Below are positions 1 to 64,000 of a stretch of 64,000 bases of DNA, one piece after another (positions within the stretch are counted from its first letter, which is position 1; the number at the start of each line of letters is the position of its first letter). Source of the stretch: Trypanosoma brucei (taxonomy: Eukaryota); the NCBI GenBank assembly GCA_000002445.1, contig CP000067.1:160001-224000 (forward strand), given 5' to 3'. A program made the translations under genes and the position numbers. Below the pieces are notes generated by a model, which did no database searches, had not been told where the DNA came from, and worked only from the letters and a program-made list of their open reading frames with translations.

Positions 1-3000
1 CGGACGCTGTGAACACCCATGAACAGTTTCTTCAGATGAGATTGAATGACAGAGGGATTGCGACTGTGGGCTAGAATCTCCAGCAAGTCATCATCGCTGA
101 TAAAGTAGAAGCGCGGGAAACTATCACGTTTCGCCTCAAGAAATTGATTCAGCGCACGCTGACAGCGATCTAGCTGTTCCAACACAGTATACAGTACGTC
201 CTTGAATTCCGTATGGCCTGCAAGGGAAACAAGACGACTATCAGCCGCGACAACCTTCATCACCTGCAAATACTCTTTATCAATCCTTGAAAAACGTTCC
301 TGTTCCTGTGGAAGTGCACCACGGCGGAAGATAGGCTCAAGGTACACCCACTTGCGTTGAATTTGGCTCATATTACGGAGGTATTCATCAAGACAGGCAA
401 GTCGCTCCTCCCATTTGTTTGCGTCGTTAGCAAAAATCCCAAAGTATGGAGACTCCTTCATACTCATTAAGAGTGCTTGGTTATCACTGAGAGCCGACAT
501 CGTGTCCTTCCACTCTGTAATGAGTTTAACACCTTCACGATCTGGATGCGGAATAAGTGTAAATTTAGCATTGTTACCCCACGAACGCACATCGTCTAAA
601 GCCTCACGGATCTGTGCCTCTCCTTGTGCCCGCGCATGAAGCTTCTTGAGATCTGCCTCACGCCTCAGAAGAGTTTCATGTTGATCTATAACGTCTCCAA
701 ATTTCAGTGTGTCTTGTGTGACACCTCGCACTCCAATCAGGCTGAACATTTCTCCCCAGTGACTTGGTGTAAAACCGTCACCCCGAAGGTACTTCAATAC
801 AGGTAGGCACCGCATCCAAGAGTCGAGAAGTGTACGGATGTGAACAGTTATTGGACTAGACGAAAACGTCCTCAACTGCTCTTCCCAGTGCCGCCCAAAA
901 TCCTCGAAACGGTAGCACTTCGCACGCATGATTATCCATGGTTCCGCACGAAGCACATCCAACTCTTCCTGAAACTTGACCAATATGTCCCACATTTGGA
1001 CATATTCTTCAATGTCACGTTCGAGATCCTCCAGCTCCTCGATGTCTGGCTCATCCAGTTGAAAATACTTACACTGCTGGATGCACTCCTCACCCTCCGC
1101 CTTTAAGGCCTTGAACTGCTCTCGGCGTTCGGTTACAATCTTCATTGCGTTGGGGGTATCAACGGTCTTGGGTTTCACCTCATGCCACTGGTTAGAGAAC
1201 CGCTCAAGATTTTTCATCCATGCACTGACAGTGTCTTCGACGGACATCTTCAGTGAATCGACCTGTTTCTCCATTTCCCGCTCAAATGCATCAAGACGGC
1301 GGGTAACCTCATCCCACCGTTGCTTTACGCCACGAAAGTCAAAATCTGACTTATTTGCCATACTCTGAAGCAAAACATTCTTGTTATGCAAATGATGAAA
1401 CTCAACCTCCACTGCTGGTCGCTTCTCCATCAACTTGGCATGTTGGAGGTTAGCCGCACCGATCTCTTCAAGCTTCGTTAACCTAGCACCCAATGCAGTG
1501 GTTACTTCGGCGATGTACTCCTCAATCCTAGAAAGATTCTTCTGAGCGCTGTCCCGGAGTGTGACATGAAGTACCTGGGACAACTTGTGAAGATGATCTT
1601 CCACTGTACCCTTGACGCCTGCTGTACAGATCGTAATGCAACCGCATTTAATAAAGAGTTCTTCGGCATTAATTTCTTTACCCTTTTGCTTCAGCAAACG
1701 CACGCTCTGCTCCCAATGTTGCACCTCCTTCAGAGTGTGACCCACAATGTCCTCTAGTGATGGGTTTCCTCCTTTCCCACAGCGTCCGATAACAAGCAAA
1801 GGATGAAAACGCTTCAGCTCTTGTTGCACTTTCTTAAAAAGTTGCGCGGCATGCTTCATAACGGCAAAGATGCCGCGCTCATTGTTCCCTGGCATTGCGC
1901 CGAAGATATCGCTGTTACCGCACCCACGGAATCGAAGTGGGAACGTTATGAAGTCCTTTATCCTTTGATAGTACTGCCCACGTATAACATCTATATTGGG
2001 GCGCAGTGTAGCCAACCCAGTATCCGGATCGTACGTGATGTCCGCCTTAATCTCCGCAACAACTTCGTGAAGGCTCTCAAGGCCCAGTTGATATTGATGC
2101 TCTAGTGCCTTGTATATTTGCATATCCCAAAACTGCTTCCATGATTCCATATTGTTGAAGCCTGATGTTTCCATTTTCTCCCTGATGAGACGTACCTTCC
2201 CCGTCCAGCGCTCCCTCAATCGCAGGAGATCAATGCTGAACAGCTCGATCACAATTGACTCAATCTCCCTGTGCAGCTTGTGAAGCCGACGATTAGCATC
2301 AGTCAGCGCCTGAGATGCACGACGCAACTTGCCAATGAACCGCTCGGCGTCGTCCGTGTTCCTCCACGTCAACTTTCTGTCACCGCTTGCAGTAATAATA
2401 TTCTCAAAAGCCAGGGCAGGTTCAAGCAGCATCGCCTGCGTGCAAGGTATAATGTTCTCCTTCATGGAATTGTATGTACTGGCGACCTGCTTGAGCGCCA
2501 CACCGTTGCGGTAGAAACGGATGCCCTGATCCACCATCTCCTGTATGGCAGTGCTTATGCGAAACCCCAAGCTTCTGAATATACGCACCTCACGAATGAG
2601 TTGCACCAACCTCTCCGGGTAATTCACTCTCACACTACCGTCACCTGCAATGTCCATAAGTGGTGCATTCGCGTCAAGCATCAGCACATGCTTGCTACCC
2701 TCAACGTCCATTGTCCATTGTTTGAAAGTCTCAATCACATAATCGTCAATTTCTTCCATCAATGTGTTTGCTGAACGCAAAAACTCCCCTGCATTCTGCA
2801 AGTCGTTCAAAAGAGATTTGCACATTGAAATCATATCACTCGTTCGACCCCGAAGTTGTCGGAGCCAAATCATATTATTTACCACACCGGGCATAAAACG
2901 CCCCGCTTGGCAACGGCGGTCTTCTTCATCAAGAGCGACATCGTCCTCCACGCTTTCCGAACGCCGCTCGAATTCCATGCGAATGCTTTGAAGCCGCTCA

Positions 3001-4301
3001 TTCAACTTGGCAAGGAGGGCGTCACGCTCGTTCACAAGTTCCTTTGACACAGCAGGCCTTCGTATGAGCTGACGAAACTTCACCACTTCATTAAGAATCG
3101 TTTGTGGCGCCAAGTTGCCCCGCTCTCCAAAGAAGTCACTGAGAGCAGATGCACAACGATGCTCGACTGGCTGGAGGCGACGGTAAAAGGCGTCCAAACA
3201 ATTTGTCCACAACTGCTCTACAGCGGGAGTAGTAGCGAATATATCAAGGGAATCGAAGGTCTCCCATAATGTCTCCGTACGTAGCGACTGCAACTTGTCG
3301 GCGGCAGTAAGAAGTTCGACAATCTCATCCACCAAGTCGCGAATAGAAACGACAACACTCAACCGATCACGCACCGTTATCAGCTGAACGTCCTCGAATG
3401 CTGTACCCCATGAAGAACCCCAGTCAACTGTCGTGAGTCTTTTGCACATATTCACCCATTCATCACAGCAACCAAGTGCCACTTCAGTAATATTCTTCGA
3501 ACCGCTGAACACACCACCGGCGTCTAGTGTTTTCTTAGCAAAGTATTCCCGCAGGTTAGACCCCACAGTTTTCATGAGGAACACAACTTTTGTACGGATT
3601 GCTGTGTCCTGATCACTGTCATTCCAGAAGTCAGTTATTGCCATCTGCGCATCCTCTAACATGTCTGTGACATGCGACGGCTCCACACTGTCCATATTTC
3701 CCCATGCCTGGGAGAGAACAGTTTCAGCGAAGGAGGAGGTGCACATGCCCCCAAGGACACGACGAAGGGACTTCATGTACAACAAAACTTTCGTGTCGTC
3801 CTCCTCGCTAGATTGGAGGGAAAACAACACATAACCTGCAACGACCGTATCCAACCGTTGCCCCCCTCGGGGTGTGAGGCACTTGGGAAAATCTGAAACT
3901 TGGAACACCTGCAATTCCGAGTGCTTAATGAGGTAACGCATATACGTTACCTCAACCACAGAGGTTATAGGAGGGCTGTCACCGGGTAATTCGTTGAAAT
4001 CGAGGTCACGAACACGAACGGCCTCCGCAAACCGTAGAACAGTAAAGTTCTCCCGAGCATCAATGTTCACATCAGTTAAACCAACCTTAGTTGTTCCCGC
4101 CTCAGATCCACATGCCGCCTTGACGAAACCACTAAATAACGCAGCGGCAATTGGCGGACACTTCTCGCTTCCGACGGCAATCTGCAGCTCAACGACGTCG
4201 GAACGGCGGTTAGTTGAACTCACGGAGGCGCCCAACTGCTTGAGTGTTTCCCCTGCCACATCTACGCACACATCTGAAATATCCTTCTCTGCCGAAACCA
4301 T
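1..4301 (-). CDS. Dynein heavy chain, N-terminal tail/linker region. Partial: the ATG is at 4301 and the gene continues past the left edge of the window.
   Basis: My manual translation of the minus strand from the ATG at 4301 (in-frame stop just upstream at 4323-4325) runs about 1430 codons without a stop. It contains the DHC_N2 signature ...RKWVYLEPIFRRGALPQEQERFSRIDKEY...AKRDSFPRFYFISDDDLLEILAHSRNPSVIQSHLKKLF... The ORF track shows only short antisense plus-strand ORFs here because the stop codon is off-window. Confidence 0.88.
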   Translation of the reverse strand, partial: MVSAEKDISDVCVDVAGETLKQLGASVSSTNRRSDVVELQIAVGSEKCPPIAAALFSGFVKAACGSEAGTTKVGLTDVNIDARENFTVLRFAEAVRVRDLDFNELPGDSPPITSVVEVTYMRYLIKHSELQVFQVSDFPKCLTPRGGQRLDTVVAGYVLFSLQSSEEDDTKVLLYMKSLRRVLGGMCTSSFAETVLSQAWGNMDSVEPSHVTDMLEDAQMAITDFWNDSDQDTAIRTKVVFLMKTVGSNLREYFAKKTLDAGGVFSGSKNITEVALGCCDEWVNMCKRLTTVDWGSSWGTAFEDVQLITVRDRLSVVVSIRDLVDEIVELLTAADKLQSLRTETLWETFDSLDIFATTPAVEQLWTNCLDAFYRRLQPVEHRCASALSDFFGERGNLAPQTILNEVVKFRQLIRRPAVSKELVNERDALLAKLNERLQSIRMEFERRSESVEDDVALDEEDRRCQAGRFMPGVVNNMIWLRQLRGRTSDMISMCKSLLNDLQNAGEFLRSANTLMEEIDDYVIETFKQWTMDVEGSKHVLMLDANAPLMDIAGDGSVRVNYPERLVQLIREVRIFRSLGFRISTAIQEMVDQGIRFYRNGVALKQVASTYNSMKENIIPCTQAMLLEPALAFENIITASGDRKLTWRNTDDAERFIGKLRRASQALTDANRRLHKLHREIESIVIELFSIDLLRLRERWTGKVRLIREKMETSGFNNMESWKQFWDMQIYKALEHQYQLGLESLHEVVAEIKADITYDPDTGLATLRPNIDVIRGQYYQRIKDFITFPLRFRGCGNSDIFGAMPGNNERGIFAVMKHAAQLFKKVQQELKRFHPLLVIGRCGKGGNPSLEDIVGHTLKEVQHWEQSVRLLKQKGKEINAEELFIKCGCITICTAGVKGTVEDHLHKLSQVLHVTLRDSAQKNLSRIEEYIAEVTTALGARLTKLEEIGAANLQHAKLMEKRPAVEVEFHHLHNKNVLLQSMANKSDFDFRGVKQRWDEVTRRLDAFEREMEKQVDSLKMSVEDTVSAWMKNLERFSNQWHEVKPKTVDTPNAMKIVTERREQFKALKAEGEECIQQCKYFQLDEPDIEELEDLERDIEEYVQMWDILVKFQEELDVLRAEPWIIMRAKCYRFEDFGRHWEEQLRTFSSSPITVHIRTLLDSWMRCLPVLKYLRGDGFTPSHWGEMFSLIGVRGVTQDTLKFGDVIDQHETLLRREADLKKLHARAQGEAQIREALDDVRSWGNNAKFTLIPHPDREGVKLITEWKDTMSALSDNQALLMSMKESPYFGIFANDANKWEERLACLDEYLRNMSQIQRKWVYLEPIFRRGALPQEQERFSRIDKEYLQVMKVVAADSRLVSLAGHTEFKDVLYTVLEQLDRCQRALNQFLEAKRDSFPRFYFISDDDLLEILAHSRNPSVIQSHLKKLFMGVHSV

Positions 4302-5136
4302 TTCTACAACTGCGCCTTCCCTTTATATTCAACAAGTTTGCTTCGAACGTCCTGATGAATTCAAAAAAAATATATACGCGAAGCACCTCCAACCACTCCT
4401 TTTTATCTTACCGTGCAGGAAGAAAAAGTATAGTCCTTCCTTTTCTTTTTTTTGTTTTTCGTTGCCCTGCTACACCTCTTATCAGTTTTTTTTGTTTTTT
4501 TTCTTTTAGTTACCTACACAACTTGATTCCTCACACCCTTATTCTTTCAACGGAACAATTGCTGCCTTTCTTTCTTTCTAAAATTACAGCCGCATATTCA
4601 AATTGATGACAGAAAGGGGAAAAAGAAAGCAACAACCAATTAATTGATTAATCAATAGAATGAAGTCACAAACCTCAAAAGAAAAAAAAATGGTAGTGCT
4701 ACAGCATCTTGCTCAGTATGTCCCTCGCTTATGAGCAAATGCGGTGCATCCCATCGTATTAAGGGAAAACAAAAAAAAAAGAGCGCGGCAGAGTAACAAT
4801 GTGGATAAAATCTTCCCCATCCCCCGGGAATATATGCTAACACAAATATCTGGAACAGTTAAAAGCAAAGCACATCTGCCAATATAAAAATGTAACTATG
4901 ATCATCGGCATCAACTTGTTCGACAAGCAAATGAGACAAGTGTACAAACGATGGGACATTGGGGAAGGGGGGAGAGGAATGAAATGATCGAACGCACGCA
5001 ACCGTCCATAGTGGCATGGCTACTGTCTGTTGGTTAATCCACTGATGCAAAAGAAACACAAAGAAGGGGAAGGAAGGGACTCGCACCCGCGCAAGCATGA
5101 GTGAAAAAAAAAAATGGACAAAAAAGAAAACATTCA

Positions 5137-6933
5137 TTACAAACCTCCCTCACTCATTATTTGCTCCACTGCCCCGAGCACCACAGCAGCACATCGCGCC
5201 ATATCAACCCTCTGACACCTCTTAACTTGCGTAACTCCTCCAAGTGACTGTTCAAGCCAAAAAAGTGCAGGGAGCCCAATGAGCTCATGCGTGATGAGGC
5301 GCTCAAAGTTCGGTGAGTCCTTGCGATATCTCAACAAAGTTGATGTATCAAAACCAAATAATTCCTTACCGACAGATTCAAGGCCAAAAGCCCGCGCCGA
5401 TCGAATACCGTCCGACAACTCAAGTTGAACTAAAAAGCGCTCTTCCACCGACGCCTCAGGGCAGCTCGAGCATACGGAGGTTTCATTGCCAACTTTCCTT
5501 CCGCATGCAGAGCAGGCCGTATATGTCAGTGGATGTTTCACACCTTTTACCTTTGCTAGGACGGGTAGCGACTCGGATATTTCATCCAAATCAAAAACCA
5601 ACTGCACAATATCGGCGTTGTGTGTACCGCCTGCCACCTCCTCCTGTTTTGAAGTGTGTGGAGGCTGCTCCTCAGGGCGCTCATTACTGGCAACATCCAC
5701 CCGGCCTTTCGGGCTCATCACAAAGGCGCTACTTACACATCTACTAGAGGCAGTAATTCTACCACCGAAAATACGGACAAGAAAATTCGAAAAGCACCAC
5801 TGCTCACCAACAACTGGTACCACGATCGCCCCCATATCACCCCAGAGAGTTACTTCAATGGAATGCTGCAGGGAGTTTAGATCTCTCAACTCAACTACTG
5901 ACCTCCCAACATGTCCGTATCGCGTGTTAACTAATGTAGTTGGGGAGAACGCCGCCACCTCTCCATAAACGGAAACAATGTCCCCCACCTCGCAACACTC
6001 CACAAGGTACTGTACCGAACAAGAAAAAAACACGTACCGAGGATGCTTGGGAATAAGGTGTTCAGCTCCAGCACAGCATCCCGGAGTTGAAGACCAATCG
6101 AACACGTTCAGTTTTTCACTGTACCCGGATTCGCCTTTGTCCACAAAAGCAGGGTTTCGACATCGGATGCAATCACCAACATCAAACATATCACTAATCA
6201 CAGAACTGCCGAAGAATGACACAGAAACGGCGTCACCGTCAGCGTCGACTCCCACGCAATCCACAGCGAACCGCCCAAGTATTCCACTAGATGCAACTTG
6301 CCGTATTTTATTCTTCCACACCACGCGGAGGTAAACGACACAATCATTGAACCCTTTCCCCTCCGCTGTGACCACCTGTCGAATAGTCCGCGCGCCGTAG
6401 TCCCCAAGGGGAGTTGACTGCCACGTAGCGCTGCTGCTGCTGCACGTATTGGTGTAGCGGTATACAAGCGCGTTGGCTGAAAGACGGAAGAGATTGGAAT
6501 TAAATACTGGGTTTCCCAACAACGGGTACACTGTGTTAGAGTGGGTAATGGACAAAGGCACAACGACATTCCGCCCATTTCGGGCGGCAACTAAAGTGTA
6601 CTCTCTCAGCTTCACGCAATAACCGATTTCTATTTGAAATGTACTGACAAGTTCTTCCATCCCAGTGGAAGGGGGAATCACTAGCCATATCAGTGAGAGG
6701 GTGTCTGATAATGCGAGATAAAACAGCGATTGAGTAGAAGATTGCACTACTCTTTCCGGAAACCGTTGAATGTCAATTACCTGCAGCGAGGGGTTAGGCC
6801 ATCGTAACGTGAAAGTTTCACCACGGGAATCACCCGAAAGAGGGGCCGTCAGTGCGCTTTCGCAGAATCCTGTCGTTAATTGGAACATGTCTTCTTTGCC
6901 TTTGACTGTGTTTATGCAAAATAACTCGGCCAT
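5137..6933 (-). CDS. RPA70 (replication protein A large subunit)-like OB-fold protein with a C-terminal C4 zinc ribbon.
   Basis: Track ORF 5137..6963 begins with GTG; the first ATG is at 6933 (MAELFCINT...). A DBD-B-like segment reads ...VELRDLNSLQHSIEVTLWGDMGAIV.... A DBD-C-like zinc ribbon reads YTACSACGRKVGNETSVCSSCPEAS (C-x2-C-x10-C-x2-C), followed by RFLVQLELSDGIRSARAFG, resembling RPA70 YxxCxxxxCNKKV.... Confidence 0.6.
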   Translation of the reverse strand: MAELFCINTVKGKEDMFQLTTGFCESALTAPLSGDSRGETFTLRWPNPSLQVIDIQRFPERVVQSSTQSLFYLALSDTLSLIWLVIPPSTGMEELVSTFQIEIGYCVKLREYTLVAARNGRNVVVPLSITHSNTVYPLLGNPVFNSNLFRLSANALVYRYTNTCSSSSATWQSTPLGDYGARTIRQVVTAEGKGFNDCVVYLRVVWKNKIRQVASSGILGRFAVDCVGVDADGDAVSVSFFGSSVISDMFDVGDCIRCRNPAFVDKGESGYSEKLNVFDWSSTPGCCAGAEHLIPKHPRYVFFSCSVQYLVECCEVGDIVSVYGEVAAFSPTTLVNTRYGHVGRSVVELRDLNSLQHSIEVTLWGDMGAIVVPVVGEQWCFSNFLVRIFGGRITASSRCVSSAFVMSPKGRVDVASNERPEEQPPHTSKQEEVAGGTHNADIVQLVFDLDEISESLPVLAKVKGVKHPLTYTACSACGRKVGNETSVCSSCPEASVEERFLVQLELSDGIRSARAFGLESVGKELFGFDTSTLLRYRKDSPNFERLITHELIGLPALFWLEQSLGGVTQVKRCQRVDMARCAAVVLGAVEQIMSEGGL

Positions 6934-7193
6934 GCAAAAAAAAAAAGACGTGAGGGAGGCCACGAAAGTGGTAGCACCAAGTGCAATCAGTATAAAATAT
7001 CCAAAAAAAATACCTCAACCAGGGCACGTAGACGAAACGAATAGAATGCAAAATAAGTTAGAAGACATTCCAACTACAGATTTTCTTTCTTTAAAAGGAG
7101 CGAGGAAAATCCGTCACTATATATCTAGTCAACAACATAATTTCCCAATCTATGGTTTTCATGAACAATGAATTAAAGAAATTGAAACTGGGG

Positions 7194-8474
7194 CTAATGC
7201 GTCATGCGACGTGACACATCAAAGGGATACGGCTGTGGGCACAATTCGCGAGGAGCTGGGACGGCAGCAGAGCTCTCTACAACGGCTCCATGACTTGGGA
7301 GTGGAAACGCAAGCCGATCTAGCAGCTGCGCAAACATAGGCGATGGTTCACCACGGGTCAGCTCCCCTGTAAAGTTTGACACTGATTCAAAACTGGTGTT
7401 GCAAGTGGGAGTTTCTGAGGAAACAACTGCATCTGTTAAGGGTGAAAGCGCACCAGTCCTGTCAAGAGACAATTCCTTAGTTGTTTTCTCCAATTTAGAA
7501 TGGCACATATCACCTGAAACTGGGGTGCTAACCACCGCACCCTTTGAACAGCACGATGCTTCCACTGGCCGAGAGGCAATCCCATACCGAATTGTACCTG
7601 CGGAAGACGACCGTAATCCAGAACGGTAAACTTTTCCCCGGGGCGGAAACTCCACATTCGACGCATCAACAGCCTTTGCATGGGTGAGAGTTACTTCACT
7701 AACCGTCCTGCGGTGTTGCGACCGCGGTGGATTCTTAAATGCATTTGCTCCTGTTCTTTCAGTCCCTGACGTATCTTTGTTCTGCTGGGAATGTGAAACC
7801 TCGGTTGTTTTTTGCCCCTCCGCCTGCACATTTGTAGAGTGTTTGGATTTGGTCCTTGCCCCGATGCGTCTCAACAGCTTACGGCGAAGTGGTGACGATG
7901 AAAACATAGATGATTTTTTGTATGCAGTGGTGCACACCGCTAGTTCATCTTTGTACACATGGAACGCACTACCTTGCTGCTTGCTAGGGACTGACAAGGA
8001 GGCCGCCGCTCGCACCGTTTCCTTATGCTGCGGATACGGTTCCTTCTTCACAATGCTACCTTCCCCCTTCGTTCCACAGTAACGCTTCATTTGCTTGTTC
8101 CACACAGAAACTGGGGCCATAAACCAAGGTAGGTTTTCCTTTCCCCCCTGTGGTGGCCCCTGTGCTTCACACAATTCAAGAGAGTACCTCTGGAGCTCCG
8201 ACATTTCAGACTTTTCTAACTGTTTATGGGAGTTTCTACAACGTACACTACATTCTCTTTCACCCAGCTTAGATTGTGTTGACGGGCCGGAGAATGTTGA
8301 CTTTTGTGATGGTGCTCGCATAAGACCCGCCCTTGTGGTTGCCGCTCGCAGGCGCTGCCGGCACTCTTCACGCATCTTCTGCCGCCACGCTATCAAGTCT
8401 TGTTGAACCATCGATTCCTCACCACAACATTCCGCCGCTTTGGTCTTTTGCGAGGGCACCACACCATTTACCAT
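7194..8474 (-). CDS. Hypothetical protein, Ser/Thr/Lys-rich and low-complexity.
   Basis: Long minus-strand ORF co-directional with its neighbours. The track start at 8558 is TTG; the first ATG is at 8474 (MVNGVVPSQKTKAAE...). I recognised no domain. Confidence 0.55.
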   Translation of the reverse strand: MVNGVVPSQKTKAAECCGEESMVQQDLIAWRQKMREECRQRLRAATTRAGLMRAPSQKSTFSGPSTQSKLGERECSVRCRNSHKQLEKSEMSELQRYSLELCEAQGPPQGGKENLPWFMAPVSVWNKQMKRYCGTKGEGSIVKKEPYPQHKETVRAAASLSVPSKQQGSAFHVYKDELAVCTTAYKKSSMFSSSPLRRKLLRRIGARTKSKHSTNVQAEGQKTTEVSHSQQNKDTSGTERTGANAFKNPPRSQHRRTVSEVTLTHAKAVDASNVEFPPRGKVYRSGLRSSSAGTIRYGIASRPVEASCCSKGAVVSTPVSGDMCHSKLEKTTKELSLDRTGALSPLTDAVVSSETPTCNTSFESVSNFTGELTRGEPSPMFAQLLDRLAFPLPSHGAVVESSAAVPAPRELCPQPYPFDVSRRMTH

Positions 8475-9129
8475 CCTCCACCGGCCAACGACGCCGTTGT
8501 TTACACGGTTACGGGTGGAAAATGCAGTCGTAGGTAGCACTAATGAACAACGGGCCAAGTGAAATGAGGGTATGAGGAAAATAAAAAGATGGTCGAGTCA
8601 GCTGCAAGTTTGGAGGGAAATTGCGTGGAGTGATGGAACAAAACTGCCTAACCTAACAATGCCGGGTTAAAACTTATAAGTCAGCGACGATATACTGTTG
8701 TTGTTTTTCTTCTTGGTTCCTCATTTTTGTGTTTTTTTTTACTAAAAAAGAAAAAATGACGATCCACCGTTAGTTGCGCCCGCTGCCTTCACGGTAATGT
8801 CCTCTTTAACCTTTCCTTAAGTTAACGCTGCACATACACACACGCACAGAAACAGACTCTTCCTTTCTTTTCCACCCAAATGGAGGGCTCCGCTTTCACC
8901 CTTCCATCGAACCCGCACGGTACACACTCCAGAAAACCTTCGAACTGCTCGCATGCGCCACTGCTGACTAACAGAGACAGTCCACACCTCAACCACTACT
9001 TTCTCTCGCTTTCCTTCACCCAGAAATGACTCGTCAGGAATTTTCAGCAAAAACAGAAAAACGTACACATACACACATCGCAACCAAGGCGACGACATGT
9101 TAATCCCGAGAAGTCAATATCTCTCGGGA

Positions 9130-11586
9130 TTATCGCCACAGTTGTCTCACACCTTTACGCATGGCAAAGTAGCGTGCCACAAGGGAAAGGACACCAAAGC
9201 TGCATGTAAGAGCTATCAGCAGAGTCTTGTTGAAATCACTGTTAAGGAGGTCAAACTCCTTTCCAGAAGAGGTGCGCACGTAAAAGAGGTCCATACCTGA
9301 AACGAGTACATGGCAGGAGCTTTCAAGATTTGTTGGTCGCGTTGCAATTAGAGTGGGACGTGCCGCTCGATACCTGTGGGTAACTATAGCAGTGCTCGGA
9401 ATGATCACATGTGTTAACTGCCCGGCGCCGTCACCTAAGGAAACCTGCCCACCAGCAAGTAGACGGTTAAGCCCCACGGAGGCAACCCTCCCGGACGTAA
9501 ACACAAACAGAAGACTTTTTCGTGCGATGGCGCCGAAGGACGTCGTGACGCTCATTTTGGCAACCCCACCGCCGTGCATACCGAGCACAGATCCTACCAC
9601 AACAGGTGGCCATGTAGCACGGGAACTGAATACGCGCTTGTGCCGGGAGAAAAACGATGAGATCACCTGAGGTGGTGTGGCACCCGTATCCTTGAAAAGT
9701 ACTGGGCCAACCTCGGTTTCAAACATCTCCCACACGCCAAGGGAATGGCGCATCTTTTCCACATCCATAAAGTGGTAAAGCACAGCGTGCTCCACAATGA
9801 GGATATGCACCGGTCCTTCTACATTTCGATGACGCATGGACGCAAGAACGCTTCCTGTGACAACATCGACAGCTGTTACAACAAGAGTTGGCATCTCGTC
9901 GTCAACGGGCTCGTAGTACGCCACTGCGAGGACGTTGCGCGTTGGAAACTTGCGACGTACCTCCTCCATACCACTGCTTTTATTCGGAAACACACGAATA
10001 TTATTCACCAATGAAGTGCGGAGTGCATCCTCACCCGTAGCAACGGCAATAATGGGAAATGGCAGTTGCACGGTCCAGAGTGGCGTCACAGACGGAGATG
10101 ATGAGGCTAGATAACCCTTGATGGTTCCCGTTGTCATATTCAAACTGAATACGTGCAACTTGGAATGGGGGATTTTTCCGTTCACCGCAAGCGAACGCTT
10201 GACGTCAAATGTAGGTGCAACAATCAGTGAGTCTTCGTGCTTTGTTGCCTCTACCACAGCACCGGTGACGACATTTAAAATTACCCGAATCTTAACCACA
10301 CCAAAAGAAGCGAATAAAGTAGCAGTATCCGCTCCGGATACCTCTAATTTTTCGAACGCTATATTCTCCACGGAAGCGGCGGTTGTCATCTCCAGCACAG
10401 TTTTAGATACATCGACAAGCACCTTCATGTTACTTCCCATTTCTGCCAGAGGAATCATATATACTACGCCACGTGTAGAAATTCCCAAGGCTTCTTTTGA
10501 CAAACCAAACCGATCTTCCTTCGATGAACTGTCAAGTACAACTACCGCCGCGAGTCTTGAAAGGCCTTCCCACCGTTCCCACTTCACCCCTCCGTTCTCT
10601 CGCACCACAACAAGATGGTCATTGGGTGCGCGAACGAGAGCCCATGCGCCGTCTCCATCGCCCTGCACAGCAAGAAGTATAGCGGGAGCACCTTTTGTCC
10701 CGCCCTTTAAAGGAACGTGAATACTCTTAGCAGGGAACTTAACCATGAAACCGTTGGGATCCGCCTGGCCGATTACGTATCCCTGAAACACGCCAGCCGG
10801 GTTTGTCATAACCGACGCAGCACAACCACTACAGTCAATTACTTCCTGTTCCACAGCGCCGTTTGTCTCGCGTTGAGGGCCATGTCTTACAAGTGTTACC
10901 TTGTGTGAAGAATATGCAACTGCCTCGGCCGAAGAGGTAACGTCAATACCACCCACAGCATCAACGCCTGTAATTTCGACCGCACCCTTAAGGGAGTAGC
11001 GATCGGCAGATAACCGTCGCACCACCCAAAGGTGAGCGTCGCTAAGGCGTAGGCCCTTCACGTCCTCCCCAATGGGAAATTGACCGAGAGTCTTAACTTC
11101 TTCGTCATCAGAATTCATATCTAACTCGAAGATATGTGCGTTTTTACCGTCGAAGGCGGCAAATCTCGCCTTACTATTTGTGATGCTTTTACACGACTCC
11201 ACGTCTGCGCCGGCTGGCAAGAGCAATTTGAAAGTGGTTTCTACTGCTCCAGTCCCTGCGTTAAGAACGTGCACTGCTCCTGACCGGGAGGAGACAAAGA
11301 CAGAGCCGCCAGTTACTCCAATGCACACACGTGGTTCGCTAAAAACTTTCCTCCACAGTAACTCTCCGCTGTCAAGGGAAAGTGCGGCAACCGCCCCCTG
11401 AGCAGACCTTATGTACACGTTGTTAAGTTTCAGCTTAGGATGCAGTGCGGCGCCCTCCACCTGGCCGACAAAGCGCAAAATCCAGTCACGTAACCCCTGC
11501 TCATCTTCATGTATGGCTTGGATTGGAACAATGAGTCCACAAATGAGGCACAACTTGAGCAACAGAAAGTATAAAGTGGGCCGCAT
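9130..11586 (-). CDS. EMC1: ER membrane protein complex subunit 1 (EMC1).
   Basis: ATG at 11586. It has an N-terminal signal peptide (MRPTLYFLLLKLCLICGLIVPIQA). The N-terminal motif HEDEQGLRDW...FVGQV and VAALSLDSGELLWRKV matches human EMC1 YEDQVGKFDW...YVGKV / IAALNSRTGEILWRHV. The C-terminal YVRTSSGKEFDLLNSDFNKTLLIALTCSFGVLSLVARYFAMRKGVRQLWR matches the EMC1 C-terminus ([49 protein letters not shown]) with a single TM. Confidence 0.85.
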   Translation of the reverse strand: MRPTLYFLLLKLCLICGLIVPIQAIHEDEQGLRDWILRFVGQVEGAALHPKLKLNNVYIRSAQGAVAALSLDSGELLWRKVFSEPRVCIGVTGGSVFVSSRSGAVHVLNAGTGAVETTFKLLLPAGADVESCKSITNSKARFAAFDGKNAHIFELDMNSDDEEVKTLGQFPIGEDVKGLRLSDAHLWVVRRLSADRYSLKGAVEITGVDAVGGIDVTSSAEAVAYSSHKVTLVRHGPQRETNGAVEQEVIDCSGCAASVMTNPAGVFQGYVIGQADPNGFMVKFPAKSIHVPLKGGTKGAPAILLAVQGDGDGAWALVRAPNDHLVVVRENGGVKWERWEGLSRLAAVVVLDSSSKEDRFGLSKEALGISTRGVVYMIPLAEMGSNMKVLVDVSKTVLEMTTAASVENIAFEKLEVSGADTATLFASFGVVKIRVILNVVTGAVVEATKHEDSLIVAPTFDVKRSLAVNGKIPHSKLHVFSLNMTTGTIKGYLASSSPSVTPLWTVQLPFPIIAVATGEDALRTSLVNNIRVFPNKSSGMEEVRRKFPTRNVLAVAYYEPVDDEMPTLVVTAVDVVTGSVLASMRHRNVEGPVHILIVEHAVLYHFMDVEKMRHSLGVWEMFETEVGPVLFKDTGATPPQVISSFFSRHKRVFSSRATWPPVVVGSVLGMHGGGVAKMSVTTSFGAIARKSLLFVFTSGRVASVGLNRLLAGGQVSLGDGAGQLTHVIIPSTAIVTHRYRAARPTLIATRPTNLESSCHVLVSGMDLFYVRTSSGKEFDLLNSDFNKTLLIALTCSFGVLSLVARYFAMRKGVRQLWR

Positions 11587-11799
11587 CGCGTTTTGGGTCC
11601 CCTCTTCTCTCTCCTATTCTCTCGTATCCCCTTTGTTTTTGTTGTAAGTCTTTTTTTTCCCACCTCACTCTCTTCTTTTTTGGTTACCCCAATTTTTCTT
11701 TTTTTCTTTTACGTGTCGCTCCCCTTCTACACCTCCGTTCCAATAACCTTTCGGTATCAGCTGTGACAATTACGTTCCTTGATGATGCTACAGTGAAAT

Positions 11800-11960
11800 A
11801 ATACCAAAAAGAAAAAAATATTCGCAACAAAATAACAATAGGGAAAGAGTGCATTAATTTAAAAAGTGGACAAACAATCCTTACACGTCCCTTACGGCAA
11901 TCCCTTAGAACACGCAACTGATAAAGAAAAGGAAAAGTGTGACAAACGATGTAAACAGCC
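11800..11960 (-). promoter_or_regulatory. Sense-strand U-rich/polypyrimidine region between the hydrolase gene 3' end and EMC1; a candidate trans-splicing/polyadenylation control region.
   Basis: The plus strand is A/purine-rich here, so the minus (sense) strand is U/pyrimidine-rich. The 5' leader of EMC1 (11587-11760) is purine-rich on the sense strand. Confidence 0.3.
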
Positions 11961-12086
11961 TGAGACAGTAAGTCCAACGAATGGCTCCAATTCTTTTTCC
12001 TCCCTTCAATAGTAATAACAAACGGCCCCTTTTTTTCATTTTTTAGGTGCCCCCGCTGCTCCGTTACGCTGCATTTAAAAACAAAA

Positions 12087-13040
12087 CTATTCCTCCCCAC
12101 CTGTTGTCTCACCTAACAATTCCATCGCCTCGAGTAGAGTACGAGTGACAGCAGGTCCCTGAGCGCTAAGACCACTGATCCCGCCGCTGCGGTCACCCTC
12201 GAATAGTACAAATTTGGCTTTGGGAAAATGCTTCATAAAATCGCTCTTCGCCTCTCCTGAGAACTCCTCCGAGCCGCACTGAATGACTGTCACGGGTTTT
12301 GTGAAAATATTTTCCGGTCCCACATCGCTAAACCCACATAATGGCCCACGAAACTGAAACAACGTCTCGTTGAACTTAAATCCCACAGTTCCCTCCCGCT
12401 GCTCCACAGTCGAAAGAATAAGTGCCCTCTCCGCCTCATTAGGCACTCTTTTGTGCAAATGATGTTCGAGATCTGCGACGGAACTTATTTCTTTCGGGAT
12501 ATCTGAAATAAAAGAGGGAAGGGAGTAACGTGCCGGCTCACATGCCAGCAGATCTGATGGCCCATTTACAATAAGCACAAGGGAATCGATACCTGATTCA
12601 GGAGAGTGCAGTGCAGCCTGGCATGCGACAAGCGCACCAAACCCAATTCCAACCAACTTGGCATCCGCACGCAAGACTTGCTGTTGCAGAAGCATAATAT
12701 CAGCTGCACACGCCATTGTGAAGGCACGCCCTTCTTCGGGGCAGGGAAGTGATTTGGAATGGTTATGTCCCCGAAAGTCCACAGCAAATAACTCCAGTGG
12801 TACAAGTGGTGTAAGACCCGAACACGGTAATCTCCCGAGACTCTCATGCAAAAGCATTTGCCAGTAAGCAGAACTGCCGAACAGATCATGCAGAAGAATT
12901 GCTTTACTGGGCTTCCGGGAGTCGAGGTGCCACTTGAAGGTTGAAAGCCCATAATTCACCGGAAAGGGTCTTTCTTTAATTGGCAATGATGCAGAAGCAG
13001 CAACGTGGCCCCTCGAAAGCATGCGATTGATTACATTCAT
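12087..13040 (-). CDS. ABHD11-like alpha/beta-hydrolase fold protein; the nucleophile-elbow Ser is replaced (GIGFG), so it is a predicted pseudo-hydrolase.
   Basis: Track start at 13079 is TTG; the first ATG is at 13040 (MNVINRMLSRG...). ILLHDLFGSSAYWQ resembles the ABHD11 LHGLFGSKxNW oxyanion motif. The nucleophile-elbow position reads KLVGIGFGALVA instead of VGHSMGG. I verified this on the DNA: revcomp of 12601-12660 encodes ADAKLVGIGFGALVACQAAL. Confidence 0.7.
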   Translation of the reverse strand: MNVINRMLSRGHVAASASLPIKERPFPVNYGLSTFKWHLDSRKPSKAILLHDLFGSSAYWQMLLHESLGRLPCSGLTPLVPLELFAVDFRGHNHSKSLPCPEEGRAFTMACAADIMLLQQQVLRADAKLVGIGFGALVACQAALHSPESGIDSLVLIVNGPSDLLACEPARYSLPSFISDIPKEISSVADLEHHLHKRVPNEAERALILSTVEQREGTVGFKFNETLFQFRGPLCGFSDVGPENIFTKPVTVIQCGSEEFSGEAKSDFMKHFPKAKFVLFEGDRSGGISGLSAQGPAVTRTLLEAMELLGETTGGEE

Positions 13041-14020
13041 GTTGTACGACTCGCAGCTGCTAAATCTTGGACCAAACAAGATTAATTGTTGGAATGGTGC
13101 TTCCCAATTATTCTGTTTTCTTTTCTCGAAAATCCAGCCGATGACACAACAACTCTACTTGCAACCCTCTCGGTACACAGAACCAAACTCGTCCCCCTTT
13201 CCTTGTACCCCTTGTTGATCTCAACAATTGTTGCAAATTATAAAAGTGAAATAAAAAGTAAAAAAAACATAACGCCTCAAAAAGATTAACGGAAATTTGT
13301 CTCGCATTCAAACGTAAAACGCAAACGCAGAAGTTAAAAATGTGAAGGAAGAAAGAGGAGGAAAAAAAACGAGCAAACTTAAAACGCAACAGTGAAGTGG
13401 GTGCTACTAGTAGTTAACCCGTGATTCTGCCCGCACACGCGAATGGGCATACCTATCCCCACATCCTAACCAGCACTGAGTGCTTAAACTGCGGGTAAAT
13501 CAAAAAAAGAAAGAAAGAAGCATAACCAAAAAAAAGTGAAAGGAGTCTCTTTTATACCAACGACCCGCAACACGCCAACAGGTATTGGTTATTCTCATGT
13601 AACTTCTCCCACACTCTTGCATGCACGTCACATCCTCCTTCTGAATATCCTCTAACCCCCTGTCGCCTCCAACCACAAAATAACATCCGAAATCTAATGT
13701 GAATGAGCCGGAACCTTCGCTCCAGAAAAGGGAGCTGAACGGATTTTCCTTCCAGAGACAACTAAAAGCCTCAACAATGCAACGCACTTGCGAGAAGCAT
13801 GAGGAAGGAGGAGAGTTTTTTTTCCCCCGTGAAAAGCGCCCCGTGTCGACGAAACACTGCAACGCTAAAAATAAAAAAAAAACGCCCTCGTATGAATAAA
13901 TACAAAATACAATACACACGCAAACTTTCGCATCGCGGGCCCAGGAAACGTTTTCGGAAAGTTTATTGCGCAACTATATGCAGCATTCCACTACCCGCCT
14001 TCTTTTTTCTTTTATGATTC

Positions 14021-15436
14021 TCACTGAGAACCCTCCTCCGGCGGAAAAGTTGGAACCGTCAGTGCCGAACTGATCTGCAAAATGCGCGCACTCCAACCTT
14101 CATCGATGAAAAGAAATGTACCTATTCTTCCAAGCTTATGGGCAACAGCAGCCAACACTTGCGCTTGGTGTGGAATGCAGAACTTTTCGTATTGCTCAGT
14201 AAACCGTGTGTATCCATCCGCGACACGTTGTTTTAATGATTCCCGATGCGCCTCCCCTTCGGTATCGTCCCTCCCGGGGGCAGGTTGGGCTAAAGCGTTT
14301 GATTCCATCTTTTTGAGCTGCGTAGCAGCATTGATGCAGGAAATTGAAAGATGGGAAGCAAACCAAAGCAAATCGCCAACCTCCCTCAAGCCTTCAGCCT
14401 CTTCCTTTTTGCTCAGATACATGAGATGGGAATCAATTTGTTCTGTTATTGCATGAAGGGCTAACATTACCGGGTCGCTCACACCCGATGACGGATATCT
14501 GAGGTCGGCTACAGGGACACGGGACATCCCTCCCTCACGATCGTTCCACTCAATTACCGCCGTGTTCCGATCTATGCTCTTCACCACACCCTCACGCCCA
14601 CCGTTCGCCTCATACCGAACGAAACATCCCTCGTGACATGCAGCGGCGGGAAGGGGAGCTCCAGCCGTCCGCTTGCATATATTCCGAGTACTTCTCCGTT
14701 TGGATGGTTCACCTACAAACCGCCTTGTCATTTTTTCCACGACGGCGCCGCACATCTGTAGAAGCCGCACCATTTCGCCATGTTGCACGAGGATGGAGCT
14801 AAGACGGGAAGAGACGGGACCTTCTTGTTCCCGCACCATCGCGAAACTGCTTAGTTTTCCAAGGAGGCCCAAACACTTCATTTTCACAATAGAAAGTAGA
14901 GAATTTTTCCTTGCTGCCTCCCACGAATCGCGGAACTTTCTCCATCCGTCTTCGTCAAGCGTTGTGAAAGCCTTCATTAACTCACATTCATGAATCGCAC
15001 CGATATGGGATATGGCATTAAGAGTCAGTTGAAGTCGCCTTAGCCGTTGTCTTACCAGTGAGTTCTTCTTTGCGTCAAGGCCACTCACACCGTCAAAGTG
15101 CGCTGTAAGTTTGTCGATCGTCCCATTGACTTCCTTCTCTGGAATGGGTGGAAAGATTATACCTGGAAACTCTGTCAGCATCTGTGTAGCAAACCACTCA
15201 AAATCGGAATAACGATGCCATGTGCAATAGTCGATGTAGCCATCGCCTTTAATAAAGTTGCTCTGCGTACTGTTTGGGAAAATGAGAGGCGGATTCTGGT
15301 AACTTTCCAGAAAGCTGCGCGTCATCATTTTATACGTCCAGTGAGAAAAGAAGAGGACCTTATCATTCTCAGCGAACACGCGCTCCGCATTTGCAACATA
15401 GAACTCCAGCGGTGGCTGAGCGGGGTTTTCGGACAT
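14021..15436 (-). CDS. PX-domain sorting nexin (Vps5/SNX1-like, probably PX-BAR).
   Basis: Track start is TTG; the first ATG is at 15436 (MSENPAQPPLEFYV...). PX motif: ...HRYSDFEWFATQMLTEFPGIIFPPIPEK... (R[YF]SDF...P..PP[LI]PEK). The ~470-aa length and helical C-terminal half are consistent with a BAR domain. Confidence 0.75.
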   Translation of the reverse strand: MSENPAQPPLEFYVANAERVFAENDKVLFFSHWTYKMMTRSFLESYQNPPLIFPNSTQSNFIKGDGYIDYCTWHRYSDFEWFATQMLTEFPGIIFPPIPEKEVNGTIDKLTAHFDGVSGLDAKKNSLVRQRLRRLQLTLNAISHIGAIHECELMKAFTTLDEDGWRKFRDSWEAARKNSLLSIVKMKCLGLLGKLSSFAMVREQEGPVSSRLSSILVQHGEMVRLLQMCGAVVEKMTRRFVGEPSKRRSTRNICKRTAGAPLPAAACHEGCFVRYEANGGREGVVKSIDRNTAVIEWNDREGGMSRVPVADLRYPSSGVSDPVMLALHAITEQIDSHLMYLSKKEEAEGLREVGDLLWFASHLSISCINAATQLKKMESNALAQPAPGRDDTEGEAHRESLKQRVADGYTRFTEQYEKFCIPHQAQVLAAVAHKLGRIGTFLFIDEGWSARILQISSALTVPTFPPEEGSQ

Positions 15437-15778
15437 TGCTCTTTGTTCAAGTTGTGAATGAGAGTGCGGCAAGGGGAGAACAAGAAAAAAAATGGGTTGG
15501 CGTGAGGAAAAAACAAAAACGAGTACAAGCCCTACGTTCGGTGCCGTTTCGTCTCCACTCCGTTCTCCCTTTCTATGAGTCCATCCACCTTTATCACGGG
15601 AGTCACGGCCTCATATACAATTGGACCATACCTGACACCTCGGGACTGCAGAACCACGGACACTTGTCGACAGTTTACATAAACACAACTGAGAGCAACA
15701 TTGCCACAGCAGGTGGAGTACGAATTCGGTAAGTCCCCTGGACTCTCAACATAACAAGTACAGAGGTATCTCCCTCCT

Positions 15779-15817
15779 CCCCCCCCCCCCCAAAAAAAAA
15801 AAATAATAATAATAATA
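15779..15817. repeat. Homopolymer block C13, A12 then (ATA)n.
   Basis: cccccccccccccaaaaaaaaaaaataataataataata in the intergenic region between the 2503-aa gene and the sorting nexin gene. Confidence 0.9.
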
Positions 15818-15883
15818 CAACTTCCCCACAACACAGCGACAATAATAAAAGTAAAGCATATAAAATTAGAAGACATTGAAATG

Positions 15884-18800
15884 TTACTTTGCCTTCACAT
15901 TATGATGGATCACACCATATGAAATATGCAATTGGGTACTGGGGCCCGCCGCGTCTCCGTTCGAGCCCTTGACAGCCTCCGCAAGTGCCTTTCCGCCGCC
16001 TCCACCAACAAAAGACAAACACCTCTTGCTAAACACATTACATTCACTCGCTGTAAGGGTAAAGATATTGCTCAATACGTGATGTACTCCACGCGCGAGG
16101 AGGAGGATCGAAACAACGTAATTCTTCTCGTAAAAAAAGTCCATGTAAGCCCTGCACGTGTCACACCCTTGCTCACGACAGTATGACGCGTCATTGGTGG
16201 CCATGGCTATGAGTACTGTTTGAAGATGATCTAGAGAGAGCTCGGCAATGACGGAGGGCTTGATAATGTCAGAGAAGGACCCACATGCACTCACCAAAAC
16301 ATTGGCATAAGCCTTGTTAGCAAAAATACGATGCACATAGGCTAGAGATGGCCTGCTTGAAGAGCCCTGCCCATCCTTGACGAAGGTAACGATTTCAGCG
16401 TTAGACGTTTTCGTTCGTCCTCCACCAAAGATATACTGCAGCGCTTCCTCGTTCTCGCCAAACGGATCAATAATATAGGCCACTCCGTTTGATTGAGGCT
16501 TCCCTGTACGCAACGCCGTCTTCTGCCGTAAGTTTAAAACTGATAACTCTCTGTGAACGGCCATAAAAGACGAAAGCTCAGGAAGCTGCTCGAAGGGAAG
16601 TGGCTGAAGGATGGGATCCAGGCAGAGATATAGGCTGCATGATGCCGCTCGTTGAGATGAGAATAAATCACTGAAGTCCCCAAGCAAAGGAAATACCACT
16701 GTCCTCACCTTCTCGAGGTACGAGTGAAAAACCGACCCCCACTTCGCATCAGGAGACCGCTCACCGGCAGAAGGTCCGGCGGCTACTTCTACTTTCTTGA
16801 GACGCTTAAGTTCCTCAATCTGAGATGTACACTCACGGAGAGCCCCCATGTCCAACTCCGCCCGTCGGGAACACACCTCACCGTCCTGTCTTCGAAAAGC
16901 CACTAGGAAGTACGATGTGGTTCCCTCGCGCACAGCACTGAGGGTGCATATGTCCGACAGCAGAGGGTCAGCCTTATTAGGCTCCGCCGGCCATGCTCCC
17001 ACAAGGTCAAAACGCCTCCACATGCTAGAAATCTCCATGAGATTGTTCCGCAGGGAATCAAAAGCTTTGGTGTTGACCAGGTAGGGCGCATCCATCTTTG
17101 TCTTGTTTACCAAACGAATAAGTTCAGCCTCAGGTGTGGTGTGAGTCAAAGAAGTGACAAGATCGCTCACAAAACCGTACATAGCCGCCGTTTCCGCGTA
17201 CTCGATGGCCGTCCCAGCAGCGTTAAAGTTACCAGACAACATAAAATTGTGAGCCAAATAAATGTAACATTTCGCCATTTGTTTGTACTCAAACATGTGT
17301 CTCGCTTGCCGAACAGCTGCGAGCAGAAGCATCTGCAAGTTACTATTAATTTCTATCCATGCGTTCGCAGCAAGGCGATTTGGATCTTCAACATGAATAC
17401 TAGCGAGTTTCGCAGCGCGGCGTTCCGCTACCGACATCCTCCGAGGAACTGATGGGTGTGGTACAGAAATCGTGATTTTTGACCACTGTGCCGTTAGAAA
17501 TGCGTTCTCGCGTTCATTTACGTCCCCACTGAAAGTAGTGTTTACTGAAGCCTCAGGACTTTCCATCGCTCTGGTAGCCGCCGTAAGCCTCCGGCTAAAC
17601 TCACTTAGTGCAGCGATGATGCTGGCTTCCATTTGAACAGAAGATACGGTGCCAACACCACCCATCGCACGATAGAGCAAGGCTTCAATGTGTGGCGTAG
17701 AAGTGTTGACCATATAGTTAAGTGGAATGCCGAAGTGACTTAGAGAACTCGCAACCTCATTATCATGACCACAAATCCCCTCCTGTGAGGGTAAAGCCGC
17801 ATTAGCGCTATCGTTAAGCATCCTACTCTGCTCGTAGAGAGCGGGGTCACGCATGTAACTGGCAACATAGCCCTCCAACTCCACCGGTCCCCCAGTGGGA
17901 ATGCCCAGGTCCGCGACCGACAGCGCGCTGAAACGTTGTGATATAAAGTTCTTCAGCAACTTCCGTTCCAAGCAGTTGCGTGCACACATTACTAAAACCT
18001 CATCGTACGCCGCTGCCGCGGAAGGACACGTGGTAACGTCACCCCCCAGAGCTAAGACTGGAACGACAGCGTTGACCTCGCTCTGTAACATGTCTGCCAC
18101 TTTAAGGATCTCAGAGTACTCATTGAACAATCGCTCGGGTAACGCTTTGTCCACACCCCCCTTCCCAGTTGCCAGCACGTCATCCACGCACGGCCGCAAA
18201 ATCTGACGCACCCGAAGCGACACCAGTCGACTCTTCCAATCCGCGTATTGGTCCAGCTGCGAGCAAACTTCATCAAGCAATCCCTTCACATCACCCTCTC
18301 GGGGCCCTCCAGGAAATAGTGTGTCAAAGGGCCGACGAAGAAATGCAACAAACCGAGGGGCGCACCTCTGTAGAAGAACCTTATGGCACATTTCGGTTGT
18401 GTCCTTCTCGATGTCACCTTCACCAACTTCTTCAAGGCGCCACAGCAACCGCGTCAAAAGCTGGCGTACGAAAGCTACGGCCTCGGCGACCTTATCACAA
18501 GACAGGAAACCGTCGATATGCACCAATTGCAGTTCCGTCCACGCAGCAACCGTGAGTGAAGTGGGAAGCCCCGTTCCTTCGCCATCACCCATATCTTCAG
18601 TTTTTGTCTCTTCTTCAGTACTGTCCTCCGCACTCGCTTCCTCACTTGTAGGGGGGTCCCATCGACCCCGAAGAATACTAGCACGAGCCTCCAGCAGATG
18701 ACACCGTGCCAACGCACCTCTATCTCCCGTCCGAGAAGCACACTGTTTTACCTTTGCCTTCCACAGTAAAGCTTCTTGCACGCGACCAAGGGTAAAAAGG

Positions 18801-21800
18801 TCCTCGGCTTCACTCAGAATAAACCGATGTGTACTCCCAACAAAGTTGCTGAAATCTAGTGGTCCAGAGGACGGCCACGGTACTGACAGTGCAGGAGTCT
18901 CCGTGGATAAAAGCACCTCATTAACGCTCGACCAGCATTCCGCATCCGGCGGTTCTACGTTATACGCATCACACACCTCAGCCCATCCACATCGTGCAGC
19001 TGATATGAATCCCTTTAGACGAACAGCTCGCACGGCAGCCCTCCCGCGAGGATCAGACTCATCATATCGCCAGTATATGCAGAACTCGACCCAGCTCAAA
19101 ATGAGAAACACATACAGCTCCATCCCATCTTCAAGGAGGTAATCACAAACATCTAACAACATCCCCCACAGTCTATGCGTGTTCAAGGCGAGACCGTCTT
19201 TGCACAGATCACGTATGATAATCGCATGTTGAGGATTGGCATGAAACCCCCGCCATTCGTACAATGTCTCCGGAAGGTGCAACGGGTCCACTTTTACGCC
19301 TCTGATATCCTCTCCTCTGTGAATCTGCAGGAGAACTGCAACAACTTTCCAGCACGATAAGACATAATAGAGAAGGGTCGATGCACAACACCGCTTGTAG
19401 ACAAACGGCCTACTAGCGCATGGCGTGATCGGAGCCACTACAAACAAGAAGTAGAGAAGGCGCAGAGCCGTCAAAGTCTCCAGCAGGGACGGTAAGTCTT
19501 TTTGCTTATCGACCGGAACAACGTTTGTGCAGGTGAGACTCTGAGCAATGGCAAATGTCCGCCCCACCATCGTGCCTGTGAGAGCGTGACGGAGGGCAGG
19601 TGAAACATCTGTATTGCGCCGACCAGCACTTTTATTTAACCACGCACTGAGTAGCATACTATCCACGCGTTCCAGGTCGCTTAGTCCATTCATAAGCAGT
19701 GATATAAGTTCGCTTTTCGTAACGGCATTGCGTCCTGCAAGCCATTCCGCCATGCTGAGAACCAAATCGGCTCTTTGAACGGGTTTACCTTCCAATATCT
19801 TCAATGCCTGATTCCATGCTCTCATGCCCTCGGAGATATCATGCGCGTTCTTCGCAACGGCAACGCACACCGCTGCCTCCACCTCTGCGTCCACAGTTCT
19901 AGCTTTCTCATGCAACTCTGATGTCGAAAGCCTCAACTTCGTACGGAGTTGCGCCTCGTATGCACACAAGGATCCATGATATCTTGACGGAAGCACGCGC
20001 AGAAGCTCATGCATTTGTTTTATCCCCTCGTCATAATTTTCGTCCTCCAGCAGGCTTGTAAAAAGATAGCCGCCTAGTGTGCTGGTCAGTGTGCATAAGT
20101 CATCGAATTCAGCGTCACACCTGCCATTGGTCCGCGACCGTAAAAATTTATTAACTATCCTCAAGATAGGTGGAGAAAGGAGAATTCGAAGCCCCGACTG
20201 CAGCACTCGATAAGAAGCCCGAGAAATGGATGTGGCAACGCGGCACAAAGCGCGATAAGCCTTTGTTATTTGGGTAATTTGCGCTTCTGGTATGGAGCGG
20301 GATGCCGCCACCGCGCTGTTTGTTATGGCCACAAGAACCCTTTTCTCAAACTCAAGACGATGCGTCCTGTCGGCTCCAACCCCGAGATGCAAGAAAAGCG
20401 TGGCCTCATGAAGTAAAATGTCTGCGTACCAATACCAATCCATGTCACTTGGCTTCGGTTGCATCCCACCATTCGAATTGGCCACGACGGAGCCCTTTAA
20501 GTTACCTAAATACATGACTGATGGGGACGGTTGCTGAGTCGAAACAACGGTGCTTGCTAAAGATTTATCCCTACCTGAATTCACAGTTATAAGAGATTTG
20601 GTGCCCCACCCAAGTTTGCCTTCATGGTACAACCGATCGGCGGTACGGCAGATTTCGAGCGTTACTCTTTCATTTTGGGGTATTTGCACGCTGTGAGATG
20701 CCAATCGAGCACACAACTCTACTGATGGGTCGGCTCTAAGCATATCTAAGCATTCCGTGTTAACCAAATGCCGTCTCTCGTCGAGTTCAATAGGTCCATT
20801 CAAGCGACCCAACAAAAAGAGCAACTGCTCTTGCGGGTGAGTAGAGGTTTCGTGGGTTCTATCAAGAAGTCGATTGATGCACGGAAGAATAAGAGAGAAA
20901 TTCTTCCTCCGGGATGGTAGTGACCATTTGCTCATTATTTGGTGGCAGGCCTCCGCCGCCTGCTTGAGTACACTATTATGTGCCTCACATATGGGATACA
21001 AATAAGTTTTGCGCATTGTTTCGGCCAAAGACTCACAGTGAAGCTCACCATTAACTTCTCCCTTCGCACTGATGTACGTCTGTACAAGCGACATAACGTA
21101 TCCAAAGCCGATACTGTCAAATAGTTTGTATTCACCCATGGGATCAGCGTTTACTTGACCCAATGCAAGAGAAAGGTCACGTAGGGTTGCTGCAGCAGGA
21201 AGAAACAAGCCCTTTTTGAACATTTCAGTGTTTTGATTGATCAACGCAGTGCATGCGTTAAGGACAATCCACCCCCCACCGTATCCTGCTGCGCTCAGCC
21301 TAGCACCAAGTTGTGCTGCTTTGGATATGTGAGACATACCATCTTCATGGGTGGCATCACCTAAGGCACGGGGAGATGTTTGTCCTCGCTTTTCCAGCAA
21401 CTCCGACATAACCAAATGAGCTTCAGCCTTCATGGCGAGCAAGTCTCTAGCGAAGCCATTATCTGGAACAGCAATCCGAGCGAGACCCTCCGCAGCTTTA
21501 ATAATAATCTCATCAACCGCAGGATCATTAGTCGTCGAAGCCTCCTTGAGTAACAGGTAGTAAACATTAGGAGTACTAAAATCTTCGAATGTAAACGGTA
21601 CCCGTTCATCAACGGTTTCGCGTACAACGTCTTGTTTTCGACTTTTTCCGCCTTTATTTTTCTCCCCGTTTACCGATACGTTCTTCGTCCTCGTCTCGGC
21701 TACGGATTCCGTGCGAGTAATCGGAGGAAGTCTATCAGCCGCCGCCTGCAAAAGAGGGACACGATTAGCCGATGCTAGCCGAGCTTGCTCGATAAGATGA

Positions 21801-23395
21801 ACGATATGATCCCCATCCGAAATAAAGGAAGTGCCCTCATGTGCCTTCCGCACCACGGCACGGCGCCTTAACCACAGAAGGGCAAACTCCATGGGATAGG
21901 CGGAGGTATTGTCCGCACTTCCCGACAACTGCTCTACTGCCAAAGCCTTGTCAATCTGTTCAATGGTAGCATTCATATTTTCCTCTTCAAACTCCGCCAA
22001 TGCTGATTCATATGCCGCACGAACAAAAAGTCGGTTTAGCCTGCTGTTGCACAACCTTAGCAGCATCACTATTCTACTCAATGTGAGACGCAACCTCCCA
22101 CGAGTTTGGGGTTGCAAGAGCGGAAGACACAAATTCCACAGCACCACACAACCAACCTCAATTGCGTACATGCTTTCCGATACATCTACAGACGTACGAG
22201 CGGCATCTATCACGTCCTCGACGTGGCCGATGCATGCAAACAGCTTTTCCGCCATATTCTTTGTAAGATAACCAGCGTCTAACGCCTTGCTTGCGGCCAG
22301 CGAGCCACAGTCACGAGCCCTCATGATGGCTTTGGCGTATTCAGTGAACAATCGGGCGCGGGCATTATCGCCATTCAGAAGTTTTGGTAAAATTGTATTA
22401 CACGTGTCATCCGCACCGCACATGGCTAACGCAAGGGCAACCTCACTGAGTACATCTGAGATAATCGCAGGATCGCGGAACGCCGCCTCTGCTTCAGCGG
22501 CCTTACGGCCCTTTTGTTTCACTTCCTTCTTCTCGGGGTCGCCGAGGAGTTTTTCAGTTGCCTGAATGAGCTCCTGCTTAGCGCTTGAGTCATCTGTTGC
22601 ACCACAGAAAAATGAATACACAGCAGCAAGTGCCTGAAACACAGGTCTGGTATTATCTTGCTTCGTCCGGTTTGATGATGTACTGGCTGTGAAGGCAACC
22701 TGAATGCGGTAAAATTGTAATTGAAGTCGCTCAGAACCCGTCTTTGCAACAAGTTCTGCACCGGACACAATCTGATTGAGCGCATCCTGAACCCTTCCGG
22801 TAGCCCGCAAGCAGACGGCATAACGCACAATCCACTGCAGCTGAGTATGAATTCCTCCAAGTGAAAGCTTTTCATGCAAAGTTACAACCAACACCAGAAT
22901 ATCCAACATGCTGTTGCTTATTATTCGACCGCAAACATCTTGAATAGACAGCCAGAGGTAGTCGATACCTGCGATAAGGGTCTCCGGTTCCTTCGGCCAC
23001 TCCTCTAGTACAATCTTTATACCTGAAACAATCTTCGTCGCGCAACGAATGTGCGCTGCCAGTTTAGCCCTACCACGCAGCGAGTGAGGCACACCACTCA
23101 AAGCTACGAGAGCATCACAATAAAGAGCCCGTGCCTCCAGTGCCTTCGTTTGAGCCCGCCTCCCTGTGTACTTCTTCAAACAAGCCCCTGCTAGTGCCCA
23201 CTCCTTCTTCTCAATGGCAGCCTCCGTGCAGAGAATGTACAACTCACTCGATACATTCCGCTCCAGTGACGGGTCCCCTTCAGAAGACTCTTCAAACTCT
23301 TGCAACATTTTGTACGCTGCGTGCACGGCTTCAGCCGTGTAACTGCTGCGACTGGCACGCAGTTGTTGTTTCACCGCATTGGATACATACGCCAT
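15884..23395 (-). CDS. Very large (2503 aa) hypothetical protein, mostly alpha-helical in appearance, with no recognised domain.
   Basis: Uninterrupted 7.5-kb minus-strand ORF with an ATG start (MAYVSNAVKQQL...) and mixed, non-repetitive composition. The many short plus-strand ORFs across it are antisense noise. Confidence 0.8.
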   Translation of the reverse strand: MAYVSNAVKQQLRASRSSYTAEAVHAAYKMLQEFEESSEGDPSLERNVSSELYILCTEAAIEKKEWALAGACLKKYTGRRAQTKALEARALYCDALVALSGVPHSLRGRAKLAAHIRCATKIVSGIKIVLEEWPKEPETLIAGIDYLWLSIQDVCGRIISNSMLDILVLVVTLHEKLSLGGIHTQLQWIVRYAVCLRATGRVQDALNQIVSGAELVAKTGSERLQLQFYRIQVAFTASTSSNRTKQDNTRPVFQALAAVYSFFCGATDDSSAKQELIQATEKLLGDPEKKEVKQKGRKAAEAEAAFRDPAIISDVLSEVALALAMCGADDTCNTILPKLLNGDNARARLFTEYAKAIMRARDCGSLAASKALDAGYLTKNMAEKLFACIGHVEDVIDAARTSVDVSESMYAIEVGCVVLWNLCLPLLQPQTRGRLRLTLSRIVMLLRLCNSRLNRLFVRAAYESALAEFEEENMNATIEQIDKALAVEQLSGSADNTSAYPMEFALLWLRRRAVVRKAHEGTSFISDGDHIVHLIEQARLASANRVPLLQAAADRLPPITRTESVAETRTKNVSVNGEKNKGGKSRKQDVVRETVDERVPFTFEDFSTPNVYYLLLKEASTTNDPAVDEIIIKAAEGLARIAVPDNGFARDLLAMKAEAHLVMSELLEKRGQTSPRALGDATHEDGMSHISKAAQLGARLSAAGYGGGWIVLNACTALINQNTEMFKKGLFLPAAATLRDLSLALGQVNADPMGEYKLFDSIGFGYVMSLVQTYISAKGEVNGELHCESLAETMRKTYLYPICEAHNSVLKQAAEACHQIMSKWSLPSRRKNFSLILPCINRLLDRTHETSTHPQEQLLFLLGRLNGPIELDERRHLVNTECLDMLRADPSVELCARLASHSVQIPQNERVTLEICRTADRLYHEGKLGWGTKSLITVNSGRDKSLASTVVSTQQPSPSVMYLGNLKGSVVANSNGGMQPKPSDMDWYWYADILLHEATLFLHLGVGADRTHRLEFEKRVLVAITNSAVAASRSIPEAQITQITKAYRALCRVATSISRASYRVLQSGLRILLSPPILRIVNKFLRSRTNGRCDAEFDDLCTLTSTLGGYLFTSLLEDENYDEGIKQMHELLRVLPSRYHGSLCAYEAQLRTKLRLSTSELHEKARTVDAEVEAAVCVAVAKNAHDISEGMRAWNQALKILEGKPVQRADLVLSMAEWLAGRNAVTKSELISLLMNGLSDLERVDSMLLSAWLNKSAGRRNTDVSPALRHALTGTMVGRTFAIAQSLTCTNVVPVDKQKDLPSLLETLTALRLLYFLFVVAPITPCASRPFVYKRCCASTLLYYVLSCWKVVAVLLQIHRGEDIRGVKVDPLHLPETLYEWRGFHANPQHAIIIRDLCKDGLALNTHRLWGMLLDVCDYLLEDGMELYVFLILSWVEFCIYWRYDESDPRGRAAVRAVRLKGFISAARCGWAEVCDAYNVEPPDAECWSSVNEVLLSTETPALSVPWPSSGPLDFSNFVGSTHRFILSEAEDLFTLGRVQEALLWKAKVKQCASRTGDRGALARCHLLEARASILRGRWDPPTSEEASAEDSTEEETKTEDMGDGEGTGLPTSLTVAAWTELQLVHIDGFLSCDKVAEAVAFVRQLLTRLLWRLEEVGEGDIEKDTTEMCHKVLLQRCAPRFVAFLRRPFDTLFPGGPREGDVKGLLDEVCSQLDQYADWKSRLVSLRVRQILRPCVDDVLATGKGGVDKALPERLFNEYSEILKVADMLQSEVNAVVPVLALGGDVTTCPSAAAAYDEVLVMCARNCLERKLLKNFISQRFSALSVADLGIPTGGPVELEGYVASYMRDPALYEQSRMLNDSANAALPSQEGICGHDNEVASSLSHFGIPLNYMVNTSTPHIEALLYRAMGGVGTVSSVQMEASIIAALSEFSRRLTAATRAMESPEASVNTTFSGDVNERENAFLTAQWSKITISVPHPSVPRRMSVAERRAAKLASIHVEDPNRLAANAWIEINSNLQMLLLAAVRQARHMFEYKQMAKCYIYLAHNFMLSGNFNAAGTAIEYAETAAMYGFVSDLVTSLTHTTPEAELIRLVNKTKMDAPYLVNTKAFDSLRNNLMEISSMWRRFDLVGAWPAEPNKADPLLSDICTLSAVREGTTSYFLVAFRRQDGEVCSRRAELDMGALRECTSQIEELKRLKKVEVAAGPSAGERSPDAKWGSVFHSYLEKVRTVVFPLLGDFSDLFSSQRAASCSLYLCLDPILQPLPFEQLPELSSFMAVHRELSVLNLRQKTALRTGKPQSNGVAYIIDPFGENEEALQYIFGGGRTKTSNAEIVTFVKDGQGSSSRPSLAYVHRIFANKAYANVLVSACGSFSDIIKPSVIAELSLDHLQTVLIAMATNDASYCREQGCDTCRAYMDFFYEKNYVVSILLLARGVHHVLSNIFTLTASECNVFSKRCLSFVGGGGGKALAEAVKGSNGDAAGPSTQLHISYGVIHHNVKAK

Positions 23396-23596
23396 GGTCG
23401 CAGTTTGGGTGTTCTCCCCTCTATATGCAGCTAATTATTCAAATACTTGCGCAGGTAGACATGTACATGAAAATACAAACATTAGCGTTTGGGTAGAAGT
23501 GAAAAAAGAAGAAAAAATAAAGGACGTTGGAAGCTAACGAACACACTTGTGCGTGAAGGCAAAATGAATCAGTGTATGGATTTATTCATACCTATG

Positions 23597-23621
23597 TATA
23601 TATATATATATATATATATAT
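23597..23621. repeat. (TA)~12 microsatellite.
   Basis: tatatatatatatatatatatatat between the 2503-aa gene start and the upstream gene. Confidence 0.9.
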
Positions 23622-23832
23622 CAGTAACTAGGAAACACAATGACGCTGTCCAAGCCGCTGGATCATGCAGCGGCCGCGTGTAGCAGAGAAATCAAGACAA
23701 CCCTCAAAGACACGACGTTGAACCGTACTCAACTATACGAAACGAAACGGGGTTAAGGAGGTAACCGCTCAAACCACAACAACAGGGCGCTCTCCCACTA
23801 ACCACAACCGTTCAAGTCCAAACGTCCAGACT

Positions 23833-24738
23833 CTACTGTTCCTTTAACATATTCTCCACACACGCAAATCGTGCCGCGCAGAGGGATGCAGCACAATAAC
23901 GGAGCAACATATCCCCCGCCACCGTCGGCAGCACCGTTCGCCTAAATGCCCCAAACGCTTCATCTAACACCGCAGCGTCCTTCACGCCCTCACGTTTTAA
24001 TCCCGCGTATACATCTTCAGCAAGACTCAGTGCCCTATGGTACTCACCGCGTTCAACAAATCGCAAAAACTCTGCCTCCGATTTCAACGCCCGCAGCTGT
24101 CGTGACACGAGCATGGTTGGGCTTAGTGATGTGCGGAACTTAAAGAAGTCCAAAATGCCGCGAACGGGCTCAGCCGCGGGAGCTTTCCCCGCCTCAACGA
24201 TAGCGCGTCCGAGATTAAAGGCCGTTACACGCACAACAGCTGGTGAAGGGATGCTGTTTATGTACTTGAGCGGTGCAGCAACAAGGTTTACATCCTCACT
24301 TTCTGCATCCTTAAGAACTGCAGATAATTCTTCATTGAAGGGCAAACCAGCTTTCATTTTGTGCTTCAGTGCCTCATAATTGAGACCCACTGAAATGAGT
24401 TTTTTGCTTGTATAACCAAACTCCTCAAGCTCACGTTCCACCCGCTGCGAAACCAAATGCACTTGACTTGCTAATGTAGTTCCCACTTCCTGATAGTAGT
24501 GTTGCGCCAACGATATATCATTAAAGTCGTCCAAAAGCGGTTTAGCTTGTGCCGCATAACTCTCCTCCTTCGCCCGCATTTCATTATCAATCTTCTGCAT
24601 TTCTTTCTCCATGAACTCCTTCTCCGCTTCGTGTTGCAGCCGTGCGGCTGATAGTTTAGTCCGAGCAATTTCATTACGTACCATCTCACGGGATAACAAT
24701 CTCTCAGACGGCGTAAATAAGGAGTAAATGAACTGCAT
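23833..24738 (-). CDS. Hypothetical coiled-coil protein (301 aa).
   Basis: ATG start at 24738. The N-terminal half is charged and heptad-like (EAEKEFMEKEMQKIDNEMRAKEE). I recognised no family. Confidence 0.6.
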   Translation of the reverse strand: MQFIYSLFTPSERLLSREMVRNEIARTKLSAARLQHEAEKEFMEKEMQKIDNEMRAKEESYAAQAKPLLDDFNDISLAQHYYQEVGTTLASQVHLVSQRVERELEEFGYTSKKLISVGLNYEALKHKMKAGLPFNEELSAVLKDAESEDVNLVAAPLKYINSIPSPAVVRVTAFNLGRAIVEAGKAPAAEPVRGILDFFKFRTSLSPTMLVSRQLRALKSEAEFLRFVERGEYHRALSLAEDVYAGLKREGVKDAAVLDEAFGAFRRTVLPTVAGDMLLRYCAASLCAARFACVENMLKEQ

Positions 24739-25079
24739 GTTACCCTTTCTTGCTCTTCATCCAAACCGTGCAGAATGCAGGTCCCCCCGCAAAAAAAAAA
24801 GAAGTTAAAAATACACATTTTTCCTGAAGGAATTCAGGCACCATTAAAAAAGAAAATATTACGGGGCATGATTCGGGCCGCGATCCGTGATCCATTCAAG
24901 CACTTCCACATCGGGGAATATTCGTCATGCACTGACACCTGCGAAAGGTTGGCATCCACACAAATATCGGTAACCATCAAAAAATTTGGAAGGGAGGAAA
25001 CTGGTGGCCCACCATTAAACCAAGTAGACCACTTCGTAACACGTCGGCAACCGAACCAACAGCAAGGGATCAAACGGAA

Positions 25080-26468
25080 TCAAAACCTTCTCTTGACCCA
25101 CCCAGGATTTTTCTTGTAAATCTCACTAAGGTTCGACTTGTCAAAGCGTAGAAGTGTGGTAAGCACGGGAAAAAGGTTCTTGGCCACGTTGGTGTCTCCG
25201 CTGGAACAGAGGAGCTGCACAACCGTGAACCTCAAATAAGTTGCTAGCTGCCCATCAAATACCAAACTGTTCTCTTGGTCTTTCGTTGTATTCGACTGGT
25301 GCCGTGTGGCGACAAGGCGTCTCCGTGTTGCACACAGTTCATCTGACAACCGACTCACATCCCCTTCAAGTTCTGCAATACGAGAAAGTGCCTCAGGAAG
25401 CGTTGAGGGTTTATTTTGCCCATTAAAGTCCTTAACACTGCAACTCCCCAAGACCGGGCCACCTACACCTGAGTGGGTTCTCTTGACAGCAGCTAGTTCT
25501 TGCGTTAACTTTTGATTTTCTTCCTGAGCTCCCCTCAATTCTTCCTGAAGGGACTTTAAATGATCCAACAGCTCCCCGTACGCTGCGTCATCTCGCTGCT
25601 CCGACTGTCCCCTAGCCTGTGCGCCTTCCCCTAAATGTTTATTCCCGGTCTCCGCTGTTTCTAATGCCCTTTCCTCCAACTCGGCACGCAGTTCCGCCAT
25701 ATCTTGCTCATACCGCGACATCAATCTCTCCATTTCGTCACGGTGTTGGTCAAAAATGATAGATTCCCGGACGGTAAACTCGTGCCGCATATTTTCCCTT
25801 TCCTCTTCCAACCGCTCTTCAAACGCATTAATCTGCTCCGCGTTTGGTCGGCTTGCCATTGCCGCTTGAGAGGCTTCAAATGATGCCTTGGCCTCCTCCA
25901 AAGTTTCCAATCGGTTCTGTAAGGTTTCTAGGGCTTGATCACGCCGCTCAATGGCAGATTTGCGTTCCACTAATTCCGCCTGCGCGCCAGTAAGTGTCTC
26001 ACGGAGACCGGCCAGCTCCTGCTCGAGGGCTTCAGTAGTCTTCTTTTGCATTCGCAACGTTTGGGCAGTCCTTCGCTTGTGCTTTTCTAACTCACGCCAT
26101 GTTCCCACAGCAATGTCAAGCGCAGCATCAGACTTGTCCAAAAGTATTTCGACTAATGCATCCGATGAAGCGGTCACCCATGCCCCGACATGACTAAAAT
26201 AGTGAGACTCCGCAAAACTGCTGCATTCGGGCACAGCACCCGAAGTGGATGCAGCCGCTGTGGCAACACTCTTTGCATTTTGCAACTGCTGACTGAGTTG
26301 ATCGTTGGCTGCTCGGGATTCTTCCAGTTCAGTGGTAAGTTCTATAATTCTGTTACGCAGCTCCGTGACGCCTACTTGAGTCTTCTCCTTCCAGACCTGC
26401 ATCCGGTGTTTGGCTTTCTCAAGCTCTTCGCGCAGTTGCTGCACTTCACTATTTACAACAGCGTCCAT
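25080..26468 (-). CDS. GRIP-domain golgin (coiled-coil trans-Golgi tether).
   Basis: ATG at 26468. Roughly 400 aa of coiled coil are followed by a C-terminal GRIP-like segment: FDGQLATYLRFTVVQLLCSSGDTNVAKNLFPVLTTLLRFDKSNLSEIYKK (compare GRIP consensus ..YLKNVLLQFL.....R..L.PVI..LL.FS..E...I). Confidence 0.72.
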   Translation of the reverse strand: MDAVVNSEVQQLREELEKAKHRMQVWKEKTQVGVTELRNRIIELTTELEESRAANDQLSQQLQNAKSVATAAASTSGAVPECSSFAESHYFSHVGAWVTASSDALVEILLDKSDAALDIAVGTWRELEKHKRRTAQTLRMQKKTTEALEQELAGLRETLTGAQAELVERKSAIERRDQALETLQNRLETLEEAKASFEASQAAMASRPNAEQINAFEERLEEERENMRHEFTVRESIIFDQHRDEMERLMSRYEQDMAELRAELEERALETAETGNKHLGEGAQARGQSEQRDDAAYGELLDHLKSLQEELRGAQEENQKLTQELAAVKRTHSGVGGPVLGSCSVKDFNGQNKPSTLPEALSRIAELEGDVSRLSDELCATRRRLVATRHQSNTTKDQENSLVFDGQLATYLRFTVVQLLCSSGDTNVAKNLFPVLTTLLRFDKSNLSEIYKKNPGWVKRRF

Positions 26469-26583
26469 CGGTACCTCAGCCGTTGTTTCCTATAGCAACT
26501 TATCTGTACATCAAGAGAGAAAAAGAATTTAAACGAGTAACAGAAAAGACTTTATGCTGCGGTGGGAAGAGATTGGTGGGAAC

Positions 26584-26600
26584 CACACACACACACACAC
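26584..26600. repeat. (CA)8 microsatellite.
   Basis: cacacacacacacacac, read directly. Confidence 0.85.
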
Positions 26601-26962
26601 CATAGGTTGGTGGACCAATCAATTTGGAAAGACAGCAACCTAGTTTTCCCGAACGAACTAAATGTAGGAAGAAAAAAATAACTTCTTTTGATGCCAAAGG
26701 AAGACGAGGAAAACATATATAAGGAAACACGAAAACGTCGCCATACGGGGTAACATTTACATCACAAAGCTGTTAGACAATAACAGAACACGCAGCGTAG
26801 AATAACCCTTTCATCCTACAACCCACGAACTATAACAGAAGAGCGAAAGCATACACGGGCACACATGTTCATATACGCATATGCATATTTGCACCTATAT
26901 TGGCACAGCAGTGCAACTTCACGCCTCATTAATAACACGAACTAGTTAAACATGAATCCTTC

Positions 26963-27700
26963 CTATTGTCCATCAGCATCTTCGAGCACCGCTCCTATCG
27001 GTTGCCGCGCAACAGTATAATTAGCAAACGGCCCACCCGACTGCCACGGCATATGAACTAAAGGTGAAAGTGATCGCTTCTCCTCCAGCATCTCCCTCGA
27101 AATGCTCTGTTGCAGATGTCCAATTTCATCCATTACATCACGTGTCATGCGGTCGGTTCGCCACGGATGCCATCCGCGTACATCTTTATGCCCTCCCTCA
27201 TCATGCAACATGCTCTCGGTGTAGCTCCATCTGCTACGCAATATTTGTAACTGTGTGTGGAAGGCGCGATACGCGTAGAAGGACACTACAAATATGACAA
27301 GTGCCAGGAAAAACGCAAAGTCCTGCAAACTAAAGGAGCGGTACTCTGGGTTACCAGCTGTCTCCCTGTGTATGGTATTTGTCATGTTATCGTAATTCAT
27401 GCGGCGGAAATTGACGTCGGTACCGCCAGCACGGTTGCTTTCACCCTTGTCATGGCGATGGGCAAGCAGTAATTTGTGTGCCTCACGGAGAAGTTGAAAC
27501 TGCTCACTTGTACCACCATGGTCTGGGTGAAACCGCATCACTAGTTTGTTGAAGCGTTTCTTGATTTCAGTCACCTCCAACCGATCGCTCATCTCAAAAC
27601 CAAATATAGAACATGCCTGCTGATACGTCATGTAACCCTTGTCACCCGCAATGGTACCCTCAAACTTTTCGTAGACGAGCCGTACAGCACTGCGGCGCAT
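26963..27700 (-). CDS. DnaJ (J-domain) protein with one transmembrane segment.
   Basis: J domain with the HPD motif (FNKLVMRFHPDHGGTSEQFQLLREAHKLLL). Hydrophobic segment FAFFLALVIFVVSFYAYRAF. Confidence 0.85.
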   Translation of the reverse strand: MRRSAVRLVYEKFEGTIAGDKGYMTYQQACSIFGFEMSDRLEVTEIKKRFNKLVMRFHPDHGGTSEQFQLLREAHKLLLAHRHDKGESNRAGGTDVNFRRMNYDNMTNTIHRETAGNPEYRSFSLQDFAFFLALVIFVVSFYAYRAFHTQLQILRSRWSYTESMLHDEGGHKDVRGWHPWRTDRMTRDVMDEIGHLQQSISREMLEEKRSLSPLVHMPWQSGGPFANYTVARQPIGAVLEDADGQ

Positions 27701-27982
27701 TGGTAGGGAGAAAGAACACTAAGAAGGCGAAGAACAAGAGCAGTGACGGAGAAGGAGAGTAAAAAACGGAACACAAAAGTGTATACAGAGAGAATCGTAA
27801 TAGATGCAGAAACTCATTCATATATATATATACATATATATGAATTCCTCTGAAACATAGTGGCTCAACAAAAGCACATATATGTATTATTGAAATTCGT
27901 TTTAGACAGATTTCATGCTTCTAACCACCAAGTTCCAACATGTACATGATAGGGGATCTTTGGCGCGTGCCCCGGTATCCCT

Positions 27983-30046
27983 TTAACCCCAAGTAAGTGG
28001 GCGAATAAGTCTGAGGAGCTGATACACACATCGTCGTAAGAGGAAATTAGTTCGATGAAGGGCCATGAGTCGAACCTCTTCTCCTTTCTCCTTCAGCAGA
28101 AGTGTGTAGAGGTTGAGATGTGTCTCGTGGTCCTCGAGTATTCGTAGGTCCGGCACATCGTCACGCTCCCTAAAGGCCGAAAAGGCGCAACAATGTGTCT
28201 GATACCTTATACTGTGCCACTCACCATCCGCCTCTGCTGTTAGGTCGGGGGAGTCTTCGGTGCCTAAATACACCTGCTTCGACATACGGAAGAGTGCCAG
28301 GTCTGCGTCTTCTCCGCACTTATTGTGCCGCGAACTAGCTATGATGTAAAAGAGACAGAACTGTGCAATGTCTGCATACACTTTCTCCTCCAGCTCCGAG
28401 GACTTGGGCACAATGTCCTCAATAAACTCGGCATCTTCGTCGCGCAACATGAAGTTAAAGCCTGCTTGGGAGAGTAATCTCACCAGCGTAGCGGGCTCCA
28501 ACCAATCCGCTCGCAAAGCCGCCAGCTCCGGGTCTCCAGGGGAAATAAGTTTGCACTTGGCATCGCAGATAAGTATACGGAACTCGCGGTCACTTCCTTC
28601 GCCCCGGTGACGGCCTTCTAACACCATCATCACCTGATCGAAGCTCACCGGCTGCAGCCGCCACTGCTCATACGGCACATCAAACCCTTTCCCCTGCAAA
28701 ATGGTGAAGGTGCCAAATTCCCCTGTGGCGAAGCTACACATTCGCTCCGGTCCCGTTGAATCTGGAGAACTTGATGTGTGGCTGCACGGCTCCCATTCTT
28801 TTGTCTTCTCTACCCATTTGCCAATTAGAAGCGTGGGCTGGCGCATGACAATCGTGGAGGGAACCTCAAATGACACCCGCAGAGCGGGATTTTCATCAGT
28901 GGCCTCTAGAACAGGTGGAGGGTACGGAACAACATGTAACTTATGTGCTTCCTCCGTCTCAGAGCGATAAAGCCAGTCACCGCTTTGCTTTGGTCGCTCC
29001 GTAAAGCTCAATAGATCTATTTTTATCACACAAGGCAGTGCGTAGTATTCACGCCCGCCGGAGCCCCGACATCCATACGGGTCAAAACGGAGCTGGATGA
29101 CGCGCAATGCAACGTTTTCCTTGCTCAACCCAAGCGCCTTAGGAAGCTTCGGTAGCGCACTGGATTTAGGATCCAGTCGCATGGAAACGACGGGAAATAC
29201 AAGTGAAGCAAAGCTGCGAGTTGTTTCCTTCACCTTCACCCAAAGTCCAAATTTAGCGACAGGGTTCGCTGATGGCACGGCCACCGTGAGAAACTCACTG
29301 TCAGGTCCATCTAAAATCACATCGTAGTTTAGCAAAGTATGAATTGTGACAAAGTCAAACGCAAACATCACCTGCTCATACACGTTCCCAATATTCTCAC
29401 CGAAAAACTTCAGATCCTCTGTCTTTCCAAGTGTAAGGCAACGATCCGCTTCCAGACGGATTGTCTCCACCAGATCGTACGCCATGACACACCGATTAAG
29501 CTCCTCATTCAACATCTTCCGACGTGCTGCTGGAGGAATTCCAAGTTCCCCTTGGTGAAATCGGTGAACACGCAGACTGCTATTGGAATTGTCGCGTTTG
29601 ATATTGACTTCTACAGGCGGGGAATAATGACTGTAATGCTCCTCACTGTCCCTCCAGACGCTCAGAAATGTGTTGATTGCACTCTGAGACCTTATCGGTG
29701 GAAGGCGTGACGCCTCGGGAATGAGGCTCCACAGACGGTGTTTCTCGCATTCCTTGTACGCGAGCTGCTCCTGCTCCACAAGTTCGTCTTCAAAGGCGGT
29801 GTAGACGTCTTGATCCAACCGAAGGCGTTCCTTTTCAGCGGCCTTGTCGAGTGAAAACTTCTGAAGAGCCACCCGATCGGTCTGCTCCATCTTCAGTCGC
29901 TCACGCTCATGCAGTTTGTACAACTTATCAGCCGTCTCCACCGCCTTATTAATGGCGATTTGCGCCGGCTTAAGCTTTTTCGGCTTGTCATCCTTCCTGT
30001 CGTCCTTACCACCCCTGCCTATCACTTTCACAGTTTTAGGTGGCAT
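27983..30046 (-). CDS. Hypothetical conserved protein (687 aa) with a Lys-rich N-terminus; it could be a flagellar/axonemal component (speculative).
   Basis: ATG at 30046 (MPPKTVKVIGRGGKDDRKDDKPKKLKPAQ...). Long clean ORF with no recognised catalytic motif. Confidence 0.6.
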   Translation of the reverse strand: MPPKTVKVIGRGGKDDRKDDKPKKLKPAQIAINKAVETADKLYKLHERERLKMEQTDRVALQKFSLDKAAEKERLRLDQDVYTAFEDELVEQEQLAYKECEKHRLWSLIPEASRLPPIRSQSAINTFLSVWRDSEEHYSHYSPPVEVNIKRDNSNSSLRVHRFHQGELGIPPAARRKMLNEELNRCVMAYDLVETIRLEADRCLTLGKTEDLKFFGENIGNVYEQVMFAFDFVTIHTLLNYDVILDGPDSEFLTVAVPSANPVAKFGLWVKVKETTRSFASLVFPVVSMRLDPKSSALPKLPKALGLSKENVALRVIQLRFDPYGCRGSGGREYYALPCVIKIDLLSFTERPKQSGDWLYRSETEEAHKLHVVPYPPPVLEATDENPALRVSFEVPSTIVMRQPTLLIGKWVEKTKEWEPCSHTSSSPDSTGPERMCSFATGEFGTFTILQGKGFDVPYEQWRLQPVSFDQVMMVLEGRHRGEGSDREFRILICDAKCKLISPGDPELAALRADWLEPATLVRLLSQAGFNFMLRDEDAEFIEDIVPKSSELEEKVYADIAQFCLFYIIASSRHNKCGEDADLALFRMSKQVYLGTEDSPDLTAEADGEWHSIRYQTHCCAFSAFRERDDVPDLRILEDHETHLNLYTLLLKEKGEEVRLMALHRTNFLLRRCVYQLLRLIRPLTWG

Positions 30047-31590
30047 TGTTCCCTCCCACAGCTTCCGTTAGAGCTCGTGAAAGTCGGGTCTACAAAGATG
30101 TCGAAGAAGAAAGTAAAAAGATGATGAAAATACAGAGGAAGGGGAAACAGTGAGCAGCTAATAATGCTCCTCAGGTCACTGAGTCACCGCGGCAGAGCAC
30201 CAAGAATAGACAAATAGTTGGATGTCAGGTGAGGTTGAAGAAGTAGGGGGAGGGAAGCAACGAAAATTGAAAATACCCTTAAAGGTTTGCCTCAAATACC
30301 GCTTAGTCAATTATTATCCTCATATTATGGTGACCAGTATTACCCTCATCAATAACCAACCCAAAGTAGCCCCTCAAGGAGCTACCTTTGCACTTTCATC
30401 AGATAGAGGAGAAATCAGCACGCAACCTCTACACACTTTATATGCAACTCCAACTGCTGGTCACCTCCCTCCACGTTGCATTTCCAGTTTCTGCTCTCGC
30501 ACAGACCACACGAATCAACGCGCAGCAATTTAGTTTCCCACACGCAAGTCTCCGCATACGCCCTTCCATTGAAGCACAACACAATCTCACAATGAGTGGG
30601 AAAGGGGAAAGATAAGAGAACACGTCTCTGTGAATTGTGGCGACATGCATATGCGTGATCATCTACTACTCGTGATTCAAACGAACAGCGGTTGTCGTTC
30701 TTGTTGTTATTGTTTTTCCTAGCGACTAGCCCGCGCGTCTAAGGTACCAGTACCTCAACTCCCACTCCATAAAATGAGCGAAATGCTCGCTGACAACCTT
30801 CTCCAGACCTCGAATGTATGGAAAAGCAAGGTCACAGTGCAACGCGTGCACACATGAAAATAAAATATTTTGGTCAGTCTTAACGCTATTGTCTCTGAAC
30901 CCAACTCTCTCAACGCAAAATTTGCGTATCGTGTAGAAAAGAGGGGAACTTGGTTTTTTCTTCCTTTATTACCATTATCGACCCCCTTAATAACCGCGGC
31001 AGGGCTCGCTGAGTGCCGAATTTGGGAGGAAATGAAAAATATAGGAACCCGGCGGTACCAACCACGACACGACCAGAATTTTTGTAAAAAAGAGGAAATA
31101 AAAGAAGGAACCGCTAGTTTCCCTCCTTTTCTCATACCCCCTCTTGAAACCGAAGCCGTTGCCGCCATTCCCGCTACCGCACCGGCGTTCGTTTCAACAA
31201 CTCATCACTGAACACTATTCGAAATATTTATGTATGCTTCCGAGATATACATACACACACACGCATTTACATTTTTTGTGTACCCTTAACGCTAGTGATC
31301 GCGCGCTAGGTGGTGAACAAAAGGGTAGTAGGCGAATTAAATATACAACATCCACAGCAGCCATACAAATGAGGAGTCGAAACTCACATTTTCTTCCCCC
31401 ATCTAGAGGGGAGAAGCCGCAGCGTAACGAAAAGAATCGCGCGCCCTGCTACCACTGTAAGAAAACGTTTGTGAGAACGGTGCTCAAGCAAGGCCATGGG
31501 AGGCAAAAAGAAAATAAGAAAAATAAGAAAAGGGACCGACATGTTCCAATGCATACAGTGAACAAATATTTGAATAGTTTACATGGTGCC

Positions 31591-33549
31591 TCAACGAGGT
31601 GAGACACTGCGCCCTCCCTGGAGTCTGAATGGCCGCCGCGAAGCATAATCTGTTGTCCCAAAGCAGAGTCTTAAGGAGGGGTTCAGGTTGACCTCTTTGG
31701 TCACTGCCGAAACCGTCTTCCCCTTGTAACCTGGACCGTCACCTGCCATGTTTGCGTAGTTAAATAAGCGCTCACGTTTCTCAGCATTGGCATTGAAGAA
31801 TCGAGCCTGCTCCCTCCGAAGTTGTGGATTGTACGAATAGATGCGGACTTGAGGTACTGGAGAGGCACCAAACTTCAATTTTGACTCTACTGCCTCGAGG
31901 CGGCGCTCCATTTGTATGGCCTCCTCGAGTGTGAGTCGGCCACTCTTAACTTCTTCCTTAAGCTGTGGAGGAATCTCTTCAATGTCTGAATGAAGCAACG
32001 CTTTCGATATGAGCTCCTTTATTTGAAGTGTATTTTCCTGTCTTGCATGCAATTCTAGCGCTCGCAGGTACCGCCTCACCTCCTCCAGTGTACCCATGTT
32101 GCGTGATGCCCCAATACCATCCAGAACATTTTGCAACAACACCTGAAGTGTGTTCAACTGTTCGTTAGTGTGCTGGCAGTGCTCGTACATAATCCTGTTC
32201 TCTTCGTGACCCACTCGCCACAACTCTTCAAGTGCATTAAGGTCAAACTCCACACTGCTCAGCGCTCTATCCACCATATGTAATACCTCTAGTTTACGAG
32301 TCTTTCTGCGCTCTGCACGGGCTTGATAAATGACGTTGATGGGTGCGCGGTGCACCAGAACCCTAGGTCGCATCTGTAGTGCCTTATTGCCCGCTATTGC
32401 GGCGTCTTCAACCTCATCCTCTATCAGCTGTGGCAGAAAACTCGTATCGTTCCCATGTACGGGGTGCAACCCCAGGTGCTGATGAATCAAGTTACCAACA
32501 GGACGCATAAAACACTTCCCAGGATAGCGGGACAACAAGCAACCCAGTAGGCAAGCTGCTGTGAATAAGAAATTTTCATCCGTTTCATCAAACTCTCCAA
32601 CCAAGTTGACAGATGTACCCTGCTTGTTCATCGCATGGATCATACCATGTGTTTGCTTACCACGCTCGTTCGATATCACGGGAAATATTAAACAACTATT
32701 CATCGCTTTCCAACCGCTTTGCTCAATCTCCTCATCAGCCTCCTTGCGATCCCGCTCGATCATGGTGATTTCCTGTCGTTTCCGCCCATTAACCGCGATG
32801 CAGCTCTGACAGACAGTACGGTGGACCTCCTTCGCAAGAATTAACTCCAAGTTCGTTCCCGCTAGCGGATCCCCCTTCGTCGCAGAAAAAGGGAAACGAG
32901 CACAGCAATTGAGGTTGCCATACTCATCGTAGAGGTAAATGCGAACAACTTCACATCGCAGCGAGACAGCAATTGACTCGGCAAATAATCCAGTAGTGGC
33001 TGACATCGCTTCCGTCACCGAAAGAACTCTTACCTCGGAAGTACCCTTCATCCCAGTTCCTCGTTTACCATTTTTGCCCTTTGCCATTGGCGGGCACTCC
33101 ACATTAGCCGGTGCCTGATGTGGAGGTGATTTATCCGGTTTCTGAGGCGATACGCCCAACGACGATGCTGACTTCTGCTGGCGGTACTGCACTTCATTTG
33201 CTTCCTCCATCTTGTGGAACGCAGACCTATAACCAGCCTCTACGTGCCTGTAAGCTTCACGTAGTTGCTGATTCATCATGGTATGAACATCTTTCAGTAA
33301 CTGCCCTACATGCGGCACCGCGTATTCCTCGCAGCGAACGGCTATTTCATTTAGTGTGAAACTTATTTCATCCGATACAAGGTCTAGTGTTGTGGGTAAT
33401 TTGTGTATCTTCTTTGACATAGCCGAGTGCTCGATTTCTAGTGTCTTCTTTAGCTCCATAACTTGCTTCACGCGCAGCTCCGCGTGCTTCATCTGCAACC
33501 GCTGCAAGAGAGGATCTTGCGCATCAGGAAGCACTTCCACAAAATCCAT
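31591..33549 (-). CDS. GAF-like domain protein with flanking coiled-coil regions and no attached catalytic domain.
   Basis: ATG at 33549. The central segment VTEAMSATTGLFAESIAVSLRCEVVRIYLYDEYGNL...LILAKEVHRTVCQSCIAVNG...NSCLIFPVISNERGKQTHGMIHAMNKQGTSVNLVGEFDETDENFLFTAACLLGCLL has the GAF pattern, ending in the typical ...F.e.De.fl...a...g.al tail. Confidence 0.6.
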   Translation of the reverse strand: MDFVEVLPDAQDPLLQRLQMKHAELRVKQVMELKKTLEIEHSAMSKKIHKLPTTLDLVSDEISFTLNEIAVRCEEYAVPHVGQLLKDVHTMMNQQLREAYRHVEAGYRSAFHKMEEANEVQYRQQKSASSLGVSPQKPDKSPPHQAPANVECPPMAKGKNGKRGTGMKGTSEVRVLSVTEAMSATTGLFAESIAVSLRCEVVRIYLYDEYGNLNCCARFPFSATKGDPLAGTNLELILAKEVHRTVCQSCIAVNGRKRQEITMIERDRKEADEEIEQSGWKAMNSCLIFPVISNERGKQTHGMIHAMNKQGTSVNLVGEFDETDENFLFTAACLLGCLLSRYPGKCFMRPVGNLIHQHLGLHPVHGNDTSFLPQLIEDEVEDAAIAGNKALQMRPRVLVHRAPINVIYQARAERRKTRKLEVLHMVDRALSSVEFDLNALEELWRVGHEENRIMYEHCQHTNEQLNTLQVLLQNVLDGIGASRNMGTLEEVRRYLRALELHARQENTLQIKELISKALLHSDIEEIPPQLKEEVKSGRLTLEEAIQMERRLEAVESKLKFGASPVPQVRIYSYNPQLRREQARFFNANAEKRERLFNYANMAGDGPGYKGKTVSAVTKEVNLNPSLRLCFGTTDYASRRPFRLQGGRSVSPR

Positions 33550-33833
33550 CGCTCCCCAAGAAACTAACTAAAGTGGTTCCACAACGGAATATATATTGTG
33601 TATAATGTTCGTGAACTTTGTTTCCCTCCCCCCCCCTCCGGTAGTCTTTGCTGACCTTCGCGGAATAAAAGTGACTGAAGAAAGAAGCGCGTGAATAACA
33701 TTAACAACAGCCTATTTCGGATGTCCATTCGGTATCACAGAGAGGAAAGGGAAAGATTAAATGTATGAACAGGAATGCAAGAAGCTTTCGAAAACACAGC
33801 AAATGACTCAATAGTCGATGTTTCAACTCTCAG

Positions 33834-34973
33834 CTACTTTAAATCGGAAACCAATGGCGTTAAGCGTGAAAAAACAACAGAGTGCCGTACGTTGTGTTGT
33901 TCTAGGCACCGCAACACACATCTTGCATCACGTAACGAAAACCGTCCGAGCAACGCCTCCGTACGGCTTAGAAGTGCAGGTAGTAACCGGCGCAGCTCGC
34001 GCGCACACGCTAACGCAATGCTATTATTCGCACGGGATACATTTAGCAACGCCACGTACTTACACACACTTCCCAGTTCAGTGGGTTTGAGCTCTACGCA
34101 TAAAACCGTGCATCGGTCGAGAACAGCGCCCGCGTACGCCTCATGGCAGCAGTTTAATAGCGATATAGCCTCCAATGCGTAAATGACATCTCTCACTGTG
34201 TATGAATTCACTGTCACCGTTGCCCGGCGTGAGATGCAACGAACAACATCTACACTACTTCGCTCACGTAGTCGCACCATGGATGAAAGCACAGTGAGTG
34301 ATTGGCGTGAGTCGAGGGTGGCACCAAGCAGACGGAACAACATATTGTCAAGTGACGGGATGGGCATACGACAGCGCTTTACAAGAAGGGAGATGAGACG
34401 TAAAACACAAACAAGTTCTTCCAAGGAGGCCCTTAGCGTGTACTGCTTTCCTGTTACCCATCCGCAGAGTTGACGTAATGTTTGTGTGTCCCCCAACTCT
34501 AGGTCTACCGCTACAGTAAGCAGAACCATGCATTCCTCAGGGCCTGTTACAAAAGAGGCACTACGCTGAAGCAAAGCGCAGAGCCAATCGTTCACACCAG
34601 GAGAGAAAAAAGGTGAAACACCCGACCATTCGTCATCTTGCTTGAAACCTGCCGTCCCTTGTTGTACTTTCCTTCCAAGATACCGCGCAGATTTAGCCAA
34701 AGATGTTAACATAAGAAAACAGTCCCCTCGTCCACACTCACCCAACCAATTGGTGTACTCCCCCTCAATTTTCCGAACCACGCCGCGGATACGTTTACGC
34801 TTGATAGATTCCGGATTGTCCCCCTCAACAACCTTGCAAAGAAGCCTCGCGTGATCAACAGCACCGTGCGGTACCTCAACGTTGCCAGATGCTGAACAAA
34901 CCCTCAGCCCCATCCGCGACACCGTAAACCGATGAAAGACCGTAAAGTGGGTTGCAATTGGAATGCGCCGCAT
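33834..34973 (-). CDS. Hypothetical helical-repeat protein with a probable mitochondrial presequence.
   Basis: ATG at 34973. The N-terminus MRRIPIATHFTVFHRFTVSRMGLRV is Arg-rich and amphipathic. The remainder is Leu-rich and helical. No family assigned. Confidence 0.55.
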   Translation of the reverse strand: MRRIPIATHFTVFHRFTVSRMGLRVCSASGNVEVPHGAVDHARLLCKVVEGDNPESIKRKRIRGVVRKIEGEYTNWLGECGRGDCFLMLTSLAKSARYLGRKVQQGTAGFKQDDEWSGVSPFFSPGVNDWLCALLQRSASFVTGPEECMVLLTVAVDLELGDTQTLRQLCGWVTGKQYTLRASLEELVCVLRLISLLVKRCRMPIPSLDNMLFRLLGATLDSRQSLTVLSSMVRLRERSSVDVVRCISRRATVTVNSYTVRDVIYALEAISLLNCCHEAYAGAVLDRCTVLCVELKPTELGSVCKYVALLNVSRANNSIALACARELRRLLPALLSRTEALLGRFSLRDARCVLRCLEQHNVRHSVVFSRLTPLVSDLK

Positions 34974-35567
34974 CTTTCATTGCTAAACTATAACCAAACA
35001 CATCACAAAGAAAAAGAAAAAAAAAAGAAACGACAACAATAACAATAACAAGAGGTAATATATATATATATAATAGGGGTAGGAATCGGAGACTTAGAAA
35101 TTTAAAAATAGTGCAGAATAAATTCAAGAGCGGAGACAAGAATCAAAAAGTACAGAGTTGCCATTCACGTAGCTTACAAGGACGCACCTCAGGGAAATAT
35201 TAACGACGCGTAAAGAACTCGAGAGGCGTTTGTGCCGGGGAGAAGCGCTTCACCAAACAAAATATCTGCATGGTGGTTTCCCAAACCAGTCGGTAGAGAA
35301 GGCATAGACCAACATAAAGGTTTGCCGACGAATTTGAACGGGGCAAATAATATTTTTTTAAAAAAAAAGGGAAACTAGGCACTCGAAACAACCATACCGT
35401 CTACAAAATTTAGCCTCAACGTACCTCCATGCACACACACACACAAAAGAAAAAGAAAAAAAAGGGATAAATAGTGTGGCGAGAGCAGTTCCTTGCAAGG
35501 AGCACAACCATCCCCATACAGCCCATCAACGTTACTTCACCGGCATATTACAAAATAAGGCAGTTCT

Positions 35568-36566
35568 TCACGCACAGGTACGCTTCCTACCGACATGCAG
35601 CCCAGCACTCTCCGGAACCCCTAAGCTCTCAAGAACATCATAAGGCATTGCATAAACTGGATTGATATCCCTAAGCGGATAGTCCTCGTATCCCAAGAGG
35701 CTGAGGCCACAAAGTCCGTAAAATGTATGATACACGTCCGCTTGGTTACCGGGTTTATCAGCAATACCGCCATCTTCCGAGTCCTGGCAAGCAAGTACAA
35801 AGCGGAAAAGTGCATGACGGTCGATCCACTCAGTATAACCTAACATCGATAGGGATGACACAACCCACCAACTGTAGCACACGTCAGCCTTTTTCTCCGG
35901 GCGACCGTTTAACCCACCCGACGGCAACTGACGCATTGCCAACCAACCCGCAAGTTGCTCCTTATCTATGCGATCCAGAGCTCCAGCAATACGAAGAGAT
36001 CCAACGCAGCAAAATATTTGACCGGCGTGGCTTTCAGCACCTGGTGCGAGACCGAACCCACCATCCCAATTCTGGCACCGCAACATCCATTCCACCGCAG
36101 CCTTCACGTTTATGAGTTCCAGTTTCCCCAAGAGCTGCAAGCAATTCATTGCCACGTAGACAAATCGTGTATCAACTTCTCCCCACTCGTCTCCCTGAAA
36201 GGAGCCATCAGGTAGCTGCATAGAAGCAACCCAGCGAGCACACTTCTCTGCATCAATGGCGTCTGTAGCATGCAACAAGCACAGGAGTTGCACCGCACTT
36301 AAGGTGTACAACATGTGGGAATCCTGCCCAATGTTCCCACCGAACCCACCGTCACTGTTCCAGCATTTGACAACAAAATCAACCAACTCCTCCCGCTTCA
36401 AAATGTCGTCATGGCCCAACAACTTCATGGCACCTAAACACCAAAAGACACCGTTCATTTTTAGATGTTGCGATGTCCAGTACTTCATTTTATCTTTGTG
36501 GTCATCTAATTTGGTTAGGAAGCGGAGGTGTAAGTCCGCCAAAAGTGTGTTTGGCGCTCCAAACAT
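35568..36566 (-). CDS. RABGGTB: Rab geranylgeranyltransferase (GGTase-II) beta subunit.
   Basis: Track start is TTG; the first ATG is at 36566 (MFGAPNTLLADLHLRFL...). There are multiple prenyltransferase alpha-alpha toroid repeats (DGGFGG, DGSFQGDEWGEVDTRFVYVA, WDGGFGLAPGAESHAGQIFCCVGSL, PSGGLNGRPEKKADVCYSWWVVSSL, DGGIADKPGNQADVYHTFYGLCGLSLLG). Confidence 0.9.
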   Translation of the reverse strand: MFGAPNTLLADLHLRFLTKLDDHKDKMKYWTSQHLKMNGVFWCLGAMKLLGHDDILKREELVDFVVKCWNSDGGFGGNIGQDSHMLYTLSAVQLLCLLHATDAIDAEKCARWVASMQLPDGSFQGDEWGEVDTRFVYVAMNCLQLLGKLELINVKAAVEWMLRCQNWDGGFGLAPGAESHAGQIFCCVGSLRIAGALDRIDKEQLAGWLAMRQLPSGGLNGRPEKKADVCYSWWVVSSLSMLGYTEWIDRHALFRFVLACQDSEDGGIADKPGNQADVYHTFYGLCGLSLLGYEDYPLRDINPVYAMPYDVLESLGVPESAGLHVGRKRTCA

Positions 36567-36847
36567 ACGAACTGACAAAAATCTCAAAAAGAAAGAAAAA
36601 GAAAAATTGAGGGCAGCGATGGTTGCAAGTAAGTTGTGCAGGGGAAGGCAGAGTCAACCAGTGAGAAGATTTCGCATGGTTTCAAGTACTGTAGCTCAAA
36701 GGAATCGCCGTGAGTGACTTGTTCAAGTAGACGAGCGAGGCCGAAAACGGAAAGAACGTCAACATGGCAGCAGAACCCAGAGGAAAATGCGCATTTTCCT
36801 CCTTTCTCTTTCCTCCTACGTGCCACCTCGGACCACCTCATTTACAC

Positions 36848-37600
36848 CTACGTAAACGGGCTAACGGCACGCTTAGCGACTGACCTTACAGCATGAGCCA
36901 TGTTGTAGTGTAACCTCTCATCATGTAGCGACGTGGCTGCGGAGTCACTAAGAAACTCAACAAGTGCCTTCTTCACTTCGGGATCCCGCAGGAGTCCCTT
37001 TACAAGATCCTTCGCAATCAAGCGCACCTGCTCCTGTATCCATGGGTCAAGCAGCGTCATAAGTACGAATTTTTTAGTGACCTCCTGCGTGTAGTGATCC
37101 TCAAATAAAGACCGGAGGAACGAAGAAACGGCAATCATGCTATCGTCCTCCTGCAGAACCCGCACCACTAACCCAACAACAAGTTCCACCGACTTTTGAT
37201 CCTTCAAGACACTCTCTACAACCTCTTTTGACAAATTCGTCGCCCGCTCGCGCAAACGCGCATCCCCCAAAGCCTCTGAAGCCACCGCGGCTGTATGGTG
37301 AACGGTATCATCTTTCATGGAAACATAAAGAAAGAAACCAACGGCGCCAATACCCGTCACTGCGCCAATACTCGCGACAAGGCCCTGCTGCCATGATGAG
37401 AAAAGACATCTCCAGAAACCCTCCGGTGCCGCATTAACCGCAACCGTTTGGTGAACACCTGATGAGGCACCGGCGCCACCACCAGCCGAATTCGCTTCCG
37501 CACCCGCAAACCGAAAACATTCGCGTCTCGGGGGAAACCACCGGTACGCGGCAGACGCACCCGTGAAGATGCTCCAAACATAAGTTTGCCGCCTCATCAT
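36848..37600 (-). CDS. Hypothetical membrane protein with a probable mitochondrial presequence.
   Basis: The track ORF extends to 37690 only by reading through a (CAA)n microsatellite from a TTG, which produces an artefactual poly-Leu N-terminus. The first ATGs are at 37600/37597 (MMRRQTYVWSIF...). One TM: GAVTGIGAVGFFLYV. A strong sense-strand polyY tract lies immediately upstream. Confidence 0.6.
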   Translation of the reverse strand: MMRRQTYVWSIFTGASAAYRWFPPRRECFRFAGAEANSAGGGAGASSGVHQTVAVNAAPEGFWRCLFSSWQQGLVASIGAVTGIGAVGFFLYVSMKDDTVHHTAAVASEALGDARLRERATNLSKEVVESVLKDQKSVELVVGLVVRVLQEDDSMIAVSSFLRSLFEDHYTQEVTKKFVLMTLLDPWIQEQVRLIAKDLVKGLLRDPEVKKALVEFLSDSAATSLHDERLHYNMAHAVRSVAKRAVSPFT

Positions 37601-37645
37601 GTCTGCGACGTCACACACGCACACGCACAAATTAAAAAAAAAATG

Positions 37646-37686
37646 ACAACACAACAACAACAACAACAACAATAATAATAATAACA
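37646..37686. repeat. (CAA)n then (TAA)n microsatellite in the 5' flank of the 36848..37600 gene.
   Basis: acaacacaacaacaacaacaacaacaataataataataa. It is the source of the artefactual poly-Leu in track ORF 36848..37690. Confidence 0.9.
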
Positions 37687-37690
37687 GCAA

Positions 37691-37770
37691 AAAAGAGCAA
37701 TTAGGGTAATTAATGTCACTGTAAGTTTTTTTTTAAAAAAAAAGAAAGAAACAAAGAAAAGAGAGAAAAG
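37691..37770 (-). promoter_or_regulatory. Sense-strand polypyrimidine tract (candidate spliced-leader trans-splicing signal) upstream of the 36848..37600 gene.
   Basis: The reverse complement of this interval is ...cttttctctcttttctttgtttctttctttttttttaaaaaaaaaacttacag..., about 90-170 nt 5' of the ATG at 37600. In kinetoplastids a polyY tract precedes the AG SL-acceptor. Confidence 0.45.
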
Positions 37771-37774
37771 AGGT

Positions 37775-37816
37775 TTAGAATTAGGATTAGGATTAAGCTT
37801 AGGCTTAGGCTTAGAA
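37775..37816. repeat. Degenerate telomere-like hexamer array (TTAGGN)7: TTAGAA TTAGGA TTAGGA TTAAGC TTAGGC TTAGGC TTAGAA.
   Basis: Read directly at 37775-37816. Exact TTAGGG hexamers also occur nearby at 37701-37706 and 37871-37876. Confidence 0.8.
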
Positions 37817-40517
37817 AGTATGAGAAAACGACAACATCAAGGGGTTAGCGAGCCGCCATCTCTACAAGATTAGGGAGAAAAAGAAAGATGACACCTTCCC
37901 TTATCAATACTTACTGATTTCAAGATAGGGAAAGAGAAGAAAAGGTGCATGAATATATATAAATATAAATATATATATATATACGCAAATATATTAAGCA
38001 TAATACACAGGGTACAAAAAAACCTGCTAACCACCATACGAAGTGTGCGAAATAAGCATACGACCACGTGGAGACGAGAAAGGGAGAAAGGAGGATCACC
38101 ATTCAGGGAAACAAAAAAAAACAAAAAAATTAGAATAATAGAAATAATGAAGTATTGGCTTCCCTATAAAGCAAGTTTATTCGTTTTGCTTTGTTTGTTT
38201 GTTTATTTTCGGTCAGTTGTCGTTCAAAAATAGTGATAGCAGTATTAATATCAGCAAAAAAAAATGACTAAAACAAGTTCGGATAGTAAAGGTTCACGTT
38301 GGTCTTTTTTGTCTATGTGAGTTGTAAAACACAAACCGTGCGAATTTAGTAACTAATTCCTTCTCCTCCTTTACTAGACATAAACACAATTGGGTACATA
38401 AACCCGTTTTCACTAAACTCATTATTTTTTAATTCCTCCTTTAGGTCACATACTGTTATTCATTTATTTACACATTCATCAAAACTCTGTCTTTCTCTCT
38501 TTTTTTTCTTTTTCCTTACTCACCAATATCACTACCGTTTCTCTCATCAACATCTTTAGATGCGATCTCTCCAACTGATTCCTTATCGGTCCTTTTCCCT
38601 TCCCCCTCTCTCCTTTTTTTTTTTCTTCCTATTCAATTTTTCTTTCTTTACTTTTTTTCTAAAAAAAAAAAAGTAAAGAACACGTCCATTTTGGTTTACA
38701 TTTCGATTTTTAAAGTGATTAAAAAAAAAACACACAAAAAAAAAGGAGGAAGGGAAATGTGACTATTCTACCTCTGCGTGCAAACATGAGCCAAATATCA
38801 AAATATATTTATTGAGTATAGGCACGACAAAAGCGAAAAAGATGGCTTCAGGGGTTTCCACTAGTTAATTATTTTTTTCTTAAAAATAAAAAAAAGGAAG
38901 GCATCAACAATATAATGAAGGAACCATTGAAATTAACAAAATGAGGGATGATAATTCAGTGATTCTTCTGTTTAAAAAAAAAACACATGAGCCCGTTTGT
39001 ATTTGTTTAAGTGTGAAGATAAACAATCCACATGTATGCATTCTTTAGCGTATGTAAGTGCGGAACGTTTAAACGAGATCATGACATATGGGAACCAAAT
39101 ACAGAACATTTAAAAAAAACAATTAAATGAGGAAAAAAAAAAGAAAAAAGAAAAAAAAATACAACACAAATACAAATACAATGAGCCCGGGGAGTGTCAG
39201 CTCCCAAAAGTATGAAGTCAGGCTGATTTGCCACTATGCCTTTGGAAGCACGTACACATTTTTGGAAATAACACAAAGTGAAAAAAAAAGTGTGTGAGAA
39301 AACGAAAAGGTGGAAAAAAAATTTAGTTATAATAATGACGAGGTACCAAAACAGAGAGTTGGTTTGAATTATGTTTCTGTAATTATTTATTCATCAGTTA
39401 ATATTATTAATATTAATAAAGTAAGGCGCAGAGTTAGCCCCTTCTTTCCCTCAAAAAAGGGGAAAAGCATATATATATATATATCATGCACTCACGAAGA
39501 AATTCAAAACAAAAAAACGCAAATAGTTGGACGCAAACACACATACAGAAAAAGTGACAGTTCCTCTTCTCCTCATTCTTCGGCGTTATCATCGTTAACG
39601 TTATTATTCTCTTCAGTACCCTCCATTTATGAATGTGAAAATGAACATGTCATATAAATGTAAATGCAGGTGTTATTCCTTTTTTGTTTTTTTTGTTTTT
39701 TTTCTTTTTCGTTTTCTTTTTTTATTTTTCTTACTTTTCTTTTCCCTTTACTTTTTGTTGTTGTTGCTGAACCATCAAACAGCATATATGAGTGGAGTCT
39801 CAGTGAATTACTACGACACAGTGATCTCAATAACTTCAGTAAAGTCTGTGGAAGTAAACAAACTCAAAAAGAGGGGTAAAAACAAAAGAAAAAAATTTTT
39901 TTTGACTCTCAAACTGATTAAATGAATATTATTATTATTATTTTTGTAAGGAAAGGCAATGAATTTTTTCCTTTTTTTTCTTTTCAAATGCAAATCCAAG
40001 CCAGTCAACCACTTTAATCAGTAACTCTTAATTAATATTTATCGCCAAGTAGTGGAGAAAAGAAAATGAAAGAAAATATAACTAAAAAAAAGTAGTAGTA
40101 GTAGTAATAGGAGGAGGACATGTACACATGTGTAGGTGGATCCATCACACAAGCCATTCGCAACTTCTTGGAGGTACAAAAAAACAAAAAGAAAAAGAAA
40201 AAAAAGATCTGGCATTTAATAGTTGGGTTTCATCATCGTCTCTTCTTATGCCTCATCCATCATTCATTTCCCCCTTGGCTTCCCCCACGTATGTAAGTAT
40301 ATGTATGTGTAAGTATCCATTTTTACGAACATAGATATAATATGCCCTCTTGCTCTCTTGTTGTTTTTACTGATTTTTCTTTTCTTTTCTCCCCTCTTTC
40401 CTTGTGTTCACTTTTTGGGTCATATTTCTTCGATTTCTGATCTTTATCTTTTCTTAAGCAAAACAAAAAAAGAGATAAAGGCGTCATAGGCAACTTCACC
40501 AGGGAGATTTCAATTTA

Positions 40518-40518
40518 A

Positions 40519-40561
<43 letters not shown>
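40518..40561. repeat. (TAA)~13 microsatellite.
   Basis: aaaataataataataataataataataataataataataataatag, read directly. Confidence 0.9.
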
Positions 40562-40856
40562 GACCCCGCTTTTGCTTGTCACCTCCCTGTAATCGCCAAA
40601 CCCTCCATCCCGCCACGCTCGACACGCGGCAGCTCACCCACTTCCCTCAAACGAAACCAAATGATATCCGCTTCAAAAATGCTTCCGAAGCAAAGGTATT
40701 TCCATTCCATCAAACATCAAACAACCCCACGACTATAAACAAGTCGCATGAGCAACTGAAAAGAAAAAGTTATTACGGAGCATTGTCATTACCGCCGTGT
40801 CATCGTGGAAAAGAGGCTTCGCCACATTACTGATGTTACGAAGGGCTGCACAGTCA

Positions 40857-41681
40857 TCATCCAAAGGGAGGAAACCCCCCGCTTCCTCCACAAGAAAACA
40901 ATCGTTCCACACATTCCTTTGCTACACTTCTCATGTTCAAAATGCTGTTAGAGGAGAGGGAGGGGGAAGACGTCCCGCCCCGTCCCGTTGGGACTTCAGT
41001 TGTGTTTATGTAATGCGTTATTGCATATGGCATGTCATTTGCGCGTAATAATTCTGCTTCCTCCTCCGTTCCCGCTTCTCTCGTGGATTCAATCCGTGTT
41101 AGGAATAACCACGTCTCTGCACGTCTAATATATTCAGGGGGGACGGGAGCCATGAGGATAACACGTGGAGCCGCCCTCTGTGACGCTCGAATGGCTTCAA
41201 AAAGACTCTGCGCAGACCTCAACAAACTCAAACGTCCCGTGGGGGTTTCTGAACCCTTAACATCGACAACTGCATCGCAGTCGAGGACCGCATGAGACAA
41301 TTCATCAGAATGAAAGAGCAATAGATGTCCCGGATATTCTTCGCATTCTTTTCTTAGGCGGAGCAGTAGCGCTTCGTCGCTGTAGCTGCTCTGAAGCACT
41401 CGAACGTCGCACCCTTTTGCCAGAATCGATGTGATGAGCTGCATCGACATGTCTTTTACATTTCCAAGAAGAAGAACCCGACGTGGGGGACTGGGTAAGA
41501 GCCGCCTCCCATTTTCCCTCTCATGATCTCTGTTAGTGGTGGATACATTATTGAGGTTAAGAGCGCTGGGAAGCACTTCCGAAAAGAGTGGTCGCTGTAG
41601 CGGGGTGACCGGGACGCGGTTAAAATCAAACAACTCAGTTCCCTCACCGAGTGCGCGAGGGTACTCGTAGAATATAGTCAT
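40857..41681 (-). CDS. Hypothetical protein, possibly a degenerate Rossmann/NmrA-like fold.
   Basis: Track start is TTG; the first ATG is at 41681 (MTIFYEYPRALGEG...). The segment RRVLLLGNVKDMSMQLITSILAKGCDVRVL is weakly Rossmann-like and lacks a clean GxxGxxG. Confidence 0.5.
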   Translation of the reverse strand: MTIFYEYPRALGEGTELFDFNRVPVTPLQRPLFSEVLPSALNLNNVSTTNRDHERENGRRLLPSPPRRVLLLGNVKDMSMQLITSILAKGCDVRVLQSSYSDEALLLRLRKECEEYPGHLLLFHSDELSHAVLDCDAVVDVKGSETPTGRLSLLRSAQSLFEAIRASQRAAPRVILMAPVPPEYIRRAETWLFLTRIESTREAGTEEEAELLRANDMPYAITHYINTTEVPTGRGGTSSPSLSSNSILNMRSVAKECVERLFSCGGSGGFPPFG

Positions 41682-43011
41682 TGTTCGCAATCGTTACAGC
41701 AGTAAAGAAAACAATGAACCACAAAGTCCGTTCAGCTTTCCAGAGACAAAGCGTCCCGTTAATGGGGAAAAAATGGAGCAAAAAAATTTAACTGCAGCAA
41801 TATTACACCGAATTCCTCTTCAGATACCCAGCGAAACCAAAGTAAAAGAGGTATAGATTTTGTGACGTACGTCTTTGATAGATAAAAAGCGAAAAAAAAA
41901 GGAGTAAAGAGAAAGTGGCCGCCTATGAGTTTTGTTCCAGTACCCCTATGTTATATCTAATACGATTTCTCTCCTGATTTTATCTTCTGCTGATCTTCTT
42001 GTCGCCTTTCTTCTTTTTTTTTTTTTGCGTCGGTCCTTCTTTACACCTTAATTCCACGAACAGATAGCTGAGTTCAACGTGGTTCCTTGGGATGAAAAGA
42101 AAAAGCTCCCCTTTTTGTTGTTTTTTTTGGGGGGGGTTTCTAATGCTATCTCAACTTTTGTCCTTGTTGTTTTGAGATATGAAGTGCTCCAGTAATTATC
42201 GTCTGCTCACGCTCCAAGCACTGTAATCCAACTCAATATGTACACTTCAATGCATTCAAGTAACGAAACAGATGTAAAGAACGAAACAAAAATAATGGTT
42301 TGAAGAAAAAGAAATAGAAAGAGAAGGGGGAAAAAAAAGAGAAATTAATTGGAGAATAAGCAGAGTTTCGTGGTGTCGCAACAACGATACCGCGCAGGCC
42401 AGAGAGTGTGTGCACAACGAAAAGCCCTTTACAAACATCGGCACATGACTGAGTGTCGGACAAAACAGACTCATTCCCCTCCTTATTTTCATATATATTC
42501 TGTTCCTTTAACTTTAGCTACCCCTCCACTCCTTTATCGGAACCTCTGCTATAACCTCACGATACATCACCCTAAGTACGTTCACAAACCGTTTGAAGTT
42601 TCCGAAGTAAGGCGTGTGTATCGTGGAGCAAACTTTCGAATAAGGCAAAAGGACGAGGAAATAATGAATGAGTGAATGATGAAAAACGGAAAGGGTAACG
42701 CCCTCGGATTCTACTGCCGCTGTGACCTCCACTTTCTACCTATAGCTAAAGTGTCAGCATCCGCTCCCCGTCTCTATGCGCGATGATTCCATGCGATTCG
42801 TATCCCTTCCACCCACAACTCCTCCTCCTCCTTCTCCCTCTCACTTCCCGACATCATCATCAACAACAACAAAACGAGATCTCATGGTGTCATCACCCGC
42901 TACTACCTAATCAAATAGCTCCGCATCGCATCACTGTTTGTCATAAACCTACGCTACAAATTGTCCCCAAGCTCAGACACACCACACATTGGAGTGAGCT
43001 CACTCATAACC

Positions 43012-43329
43012 TTAAATGCTTTTTGGGAACACCAACTCATAGAATTGATAGATGAACGCACACTCCACACCCCATAAGAAGAGGTTCCAGCTACTCATGC
43101 CTTTAATAATTTCTGGAGAATTCTTATACGGATCATCAGGATCGAAGTCTTTGAACTCCTCAGGCCATTCTGCCTGGTTGACGACCACCTTTGCCCGTTC
43201 CTCGTCACTCAACTGAGGGCGGCGTTTAGGGTCGCGGAAAACGAGCATGTTATAACCGCGTGAGGTACACAAAGCGGTAGCTCCTCCCATCGGGGCCATC
43301 ATCACTCTTGGGACCAGTCGCCGCAGCAT
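43012..43329 (-). CDS. Small (105 aa) mitochondrially targeted single-pass membrane protein, possibly a respiratory-complex accessory subunit.
   Basis: Track ORF 43012..43554 has a low-complexity N-terminus read from a TTG. The internal ATG at 43329 gives MLRRLVPRVMMAPMGG... (presequence-like) and a C-terminal TM, SSWNLFLWGVECAFIYQFYELVF. A sense-strand T-rich tract lies at 43440-43500, upstream of this ATG. Confidence 0.5.
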   Translation of the reverse strand: MLRRLVPRVMMAPMGGATALCTSRGYNMLVFRDPKRRPQLSDEERAKVVVNQAEWPEEFKDFDPDDPYKNSPEIIKGMSSWNLFLWGVECAFIYQFYELVFPKSI

Positions 43330-43660
43330 CTCAACGGTTGGATTATCGCGCTCCCTCTGGTGCAAAGAAGAACAGAGGCAAAATAAAAGATTGACAAAGG
43401 CACGAAAACGACGAGTCAAAGGAAAACATGCAAAAGAAGGACAGGGCGATAGCAAGGGAAAGTGAAAAATAATAACAATAAAAATAATAATAATAATTAA
43501 CGCAGCGGGACACAAACACATAGCACCAAAATGAACAACAAAGAGGGGAAACAACAGTAACCACTTTTAGAAGAGTAAGATTGTGTGGTACGGCCCAAGT
43601 GGCTCTTTGTATCCGAGGCACATCCTCCCACCTCCGTAGCTGCTTTTCCTCTCCATCAGT

Positions 43661-45139
43661 TCAGCGGGGATCGAAGGTGGCTACCTGTGGTATGCATAGG
43701 TTGTACCAACTATTCGCCTCAAAGAAGTTTCTGGCCTCCTTCCACCCCACGTAACCCTTGCTCACAACAGTTTTCGTTGATGTTTCATTGCTAGCATAGT
43801 GAGGATCCGCAATCAGATATCGCGCCTCCGTCGTAGCAAGGTTCATATCAACGCCAAGAATGGTGTGCGCGTAGCTGCTGCCGCCGATCATGACGGGGCA
43901 TGATCTTTTCCCCCTAAAGTGCTCCGCAAGAAGCGCCTGTATTTCCGGGTTCGTTTCCAGTTCAGCACCGCTTTCCATGCGCCTTATGGTGCAGTCTAAA
44001 CCCGGAATGTAGTGCTGCAACACAATCATTATCTCGAAGGAGCCAATCCAATCTTTCGACCCCACAAACCCTTTACGATTCATCTTATCGGTGTCTTTCA
44101 CGGAAAGGATTTCTTGAATAGTGTGAATACTTGGGATGGCACCTTGCATAAGTCCCTCGTATTGGAACCACGACAAAATCGTCTGAAGGCTCCGGTACGC
44201 GCAACCCCAACCAGAGTCCTTGAAGCCATCAATAAGATAATGATAATAATCGTAAGACCCGCTGGTTATGTAAACCTCTCCACCAGATACGGGAATGTAT
44301 TCCTTGAGAGACTTATGAATGTTGCGCACCAGATGTTTCTCCCACGCCTGGCCAGTCCGAGGCATGTCACACCCTGCAGACACCTGGAGCCCCTTCACGG
44401 CGTCCCAGTTTTTCAGTCGCTTCTCCACTCGGAATAGGGAGAGTATAGGTAACAAAAGCGCATCGTGCTCCAAGACACGCCGGTTGGCCATGCCGTAGTG
44501 AATGTTTACCGGATGCACCAGCTGTGGCGGCCAAAATACCGCCGTCGGCGCCGTCACATTTTGGAAGAGATGAGCACGGAGAAGATCACCAATGTAACGT
44601 GCCACATCAGTGGCCGATTCGCCAAACACAACACGTTCATTCACATCCTCATCCTCCTTCTTCAAACGCAGACGCCCGACATCTCCATTTGCTGGTCCGT
44701 TTGTGACACTTGGCTCACTCGCTAGTAAAATGTCGCATGGTCCGCTAAGTTGAAACCCCGACAGCCACGAAACCGCGTCATGCACACCCTCCTCATCTCC
44801 CTTGAACATGTGACTGGTTAGCCCCTCGTTACTTACCCCTCCTCGGCTAAAAAGTAGCCAATATCTTTCCTCCTTCAAAATACCGAGTGCCATGCGAAGC
44901 TTTGCCACGACGGGCCACTCGACCGCCGCAACATTCAGCACACCGCTTTCGCGTGCTTCCTGTAATTCTTCGGTTCGACTTACATGTAGGGTTTCGCATG
45001 TGGGGAGATAAAATGGAAGAAAGGTGCCTTGAAGGGAGTTGTCGCGTACAACCGCAATAGTTTTGCCATTTTTCCGTACAACAAGAATAGGCAGCACCCC
45101 TTCATCCAATGTGGCGAATTCATTAGCCACCGTCGCCAT
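43661..45139 (-). CDS. UFSP2: Ufm1-specific protease 2 (UfSP2, peptidase family C78).
   Basis: ATG at 45139. Catalytic-Cys motif: YDYYHYLIDGFKDSGWGCAYRSLQTILSWFQ (compare UfSP2 D..GWGCAYRSLQTI.SWF). The ~490-aa length is consistent with the long UfSP2 form. Confidence 0.82.
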   Translation of the reverse strand: MATVANEFATLDEGVLPILVVRKNGKTIAVVRDNSLQGTFLPFYLPTCETLHVSRTEELQEARESGVLNVAAVEWPVVAKLRMALGILKEERYWLLFSRGGVSNEGLTSHMFKGDEEGVHDAVSWLSGFQLSGPCDILLASEPSVTNGPANGDVGRLRLKKEDEDVNERVVFGESATDVARYIGDLLRAHLFQNVTAPTAVFWPPQLVHPVNIHYGMANRRVLEHDALLLPILSLFRVEKRLKNWDAVKGLQVSAGCDMPRTGQAWEKHLVRNIHKSLKEYIPVSGGEVYITSGSYDYYHYLIDGFKDSGWGCAYRSLQTILSWFQYEGLMQGAIPSIHTIQEILSVKDTDKMNRKGFVGSKDWIGSFEIMIVLQHYIPGLDCTIRRMESGAELETNPEIQALLAEHFRGKRSCPVMIGGSSYAHTILGVDMNLATTEARYLIADPHYASNETSTKTVVSKGYVGWKEARNFFEANSWYNLCIPQVATFDPR

Positions 45140-45462
45140 AGGTTGAGCGCTGCGTAGCCTAACGAAAGATTTGCATCAAACAGAGTGGCGTCAAAGCGTA
45201 TGCATAGAATACACACTCAAACACAGCGGAAAAAAAAAACGATGTGCCAGGCAAAGAAAAGAGCAGTTTTGCACGCTCGAATGCTCGGTAGGGATGTTGC
45301 AATGCCAGCAAACGCACGTTTGGATCAAGCATGGTGGACGCACACTCGTACAGAAGGAGTTAAGGTAAACCAATAACAACTGAAATTAAAAAATGGGGAG
45401 TAAAAGAGAGAACACCTGTGGGTGGTAGAAGCTGATATGCGATGATTATGCTCAAGAATACT

Positions 45463-46758
45463 TCAAAAAATAACTTCGAGCGTTATGCCTTTCCTTGGAA
45501 TGTGTCCGGGATTGGGGGGTGGCACCACAGTTAGGGGCACCACAAGCTCCGGTTGTTCCTCCTCCACCGGCAACTGACTTCTGAACCCGGAGGAAAACTC
45601 CTTAAGCCTAGAGGCAGAGCACCATAAGAATCGAAGTCGCAGTTGCCAACAGGTCGTAACGGCATCAGTTTGCATCGAAGCGTAATAATTTATATTGCTA
45701 AACGGTATACTAATGGGTACCGATGAACGCCCTATGAGATTCCATTCAAACTCTTCTACCACTGATGTTTGCGTGACAACCAACCGCGACTCCTCACCCG
45801 GAAGCTCGTGACATGTTACGCCGCGCTGTAGATGCTCGGGGAATGTGCACTCCAGCATTTCGAGAACACCTTGCACCATTACCACACGGGATGTGCAACC
45901 GTCACGGGGAAGAAACGCAGCCCGCAGCGAAGACCCAATCATCACAGTTGTGGACGAAACGACCACCGTCAGGACCACATCACCCGCGAAACTTAGCGGA
46001 AATTCAAGAGGTGTCCGCTGCTTGGCTAAATGACTCGCTATAAAGTTTGGCCTCCTGCAGGACAGTCCACTCCCAACAACATCATTCAACTCGTGCTCGT
46101 CCACTCCGAAAGGTTGAGGTGGATCGGGAACACATATCCGCACACGGAAGTTGAAGTTATCCATGGGAAAACACAGAGGCAGAAGTAGTGGAGAGAGGAC
46201 CGACTGAGGTGAAAACACACTAATTGGAATGCGTACATTGGACGAGGATGTTGGCTCCCCCTCGCCATGATACGAAACTTTAAGGAGTAGAGTGTGACAG
46301 AAGCGCAAACATCGCCCCTTGTATGACGGTGGTAAACTATCAGGTACAGCGAACGTCACGGAGACCGCCTTCGTTTCTCCCAATCGAAGCGGAATGTCCT
46401 GAGCGAGAGCGAAGTCGTCTGAGCAGCACAACTTGTAGACGCGGCAGTCACTCGATGTGGACTCATCCACCAACTCCGGGCAGTGTTGGGCCACATTTCC
46501 CTTGTCCCATGCCAGAGCATACTGAAGGAGGCGGGAATCCACCACACAAGTGCAAACAACACGTCCCGTTATTGAAGCTGTGATGGAAATTGATGAGTTG
46601 TCAATGACAGGTGCGCCAAAGCTATTACCGACGTCTCTGAAGCGGCTTTTCAATGCACTGTTTGGCTCATTAGCGAGGCACTGGAACTCTACTTCCGCCT
46701 TTATATTATCACCAGGTGCATACCATTTGCGATGCAGCGTTGCCCTGAGCAACAACAT
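45463..46758 (-). CDS. Hypothetical protein; a weak arrestin/Rgp1-like beta-sandwich impression only.
   Basis: Track start is GTG; the first ATG is at 46758 (MLLLRATLHRKWYAPGDNIKAEVEF...). No firm motif. Confidence 0.5.
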   Translation of the reverse strand: MLLLRATLHRKWYAPGDNIKAEVEFQCLANEPNSALKSRFRDVGNSFGAPVIDNSSISITASITGRVVCTCVVDSRLLQYALAWDKGNVAQHCPELVDESTSSDCRVYKLCCSDDFALAQDIPLRLGETKAVSVTFAVPDSLPPSYKGRCLRFCHTLLLKVSYHGEGEPTSSSNVRIPISVFSPQSVLSPLLLPLCFPMDNFNFRVRICVPDPPQPFGVDEHELNDVVGSGLSCRRPNFIASHLAKQRTPLEFPLSFAGDVVLTVVVSSTTVMIGSSLRAAFLPRDGCTSRVVMVQGVLEMLECTFPEHLQRGVTCHELPGEESRLVVTQTSVVEEFEWNLIGRSSVPISIPFSNINYYASMQTDAVTTCWQLRLRFLWCSASRLKEFSSGFRSQLPVEEEQPELVVPLTVVPPPNPGHIPRKGITLEVIF

Positions 46759-47427
46759 CCGTTCCGATTCCGTGTTGTTGTTTTCCCACACTTTTGCTTG
46801 CCTCACCCTCCACTTACCCCACTCCTCTAGATCTCTCTTAAGGAGTTGAAACTTTACTTTCTTACAAACTTCAGCTTCCCTCTCTCTCTCTCTTCACGGC
46901 ACGGCCGGACAAGCGCCGGGGCGCGCGACAGAAGCGCTAATATTATAACAGCGACAACCTGCAGCCGAATACACAAGCCGCGGCAACAAACGAGCGACAT
47001 AACAAGAAGAAGAAAAAGAAAAAGAAAGATAACAAAATAACAGAAACGATGCCTAGAAAAAGGACACCAAGAGCAATTTGTCCGAACTCTTGCTCAGCCC
47101 TATGTGAGCACACAAATATATAAATATGCGTATATGCTTAAGAACGTATAGTTTATTCCGCTGCAGTAAACATTAGGTACTTAAACTCGTCAAATGCCAT
47201 GAGACACAAAACATTGCATTATTGGTTCAATATCTTCACTCATTGCAGTTGTTGTTTTTTTTTTGCTTCGCACTGCGTTCCCCTTTTCCTTTCTTTTTAT
47301 CTAAGAAAAAAAAAAAAGTTCTTCGCATTGCCTCTCAATACCACCCGCGCCTTGTTGTCATTCATCCCCCTGCCAGTCCACACGCACGCGTCCAAACAAA
47401 CAGAATAAAAAGGTCGCTCCCATGTAA

Positions 47428-47865
47428 TCACGCCGTGTTGAGATCCTCAATTGCCAGAATCATTTTGTCGTAATTTGGCCTCAACTCAGCTGTTGGTTTC
47501 AGCAATACCACAGAAGTGGCCCGCTTGCACTGCGTTGCCGTTCCCAAGTCCTGTCGTGATGGCACCCACACATACGGCACATCCGACTCCTCTGCAAGAA
47601 GCGGAAGATGCGAAATCACGTCATAAGGGGAAGCATCTGCACCGAGAACAAGAATTCCCTTCTGTCCTTTGCGTAATGCCTTCGTCACGTCTTTGATACC
47701 CTTTATAACATCTTTTTTGTTATTCACAACAGTTTTCTTAATGAGCACGTATAACTTTTTCGTCATCTTCGCCTTCTCAGATGTGATGGGCCACGAGATG
47801 GGGCACCGATATAACTCTCTGTCGTAGTCGTATGCCACCACCTCCTGTTGCTCATTCTCCGCCAT
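47428..47865 (-). CDS. NHP2: H/ACA snoRNP protein NHP2 (L7Ae/L30e family).
   Basis: ATG at 47865. TKKLYVLIKKTVVNNKKDVIKGIKDVTKALRKGQKGILVLGADASPYDVISHLPLLAEESDVPYVWVPSRQDLGTA aligns with NHP2 RKLYKCIKKAVKQKQIRRGVKEVQKFVNKGEKGIMVLAGDTLPIEVYCHLPVMCEDRNLPYVYIPSKTDLGAA. The N-terminal extension is typical of NHP2 rather than SNU13. Confidence 0.85.
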   Translation of the reverse strand: MAENEQQEVVAYDYDRELYRCPISWPITSEKAKMTKKLYVLIKKTVVNNKKDVIKGIKDVTKALRKGQKGILVLGADASPYDVISHLPLLAEESDVPYVWVPSRQDLGTATQCKRATSVVLLKPTAELRPNYDKMILAIEDLNTA

Positions 47866-48683
47866 AATGTTTCCCTAAACTAAACCGTCACAGCGCTAAA
47901 TGTTAGTTTTTTTTTTTGACAGTGAAGTCACCCCTTCCTGTAAAAATAACCCTTTTTTTTTTAATGGCTCCTCTTTCCCTTCTTACTCTATTAATTTGTA
48001 TTTTTACCCCAGTCTTAAACGGAAGTTGCCAAACACAGGTGCTTTCGTGAAAGTTGAGAAAAAATATGAAAACAAGAATGATTTTAAAAATAAGGGGAGA
48101 ACATAAAGAAACAGAGAGAGTTAGAGGCAGAATCAAAGAAAAGGAAGCAAATATGCTCCCTGAACGATCATCTTCTTTTTTTTTTTTGCATGCACACTAC
48201 CGAATGAAGAGGTTTTACGAAACCAGAAGCAGTGTCGCGGAAGGGAACCGAACCTCAGGCAAATCGGGAGCACGGTTTGAAAAAGAATTAAATCCCGTTT
48301 GTTCATTATTTTTTTTTTGAAAACGATGGAGAAAACACTCTTGGTAAAACAAGAAAAGACGTGGTTTGCAAACACGGCTGCTCCACACAATTTCCTCCAC
48401 TCCCTTCATCCTCCTTCATTGCTTTCCATTCTGCTGCTTGGTAACCTCGATCCGCTCACTCGTAAGTCAAATCTCCTCTTCTTTCCCCCTTCATTTTCTT
48501 CTGCATATAGTGCAACACATATTATGAAGCAAAAATAAAAAAAGACATGCGAAGGACTAACCTTTTCCTTCCAAATCACACACGGACACATACAAACACC
48601 CATGGGAAGAAATTCGTGAAATAACAGGGAAAGGGAGGAAGAAGCAAATAAAAACAAAGGTGTAAAATGGAAACGAGATGTGG

Positions 48684-51089
48684 CTAAACCTCTTGAGACA
48701 CCTGCAGCATTTGGGAACGGGATGCCCCAGCAACTGTGTAGAGAACCTTCACGCGAAGCATAACAAGGCGAGGATTTTTATCACTTCTTGAGTTGTCCAC
48801 AGTCAAAGACTGCACAATCCGTCCGAATGGCGGAACAGCCGTCATGGGAAGGGGAGCGACCTCGAGAGACGATGTCTTGGGGACTGCCACCTGAATGGAA
48901 AGGTTTTCCATTGGGGAGGCAAGGCGGGAAAGGATACTGAGGCTGATGGCTATGGTACCCTGAACCACAGCACCCATGCTCACGGAGAAGTCTTCGCACT
49001 CAAAAACTGATTTCTCTGCCGTTGGAAAAGCAGTGGCTGCGGGAAAACCAGTGGCTGCGGGAAAAGCAGGCGCGCTTCCCATCATCAACCCGTCTAGCGC
49101 GCTCAAACCACTCACCGCTTGAGGGGCTGGCGCGGGTTTGCTGCCGAAGAGGTCATCGATATCGGAAGTGTTCACCACCGCACCTTTAGGAGCCCCACCA
49201 GCTGGTGCGGTACCCCCACCGAACAGATCGTCCAAACTGACGGTATCCTTTTTCTGCAAAAACTCAGGAGGGAGATTCACCACTTGCAGTGGCTGTGCCT
49301 GAATCCTTCCCTCGTCCTTAACGGTCACAGTAATGGGTGGCATCCGCTCAAAGCTAAATGCCGCTTCCTGTGGGAACGACTCCAAGATGGTGGTGTACTC
49401 ACACGCACGCTGCTGCAGCTCGCAATCGAAGCTTGTGGTGTGGTTTGCGAAAACGGCAACCGCCGTATTTTTGGTCGATGGGTATCTGGATGCTACCTTC
49501 ACCAATGCTGTCAAGCCGTATGATTTGATTAGTTTATATTCGGTGTTGTTGATTATGTCTGCAATGCGTGTTGCTATTTTCTCCTCGCTAACTCCCTTTT
49601 TCGAGACGAGTAAGTCCGCGTACTCTCCTATGCACCACACGGCCGCCACCAGAAATGCCTTACGCAGGTGATGAATAGCATCAAACGGTGATCCTTCTCC
49701 CTCCCAAAGCGCATTTGTGGCCGTTGTTTGAAGTTCCACCGTCTCATTTGTGAGTAGTCCAATAAGGCGTGTAGCGAATCCAACCGAAACGTGCTGCCGT
49801 CCAAGACGAAGTAGCCGCAGTGACAACTCCACACGCCACTCAGCATTCGGTGCCTTCGTCTCGATGAGCTGGCATAAATGACGAACCACTTCCTCCCGCA
49901 TCTCATCCGAGCAAACAGTTAGGTAAGTAAGCAAGTCGGGCACTAGGAGGCGCACGTTCGTCTCGTCAATCAGGGCGACCGTCAATTCCAAAGCGCGACG
50001 ACGGATGGATACGTCCGCATCCTTGAGGCAGTCCAGGATAATATCCTGATGTCCTCGGACGGCCTCTGCATCGCGAGCAGCATAGTCCAAGAGAGACTGC
50101 AGGGCCACGAAGCGAAGATTATTGTCGTTAGAAGCAAGGAAGCGTCCAATTGTGCTAACGCCCAGCGATCGCAAGGCTTCATCACTCTCAACGGCATAAA
50201 TGGTCTTCACACATTCGTACTGAACGGCAGAACCGGCTTTGGTGGAGCCATCAGTGTTGGTAAGCACCTGCGCAAGAACGTCGTTGATTGTCTCAGACAC
50301 GACAGGGCTACCCTTGCCCACGATCTTCATGAACTGTAGTAGTTTGACTTGCAGAAAAGGATCAGCCACACCGCCAATATCCTGCGCTGTCACGCGTGAT
50401 GACAAAACCAACTGTTTCAATAAACGGACAGCACCATTCGTTGCCAAACGATACTTCTTCAAGTGCTCCTCAACATCAGATTGCAACAGGCACGCATTGA
50501 CAAGAGTAAGTTTGCACAATAGCACCGCCTGATTGTTTTCGTGGAAGACGTTGGTGCATTCCTGCAAAAACACCTCAGCATAATCGGGAACTTTCTTTAT
50601 AATGCGAACGGCCGCGAGGCACGCCTTCTTCGCTATATACGAGTCAGGGCAGGCGAACAAGCGCAAAATGTCGTCAAACATATCGCGTGACATTGGCTCA
50701 CTTGCGATGTTTGCCACCACATTCAGTGCCATGGATTGAAGGAGCGGCTGGCCACTTCCGAGGTCTTTCTTTATATGATTCTCCGACAACGTTAGTACTT
50801 CATCGTTTTCACCTAACACCATCTGAATAGTGAGGTAACCCACCCGCTTTCCTGCGTAGTCGGATTGCGCAATAAGGCTCACCACCTCAACCTGGCCAAA
50901 TTCCGTCGGGTATCCGAGCATGGAGATATACAAAAGTTTCAACATGTTGCGCGTGCGAACGTGAGGTTTACTACCTCGAAACGACTCACGGATAATGGCG
51001 CTTTCCTTGCTGATAAGGGCACGCTCCTCAGAAGATGTTTTGCATTGCCGTACGGCGGATATCAACTCACGAAGCTTTTGGCTGTTCAT
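48684..51089 (-). CDS. AP-complex large subunit of the gamma/alpha/epsilon adaptin family; the best match is AP-1 gamma-adaptin.
   Basis: ATG at 51089. The N-terminus LRELISAVRQCKTSSEERALISKESAIIRESF...RNMLKLLYISMLGYPTEFGQVEVVSLIAQ matches AP-1 gamma [32 protein letters not shown]...[25 protein letters not shown]. The trunk is HEAT/ARM-like and there is a C-terminal appendage. Confidence 0.82.
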   Translation of the reverse strand: MNSQKLRELISAVRQCKTSSEERALISKESAIIRESFRGSKPHVRTRNMLKLLYISMLGYPTEFGQVEVVSLIAQSDYAGKRVGYLTIQMVLGENDEVLTLSENHIKKDLGSGQPLLQSMALNVVANIASEPMSRDMFDDILRLFACPDSYIAKKACLAAVRIIKKVPDYAEVFLQECTNVFHENNQAVLLCKLTLVNACLLQSDVEEHLKKYRLATNGAVRLLKQLVLSSRVTAQDIGGVADPFLQVKLLQFMKIVGKGSPVVSETINDVLAQVLTNTDGSTKAGSAVQYECVKTIYAVESDEALRSLGVSTIGRFLASNDNNLRFVALQSLLDYAARDAEAVRGHQDIILDCLKDADVSIRRRALELTVALIDETNVRLLVPDLLTYLTVCSDEMREEVVRHLCQLIETKAPNAEWRVELSLRLLRLGRQHVSVGFATRLIGLLTNETVELQTTATNALWEGEGSPFDAIHHLRKAFLVAAVWCIGEYADLLVSKKGVSEEKIATRIADIINNTEYKLIKSYGLTALVKVASRYPSTKNTAVAVFANHTTSFDCELQQRACEYTTILESFPQEAAFSFERMPPITVTVKDEGRIQAQPLQVVNLPPEFLQKKDTVSLDDLFGGGTAPAGGAPKGAVVNTSDIDDLFGSKPAPAPQAVSGLSALDGLMMGSAPAFPAATGFPAATAFPTAEKSVFECEDFSVSMGAVVQGTIAISLSILSRLASPMENLSIQVAVPKTSSLEVAPLPMTAVPPFGRIVQSLTVDNSRSDKNPRLVMLRVKVLYTVAGASRSQMLQVSQEV

Positions 51090-52179
51090 TGATGATCCGT
51101 TTTTTTTTTCTTTTTTCTTCTTCTTCCTTTCTTCGCCTTTATTGTTAGGGGATGACCGTCACTCCGTATCTTCAGGTTTTTACTTTTCTTTCTGTTTTTC
51201 TTGACTGCCTTGTCCCTATTGATGTTGCTGTCGTTTCCTTCCCTTCTTGGTTTAACCCCTTCTCTTCTATTTCGTTCCTATAGGCACAACTTATAAAAAC
51301 GGAAAAGGGTTTTGTTTATTTTTCATGTTGCAAACACCGAAAGAATAGGAAGAGATGAAAATAAAGGTAAAATCAATATATACTATTCAATGCATGACTG
51401 CAATGTTGGCTGCCGCGCGAACAGGCGTTAAGCTTTACGTCAACCAAAAGGGTTTCAGGAACAACAACAATGATATCAGCACCAGAAAAGCCAGGCAATG
51501 TTTGTTGTTATCCTTCACGTACCTCTGCTCCTCACATCGAAGTAAACGAACTTTAAAAAAAAGAAAAAGTGAAAGGAAACAAAAACGTATGCGAAATTTA
51601 TGGCACAAAAATAAAGTTAGAATTATCTCAAAAAATGCCTTGTAGTGGGCAGAGAACACAGTAATTATCAGAAGAGAATGACAATACGGGCGCGAAAAAA
51701 AAAAGGAAGCATTGAATGCCGCACAGAAAATATAACTCCCTTACGTGACCGGGCACACTCCCGCGCTACCAATTGTCACCCTGCTTGACAAACACATTAG
51801 TCAATAAATATGAGCGCCTCGCTTCGGATTATTTCCATAAAACAGGTTTTTTCGCTCTCACCACCATGATTCCGCACACATACACATATATATATTCTCA
51901 ATTCTCCTTTCCTTTTCACTAAACTTCCTGATTAGCACCTCCTGTCCCATTACTTCTGTTCCCCTTCCCCCTCCCTCCGCCTTCTTTTTTTCCTTTCCGC
52001 ATTTCACAAAACTTTCCTCCACATCGGTATTAACCAACTACACGTTTTCTCTTTTTCCTTCAACATCATATATGTCACACACGAACTCTACACGCCACAA
52101 TACATCGCGTAAATCACACCTTACATGCAGTCAGACGAAGCGCATGCAAAGTGCACGGGATGAGGGCACCCAACACACT

Positions 52180-55100
52180 TTACGACAAACTGAAGTTCCT
52201 TCTGCCCTCGGTGATTGCTACCAAAAGACGTTCCTTCATTATTTTTCGTGTTGAGTACGGGGGAAGCTTAAAATAGAGAAAACAAGTGTTGCACGATGGC
52301 AGCGTCTGCTCGCCACGACCCTCCAACTCCTTCCGGACAACAGTTATTTTCCTCCCAAGCCCATCCAAGCCATTCAGGGGAAGCTGAGGGCATCCTGTTA
52401 GAAACTCAATAAAAAGTTGTTGCTGTTCACGAGTAAACTCATCACCGACAAGAGAAATGAACGTTTCGACCTCCTGAGAACCAGTGGAGTAGCCATGTGC
52501 CTCCATGACAGCAGCACGCAGCGCCTCTTCACTAAAAAGTTTCTCCTCGGAGTCCTCCGCAGAGAAGCCACAAATAATTGCACTCATTTCATCATCTGTG
52601 AAAAACCAAAAGGCGTCAAGATCCACAACACTTGCAAGACCACGCGCAAACCAGTGGAGATTCGAAACAGCATTAGTCAGGCGCCTCTCTACACACTTTT
52701 CCACATAAAACTTAGCCGTTGAAACGGTCAGCGCCTCACCAGTTTCCTCGTCCTCAAGGCCCATTTGTTCAAGTTCGGCATCCGTCGCTTGGAGAACGCA
52801 CTTGTAGGAATTCGCCAGGGCCGGTTCGACCTCCTCCAAGAGATGCCACAACACCTCCACTGAAGGAGTTTGTGAGCGGATAAGCGGCCACACGACCGGC
52901 AAAAGACTAATATCCATCGTATAGCCATCAGCGAAGGCCCGACCACAGCTAGCACCGAGAACAAAGAACCTCTTGGGATGAACCTGCTGCATGCTGGGAA
53001 AGGCGATGCACACACCATCATCCCGGTGGTGCCATAGTTCCGACATGCTGCGATACCGACGTGACAGCTCGGCATACAACTCCTGTGTTGGACCTTCTCC
53101 TGTGCCCTCCTCGCCCTCAAAATTAAACTCCACTTTGTTACGCAACGTGGGATATTCCAGAAAAACTTTGTACAACGTGTTCGTAATGCTTTCAGTATTC
53201 CTCTTCACCGTTACCTTAAACGCAAGACCATTACTAGCTATGCTTCCAGTAACAGTTCCCCGTACATTCACACCGACATCTTGCAAGTGGTAGAGGCCAA
53301 ACCTGCAGCATCCAACGGCAAGAAAGTGAGCCATGTTACGCTTGAACGCAAGCGAAATATATGGAGCCACCTCCTGAAGTATAAGAACCACTCGTGATGG
53401 AATACCAGAAACCCCGCTTAGGAAAATGTCTTCACCGCGCGACTCGAGGGCATTTACGATGGAAAGTTCAACAGCGGTGTCAACCCACCGCTGAGGTCGC
53501 GTGGCGAGGAAAGTGTGCAAGAACACACGTAATGATGAGTGTTCAGCAATATTGTGAGCCGCTGAGCATGCGACAAACGGAGGACAAGGGATGCAGCAAC
53601 GACACTCACCGCCTACTGGGGCTATGTGTACATCATTTCCTTCAAGCAACGATACAGGTCGGCTAGCGGGTACAACACCACTCGAAGTAAAAAGCATCAC
53701 TTCACCGGCATTCCCGCTGCAACCACTTTTTCTTTTTTGAGAAGAAGTGCTACTGGTGGAAGGCGATCTTTTCAACTTTAACGCCTTCCAGGATTGTATG
53801 ACATCCCCAACGACTGCCGAGGAATTTGTCTCCATGCGAGAAAGCTTCTCGTCTACACAGTTACTACATAAGTCATAATTACAGTCTCTGCATGCAAGGG
53901 ATCCAAATGCATTCGCGAAAGCACAAGAATCACATCTCCAGTTAACACTAAAGTGTACACGAAGAGCATGTCCATTGGGACACCGCGGAGCGCCCTTCCC
54001 CTTAATTCGATCACCTGCACTGCAGATGTTTACTGTATAAGAAGTGCTGCGCACTCTCTCCGCAAGGTCCTCACCCACGGGTTTGCACGATGCCGTATGA
54101 TGAAGCACACGCAACACATATGTTTGTGCGACAGTTCTCATCCGTGAAGCCAGTACATCATCTTTTTTCATTTCTTCACACAAAGCCATCATCTGCTCCT
54201 CACCATACGGCGACTTCTCCAACCCTTGGACAAACGCCAACAATTCTGAGGAGGAGGTTGTACGCAAGAACGCCAGCACATTACCAGGGGACCGTTGAAC
54301 CTCCCGCAGACAGTCGGCGCCACGCTTTACCTCTGAAGTTGAGCTTTCAATCCTGTTCTTTTTACCTCCATCTCGGGCCAAACACTCGGCGGCCGGCGTG
54401 TCAGCAACCCCGGCTTCCTGCAGTACACTTGCCCATCTTTTATCTCGTTTCAGCAGTGTAGCGCATATTTCGCCAACTGTAGGCTCCTTCTGATCAGCTG
54501 GTAGACTGCAGAAAGCGGTAATGACGTCCATCGTGTTCGTGGGGTCGCCACTGCATATGATATAAAACCGTATGGAACGCGCCAAAGAGGCCACCTGCGT
54601 GTGTCCGAATGACAAGGGACGTAACGCATCTTGCACAGCAGCGCAAACCTTTTTCTTAAGCATCATACCTCGTGTCGGAATAGCTAGTCCCCCATCAAAT
54701 GATATGGCACACGGTATGGGTTGGAAATGCACCCTTGAGGCTGTGTCGCCGTGTGCAAAGTTGTCCGTCATGGTTTGCAAATCAATCACGTGACGACCCG
54801 GGGCAACAATCCTTGACCGCTCAGCGGAGAAGTACATTGTCGTCAACCGTCGTCTGACTTTTTTAATGTACAAATGGTACTCATCGTCTCTACCACGCCA
54901 TGCCCATATATATTCACTCTGAAAGTTAAAATTTGCACCACACAACTTCGCCAACAGCACCAGGGCACTCCACAACAGCGATGGCACGACCCATCGTAAG
55001 TTCGGCAAGGTCGGTGTGCTGTCGATCCACGGTTGCTCAGCATTAACCGCCACAGAGTCACTGCCGCTATTAAACGGATTGGAAAAACTCGCGCTGCGCA

Positions 55101-56040
55101 CTTCACTCCGCAGCAAGAGTTGCGCTAACCACAACATTGCCGATTCGCACGCTTCTCTGGGAAGTAAGTGAGTTTCAATCACACTAGCCAGGCACGCCAG
55201 TGTGAGTTGGACACGCGAACTCGCCGTCCCGCTACCTGCGATCCGCTCACCAATCTGAAGTAAAGTTACCATCATATTCCTAAGAGAAGTTATATGAGTG
55301 GATGATGATGATGCACCCCCTTCTTCCGACCCGCGGCGATGTTTTCCTCCTTGTCGGTCTGGGGACAAAACACGCGGGGCGCACCACGCCCGATACGTTA
55401 AAATGCCCTCCACAACTGTGCGGAGGAGTTCGTCCCATTCGTGGTCAATGTCCAAGTGAAATAAAGCCATCAGGTGGTGATGCACCAACTGTTCCAGTGC
55501 CCTGCAATCCGTAGCACTCTTCAGTTCCTTCTGTCGCATCAATCCGATGGAATGATGGAGAACTTTACACGAAGTACGCTTGGAGCCATCCACAGCAGCA
55601 AGACAAAACTGGATCTGTTCCTCTGTGGATGGCACTACAACAGCAAGTTCACAACACTTGCTAGAAAGGGATAAACACTGCAGTACCTCCTCCTTCAACT
55701 CGCCCTCCGATGACTTCTCAAAGTGCAGTGACTCTCTTTTTTGCATGTCCACCATGGAAACCACAGTGGAAAAACATTTCCTGAAAGTATCCAATCCATT
55801 TCTCGTATCCAGAGAAAATAAAGAGCCTGAAAGCCTATCAAGTATAATAACAATCGCACGAGCAGCCATTACCATCACATCACCACTGCTGCTGCCTTTT
55901 GTCAATGCCATATCAATGGCCCTGATGAGTGGCTGCAATGGAACATCTGTCGAGTCTCCTGCAATAATAAGAAGCGTGCAAAGATCTGAAAGCAGGTCAT
56001 ATGGGGCCCGCGATGGCGTGACATCAAGGGATAGAAACAT
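52180..56040 (-). CDS. HECT-domain E3 ubiquitin ligase with an internal ZZ-like zinc finger.
   Basis: ATG at 56040. C-terminal HECT C-lobe: ...TLPSCNTCFLYFKLPPYSTRKIMKERLLVAITEGRRNF (compare E6AP [37 protein letters not shown]; the catalytic Cys is in SCNTC). Cys/His cluster: CPNGHALRVHFSVNWRCDSCAFANAFGSLACRDCNYDLCSNCV. Confidence 0.85.
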   Translation of the reverse strand: MFLSLDVTPSRAPYDLLSDLCTLLIIAGDSTDVPLQPLIRAIDMALTKGSSSGDVMVMAARAIVIILDRLSGSLFSLDTRNGLDTFRKCFSTVVSMVDMQKRESLHFEKSSEGELKEEVLQCLSLSSKCCELAVVVPSTEEQIQFCLAAVDGSKRTSCKVLHHSIGLMRQKELKSATDCRALEQLVHHHLMALFHLDIDHEWDELLRTVVEGILTYRAWCAPRVLSPDRQGGKHRRGSEEGGASSSSTHITSLRNMMVTLLQIGERIAGSGTASSRVQLTLACLASVIETHLLPREACESAMLWLAQLLLRSEVRSASFSNPFNSGSDSVAVNAEQPWIDSTPTLPNLRWVVPSLLWSALVLLAKLCGANFNFQSEYIWAWRGRDDEYHLYIKKVRRRLTTMYFSAERSRIVAPGRHVIDLQTMTDNFAHGDTASRVHFQPIPCAISFDGGLAIPTRGMMLKKKVCAAVQDALRPLSFGHTQVASLARSIRFYIICSGDPTNTMDVITAFCSLPADQKEPTVGEICATLLKRDKRWASVLQEAGVADTPAAECLARDGGKKNRIESSTSEVKRGADCLREVQRSPGNVLAFLRTTSSSELLAFVQGLEKSPYGEEQMMALCEEMKKDDVLASRMRTVAQTYVLRVLHHTASCKPVGEDLAERVRSTSYTVNICSAGDRIKGKGAPRCPNGHALRVHFSVNWRCDSCAFANAFGSLACRDCNYDLCSNCVDEKLSRMETNSSAVVGDVIQSWKALKLKRSPSTSSTSSQKRKSGCSGNAGEVMLFTSSGVVPASRPVSLLEGNDVHIAPVGGECRCCIPCPPFVACSAAHNIAEHSSLRVFLHTFLATRPQRWVDTAVELSIVNALESRGEDIFLSGVSGIPSRVVLILQEVAPYISLAFKRNMAHFLAVGCCRFGLYHLQDVGVNVRGTVTGSIASNGLAFKVTVKRNTESITNTLYKVFLEYPTLRNKVEFNFEGEEGTGEGPTQELYAELSRRYRSMSELWHHRDDGVCIAFPSMQQVHPKRFFVLGASCGRAFADGYTMDISLLPVVWPLIRSQTPSVEVLWHLLEEVEPALANSYKCVLQATDAELEQMGLEDEETGEALTVSTAKFYVEKCVERRLTNAVSNLHWFARGLASVVDLDAFWFFTDDEMSAIICGFSAEDSEEKLFSEEALRAAVMEAHGYSTGSQEVETFISLVGDEFTREQQQLFIEFLTGCPQLPLNGLDGLGRKITVVRKELEGRGEQTLPSCNTCFLYFKLPPYSTRKIMKERLLVAITEGRRNFSLS

Positions 56041-56444
56041 ATGGAACGAGATATACTCGTCAATGATTAATTCCCCACCCTCAACCTTGCTTTTCGACTT
56101 CTTTAGCTTCTTCTTATTTTAAAAAAAAATAAAAAAACTTCCCCTCCCTTATGTTCGAGATCTTACTTAAGAGGAGACACAACACCTCACACTATTGCCT
56201 GGAGTCACTTAAATTATTTTTATTTTTGAAAAAAAAAAGGAGAAAAAAAAGGTCAGTGCAGTCGATGTGTTCACTCGTCCAAAAATTAAAAGAAGAATCA
56301 GTGATAAGAGAGGGGGGAAAAGAAGGGAAAATACATCTGGAAGGGAAAATGGAGCAGCAGACGATGTAAAACTTCCTCAGCACTACACGCCACAGCATCC
56401 CCAACAAGAAGAATCCAACATTAGAAACAATAGGGAGGAGGAAA

Positions 56445-56464
56445 ACACACACACACACACACAC
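56445..56464. repeat. (AC)10 microsatellite. An (AAT)n/(ATC)n run follows at about 56540-56582.
   Basis: acacacacacacacacacac; then aataatagtaataataataataataataatcatcatcatcat. Confidence 0.9.
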
Positions 56465-56684
56465 AATCCACTCTGCAGCAAACCATTCATTGATAACACA
56501 ACGTTATCACTTCCACACGCATAAAATACACACCAAACAGTAATAATAGTAATAATAATAATAATAATAATCATCATCATCATACAAACCAAACAAAACC
56601 ATATCAAATCAAAAAAAGTTTTTTTGTTTCAGCAACCTCCAATCACCCTCAATCCAAATCCGCAGTCGCTTGCATAAACCCCCG

Positions 56685-56942
56685 TCAGTTATGCGTAAAT
56701 ATTTTCCAACCGAGCCAACTGAAATATGCGGCAACAACAATTACCGGTGGCACAAGAGGAGGAATGAGCGCACGATACCACATCGGGTCCATCACTGAGC
56801 GCTCACTTCGTTCAATAGGGCGATTAAGACATTCCCACATGCATAAAACAAACCATAAGACGCCCGCCCATGCGGTTATCAATGAGGGCCAACCAAGTAA
56901 AAAGCACTTTAGTGGTTGATTCCTGTAGTCCAGGGCATACAT
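56685..56942 (-). CDS. Small 85-aa two-TM membrane protein, a DPM2/PIG-P-family-like candidate; it sits in what would otherwise be a 2-kb inter-CDS gap.
   Basis: Track ORF 56685..56972 starts at GTG; the first ATG is at 56942, giving MYALDYRNQPLKCFLLGWPSLITAWAGVLWFVLCMWECLNRPIERSERSVMDPMWYRALIPPLVPPVIVVAAYFSWLGWKIFTHN. There are two hydrophobic helices and a loop motif P.WYRA.IPPL resembling DPM2 (YFLPRAYAVAIPL) / PIG-P (YWPQKYWAVALPV). It is on the same strand as all neighbours. Immediately upstream on the sense strand there is a polyY tract followed by AG dinucleotides (revcomp of 56975-57045: ...cccttgtcatcttcatcccctccttttttattttattttattttatttctcccgtttctcgtattAGtgctgttAGttacggatcttacaaattgtATG). 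Confidence 0.55.
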   Translation of the reverse strand: MYALDYRNQPLKCFLLGWPSLITAWAGVLWFVLCMWECLNRPIERSERSVMDPMWYRALIPPLVPPVIVVAAYFSWLGWKIFTHN

Positions 56943-56974
56943 ACAATTTGTAAGATCCGTAACTAACAGCACTA

Positions 56975-57045
56975 ATACGAGAAACGGGAGAAATAAAATA
57001 AAATAAAATAAAAAGGAGGGGATGAAGATGACAAGGGAAACAAGT
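56975..57045 (-). promoter_or_regulatory. Sense-strand polypyrimidine tract plus downstream AG acceptors, immediately 5' of the small 85-aa ORF.
   Basis: Revcomp reads cccttgtcatcttcatcccctccttttttattttattttattttatttctcccgtttctcgtatt followed by AG...AG within about 35 nt of the ATG at 56942. Confidence 0.45.
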
Positions 57046-58134
57046 CACTCCAAGTACTCGACCACTACCTGATCCGCTTTTTTTTCTTCTTTTGTCGTTT
57101 CTTATTTACGTTCTATCTGCAGTATCTATTTTATGGTGTTTTCCTTTTTTAAGAAAATAATATGTTACCTATGTGAGAGAAATAAATAAACTGAAAAAAA
57201 GTTACTCCAGCTTCAACGTCGCCGCAACTCGTTCTGGTGAACGAGACACTGCTTGCCGCAACTACCAGAAGCAACACATAACATATATATGGAGGAGGAA
57301 AATGTTTTTTTTTTCAAAAAAAAGGACCAATTTCCCGCACGCAACAAAAAAAAAAACAAAGAGAAAAGAAGGAGGAAAATTCGGGGACAAGCAAAAAACA
57401 GGTTCTGCAAACAGTCAAACATTCGGGAAATAGAGAAGAACAAAAAAAGGAAACCGCATGAAAGATGTGAGGGTAGTAATGATTTTCTTTTTTTTTTTTT
57501 GCAAAGCAAAAAAAAAGAGACGCACCCCACCAAAACAAAAGAAAAAAGAAAATGAAATCCACCGCGCAGTAGCAAGGGCCCTCGTCCAGTTTTTATAGCC
57601 ATCAATCACAACGCCACACCAAAGAAAAACTCGACATTTATGCGAAATTCGCCACCCCATTTACTTGCAAACACCTGTGCACGCATGCAAAAATGTTTAG
57701 ATATATAAACAAAAGTTTATCCGAACCTCAACGTATTTGTGTAAATAGATATGAGCACGAAGGTATTTGTGTCTATGAACTGGTTTGTTCCGTCTAGCGT
57801 AAAGCACACATGTAGAAAATTAAGCAAAAATCGGTTACCGCCCAATATCTCGAACCCACAATCCCCCACCTGATAACGAAAGGCTAAAAAGAAAAAAAAA
57901 ACACACACACACACGCAGAAATATCACCAACCCACGCAACACTAGGAACGAAACCAAAAAGAAAAAAGAAAATAGGGGTGTAATAAACGTGAGGCGAACA
58001 GACGTACGTAACCGTAATTCTTTTTGTTTGTTTTTCTTGCTATTGCTATTGTTTGTCTTCTCTCTTCCCTTTTTAATGTTTCTATTCGTGAAAAAAAAAA
58101 ATAGAATATATTTCCTTCTCACCTTTCTATTGTT

Positions 58135-58797
58135 TTAAAATAACTGGGCTCGCCTTGATGGCTTACTCACTTTACTAAACAATGGGGTGTAAGCCCCTGG
58201 ACCCGGCGTCACGCCATCTATTATATCATTCCAGCGATATGGCGTGTTGTCGCGGCGCCCAGAGCGCTGTGAAGGCGCAACGTTTTTGTTCCTAATCATC
58301 AATTCCATTTCTGTACCGAGAAAATAAATTCCGTTGCACTCTGGAGGTGGAATGAAGCGCCGCTCACGAGTGAAGGTTCTGGCACGCGGGTTATCTTCCA
58401 TCAGGAAACTTCCCATCACCAGTGAGCTGTCACGGCTCCAACTGCGGCGCATGCTCTCTTTCATTTCCAAATATGGAGTTCTCTGTGCAGTCTGCTGTCG
58501 TTCCTTTTCATTGGGAATTCGAATACTGTGATCAGAAATGGGAGGCCGCGGTGGTCGCAAGGGGAGTGTTCGTTGCGATGGTTGCGAGTGCCGACGCCTA
58601 TTTTGCGTAGGACCCCGCAATGAACGTGGGCGAGAAGAACTTTGATCGGAAGCGCCGAGGATTCTCCTCCGCTGCTCTTCCAGCTCTTCACGGCGCTGCT
58701 TTAAATCATTCAACTTCTTTTGTATATCCGAAAGCTGCTTGGCGGTGTCTGCTCCAACAAAGGAATCACCATCTGAATTAGGAGATATGTTCGCCAT
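58135..58797 (-). CDS. Hypothetical protein with an N-terminal coiled coil and an Arg/Ser-rich tail.
   Basis: Track start is GTG; the first ATG is at 58797 (MANISPNSDGDSFVGADTAKQLSDIQKKLNDLKQRREELEEQRRRILG...). Confidence 0.55.
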   Translation of the reverse strand: MANISPNSDGDSFVGADTAKQLSDIQKKLNDLKQRREELEEQRRRILGASDQSSSRPRSLRGPTQNRRRHSQPSQRTLPLRPPRPPISDHSIRIPNEKERQQTAQRTPYLEMKESMRRSWSRDSSLVMGSFLMEDNPRARTFTRERRFIPPPECNGIYFLGTEMELMIRNKNVAPSQRSGRRDNTPYRWNDIIDGVTPGPGAYTPLFSKVSKPSRRAQLF

Positions 58798-59001
58798 CAG
58801 ATTAGTCACGTAACCTTCTTTTTCCCCTCCCTGCTCCCTTGTCTATTCGTTCCGCAACACTTTCGTAACTGCACGGCTTCGGTACGTCTCACTTTATTAA
58901 TTCCACCAAGCAAAAACACGCGTTGGGGATCCGTAACACACCGATCCCTCAACCCTAGCGACTAAACGCAAGAAACCCAAAAAAAAAATAATGTGTGTAC
59001 A

Positions 59002-59006
<5 letters not shown>

Positions 59007-59034
<28 letters not shown>
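59007..59034. repeat. (TA)14 microsatellite.
   Basis: Read directly. Confidence 0.9.
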
Positions 59035-59037
<3 letters not shown>

Positions 59038-60372
59038 GATTGATGAGAACCTATCCTTCTAACGGAGCAAAGAATATGCTTACCACTACACTGCACGTGC
59101 GTGTTAGCAGACTTCTCTCAAGCAGTAAGAAAAAGAAAAAAAAATGGTGGAAGAAAAAAATAGTGAAGCGTACAAACGAAAGCATTTACACTTCTTCTTA
59201 TGCTGCCCCTTCATGGAAAGGCAATACTAAACAAAATACCTCCAACCTCTTATTTGCGGTCACATGTACAACCTCACCTCACGTCAACACCGCAAATCCA
59301 CAGTAATGTTCCACATGTGTGGTGAGCATTCCAGGCTGGTCAAACAAATGTGCATATGAAATGAAACGAAGAAAAAACGTCATCAACAACATCCCTCCCT
59401 CTCTTTTCTTCTTCTTTTTAAAAAAAAAATTTCCCATCCGAAACATGCAACCAATCCTTCTCTTTGAAGCATAATTCAAGAAAAATTAACAAAAAAGGGA
59501 AGGAACAAAAAAAAAAAAACAAGCGCGCCCTCACATAAGTGTTTCCTTCCACATAACTCTTTCATAGTCACCAGCATTCATCTCACTTTTTTGTCTTCTC
59601 TCTCTCTCTCTTCCCCCCCCCCAAATGCCGGATTCGCCGCTAAAACAACAATAAAAAAAAAGAGTTTTTCTCTTGAGCATTGCACCCCGCATCCCCTTTC
59701 AACGACACCAATAGGAATGGAGGAAGCCGAAAGAGGGGAATGATGATAATGAAAGTGACAAAAGAATTACGTGATGCAACGAAACTAAAAAGGAAAAAAA
59801 ACTGCACAATAAGATAATTCCGTTGTGCGTTTGAAAAATATGGTGCTTTCTCAACCACTTACACACACCAAGTCAATCACACACTTACACGCATATATGT
59901 GAGGACACAGAAATGCTATCCACACCACTTATCGCACATGTACTCATATGCCACTTTGTTGTCCCTGGCACACCTGTCCATGATTTTGTATCATTTCAAT
60001 CGGCACGGGAACATCCCTAAAAGGGAAAGGAAATGGTGAAACGTAGTGGTGGATAAAAAGAAAGAAAAAGAATAATTAGACACAGAACCCCGATAGAGAA
60101 CATGAAAAAAAAAAAGTTAGAAGCCACGAAGAGGGGGATAACACTACAGCAAAACCCCATCTCGTTCTTTTTTTTTCCAGTATCAAAGCGTTCATCCAAC
60201 ACCTGTAATCACTTTCGCTCGCTGTTTCTCCTCTATGAATTAGTGGGGCGCCAGTCTTTAGGGAAATTTTAACATGAAAAAGGGAAAAAAAAACATGATA
60301 TACCTCCTTTTCCGCGCCCCTCGTCAACACAGTGCAGTAAAACACGATGTTGCTTCTGCTCCCTGGTGTCCA

Positions 60373-63300
60373 CTACCAGAACGGTGCCCAACCAGTTATA
60401 TATGCCTCAGCAAGATTATCAAGACTTGTTGCTTCTTCAATAAGACGGTCGACTTGACTCGCTACGTTCTGCAAGTTTTCCTGATTATTAACTGTTCGGA
60501 ATGATGACCATGAAGGAAGCGCTCTGCCATCTGTCATATACACATCCCTGGACGACTCAGCAAGGCCCTGCGACCACCAGGAGAAGGGATCGTTTGGATC
60601 TTCAGAAACCTCCCGTCGAGACGGCTGCCCCGCAACCACGTGGCATCCATCGGCAAAATCTTCACCCGTCAGCTTCGCACGGACGCGGGCCAAAGCCAAG
60701 TCCCCTTGCGTGTTACGAGTTTCTTCCTCACCAGTCTGTTCTAATGTCGTTCCAGGTGCCTGCTCACGAACTTTCAAAACTGACCGCGAAAGCTGCATCG
60801 GAGGGCCATCGATGAGGCCATCTGGTTCAGCAAATGGGCTCGCTTCACCGCCTGCCACGGGGGCCTCCAATAGCGAGGCGGAATTCTCCCCTTCGGCAAC
60901 GGTCGTCAGACGCCAGTTGATGAGCGGATCGTAAATGAATGCTTCAAGAATTGAAAGGAGGTTCTCCGAGTGCCGCCGGAGGATTTTCATTACCAGTTCA
61001 CATGTCAAGCGAAAAACGCCGTCAACACCAGTGATACCCAAAGCAGGAACAAGCAAACGAGTTAATCGAAACGGCACCGCCTCGGAATACAACGAACGGT
61101 GCATAGCCACTTCAAAGCAATCACCAAAGTCAATGTGGACGACAGATCCCTTATCCTGAAGCATTAAATTATTGAGATGCCTGTCTCCCAACCCTAATAC
61201 ATATCCCACAATCGACATTATGGCCAACGTGTGGCCGTAAGTCCCCCTGTACTGCAACCAATGTTCGCACGTATCATTTTTGTCCCAAATAATACGCCGC
61301 AGTTCATCATCAGGGGTGCTGGCCATAACGTGACTTAGTAGCTGCTTCCTCTCCTGTTTGTTCCGATGATGATACTCTGTGATGTTGACTAACTTTCCCT
61401 TTTCCACTATCATGCTCACCTCTTTATAGATGGAAATATTGTGATCCTTCCGCCACCGCTCTAGCATCTTGTATATCGTTTCAGTGTTCTCCACCCACCC
61501 GATAATACCCACGTTATCGGTTAATGGAATGACAGCGTACTGGGGAATGATTAAGCCCATTGCGTTCGATAAGCTGTCCGAAGAGAATATGGTATTGATC
61601 AACTCAATAAACTGCATGACACGCTCATCCTGACGTAAATCTTCGTGTCCTTTCAGAAGAAACCGATATTTACTCCCATCTGAACCGTCTACACCGAAGC
61701 GCCGAGGCCGCTGCTTAGACGGCATAACATAAACACGAGAATGAAACTTCTGAATCGTAATGAGTTGCTGACCTAACACAAACGTACCAGGGACCGGGAC
61801 ATTGCTTTTGTTTATCTTTACAAGCGTGGGGGACAAATCATCCATCTGAAGCCGTCGTTCTCCGACTGCTTTGTGCAGTTCGCAGTAAACCTGCTTCAAG
61901 AGGACCCATGCCTCCTGCGATTCCCCTTTCTGTAGCGCTGCCCAGGCACGCCGCAGGGTTGAACCGTGAACTTTCACAAAATGCTGTTCATTGGGTGTCG
62001 ACTCCTTCTTCATCTCCTCGTAGAGGGGACGCAGGATGTTGCGGATTTCTGACACATTTTCTGGCTTCCCAGCTGCCAGTTGAATACAGTTGTGCCATTT
62101 TTCGGTCCATAAGATAGCAATTCGAACCATTTCGTTGCTGATTAGTGAAGCCTCCTCCACCATAGGGCCATTGGTGACCCGAATACCCTTAAGCACACGC
62201 TCAGCCGCCTGCCGCCGCATGACCTCGGGTGATTTCTCTGTCACAGTAAGTGGATATAGGAGAGCATGTGGGAAGTTGCTGCCGATACTCACAAGCAGAT
62301 CCGTGAGAATAGACCTTGCCTTGGCTCCCGTAATGCCTATACGCGCAACCAGTTGTGGAATAACGTTCAGCCACACGTAGCACGGGACACTTTTGATGCC
62401 CTCCTGAATTGCTTCGTTGACCTCATTCACAGTGCTGTGCGAAAACCAAATTGAGAGAATGCGAAGCACATCTTCCATCACACCATTGCTCTCCCTCCGA
62501 GACAGAGCCACGGCCTTGAACAACGCGGTAATTGACTCGATGTGATGCTTCGTTTGAGTCTCTTGCGATGTATTGGGATCACGGGACAAGTCGTAGTGTA
62601 AAATTCCAAGGGAGTGAAATGCAGCACAGTTTTCTGGACAAAGTTGCGTTGCAGTCCTCAGTGTCTCAATTGCCTTAGTTCCGCAATCAGGGAAGAGTTG
62701 AACCGTCCACTCACCGAGCAACAACCAACAGCACCCCCACGCCTCGGCACGGTTACTAGTTGCAGTTAACTGTACATTATTAAGTATATCGGAGAGTAAG
62801 GTGTAAGTCTCCTGCTTCCCTCTGGTGACATAACAGTGCTTCATGTACACATGAATTACATCAGGGTCTAAATTGGCCAACCGTGTGTTTAAGCCGTTAG
62901 GGTGAAGTAAAGTGCTTAGCGTATGGTCAGCTAGTGACGTCCAGTGATGCTTAGTTAAAGCACGCACGCAAACGACCTGCGATGGCAAATCTTCCTGGGG
63001 TGAAAGCACCAATGAATTAATGGTGATGAGTGTCTTTATATGCGCTGGTCGAGAGGACATGAGGGTGACGCGTTTATGCCACAATTCCCTTAACATCTTT
63101 CGCCGTTCACTTCCTGATTTTACAAATGACACAAGCTCCTCAAAGTGTCGCACGTGCTGTAGCTCCACCAGTGTATCGTAAGAGCGATTGTAGCTTTCTG
63201 TGAACGACTCGAAGAATGAATCAAAAAGTGACTTTCTATGCTCATCTACATAATCCAGAAGCTCTCCGTAATGTTTCTGCCGGAAGAGGGAAGCACAACG

Positions 63301-64000
63301 CTCAACCATATCTAAGCGTTCCATCACACCAGGCTGCCCAACAACTTCATCAAACTCATCCCACCTACCCAACCAGAGAGCAGCTTTGGCCTTGAGTGGA
63401 GCCACCTCAAGTTGCGCATCTCTGTCCAGTAACTCCCAGTTTGTCGCGATGAGCTCCTGCATGGTGATGGTCTCACCCAGAGCATCGTAACATCGTAGAG
63501 CACCCAGGAACGCCGAAGTGTCGAGGGTACCATCTGCAACATTCATTCGAGACTTGTAGCGAGAGAGTGCTTCACCCCACCAATTTAACTGCTCCAGAGC
63601 TCCAACCTCATCGAACCCAAACTGCTCTGGAGCGATAATATTGCTGGAGAACTTCTCCGACATCTTCTTAACGAGACCCTTCGCGACCATTGTAAGCCCC
63701 AAGTGGTTGTAGAACTCGATCAGGCGCTCCGCCACCTCTAATGCGTGCCGCACTGCAGCATTCTGCCGATCAGAAACCTGACCACTCAGTTCGCTCAGAA
63801 GTTGAGCAAAGAGGATCTCATTCAAGAATATGGCTCTGGCGTACATCTTAGAATTCAAAGCCACACGTGCTAACACATCAATATCCATCAAGCAGTCGAA
63901 GGAAAGTCCTCGCTTCCCTCCATTGGGGCATTCCAATGTTAACTCAATCCGGTTAAGCCCCTTAACAGCACCAACAACCTCGTGAGTTGTAACTAATCTC
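60373..64000 (-). CDS. TOR: TOR (target of rapamycin) PIKK-family kinase, C-terminal ~1200 aa (FAT, FRB, kinase, FATC). Partial: the N-terminus lies beyond the right edge of the window.
   Basis: The reading frame is open to the window edge (no stop in 63937-63999; the track M at 63936 is a TTG). Kinase catalytic/activation loops: [94 protein letters not shown] (compare mTOR [49 protein letters not shown]...VLEAFVYDPLLNW). FRB-like: [17 protein letters not shown].... [11 protein letters not shown] aligns with mTOR RVRDKLTGRDF. The C-terminal FATC reads ...[23 protein letters not shown]. Confidence 0.9.
   Translation of the reverse strand, partial: [1208 protein letters not shown]

What the first reader, a model, noticed from the sequence alone, without database searches (positions are those of the whole stretch)
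12087..13040. ABHD11-like alpha/beta hydrolase with the catalytic serine replaced by glycine (GIGFG): a likely pseudoenzyme
The protein has the ABHD11-type LHxLFGSxxxW oxyanion motif, but at the nucleophile elbow it reads LVGIGFGALVA rather than GHSMGG. I confirmed this on the DNA, so it is not a translation artefact. Loss of the Ser (and of the adjacent His) predicts no serine-hydrolase activity, so the protein may act as a scaffold or regulator.
Basis: partly seen in the sequence, partly recalled or inferred. Interest (0 to 1): 0.5.

Follow-up and report, generated by a model that had tools for sequence, protein, structure and literature searches.

The report
Dead ABHD11-like hydrolase of kinetoplastid mitochondria
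This Trypanosoma brucei gene (Tb927.4.600) encodes a real, expressed mitochondrial protein with the shape of an ABHD11/YbfF-type esterase that has lost every catalytic residue, in all kinetoplastids examined, so it most likely acts by binding rather than by catalysis; it is a solid but fairly ordinary pseudoenzyme.

Summary

All catalytic positions are lost:
- The nucleophile elbow reads G-I-G-F-G, with Ser replaced by Gly133.
- The YbfF-type acid after beta6 is Val158.
- No His follows beta8.
- The oxyanion 'HG' is 'HD'.

The loss is ancient. About 46 relatives have Gly (one Asn) at the nucleophile position. The named ones are Trypanosoma, Lotmaria, Phytomonas, Trypanoplasma, Neobodo, Papus and Perkinsela.

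The gene is functional:
- It is syntenic across Trypanosoma, and dN/dS is about 0.14-0.17.
- It is detected with 10-14 peptides in the ATOM40-dependent mitochondrial importome.
- It is found in procyclic and bloodstream proteomes.
- It is absent from the membrane, respiratome, ATPase, mitoribosome and RNA-editing lists, and from every PDB entry.

Conservation has shifted away from the old active site to family-specific elements: RWHxDxR, and an LPxxGxxPxxPL insertion.

The closest known dead analogue is Tetrahymena ATPTT2 (GHGIGG), which anchors IF1 on ATP synthase. The partner and role of Tb927.4.600 remain unknown. It is a new member of a known kind, of moderate-low interest.

The parts
12087..13040 (-). 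Complete CDS of Tb927.4.600 (317 aa, 34.46 kDa), with stop TAG at 12087-12089. It encodes an alpha/beta-hydrolase-fold protein of ABHD11/YbfF type.
12966..13040 (-). N-terminal ~25 residues (MNVINRMLSRGHVAASASLPIKERP): basic, poorly conserved, low pLDDT; the likely mitochondrial presequence.
   Evidence: TargetP and MitoFates are both positive in Peikert Suppl. Data 2, and the protein is ATOM40-dependent. pLDDT is 57 for residues 1-10. A related sequence, P0001, carries S18P here.
12915..12935 (-). Family signature K/R-W-H-x-D-x-R (residues 36-42) in the loop before strand beta3. It is absent from the active bacterial YbfF-like relatives.
   Evidence: D40 is invariant. H38 is 96% conserved and W37, R36 and R42 are 89% conserved across 45 family members.
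12861..12896 (-). Oxyanion-hole motif LLHDLFGSSAYW (residues 49-60). The canonical HG is HD (Asp52).
   Evidence: It aligns with ILHGLFG of P0053/P0054 and with 7c4d. D52 is present in 87% of the family. The Prokinetoplastina members keep HG.
12795..12833 (-). Family-specific insertion RLPCSGLTPLVPL (residues 70-82; consensus LPxxGxxPxxPL) between helix A and strand beta4.
   Evidence: This stretch is a gap in P0053/P0054 and in 7c4d. P72 is 96% and P81 93% conserved. A short extra strand at 76-78 appears in the model.
12756..12779 (-). DFRGHNHS (residues 88-95), the ABHD11/YbfF-type DxRNHGxS motif, retained.
   Evidence: R90 and H92 are conserved both in the family and in the active relatives.
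12624..12656 (-). Nucleophile elbow LVGIGFGALVA (residues 129-139). Gly133 (codon at 12642-12644) replaces the catalytic Ser.
   Evidence: G131, G133 and G135 are invariant in the 42-sequence alignment.
12567..12569 (-). Val158, at the position of the catalytic Asp that follows beta6 in YbfF-type enzymes (the vDiaP motif).
   Evidence: It aligns with the D of ADIAP (7c4d), IADIA (P0053), IVDIS (P0054) and LIDSI (P0051). That this Asp is the catalytic acid of YbfF is from my own memory and was not confirmed here.
12168..12200 (-). Loop after beta8 (residues 281-291, EGDRSGGISGL) where the catalytic His of GAGHW should be. It holds no His and is the least conserved stretch of the family.
   Evidence: The conservation index is 0.13 for residues 281-290.
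12087..12140 (-). C-terminal extension beyond the last core helix (TLLEAMELLGETTGGEE). It contains the family-conserved hydrophobic-GLLGE motif followed by an acidic tail.
   Evidence: L303 is 84% conserved and the motif is visible. A short strand at 309-311 appears in the model. Bacterial relatives end before it.

Best explanation
Tb927.4.600 is a nuclear-encoded, presequence-bearing protein of the T. brucei mitochondrion, probably soluble in the matrix. It keeps the complete alpha/beta-hydrolase fold of the ABHD11/YbfF esterase subfamily but has lost the whole catalytic apparatus:
- Ser is replaced by Gly133.
- The acid is replaced by Val158.
- The His is absent.
- The oxyanion Gly is replaced by Asp52.

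The loss predates the radiation of Kinetoplastea, and the gene has been kept under purifying selection ever since. It is therefore a pseudoenzyme that works by binding, not by hydrolysis.

The most likely mode of action is as an adaptor, assembly factor or regulatory subunit. It would contact a partner through the family-specific conserved elements: the RWHxDxR loop, the LPxxGxxPxxPL insertion and the C-terminal GLLGE strand. By standard alpha/beta-hydrolase topology, these lie on the side of the sheet opposite the old active site.

What is shown: the fold, the loss of all catalytic residues, the antiquity of the loss, purifying selection, expression, and mitochondrial import. What is inferred: absence of any catalytic activity, matrix solubility, the location of the new functional surface, and an adaptor role. 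The partner is unknown.
For: Fold:
- AF2 pLDDT 94 and pTM 0.92.
- Foldseek gives the same top hits.
- Profile E 2.9e-23 to 7c4d.

Loss of the triad and of the oxyanion Gly.

Antiquity:
- There are only 47 hits among 1.84 billion representatives, and all true family members carry G-x-G-x-G.
- Named taxa span Trypanosomatida, Parabodonida, Neobodonida and Prokinetoplastina.

Selection:
- dN/dS is 0.14 at dS 0.48, and 0.165 at dS 1.0.
- Gly133 codons vary synonymously.
- Synteny CFAP46-like / PX / this gene / EMC1 is conserved.

Expression and location:
- 10-14 peptides with 36-55% coverage.
- Reduced on ATOM40 RNAi (ratios 0.67-0.85).
- On the importome list, and TargetP+ and MitoFates+.
- Detected in PCF data sets and in three BSF data sets.
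- Absent from the membrane, outer-membrane, respiratome, ATPase, mitoribosome, editing and MRB1 lists.

Shift of constraint:
- The old His loop (0.13) and the post-beta7 loop (0.20) are the least conserved regions.
- Residues 31-42 (0.63) and 81-90 (0.68) are among the most conserved.
- Y30, R36, W37, H38, D40, R42, D52, L71, P72 and P78 are conserved only in this family.

Precedent: Tetrahymena ATPTT2 is an ABHD11/YbfF-like fold with elbow GHGIGG and an 'inactive catalytic triad'. It serves as the anchor of the IF1 dimer on ATP synthase.
Against: - No experiment or data set seen here shows a binding partner.
- The protein is not in any solved kinetoplastid complex; the best PDB sequence hit has E 0.007.
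- It is not in the older complex inventories.
- It was not found in the stored supplements of a kDNA-maintenance screen or of the LOPIT map.
- Invariance of Gly133 and strong conservation of Asp52 show that the old catalytic face is not fully relaxed. A ligand-binding role or an unconventional catalytic role for the old pocket therefore cannot be excluded. Gly at the strained elbow position can, however, be explained structurally.
Confidence: 0.8

Rival explanations
1. It is a non-catalytic ligand binder. The old acyl-binding pocket under the cap is retained and now holds a small molecule without turning it over. Candidates are an acyl or lipoyl group, acyl-CoA or ACP, or a cationic ligand attracted by Asp52. 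The protein would act as a sensor, carrier or protector, for example of lipoylated 2-oxoacid dehydrogenase E2, by analogy with the role of human ABHD11 at the 2-oxoglutarate dehydrogenase complex.
For: - Asp52 at the oxyanion position is conserved in 87% of the family, and Gly133 is invariant.
- The cap elements shared with active relatives (P200, R205, L195) are retained.
- The full cap domain is modelled with high confidence.
- ABHD11 is itself mitochondrial (PMC7313976).
- The ABHD11-OGDHc link is from my own knowledge and was not checked here.
Against: - Cap residues 161-190 and 211-250 are weakly conserved (0.21-0.34).
- The loops that shape the pocket (post-beta7, post-beta8) are the most variable parts of the protein.
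- Prokinetoplastina keep HG rather than HD, so Asp52 is not a universal feature.
- No ligand or partner data exist.
Confidence: 0.25
2. It is still an enzyme, using non-canonical chemistry that needs no Ser nucleophile. The reaction could be a lyase, decarboxylase or acyltransferase-type reaction, using conserved His/Asp/Arg residues such as H38, D40, H51, D52, R90 and H92.
For: - Several polar residues are invariant or nearly so: D40, H92, H38, H51, R90, D114.
- Some alpha/beta-hydrolase-fold enzymes catalyse reactions other than hydrolysis (general knowledge).
Against: - H51, R90, H92, D114 and R205 are equally conserved in the active Ser-dependent relatives, so they are structural or subfamily residues and not a new catalytic set.
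- H38 and D40 sit in the loop preceding beta3, on the N-terminal side of the strands and away from the canonical catalytic face (topological inference).
- The nucleophile, acid and base are all missing.
- An Asp at the oxyanion hole would disfavour oxyanion chemistry.
Confidence: 0.07
3. It is an artefact or a decaying gene: a sequencing error at the Ser codon, a mis-assigned elbow, or a pseudogene that only looks like an ORF.
For: - Pfam support is only marginal: 26.9 bits against a cutoff of 25.8.
- The T. congolense IL3000 gene model is truncated by a frameshift exactly at the elbow.
Against: - Gly is encoded by different synonymous codons in five species.
- Changing GGG to a Ser codon would need two substitutions.
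- G-x-G-x-G is family-wide.
- dN/dS is 0.14-0.17.
- Peptides are abundant in several proteomes.
- The T. congolense sequence regains the frame about 35 codons later and stays conserved to the stop codon. This is typical of homopolymer assembly errors.
Confidence: 0.01
4. It is the kinetoplastid counterpart of ciliate ATPTT2, that is, a peripheral, sub-stoichiometric ATP synthase subunit that docks the inhibitor IF1.
For: - It is a significant profile hit (E 3.7e-11) with the same Ser-to-Gly elbow (GHGIGG).
- ATPTT2 anchors IF1.
- The protein occurs in taxa that all keep ATP synthase, including Phytomonas and Perkinsela. That these taxa keep ATP synthase is from my own knowledge.
Against: - No chain with this sequence is in any PDB entry, and I recall that solved T. 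brucei ATP synthase structures are deposited there (plus my own knowledge).
- It is not in the ATPase subunit list or the membrane proteome.
- The profile match to ATPTT2 covers only positions 87-239 and lacks the RWHxDxR/HD part.
- ATPTT2 homologues are described as ciliate-specific.
- Ser to Gly is a simple convergent change.
Confidence: 0.05

Closest known systems
E. coli YbfF and the marine esterase 7c4d (ABHD11/YbfF-type esterases)
   Same: - Shared subfamily motifs: H-x-LFGS..W, DxR.H..S, the D of helix B, cap ER..L, and FP before beta8.
   Different: - These are active Ser/Asp/His enzymes with GHSMGG. Here the positions read Gly133, Val158, no His, and HD in place of HG.
- Only the kinetoplastid family has the RWHxDxR loop, a roughly 10-residue LPxxGxxPxxPL insertion, a C-terminal GLLGE extension and a mitochondrial presequence.
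Human ABHD11 (mitochondrial serine hydrolase)
   Same: - Mitochondrial, with an N-terminal targeting signal (PMC7313976).
- Same alpha/beta-hydrolase subfamily as YbfF (my own knowledge).
   Different: ABHD11 has GxSxG and a Ser/Asp/His triad and is enzymatically active, whereas this protein has none of these. Orthology between the two was not tested.
Tetrahymena thermophila ATPTT2 (PDB 6ynx chain t)
   Same: - The nucleophile Ser is replaced by Gly (GHGIGG).
- It is described as having an inactive triad and a purely structural role.
   Different: - ATPTT2 is about 43 kDa with extensions. It is membrane-associated within Fo, anchors IF1, and is ciliate-specific.
- Tb927.4.600 is 34 kDa, is not in the membrane or ATPase inventories, is not in any solved complex, and has its own signature motifs.
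- The two probably lost catalysis independently.
Other dead alpha/beta-hydrolase-fold proteins (ABHD5/CGI-58, the NDRG family, neuroligins)
   Same: They combine a conserved fold, a missing nucleophile, and function through protein-protein interaction. This comparison is from my own knowledge.
   Different: They belong to different subfamilies, act in different compartments and have known partners. No sequence relationship beyond the superfamily was seen here.

Membership tests
alpha/beta-hydrolase fold superfamily (Pfam Abhydrolase_1 / Abhydrolase_6) | Eight-stranded beta sheet with flanking helices, and a nucleophile-elbow turn between beta5 and helix C | tested here: met
   [not shown]
ABHD11/YbfF-type subfamily | Closest sequence and structure similarity is to YbfF-like esterases, and the motifs HGLFGSxxNW, DxRNHGxS and cap R..L are shared | tested here: met
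   [not shown]
ABHD11/YbfF-type subfamily | Orthology to eukaryotic ABHD11, meaning no separate canonical ABHD11 exists in kinetoplastids and there is phylogenetic continuity | not tested
   No kinetoplastid genome or proteome could be queried selectively. P0051 (AHQD + GHTMGG + D + H, from a metagenome) looks intermediate, but its source organism is unknown.
Catalytically competent serine hydrolase | Ser nucleophile in G-x-S-x-G at the elbow | tested here: not met
   The elbow reads G-I-G-F-G, with Gly133. The position is Gly, or once Asn, in all family members.
Catalytically competent serine hydrolase | Catalytic acid (Asp/Glu) after beta6 (YbfF type) or after beta7 | tested here: not met
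   Val158 aligns with the conserved Asp of 7c4d, P0051, P0053 and P0054. The post-beta7 position has no family-conserved acid.
Catalytically competent serine hydrolase | Catalytic His in the loop after beta8 | tested here: not met
   There is no His in residues 272-317. This loop is the least conserved region of the family.
Catalytically competent serine hydrolase | Measured hydrolase activity or labelling by an activity-based probe | not testable with these tools
   This needs biochemistry.
Pseudoenzyme (dead alpha/beta hydrolase retained for a non-catalytic role) | Catalytic residues are lost, yet the gene is expressed and under purifying selection over long evolutionary time | tested here: met
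   Loss of catalytic residues. dN/dS is 0.14-0.17. Distribution is Kinetoplastea-wide. Proteomic detection in PCF and BSF.
Pseudoenzyme (dead alpha/beta hydrolase retained for a non-catalytic role) | A demonstrated non-catalytic function (partner or phenotype) | not testable with these tools
   No main-text mention of Tb927.4.600, Tb04.5E12.1160 or Q57ZY8 exists in the held library. A mitoproteome review lists the function as unknown.
ATPTT2-like ATP synthase subunit | Physical membership of the F1Fo ATP synthase | tested here: not met
   No PDB chain matches the sequence; the best E-value is 0.007. It is not flagged in the ATPase or membrane-proteome columns. This is indirect evidence, because a loosely bound sub-stoichiometric subunit could be missed.

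The most novel reading that the evidence does not exclude
A dead ABHD11-type hydrolase was recruited before the radiation of Kinetoplastea, through a newly evolved RWHxDxR / LPxxGxxPxxPL surface, as an essential adaptor or assembly factor of a mitochondrial machine. That machine would be common to all kinetoplastids, including Perkinsela, Phytomonas and bloodstream T. brucei. Candidates are kDNA expression, the mitoribosome, ATP synthase/IF1 control, or maintenance of lipoylated dehydrogenases. This would parallel, independently, the recruitment of ATPTT2 in ciliates.
Probability: 0.3. Interest if true: 0.55.

Novelty: new member of a known kind. Interest (0 to 1): 0.33.

Why it matters
About half of trypanosome genes are 'hypothetical', and this work gives one of them a concrete description. 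It is abundant, it is present at both life-cycle stages, it is mitochondrial, and it is conserved even in the reduced genome of Perkinsela. Structurally it is an ABHD11/YbfF-type fold with every catalytic residue removed and a new conserved surface.

Three consequences follow:
- It should not be counted or targeted as a serine hydrolase, for example in activity-based profiling or inhibitor design.
- The work supplies specific residues for mutagenesis: W37, H38, D40, R42 and D52.
- It adds a second, probably independent example, beside ciliate ATPTT2, of a mitochondrial YbfF-like esterase becoming a non-catalytic protein.

Without a partner or a phenotype, it remains an ordinary addition to the long list of pseudoenzymes.

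Tried and rejected
- **Alternative elbow elsewhere in the protein.** No G-x-S-x-G is present. The only Ser-rich stretch (GGISGLS, residues 286-292) lies in the loop after beta8, not at a strand-helix elbow.
- **Longer ORF from TTG at 13079.** Rejected. Orthologues start at the ATG-equivalent MN(F/L)V, and the computed mass from the ATG matches the database mass.
- **Membership of a solved kinetoplastid complex.** Neither sequence search nor profile search of the PDB finds a kinetoplastid chain.
- **Literature.** There is no main-text mention of the gene under three identifiers. Searches combining ABHD11 with Trypanosoma, and inactive hydrolase fold with kinetoplastid, gave nothing relevant.
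- **Supplements.**
  - The stored TrypTag table is cut and lacks the gene.
  - The LOPIT supplements and the kDNA-screen supplements have no entry.
  - The Pyrih 2023 sub-mitochondrial map and the Alsford 2011 RIT-seq paper are not held. Sub-organellar location and essentiality therefore remain unknown.
- **AFDB fold search.** The library was unavailable.
- **First AF2 run.** With only 8 Trypanosoma sequences it gave pLDDT 64. It was superseded by the 42-sequence run.
- **Second word-indexed homologue search.** Run with the family profile, it added only Trypanoplasma and unrelated bacterial hydrolases.
Full report
**1. The observation**

Window 12087..13040 on the minus strand is an open reading frame of 317 codons. 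It starts at the ATG at 13038-13040 and ends at the TAG at 12087-12089. Residues 49-60 read LLHDLFGSSAYW and residues 129-139 read LVGIGFGALVA. Gly133 is encoded by GGG at 12642-12644.

The list of ORFs extends the frame to a TTG at 13079. However, orthologues begin at the position of the ATG. The mass computed from the ATG, 34458.2 Da, also equals the database mass of the gene.

**2. Which gene it is**

All large ORFs in this part of the window lie on the minus strand, as in a kinetoplastid polycistron. The neighbouring 818-aa ORF is EMC1, and TbEMC1 is Tb927.4.590 (PMC9113592). The published TrypTag tagging primers for Tb927.4.570.590 and .610 match the window without mismatch at 5180-5219, 9133-9212 and 14064-14103.

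The gene between .590 and .610 is Tb927.4.600 (Tb04.5E12.1160, UniProt Q57ZY8, 34.458 kDa), annotated 'hypothetical protein, conserved'. No paper in the held library mentions it in its main text under any of these identifiers.

**3. Fold and subfamily**

- Pfam gives only a marginal Abhydrolase_1 match: 26.9 bits against a cutoff of 25.8.
- With a 42-sequence family alignment, AlphaFold2 gives a confident model (pLDDT 94, pTM 0.92) with the canonical strand and helix order of an alpha/beta hydrolase plus a helical cap at residues 162-229.
- The family profile hits 7c4d at E 2.9e-23, eleven orders of magnitude better than any other subfamily.

YbfF is the bacterial counterpart of ABHD11 (my own knowledge), and the shared motifs are H-x-LFGS..W, DxR.H..S, the helix-B Asp, the cap ER..L and FP. 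Strict orthology to ABHD11 was not tested.

**4. The catalytic residues**

Three independent kinds of alignment place G-I-G-F-G on the G-H-S-M-G elbow, so Ser is replaced by Gly133:
- single-sequence HMMER against PDB esterases;
- profile HMMER against 7c4d;
- MAFFT with the YbfF-like proteins P0053 and P0054.

The same alignments show three further losses:
- The Asp that follows beta6 in 7c4d, P0051, P0053 and P0054 (the ADIAP/IADIA/IVDIS/LIDSI motifs) aligns with Val158. As I recall, this Asp is the catalytic acid of YbfF.
- The alternative acid position after beta7 has no family-conserved acid.
- There is no His anywhere after beta8, where the active relatives have GAGHW.

The Gly of the oxyanion 'HG' is Asp52. 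A carboxylate there would disfavour an oxyanion intermediate (inference).

**5. How old and how widespread**

An exhaustive HMMER search of 1.84 billion representative proteins with the Trypanosoma profile returns only 47 proteins at E<=1e-3. Every member down to E about 1e-7 carries G-x-G-x-G (once G-x-N-x-G). The first proteins with a hydroxyl nucleophile are P0051 (GHTMGG, E 5e-6, an unnamed metagenome protein) and two bacterial YbfF-like proteins at E about 1e-4.

The named sources are:
- seven Trypanosoma species;
- Lotmaria and Phytomonas;
- Trypanoplasma borreli;
- Neobodo designis;
- Papus ankaliazontas;
- Perkinsela.

These cover all major lineages of Kinetoplastea, including the deep-branching Prokinetoplastina. 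No diplonemid or euglenid name appeared among the 30 clusters looked up, but most are unnamed environmental sequences. Prokinetoplastina still have 'HG', so the Gly-to-Asp change at the oxyanion hole came after the loss of Ser.

**6. Is the gene functional?**

- Orthologues in T. theileri, T. melophagium, T. conorhini and T. cruzi marinkellei sit in the same gene order: CFAP46-like, PX-domain protein, this gene, EMC1.
- dN/dS is 0.14 for the unsaturated pair T. theileri / T. melophagium (dS 0.48). It is 0.165 for T. conorhini / T. c. marinkellei.
- The Gly133 codon differs synonymously among species.
- In the ImportOmics study the protein was quantified with 10-14 peptides and 36-55% coverage. 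It fell on ATOM40 depletion (ratios 0.67-0.85) and is on the importome list. It is TargetP- and MitoFates-positive and was already in the 2009/2013 mitochondrial proteomes.
- It is not flagged in the membrane, outer-membrane, respiratome, carrier, ATPase, mitoribosome, RNA-editing or MRB1 columns.
- The 2017 mitoproteome compilation lists it under 'unknown' and records detection in three bloodstream-form data sets as well as in procyclic forms.
- A sequence search of all PDB chains finds nothing better than E 0.007, so the protein is in none of the solved structures in the PDB.

It is therefore a genuine, fairly abundant, probably soluble mitochondrial protein present at both life-cycle stages.

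**7. Where selection now acts**

Per-column conservation across 45 full-length family members shows that the loop that used to carry the His (281-290) is the least conserved decile (0.13). The post-beta7 loop is next (0.20).

The best conserved stretches are residues 31-42, 81-90 and 131-140. Positions conserved in the family but not in the active relatives are Y30, R36, W37, H38, D40, R42 (the RWHxDxR loop before beta3), D52, L71, P72, P78 (an insertion of about ten residues between helix A and beta4), G133 and S153. A C-terminal hydrophobic-GLLGE extension with an acidic tail is also family-specific.

In the canonical topology, the loop entering beta3 and the loop entering beta4 lie side by side at the N-terminal edge of the parallel strands. 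This edge is opposite the catalytic face. I could not verify this on coordinates. Invariance of Gly133 itself needs no functional pocket. The nucleophile position has strained backbone angles that Gly satisfies best (established knowledge of the nucleophile elbow).

**8. Mechanism**

The best-supported reading is a pseudoenzyme that acts by binding. It most likely acts as an adaptor, assembly factor or regulatory subunit, through the new conserved surface. I put 0.8 on 'non-catalytic, functional by binding'. Within that, roughly half goes to a protein-protein adaptor role and a quarter to a retained-pocket ligand binder.

The strongest precedent came out of the searches rather than from memory. 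Tetrahymena ATPTT2 is a significant profile hit (E 3.7e-11) and the third-best structural neighbour. Its elbow reads GHGIGG. [quoted passage not shown]

A direct ATPTT2-like role in trypanosomes is unlikely for four reasons:
- The protein is absent from the ATPase and membrane inventories.
- It is absent from all PDB entries.
- The profile match covers only positions 87-239.
- ATPTT2 is reported as ciliate-specific.

The loss of Ser is thus probably convergent.

The phyletic pattern argues against a role tied to complexes I, III or IV. The protein is present in Phytomonas, in Perkinsela and in bloodstream T. brucei. This argument rests partly on my own knowledge of what those organisms lack. 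It leaves functions common to all kinetoplastid mitochondria.

**9. Rivals**

- A non-canonical enzyme is improbable (0.07). The conserved polar residues near the old site are equally conserved in Ser-dependent relatives, and the family-specific ones lie away from it.
- An artefact or pseudogene is excluded (section 6).
- The truncated T. congolense IL3000 model (P0016) is caused by an extra T in GGGTTTTGG at the elbow. A second shift restores the frame about 35 codons later, and the rest of the gene is intact and conserved. This looks like an assembly error.

**10. Novelty and verdict**

Dead alpha/beta hydrolases are a well-known kind: ATPTT2, ABHD5, NDRGs and neuroligins. Databases already tag the orthologues as 'AB hydrolase-1 domain-containing'.

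What is new here:
- the demonstration that all catalytic elements are missing;
- the finding that this is a Kinetoplastea-wide, selectively maintained mitochondrial family with its own signature motifs;
- the link to ATPTT2.

This makes it a new member of a known kind. The finding is correct and tidy, but it does not open a long-standing question until a partner or a phenotype is found. Interest is 0.33.

Noticed in passing
L005:49-1100 (T. congolense IL3000, CAEQ01000368.1): The T. congolense orthologue is annotated as two short genes (145 and 122 aa). An extra T in GGGTTTTGG, exactly at the GIGFG elbow, shifts the frame. A second shift about 35 codons later restores it, and the remainder is conserved to the stop codon. 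This is probably a homopolymer assembly error rather than a pseudogene.
   Followed up: partly
P0019 (1218 aa; unnamed kinetoplastid assembly): This gene model fuses the dead hydrolase (residues 1-~290) to EMC1. It is almost certainly a mis-annotation that runs two adjacent genes together. It does show that the hydrolase-EMC1 adjacency extends beyond Trypanosoma.
   Followed up: no
window 12987-12989 (codon 18): The nearly identical database sequence P0001 (found only in Logan read assemblies) has Pro where the window has Ser at residue 18, inside the predicted presequence. This is a strain or subspecies polymorphism.
   Followed up: no
window 5137-23395, minus strand: The gene order is Tb927.4.570 (608 aa), .580 (454 aa), EMC1 (.590), the dead hydrolase (.600), a PX-domain protein (.610, 483 aa) and a 2503-aa CFAP46-like TPR protein. 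From the CFAP46-like gene to the gene after EMC1 (.580), the order is identical in T. theileri, T. melophagium, T. conorhini and T. cruzi marinkellei.
   Followed up: partly
P0051 (309 aa, JGI metagenome contig of 1.1 kb): An apparent intermediate form. It has part of the family signature (AHQD) but an elbow GHTMGG with Thr at the nucleophile position, and it retains both the post-beta6 Asp and the His (GGHYVYAEHP). Its source organism is unknown. It could mark the active sister lineage of the dead family.
   Followed up: no
P0037, P0045/P0075, P0046, P0048 (Prokinetoplastina: Papus, Perkinsela and relatives): These deep-branching members keep the oxyanion 'HG' while already having Gly at the nucleophile. 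Three of them (P0045, P0046, P0048; not Papus P0037) carry a roughly 10-residue insertion after beta6. This suggests that catalytic elements were lost stepwise, Ser first and the oxyanion Gly later.
   Followed up: partly

What the first reader, a model, noticed from the sequence alone, without database searches (positions are those of the whole stretch)
56685..57045. Unannotated small two-TM ORF (DPM2/PIG-P-like) with a textbook trans-splice context inside a 2-kb 'gap'
Between the HECT ligase (start 56040) and the next gene (stop 58135) lies an 85-aa minus-strand ORF starting with ATG at 56942. It encodes two hydrophobic helices and a loop motif (DPMWYRALIPPLVPP) resembling the DPM2/PIG-P family of tiny ER glycosyltransferase regulatory subunits. 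Directly 5' on the sense strand is a long polypyrimidine tract followed by AG dinucleotides about 20-35 nt before the ATG, which is the signature of a genuine SL-trans-spliced kinetoplastid gene. Small ORFs like this are routinely missed by length-thresholded annotation.
Basis: partly seen in the sequence, partly recalled or inferred. Interest (0 to 1): 0.55.

Follow-up and report, generated by a model that had tools for sequence, protein, structure and literature searches.

The report
Known trypanosome GPI-anchor subunit TbERI1/PIG-Y
The small ORF is a real gene, but it is already annotated and published: Tb927.4.780 (TbERI1), the PIG-Y/Eri1 subunit of the enzyme complex that starts GPI-anchor synthesis in Trypanosoma brucei.

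Summary
The 85-codon minus-strand ORF (ATG 56942, stop 56685-56687) is there as described. It has two hydrophobic helices. A pyrimidine tract upstream is followed by AG dinucleotides that would give 29- and 20-nt leaders.

It is not unannotated. [quoted passage not shown] Its length and mass (85 aa, 10.089 kDa) match Tb927.4.780 = TbERI1. TbERI1 was detected by mass spectrometry in a TbGPI3 pull-down (Ji et al. 2021, PMC7971885).

It is not DPM2 or PIG-P. Pfam gives only PIG-Y (PF15159, E 1.5e-11, 45.4 bits, cutoff 25). Profile comparison gives 92.8% probability to human PIGY, against 0.2% for DPM2 and 0.7% for PIGP.

Synteny (PIG-Y, HECT, adaptin) holds in T. vivax and Phytomonas.

The gene is trans-spliced. 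However, the published predominant acceptor (Kolev et al. 2010, Table S12) is at window 57261, giving a 319-nt AUG-free 5'UTR. It is not the site next to the ATG, which can at most be a minor one.

Verdict: a real, ordinary, already known gene. Low interest.

The parts
56685..56942 (-). Coding sequence of Tb927.4.780 / TbERI1 (PIG-Y/Eri1 homologue). 85 codons plus the TGA stop at 56685-56687.
   Evidence: ORF and translation. Pfam PIG-Y, 45.4 bits, E 1.5e-11. Identical GenBank proteins. The 85 aa and 10.089 kDa equal the Tb927.4.780 entry in S2 of PMC7971885.
56826..56915 (-). Codons 10-39: first predicted transmembrane helix.
   Evidence: AF2 helix H10-39. Hydropathy peak at residues 13-39.
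56787..56825 (-). Codons 40-52: short polar loop (NRPIERSERSVMD) with near-invariant P42 and D52.
   Evidence: AF2 loop at residues 40-52. Conservation in alignment A1.
56691..56786 (-). Codons 53-84: second predicted transmembrane helix, ending in the family's C-terminal signature WxGWKFFxHN (here WLGWKIFTHN).
   Evidence: AF2 helix H53-84. Invariant G78, W79, F82 and N85. This stretch aligns to the C-terminus of human PIGY.
56943..57261 (-). 5'UTR of the predominant mRNA: 319 nt with no AUG.
   Evidence: Kolev et al. 2010 Table S12 gives predominant SAS chr4:217261 and 5'UTR 319. Window offset of +160000 is inferred from two genes. There are zero ATGs against a shuffle mean of 6.0, P(0)=0.0025.
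57262..57263 (-). AG dinucleotide of the predominant spliced-leader acceptor site.
   Evidence: AG lies exactly 5' of the published SAS coordinate. The same holds for the neighbouring HECT gene, with AG at 56208-56209.
57264..57402 (-). Pyrimidine-rich region upstream of the predominant acceptor (T/C runs such as CCTCCTTCTTTTCTCTTTGTTTTTTTTTTT).
   Evidence: Sequence. Its role as the polypyrimidine tract of that acceptor is inferred.
56975..57045 (-). It lies inside the predominant 5'UTR.
   Evidence: 80-90% pyrimidine in 20-nt windows.
56963..56973 (-). Two proximal AG dinucleotides (56973-56972 and 56964-56963). They are candidate minor or alternative acceptors giving 29- or 20-nt leaders.
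   Evidence: Use is not demonstrated. The published averaged 5'UTR (300.3) is shorter than the predominant one (319), so some minor site or sites downstream exist, but their position is unknown.

Best explanation
The ORF is Tb927.4.780 (TbERI1), the Trypanosoma brucei orthologue of mammalian PIG-Y and yeast Eri1.

It encodes an 85-residue two-helix membrane hairpin. [quoted passage not shown]

Shown by sequence or literature:
- The gene lies in a minus-strand polycistron.
- It is trans-spliced, predominantly 319 nt upstream of its ATG.
- Its protein co-purifies with the catalytic subunit TbGPI3.

Inferred from the mammalian system:
- The hairpin packs against the catalytic PIG-A/GPI3 subunit, together with PIG-P/GPI19.
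- It holds that subunit in a productive orientation on the cytoplasmic face of the ER, and so supports GlcNAc-PI synthesis.
For: - Pfam PIG-Y PF15159: E 1.5e-11, 45.4 bits against a cutoff of 25, covering profile positions 1-69 of 69.
- The identical protein is in GenBank, named PI-GlcNAc-transferase subunit Y.
- Computed 85 aa and 10,088.95 Da match Tb927.4.780 in S2 of PMC7971885: 85 aa, 10.089 kDa, 2 peptides, 18.8% coverage, enriched in the TbGPI3-3Myc pull-down.
- The only tryptic peptide pairs that give 18.8% coverage both include the N-terminal peptide from M1 or Y2.
- Fifteen further homologues (34-52% identity over the matched stretch), which include T. vivax, Strigomonas and Phytomonas proteins, all hit PIG-Y. 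They share invariant G78, W79, F82 and N85.
- hhalign to human PIGY: 92.8% probability, E 4e-7.
- Synteny is conserved: TOR-like/~220-aa gene/PIG-Y/HECT/adaptin in T. vivax, and PIG-Y/HECT/adaptin in Phytomonas.
- The AF2 model is a two-helix hairpin, pLDDT 89.7.
- A mapped SAS exists, and the 5'UTR is AUG-free.
- AlphaFold3 modelling of the human complex places PIGY, PIGP and DPM2 as V-shaped two-TM hairpins contacting PIGA. In that model PIGY and PIGP are needed for PIGA orientation (PMC12182360).
Against: - I found no genetic or biochemical loss-of-function test of TbERI1 itself. Its role in the trypanosome complex rests on homology plus one pull-down.
- The authors of that pull-down note it lacks stoichiometry, topology and orthogonal confirmation.
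- No solved structure contains a PIG-Y-family chain, so the proposed contact with GPI3 is model-based.
They were validated only by their own Pfam hits.
Confidence: 0.96

Rival explanations
1. The ORF is a DPM2- or PIG-P-family protein. It would be a regulatory subunit of Dol-P-Man synthase or the GPI19 subunit of GPI-GnT.
For: It has the same size class and the same two-TM hairpin architecture. All three small proteins sit together in the mammalian complex.
Against: - There is no PF07297 or PF08510 hit at E<=10.
- hhalign probabilities are 0.2% and 0.7%, against 92.8% for PIGY.
- T. brucei already has distinct GPI19 (Tb927.10.10110) and 'DPM2' (Tb927.9.6440) genes.
- T. brucei's Dol-P-Man synthase is single-chain.
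Confidence: 0.02
2. The proximal polypyrimidine tract and the AGs 20-29 nt before the ATG are the main spliced-leader acceptor of this gene.
For: The sequence context is textbook: 80-90% pyrimidine, followed by the first AG after 75 AG-free nucleotides. The averaged 5'UTR (300.3 nt) is shorter than the predominant one (319 nt), so minor downstream sites exist. About 6% use of a 29-nt-leader site would reproduce the numbers, by my arithmetic.
Against: Kolev et al. 2010 Table S12 lists the predominant SAS at chr4:217261, which is window 57261, with a 319-nt 5'UTR. An AG sits exactly there. The 319-nt leader lacks any AUG (P=0.0025), which fits selection on the long leader as the functional mRNA.
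Confidence: 0.07
3. The ORF is a chance open frame in an intergenic region and is not expressed as protein.
For: It is short, and ORFs of 70-130 codons are common on both strands of this T-rich spacer.
Against: It has a Pfam hit above the curated cutoff, conserved syntenic orthologues across Trypanosomatidae, and mass-spectrometric peptides.
Confidence: 0.01

Closest known systems
Mammalian PIG-Y (PIGY) and yeast Eri1, Pfam PF15159
   Same: - Small size: 85 aa here, 71 aa for human PIGY.
- Two-TM helical hairpin.
- C-terminal signature ...W(L/M)G(W/I)K(I/L)F(T/R)HN at the very C-terminus.
- Membership of the GPI-GnT complex together with PIG-A/GPI3.
- Passes the Pfam model over its full length.
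   Different: - It has about 16 extra N-terminal residues, conserved among trypanosomatids (xDYRxxP...FLLGWP).
- Only TM2 aligns confidently with human PIGY.
- There is no direct functional test in T. brucei.
- In yeast, Eri1 is reported to link the complex to Ras2 (my knowledge). Nothing suggests that here.
PIG-P / Gpi19 (PF08510) and DPM2 (PF07297)
   Same: They are small two-TM 'V-shaped' hairpin subunits that contact PIG-A in the mammalian GPI-GnT model. They have a similar loop followed by a proline-rich start to TM2.
   Different: There is no significant sequence or profile similarity. T. brucei has separate genes for them, and TbDPM2 was not found in the TbGPI3 pull-down.

Membership tests
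PIG-Y / Eri1 (PF15159) | Sequence match to the family HMM above the curated gathering score | tested here: met
   45.4 bits against a cutoff of 25, E 1.5e-11, covering profile positions 1-69 of 69. All 16 homologues hit the same family.
PIG-Y / Eri1 (PF15159) | Very small protein made of two transmembrane helices joined by a short loop | tested here: met
   85 aa. Hydropathy peaks at residues 21-39 and 59-77. AF2 helices at residues 10-39 and 53-84, pLDDT 89.7.
PIG-Y / Eri1 (PF15159) | Conserved extreme C-terminal motif (GWKFF-HN type), shared with human PIGY | tested here: met
   Invariant G78, W79, F82 and N85 in alignment A1. hhalign to human PIGY gives 92.8% probability, E 4e-7, aligned to the C-terminus. 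The human sequence was recalled from memory and validated by Pfam.
PIG-Y / Eri1 (PF15159) | Physical association with the catalytic subunit PIG-A/GPI3 in the GPI-GnT complex | not testable with these tools
   Reported in the literature. Tb927.4.780 is enriched in TbGPI3-3Myc pull-downs: listed as rank 7 in Table 1 and as 8 in the S2 file row, with 2 peptides (PMC7971885).
PIG-Y / Eri1 (PF15159) | Required for GlcNAc-PI synthesis activity | not tested
   No loss-of-function study of TbERI1 was found in full-text searches. The requirement in human cells is known from Murakami et al. 2005. That paper is not held in the library, so this is cited from my knowledge and from reference lists.
DPM2 (PF07297) | Match to the DPM2 HMM or profile | tested here: not met
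   No hit at E<=10. hhalign probability 0.2%. The positive control, human DPM2, scores 108 bits.
PIG-P / Gpi19 (PF08510) | Match to the PIG-P HMM or profile | tested here: not met
   No hit at E<=10. hhalign probability 0.7%. The positive control, human PIGP, scores 149 bits. T. brucei GPI19 is a different gene, Tb927.10.10110.
SL-trans-spliced kinetoplastid mRNA | Experimentally mapped spliced-leader acceptor upstream of the CDS | not testable with these tools
   From the literature: Kolev et al. 2010 Table S12 gives predominant SAS 217261, 5'UTR 319 nt, averaged 300.3. An AG is confirmed at window 57263-57262.

The most novel reading that the evidence does not exclude
The proximal polypyrimidine/AG signal at 56963-57045 could be a genuine alternative acceptor. 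It would produce a short-leader (20-29 nt) isoform of the TbERI1 mRNA. The choice between the 319-nt and the short leader might be stage-regulated, tuning the level of a limiting GPI-GnT subunit. The published averaged 5'UTR shows that some minor downstream site exists, but nothing places it here or shows regulation.
Probability: 0.2. Interest if true: 0.15.

Novelty: already known. Interest (0 to 1): 0.06.

Why it matters
GPI-anchor synthesis is essential for bloodstream T. brucei, because the VSG coat is GPI-anchored, and GPI-GnT is a validated pathway of interest. This subunit was already annotated, named and detected in the purified complex.

The value of this check is corrective in three ways:
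- The gene is not missing from annotation.
- The family is PIG-Y/Eri1, not DPM2 or PIG-P.
- A 'textbook' pyrimidine-AG context next to an ATG is not a reliable predictor of the predominant trans-splice site.

Tried and rejected
- The word-indexed protein search returned only the query's own cluster. Distant relatives needed the exhaustive HMMER scan.
- PDB searches found no PIG-Y-family chain. I tried the protein, the family profile and human PIGY. The only hits were chance TM matches to HMA4 and a designed protein. There is therefore no experimental structure to compare with, and I did not run fold search, because a two-helix hairpin gives non-specific matches.
- Supplements of Nilsson 2010, Jensen 2014 and Vasquez 2014 held no entry for Tb927.4.780, and their files are truncated. 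Siegel 2010 has no supplements held. I therefore could not retrieve per-site SL counts or ribosome footprints.
- Murakami et al. 2005 (PMC1266422) is not held.
- Rfam found nothing in the whole window, so there is no hidden RNA gene in the 'gap'.
- megablast of the window against the T. vivax locus (file L004.fa; no file for L005 was available) gave no DNA-level hits. Conservation is visible only at protein level.
Phytomonas, Strigomonas and Trypanosoma already bracket that clade (my knowledge of trypanosomatid phylogeny).

Full report
**Observation**

On the minus strand an ATG at 56942 opens an 85-codon frame that ends with TGA at 56685-56687. The mechanical ORF list extends it to a GTG at 56972 (95 aa), but that is not a eukaryotic start. 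The protein is MYALDYRNQPLKCFLLGWPSLITAWAGVLWFVLCMWECLNRPIERSERSVMDPMWYRALIPPLVPPVIVVAAYFSWLGWKIFTHN.

- Hydropathy shows two maxima of about 1.8, at residues 21-39 and 59-77, separated by a polar loop.
- An AlphaFold2 model built on a 16-sequence alignment gives two long helices, residues 10-39 and 53-84, at mean pLDDT 89.7.
- Upstream on the sense strand, about 56975-57045 is 80-90% pyrimidine.
- The first AGs after a 75-nt AG-free stretch are at 56973-56972 and 56964-56963. They would leave leaders of 29 and 20 nt.

**Identity**

Pfam gives a single hit: PIG-Y (PF15159), E 1.5e-11, 45.4 bits against a curated cutoff of 25, covering the whole 69-position profile. There is no DPM2 or PIG-P hit even at E<=10.

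The identical 85-aa sequence is already in GenBank as AAZ10669.1, CBH10352.1, RHW72927.1 and SCU65389.1. [quoted passage not shown] A gene is called at this position, between a 220-aa gene and the HECT ligase, in three public Trypanozoon assemblies.

Ji, Tinti and Ferguson (PLoS One 2021, PMC7971885) list TbERI1 = Tb927.4.780 as the PIGY/ERI1 homologue. Their S2 file gives 85 aa, 10.089 kDa, 2 peptides and 18.8% coverage, enriched in TbGPI3-3Myc pull-downs. I computed 85 aa and 10,088.95 Da for the window ORF.

Only two tryptic peptide pairs can give exactly 18.8% coverage: MYALDYR + SVMDPMWYR, or YALDYRNQPLK + IFTHN. Both contain the N-terminal peptide. This supports the ATG at 56942 as the start, by inference. 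A second paper repeats the assignment (PMC8358704).

**Which genome**

Kolev et al. 2010 (PMC2936537, Table S12) give the following values:

| Gene | Predominant splice acceptor | 5'UTR | Implied ATG (chr4) | ATG in window |
|---|---|---|---|---|
| Tb927.4.770 (HECT) | 216207 | 167 nt | 216040 | 56040 |
| Tb927.4.780 | 217261 | 319 nt | 216942 | 56942 |

Both genes give an offset of exactly 160000. An AG lies immediately 5' of both translated coordinates, at 56209-56208 and 57263-57262. I infer that the window is T. brucei TREU927 chromosome 4, 160001-224000. All ORFs of 200 aa or more except one (a 200-aa TTG frame at 10118-10720, inside the 818-aa minus-strand ORF) are on the minus strand, which fits one polycistron.

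**Trans-splicing**

The gene is trans-spliced, but the predominant acceptor is at window 57261. It is served by the T/C-rich region at about 57264-57402 and gives a 319-nt leader.

The published averaged 5'UTR (300.3 nt) is shorter than the predominant one. Some reads therefore use downstream sites. About 6% use of the 29-nt site would reproduce the numbers, but so would many other mixtures. The proximal site is unproven, and at best minor.

The 319-nt leader contains no ATG. Mononucleotide shuffles average 6.0 ATGs, with P(0)=0.0025. The annotated ATG is therefore the first AUG of the predominant mRNA.

**Conservation**

An exhaustive HMMER scan found 15 further full-length relatives at E<1e-4, with 34-52% identity over the matched stretch. 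Those carrying names are from T. vivax, Strigomonas culicis and two Phytomonas isolates. All hit PIG-Y.

The alignment has invariant G78, W79, F82 and N85, near-invariant P42, D52 and F81, and a conserved N-terminal xDYRxxP...FLLGWP.

Synteny is preserved:
- T. vivax: TOR-like kinase / 235-aa gene / PIG-Y / HECT / adaptin.
- Phytomonas EM1: PIG-Y / HECT / adaptin.

DNA-level similarity to the T. vivax locus is undetectable by megablast, so the protein is under constraint.

| Comparison with the kinetoplastid profile (hhalign) | Probability | E-value |
|---|---|---|
| Human PIGY (aligned over TM2 and the C-terminal ...GxKxFxHN) | 92.8% | 4e-7 |
| Human DPM2 | 0.2% | 0.33 |
| Human PIGP | 0.7% | 0.08 |

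T. brucei has separate GPI19 and 'DPM2' genes, and DPM2 was absent from the pull-down. A 2025 AlphaFold3 model of the human complex describes PIGP, PIGY and DPM2 as V-shaped two-TM hairpins contacting PIGA, with PIGP and PIGY needed for PIGA orientation (PMC12182360).

**Mechanism**

Shown:
- The gene exists, is conserved and is spliced.
- Its product co-purifies with TbGPI3.

Inferred:
- The hairpin sits in the ER membrane within GPI-GnT.

I found no loss-of-function data for TbERI1, and no PIG-Y-family chain in the PDB.

**Verdict**

This is a real but ordinary and already known gene. The complex and architecture are right, and the gene is real. The family, the 'unannotated' status and the main splice site are wrong. 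Nothing else is in the 'gap': there are no Rfam matches, only microsatellites and ordinary UTRs.

Noticed in passing
window 56943-57261 (-): The 319-nt predominant 5'UTR of Tb927.4.780 contains no ATG at all. Shuffles average 6.0, with P(0)=0.0025. This suggests selection against upstream AUGs in this long leader.
   Followed up: partly
L002 6360-6749 (T. b. gambiense DAL972), corresponding to roughly window 56190-56610: The gambiense annotation calls a 129-aa gene with no Pfam hit between PIG-Y and HECT. The other two assemblies do not call it. The region in the window is microsatellite-rich and low-complexity, with (AC)10 at 56445-56465 and (TAA)10 at 56541-56571. The call is probably spurious.
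   Followed up: no
L004 8001-8315 (T. vivax): The T. vivax orthologue has no ATG at the position equivalent to T. brucei M1 (GVVYSPDYR...). It starts 20 codons further upstream, so the N-terminal extension is variable while the xDYRxxP motif is kept.
   Followed up: partly
window 52180-56040 (-): The neighbouring 1286-aa HECT ligase (Tb927.4.770) has only weak extra matches: WWE (E 0.028) and a C1-like zinc finger (E 0.25). Its mapped splice acceptor (window 56207, 167-nt UTR) has an AG exactly at 56209-56208.
   Followed up: partly
window 58135-58809 (-): The upstream roughly 220-aa gene (presumably Tb927.4.790) has no significant Pfam domain, only a sub-threshold coiled-coil match. It has no entry in the part of Kolev Table S12 that is held. 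It is syntenic in T. vivax, where it is 235 aa.
   Followed up: no
window 1-64000: Every ORF of 200 aa or more, except a 200-aa TTG frame at 10118-10720 nested in a longer minus-strand ORF, is on the minus strand, so the window is a single directional gene cluster. No Rfam family reaches its gathering score anywhere in the window.
   Followed up: partly
window 60373-63936 (-), L002 1-2588, L004 1-5558: The large ORF running towards the window end corresponds to the TOR-like kinase with a weak PDZ hit. From memory this is TbTOR-like 1, Tb927.4.800. Kolev lists a SAS for Tb927.4.800 at 228387-228407, outside the window.
   Followed up: no
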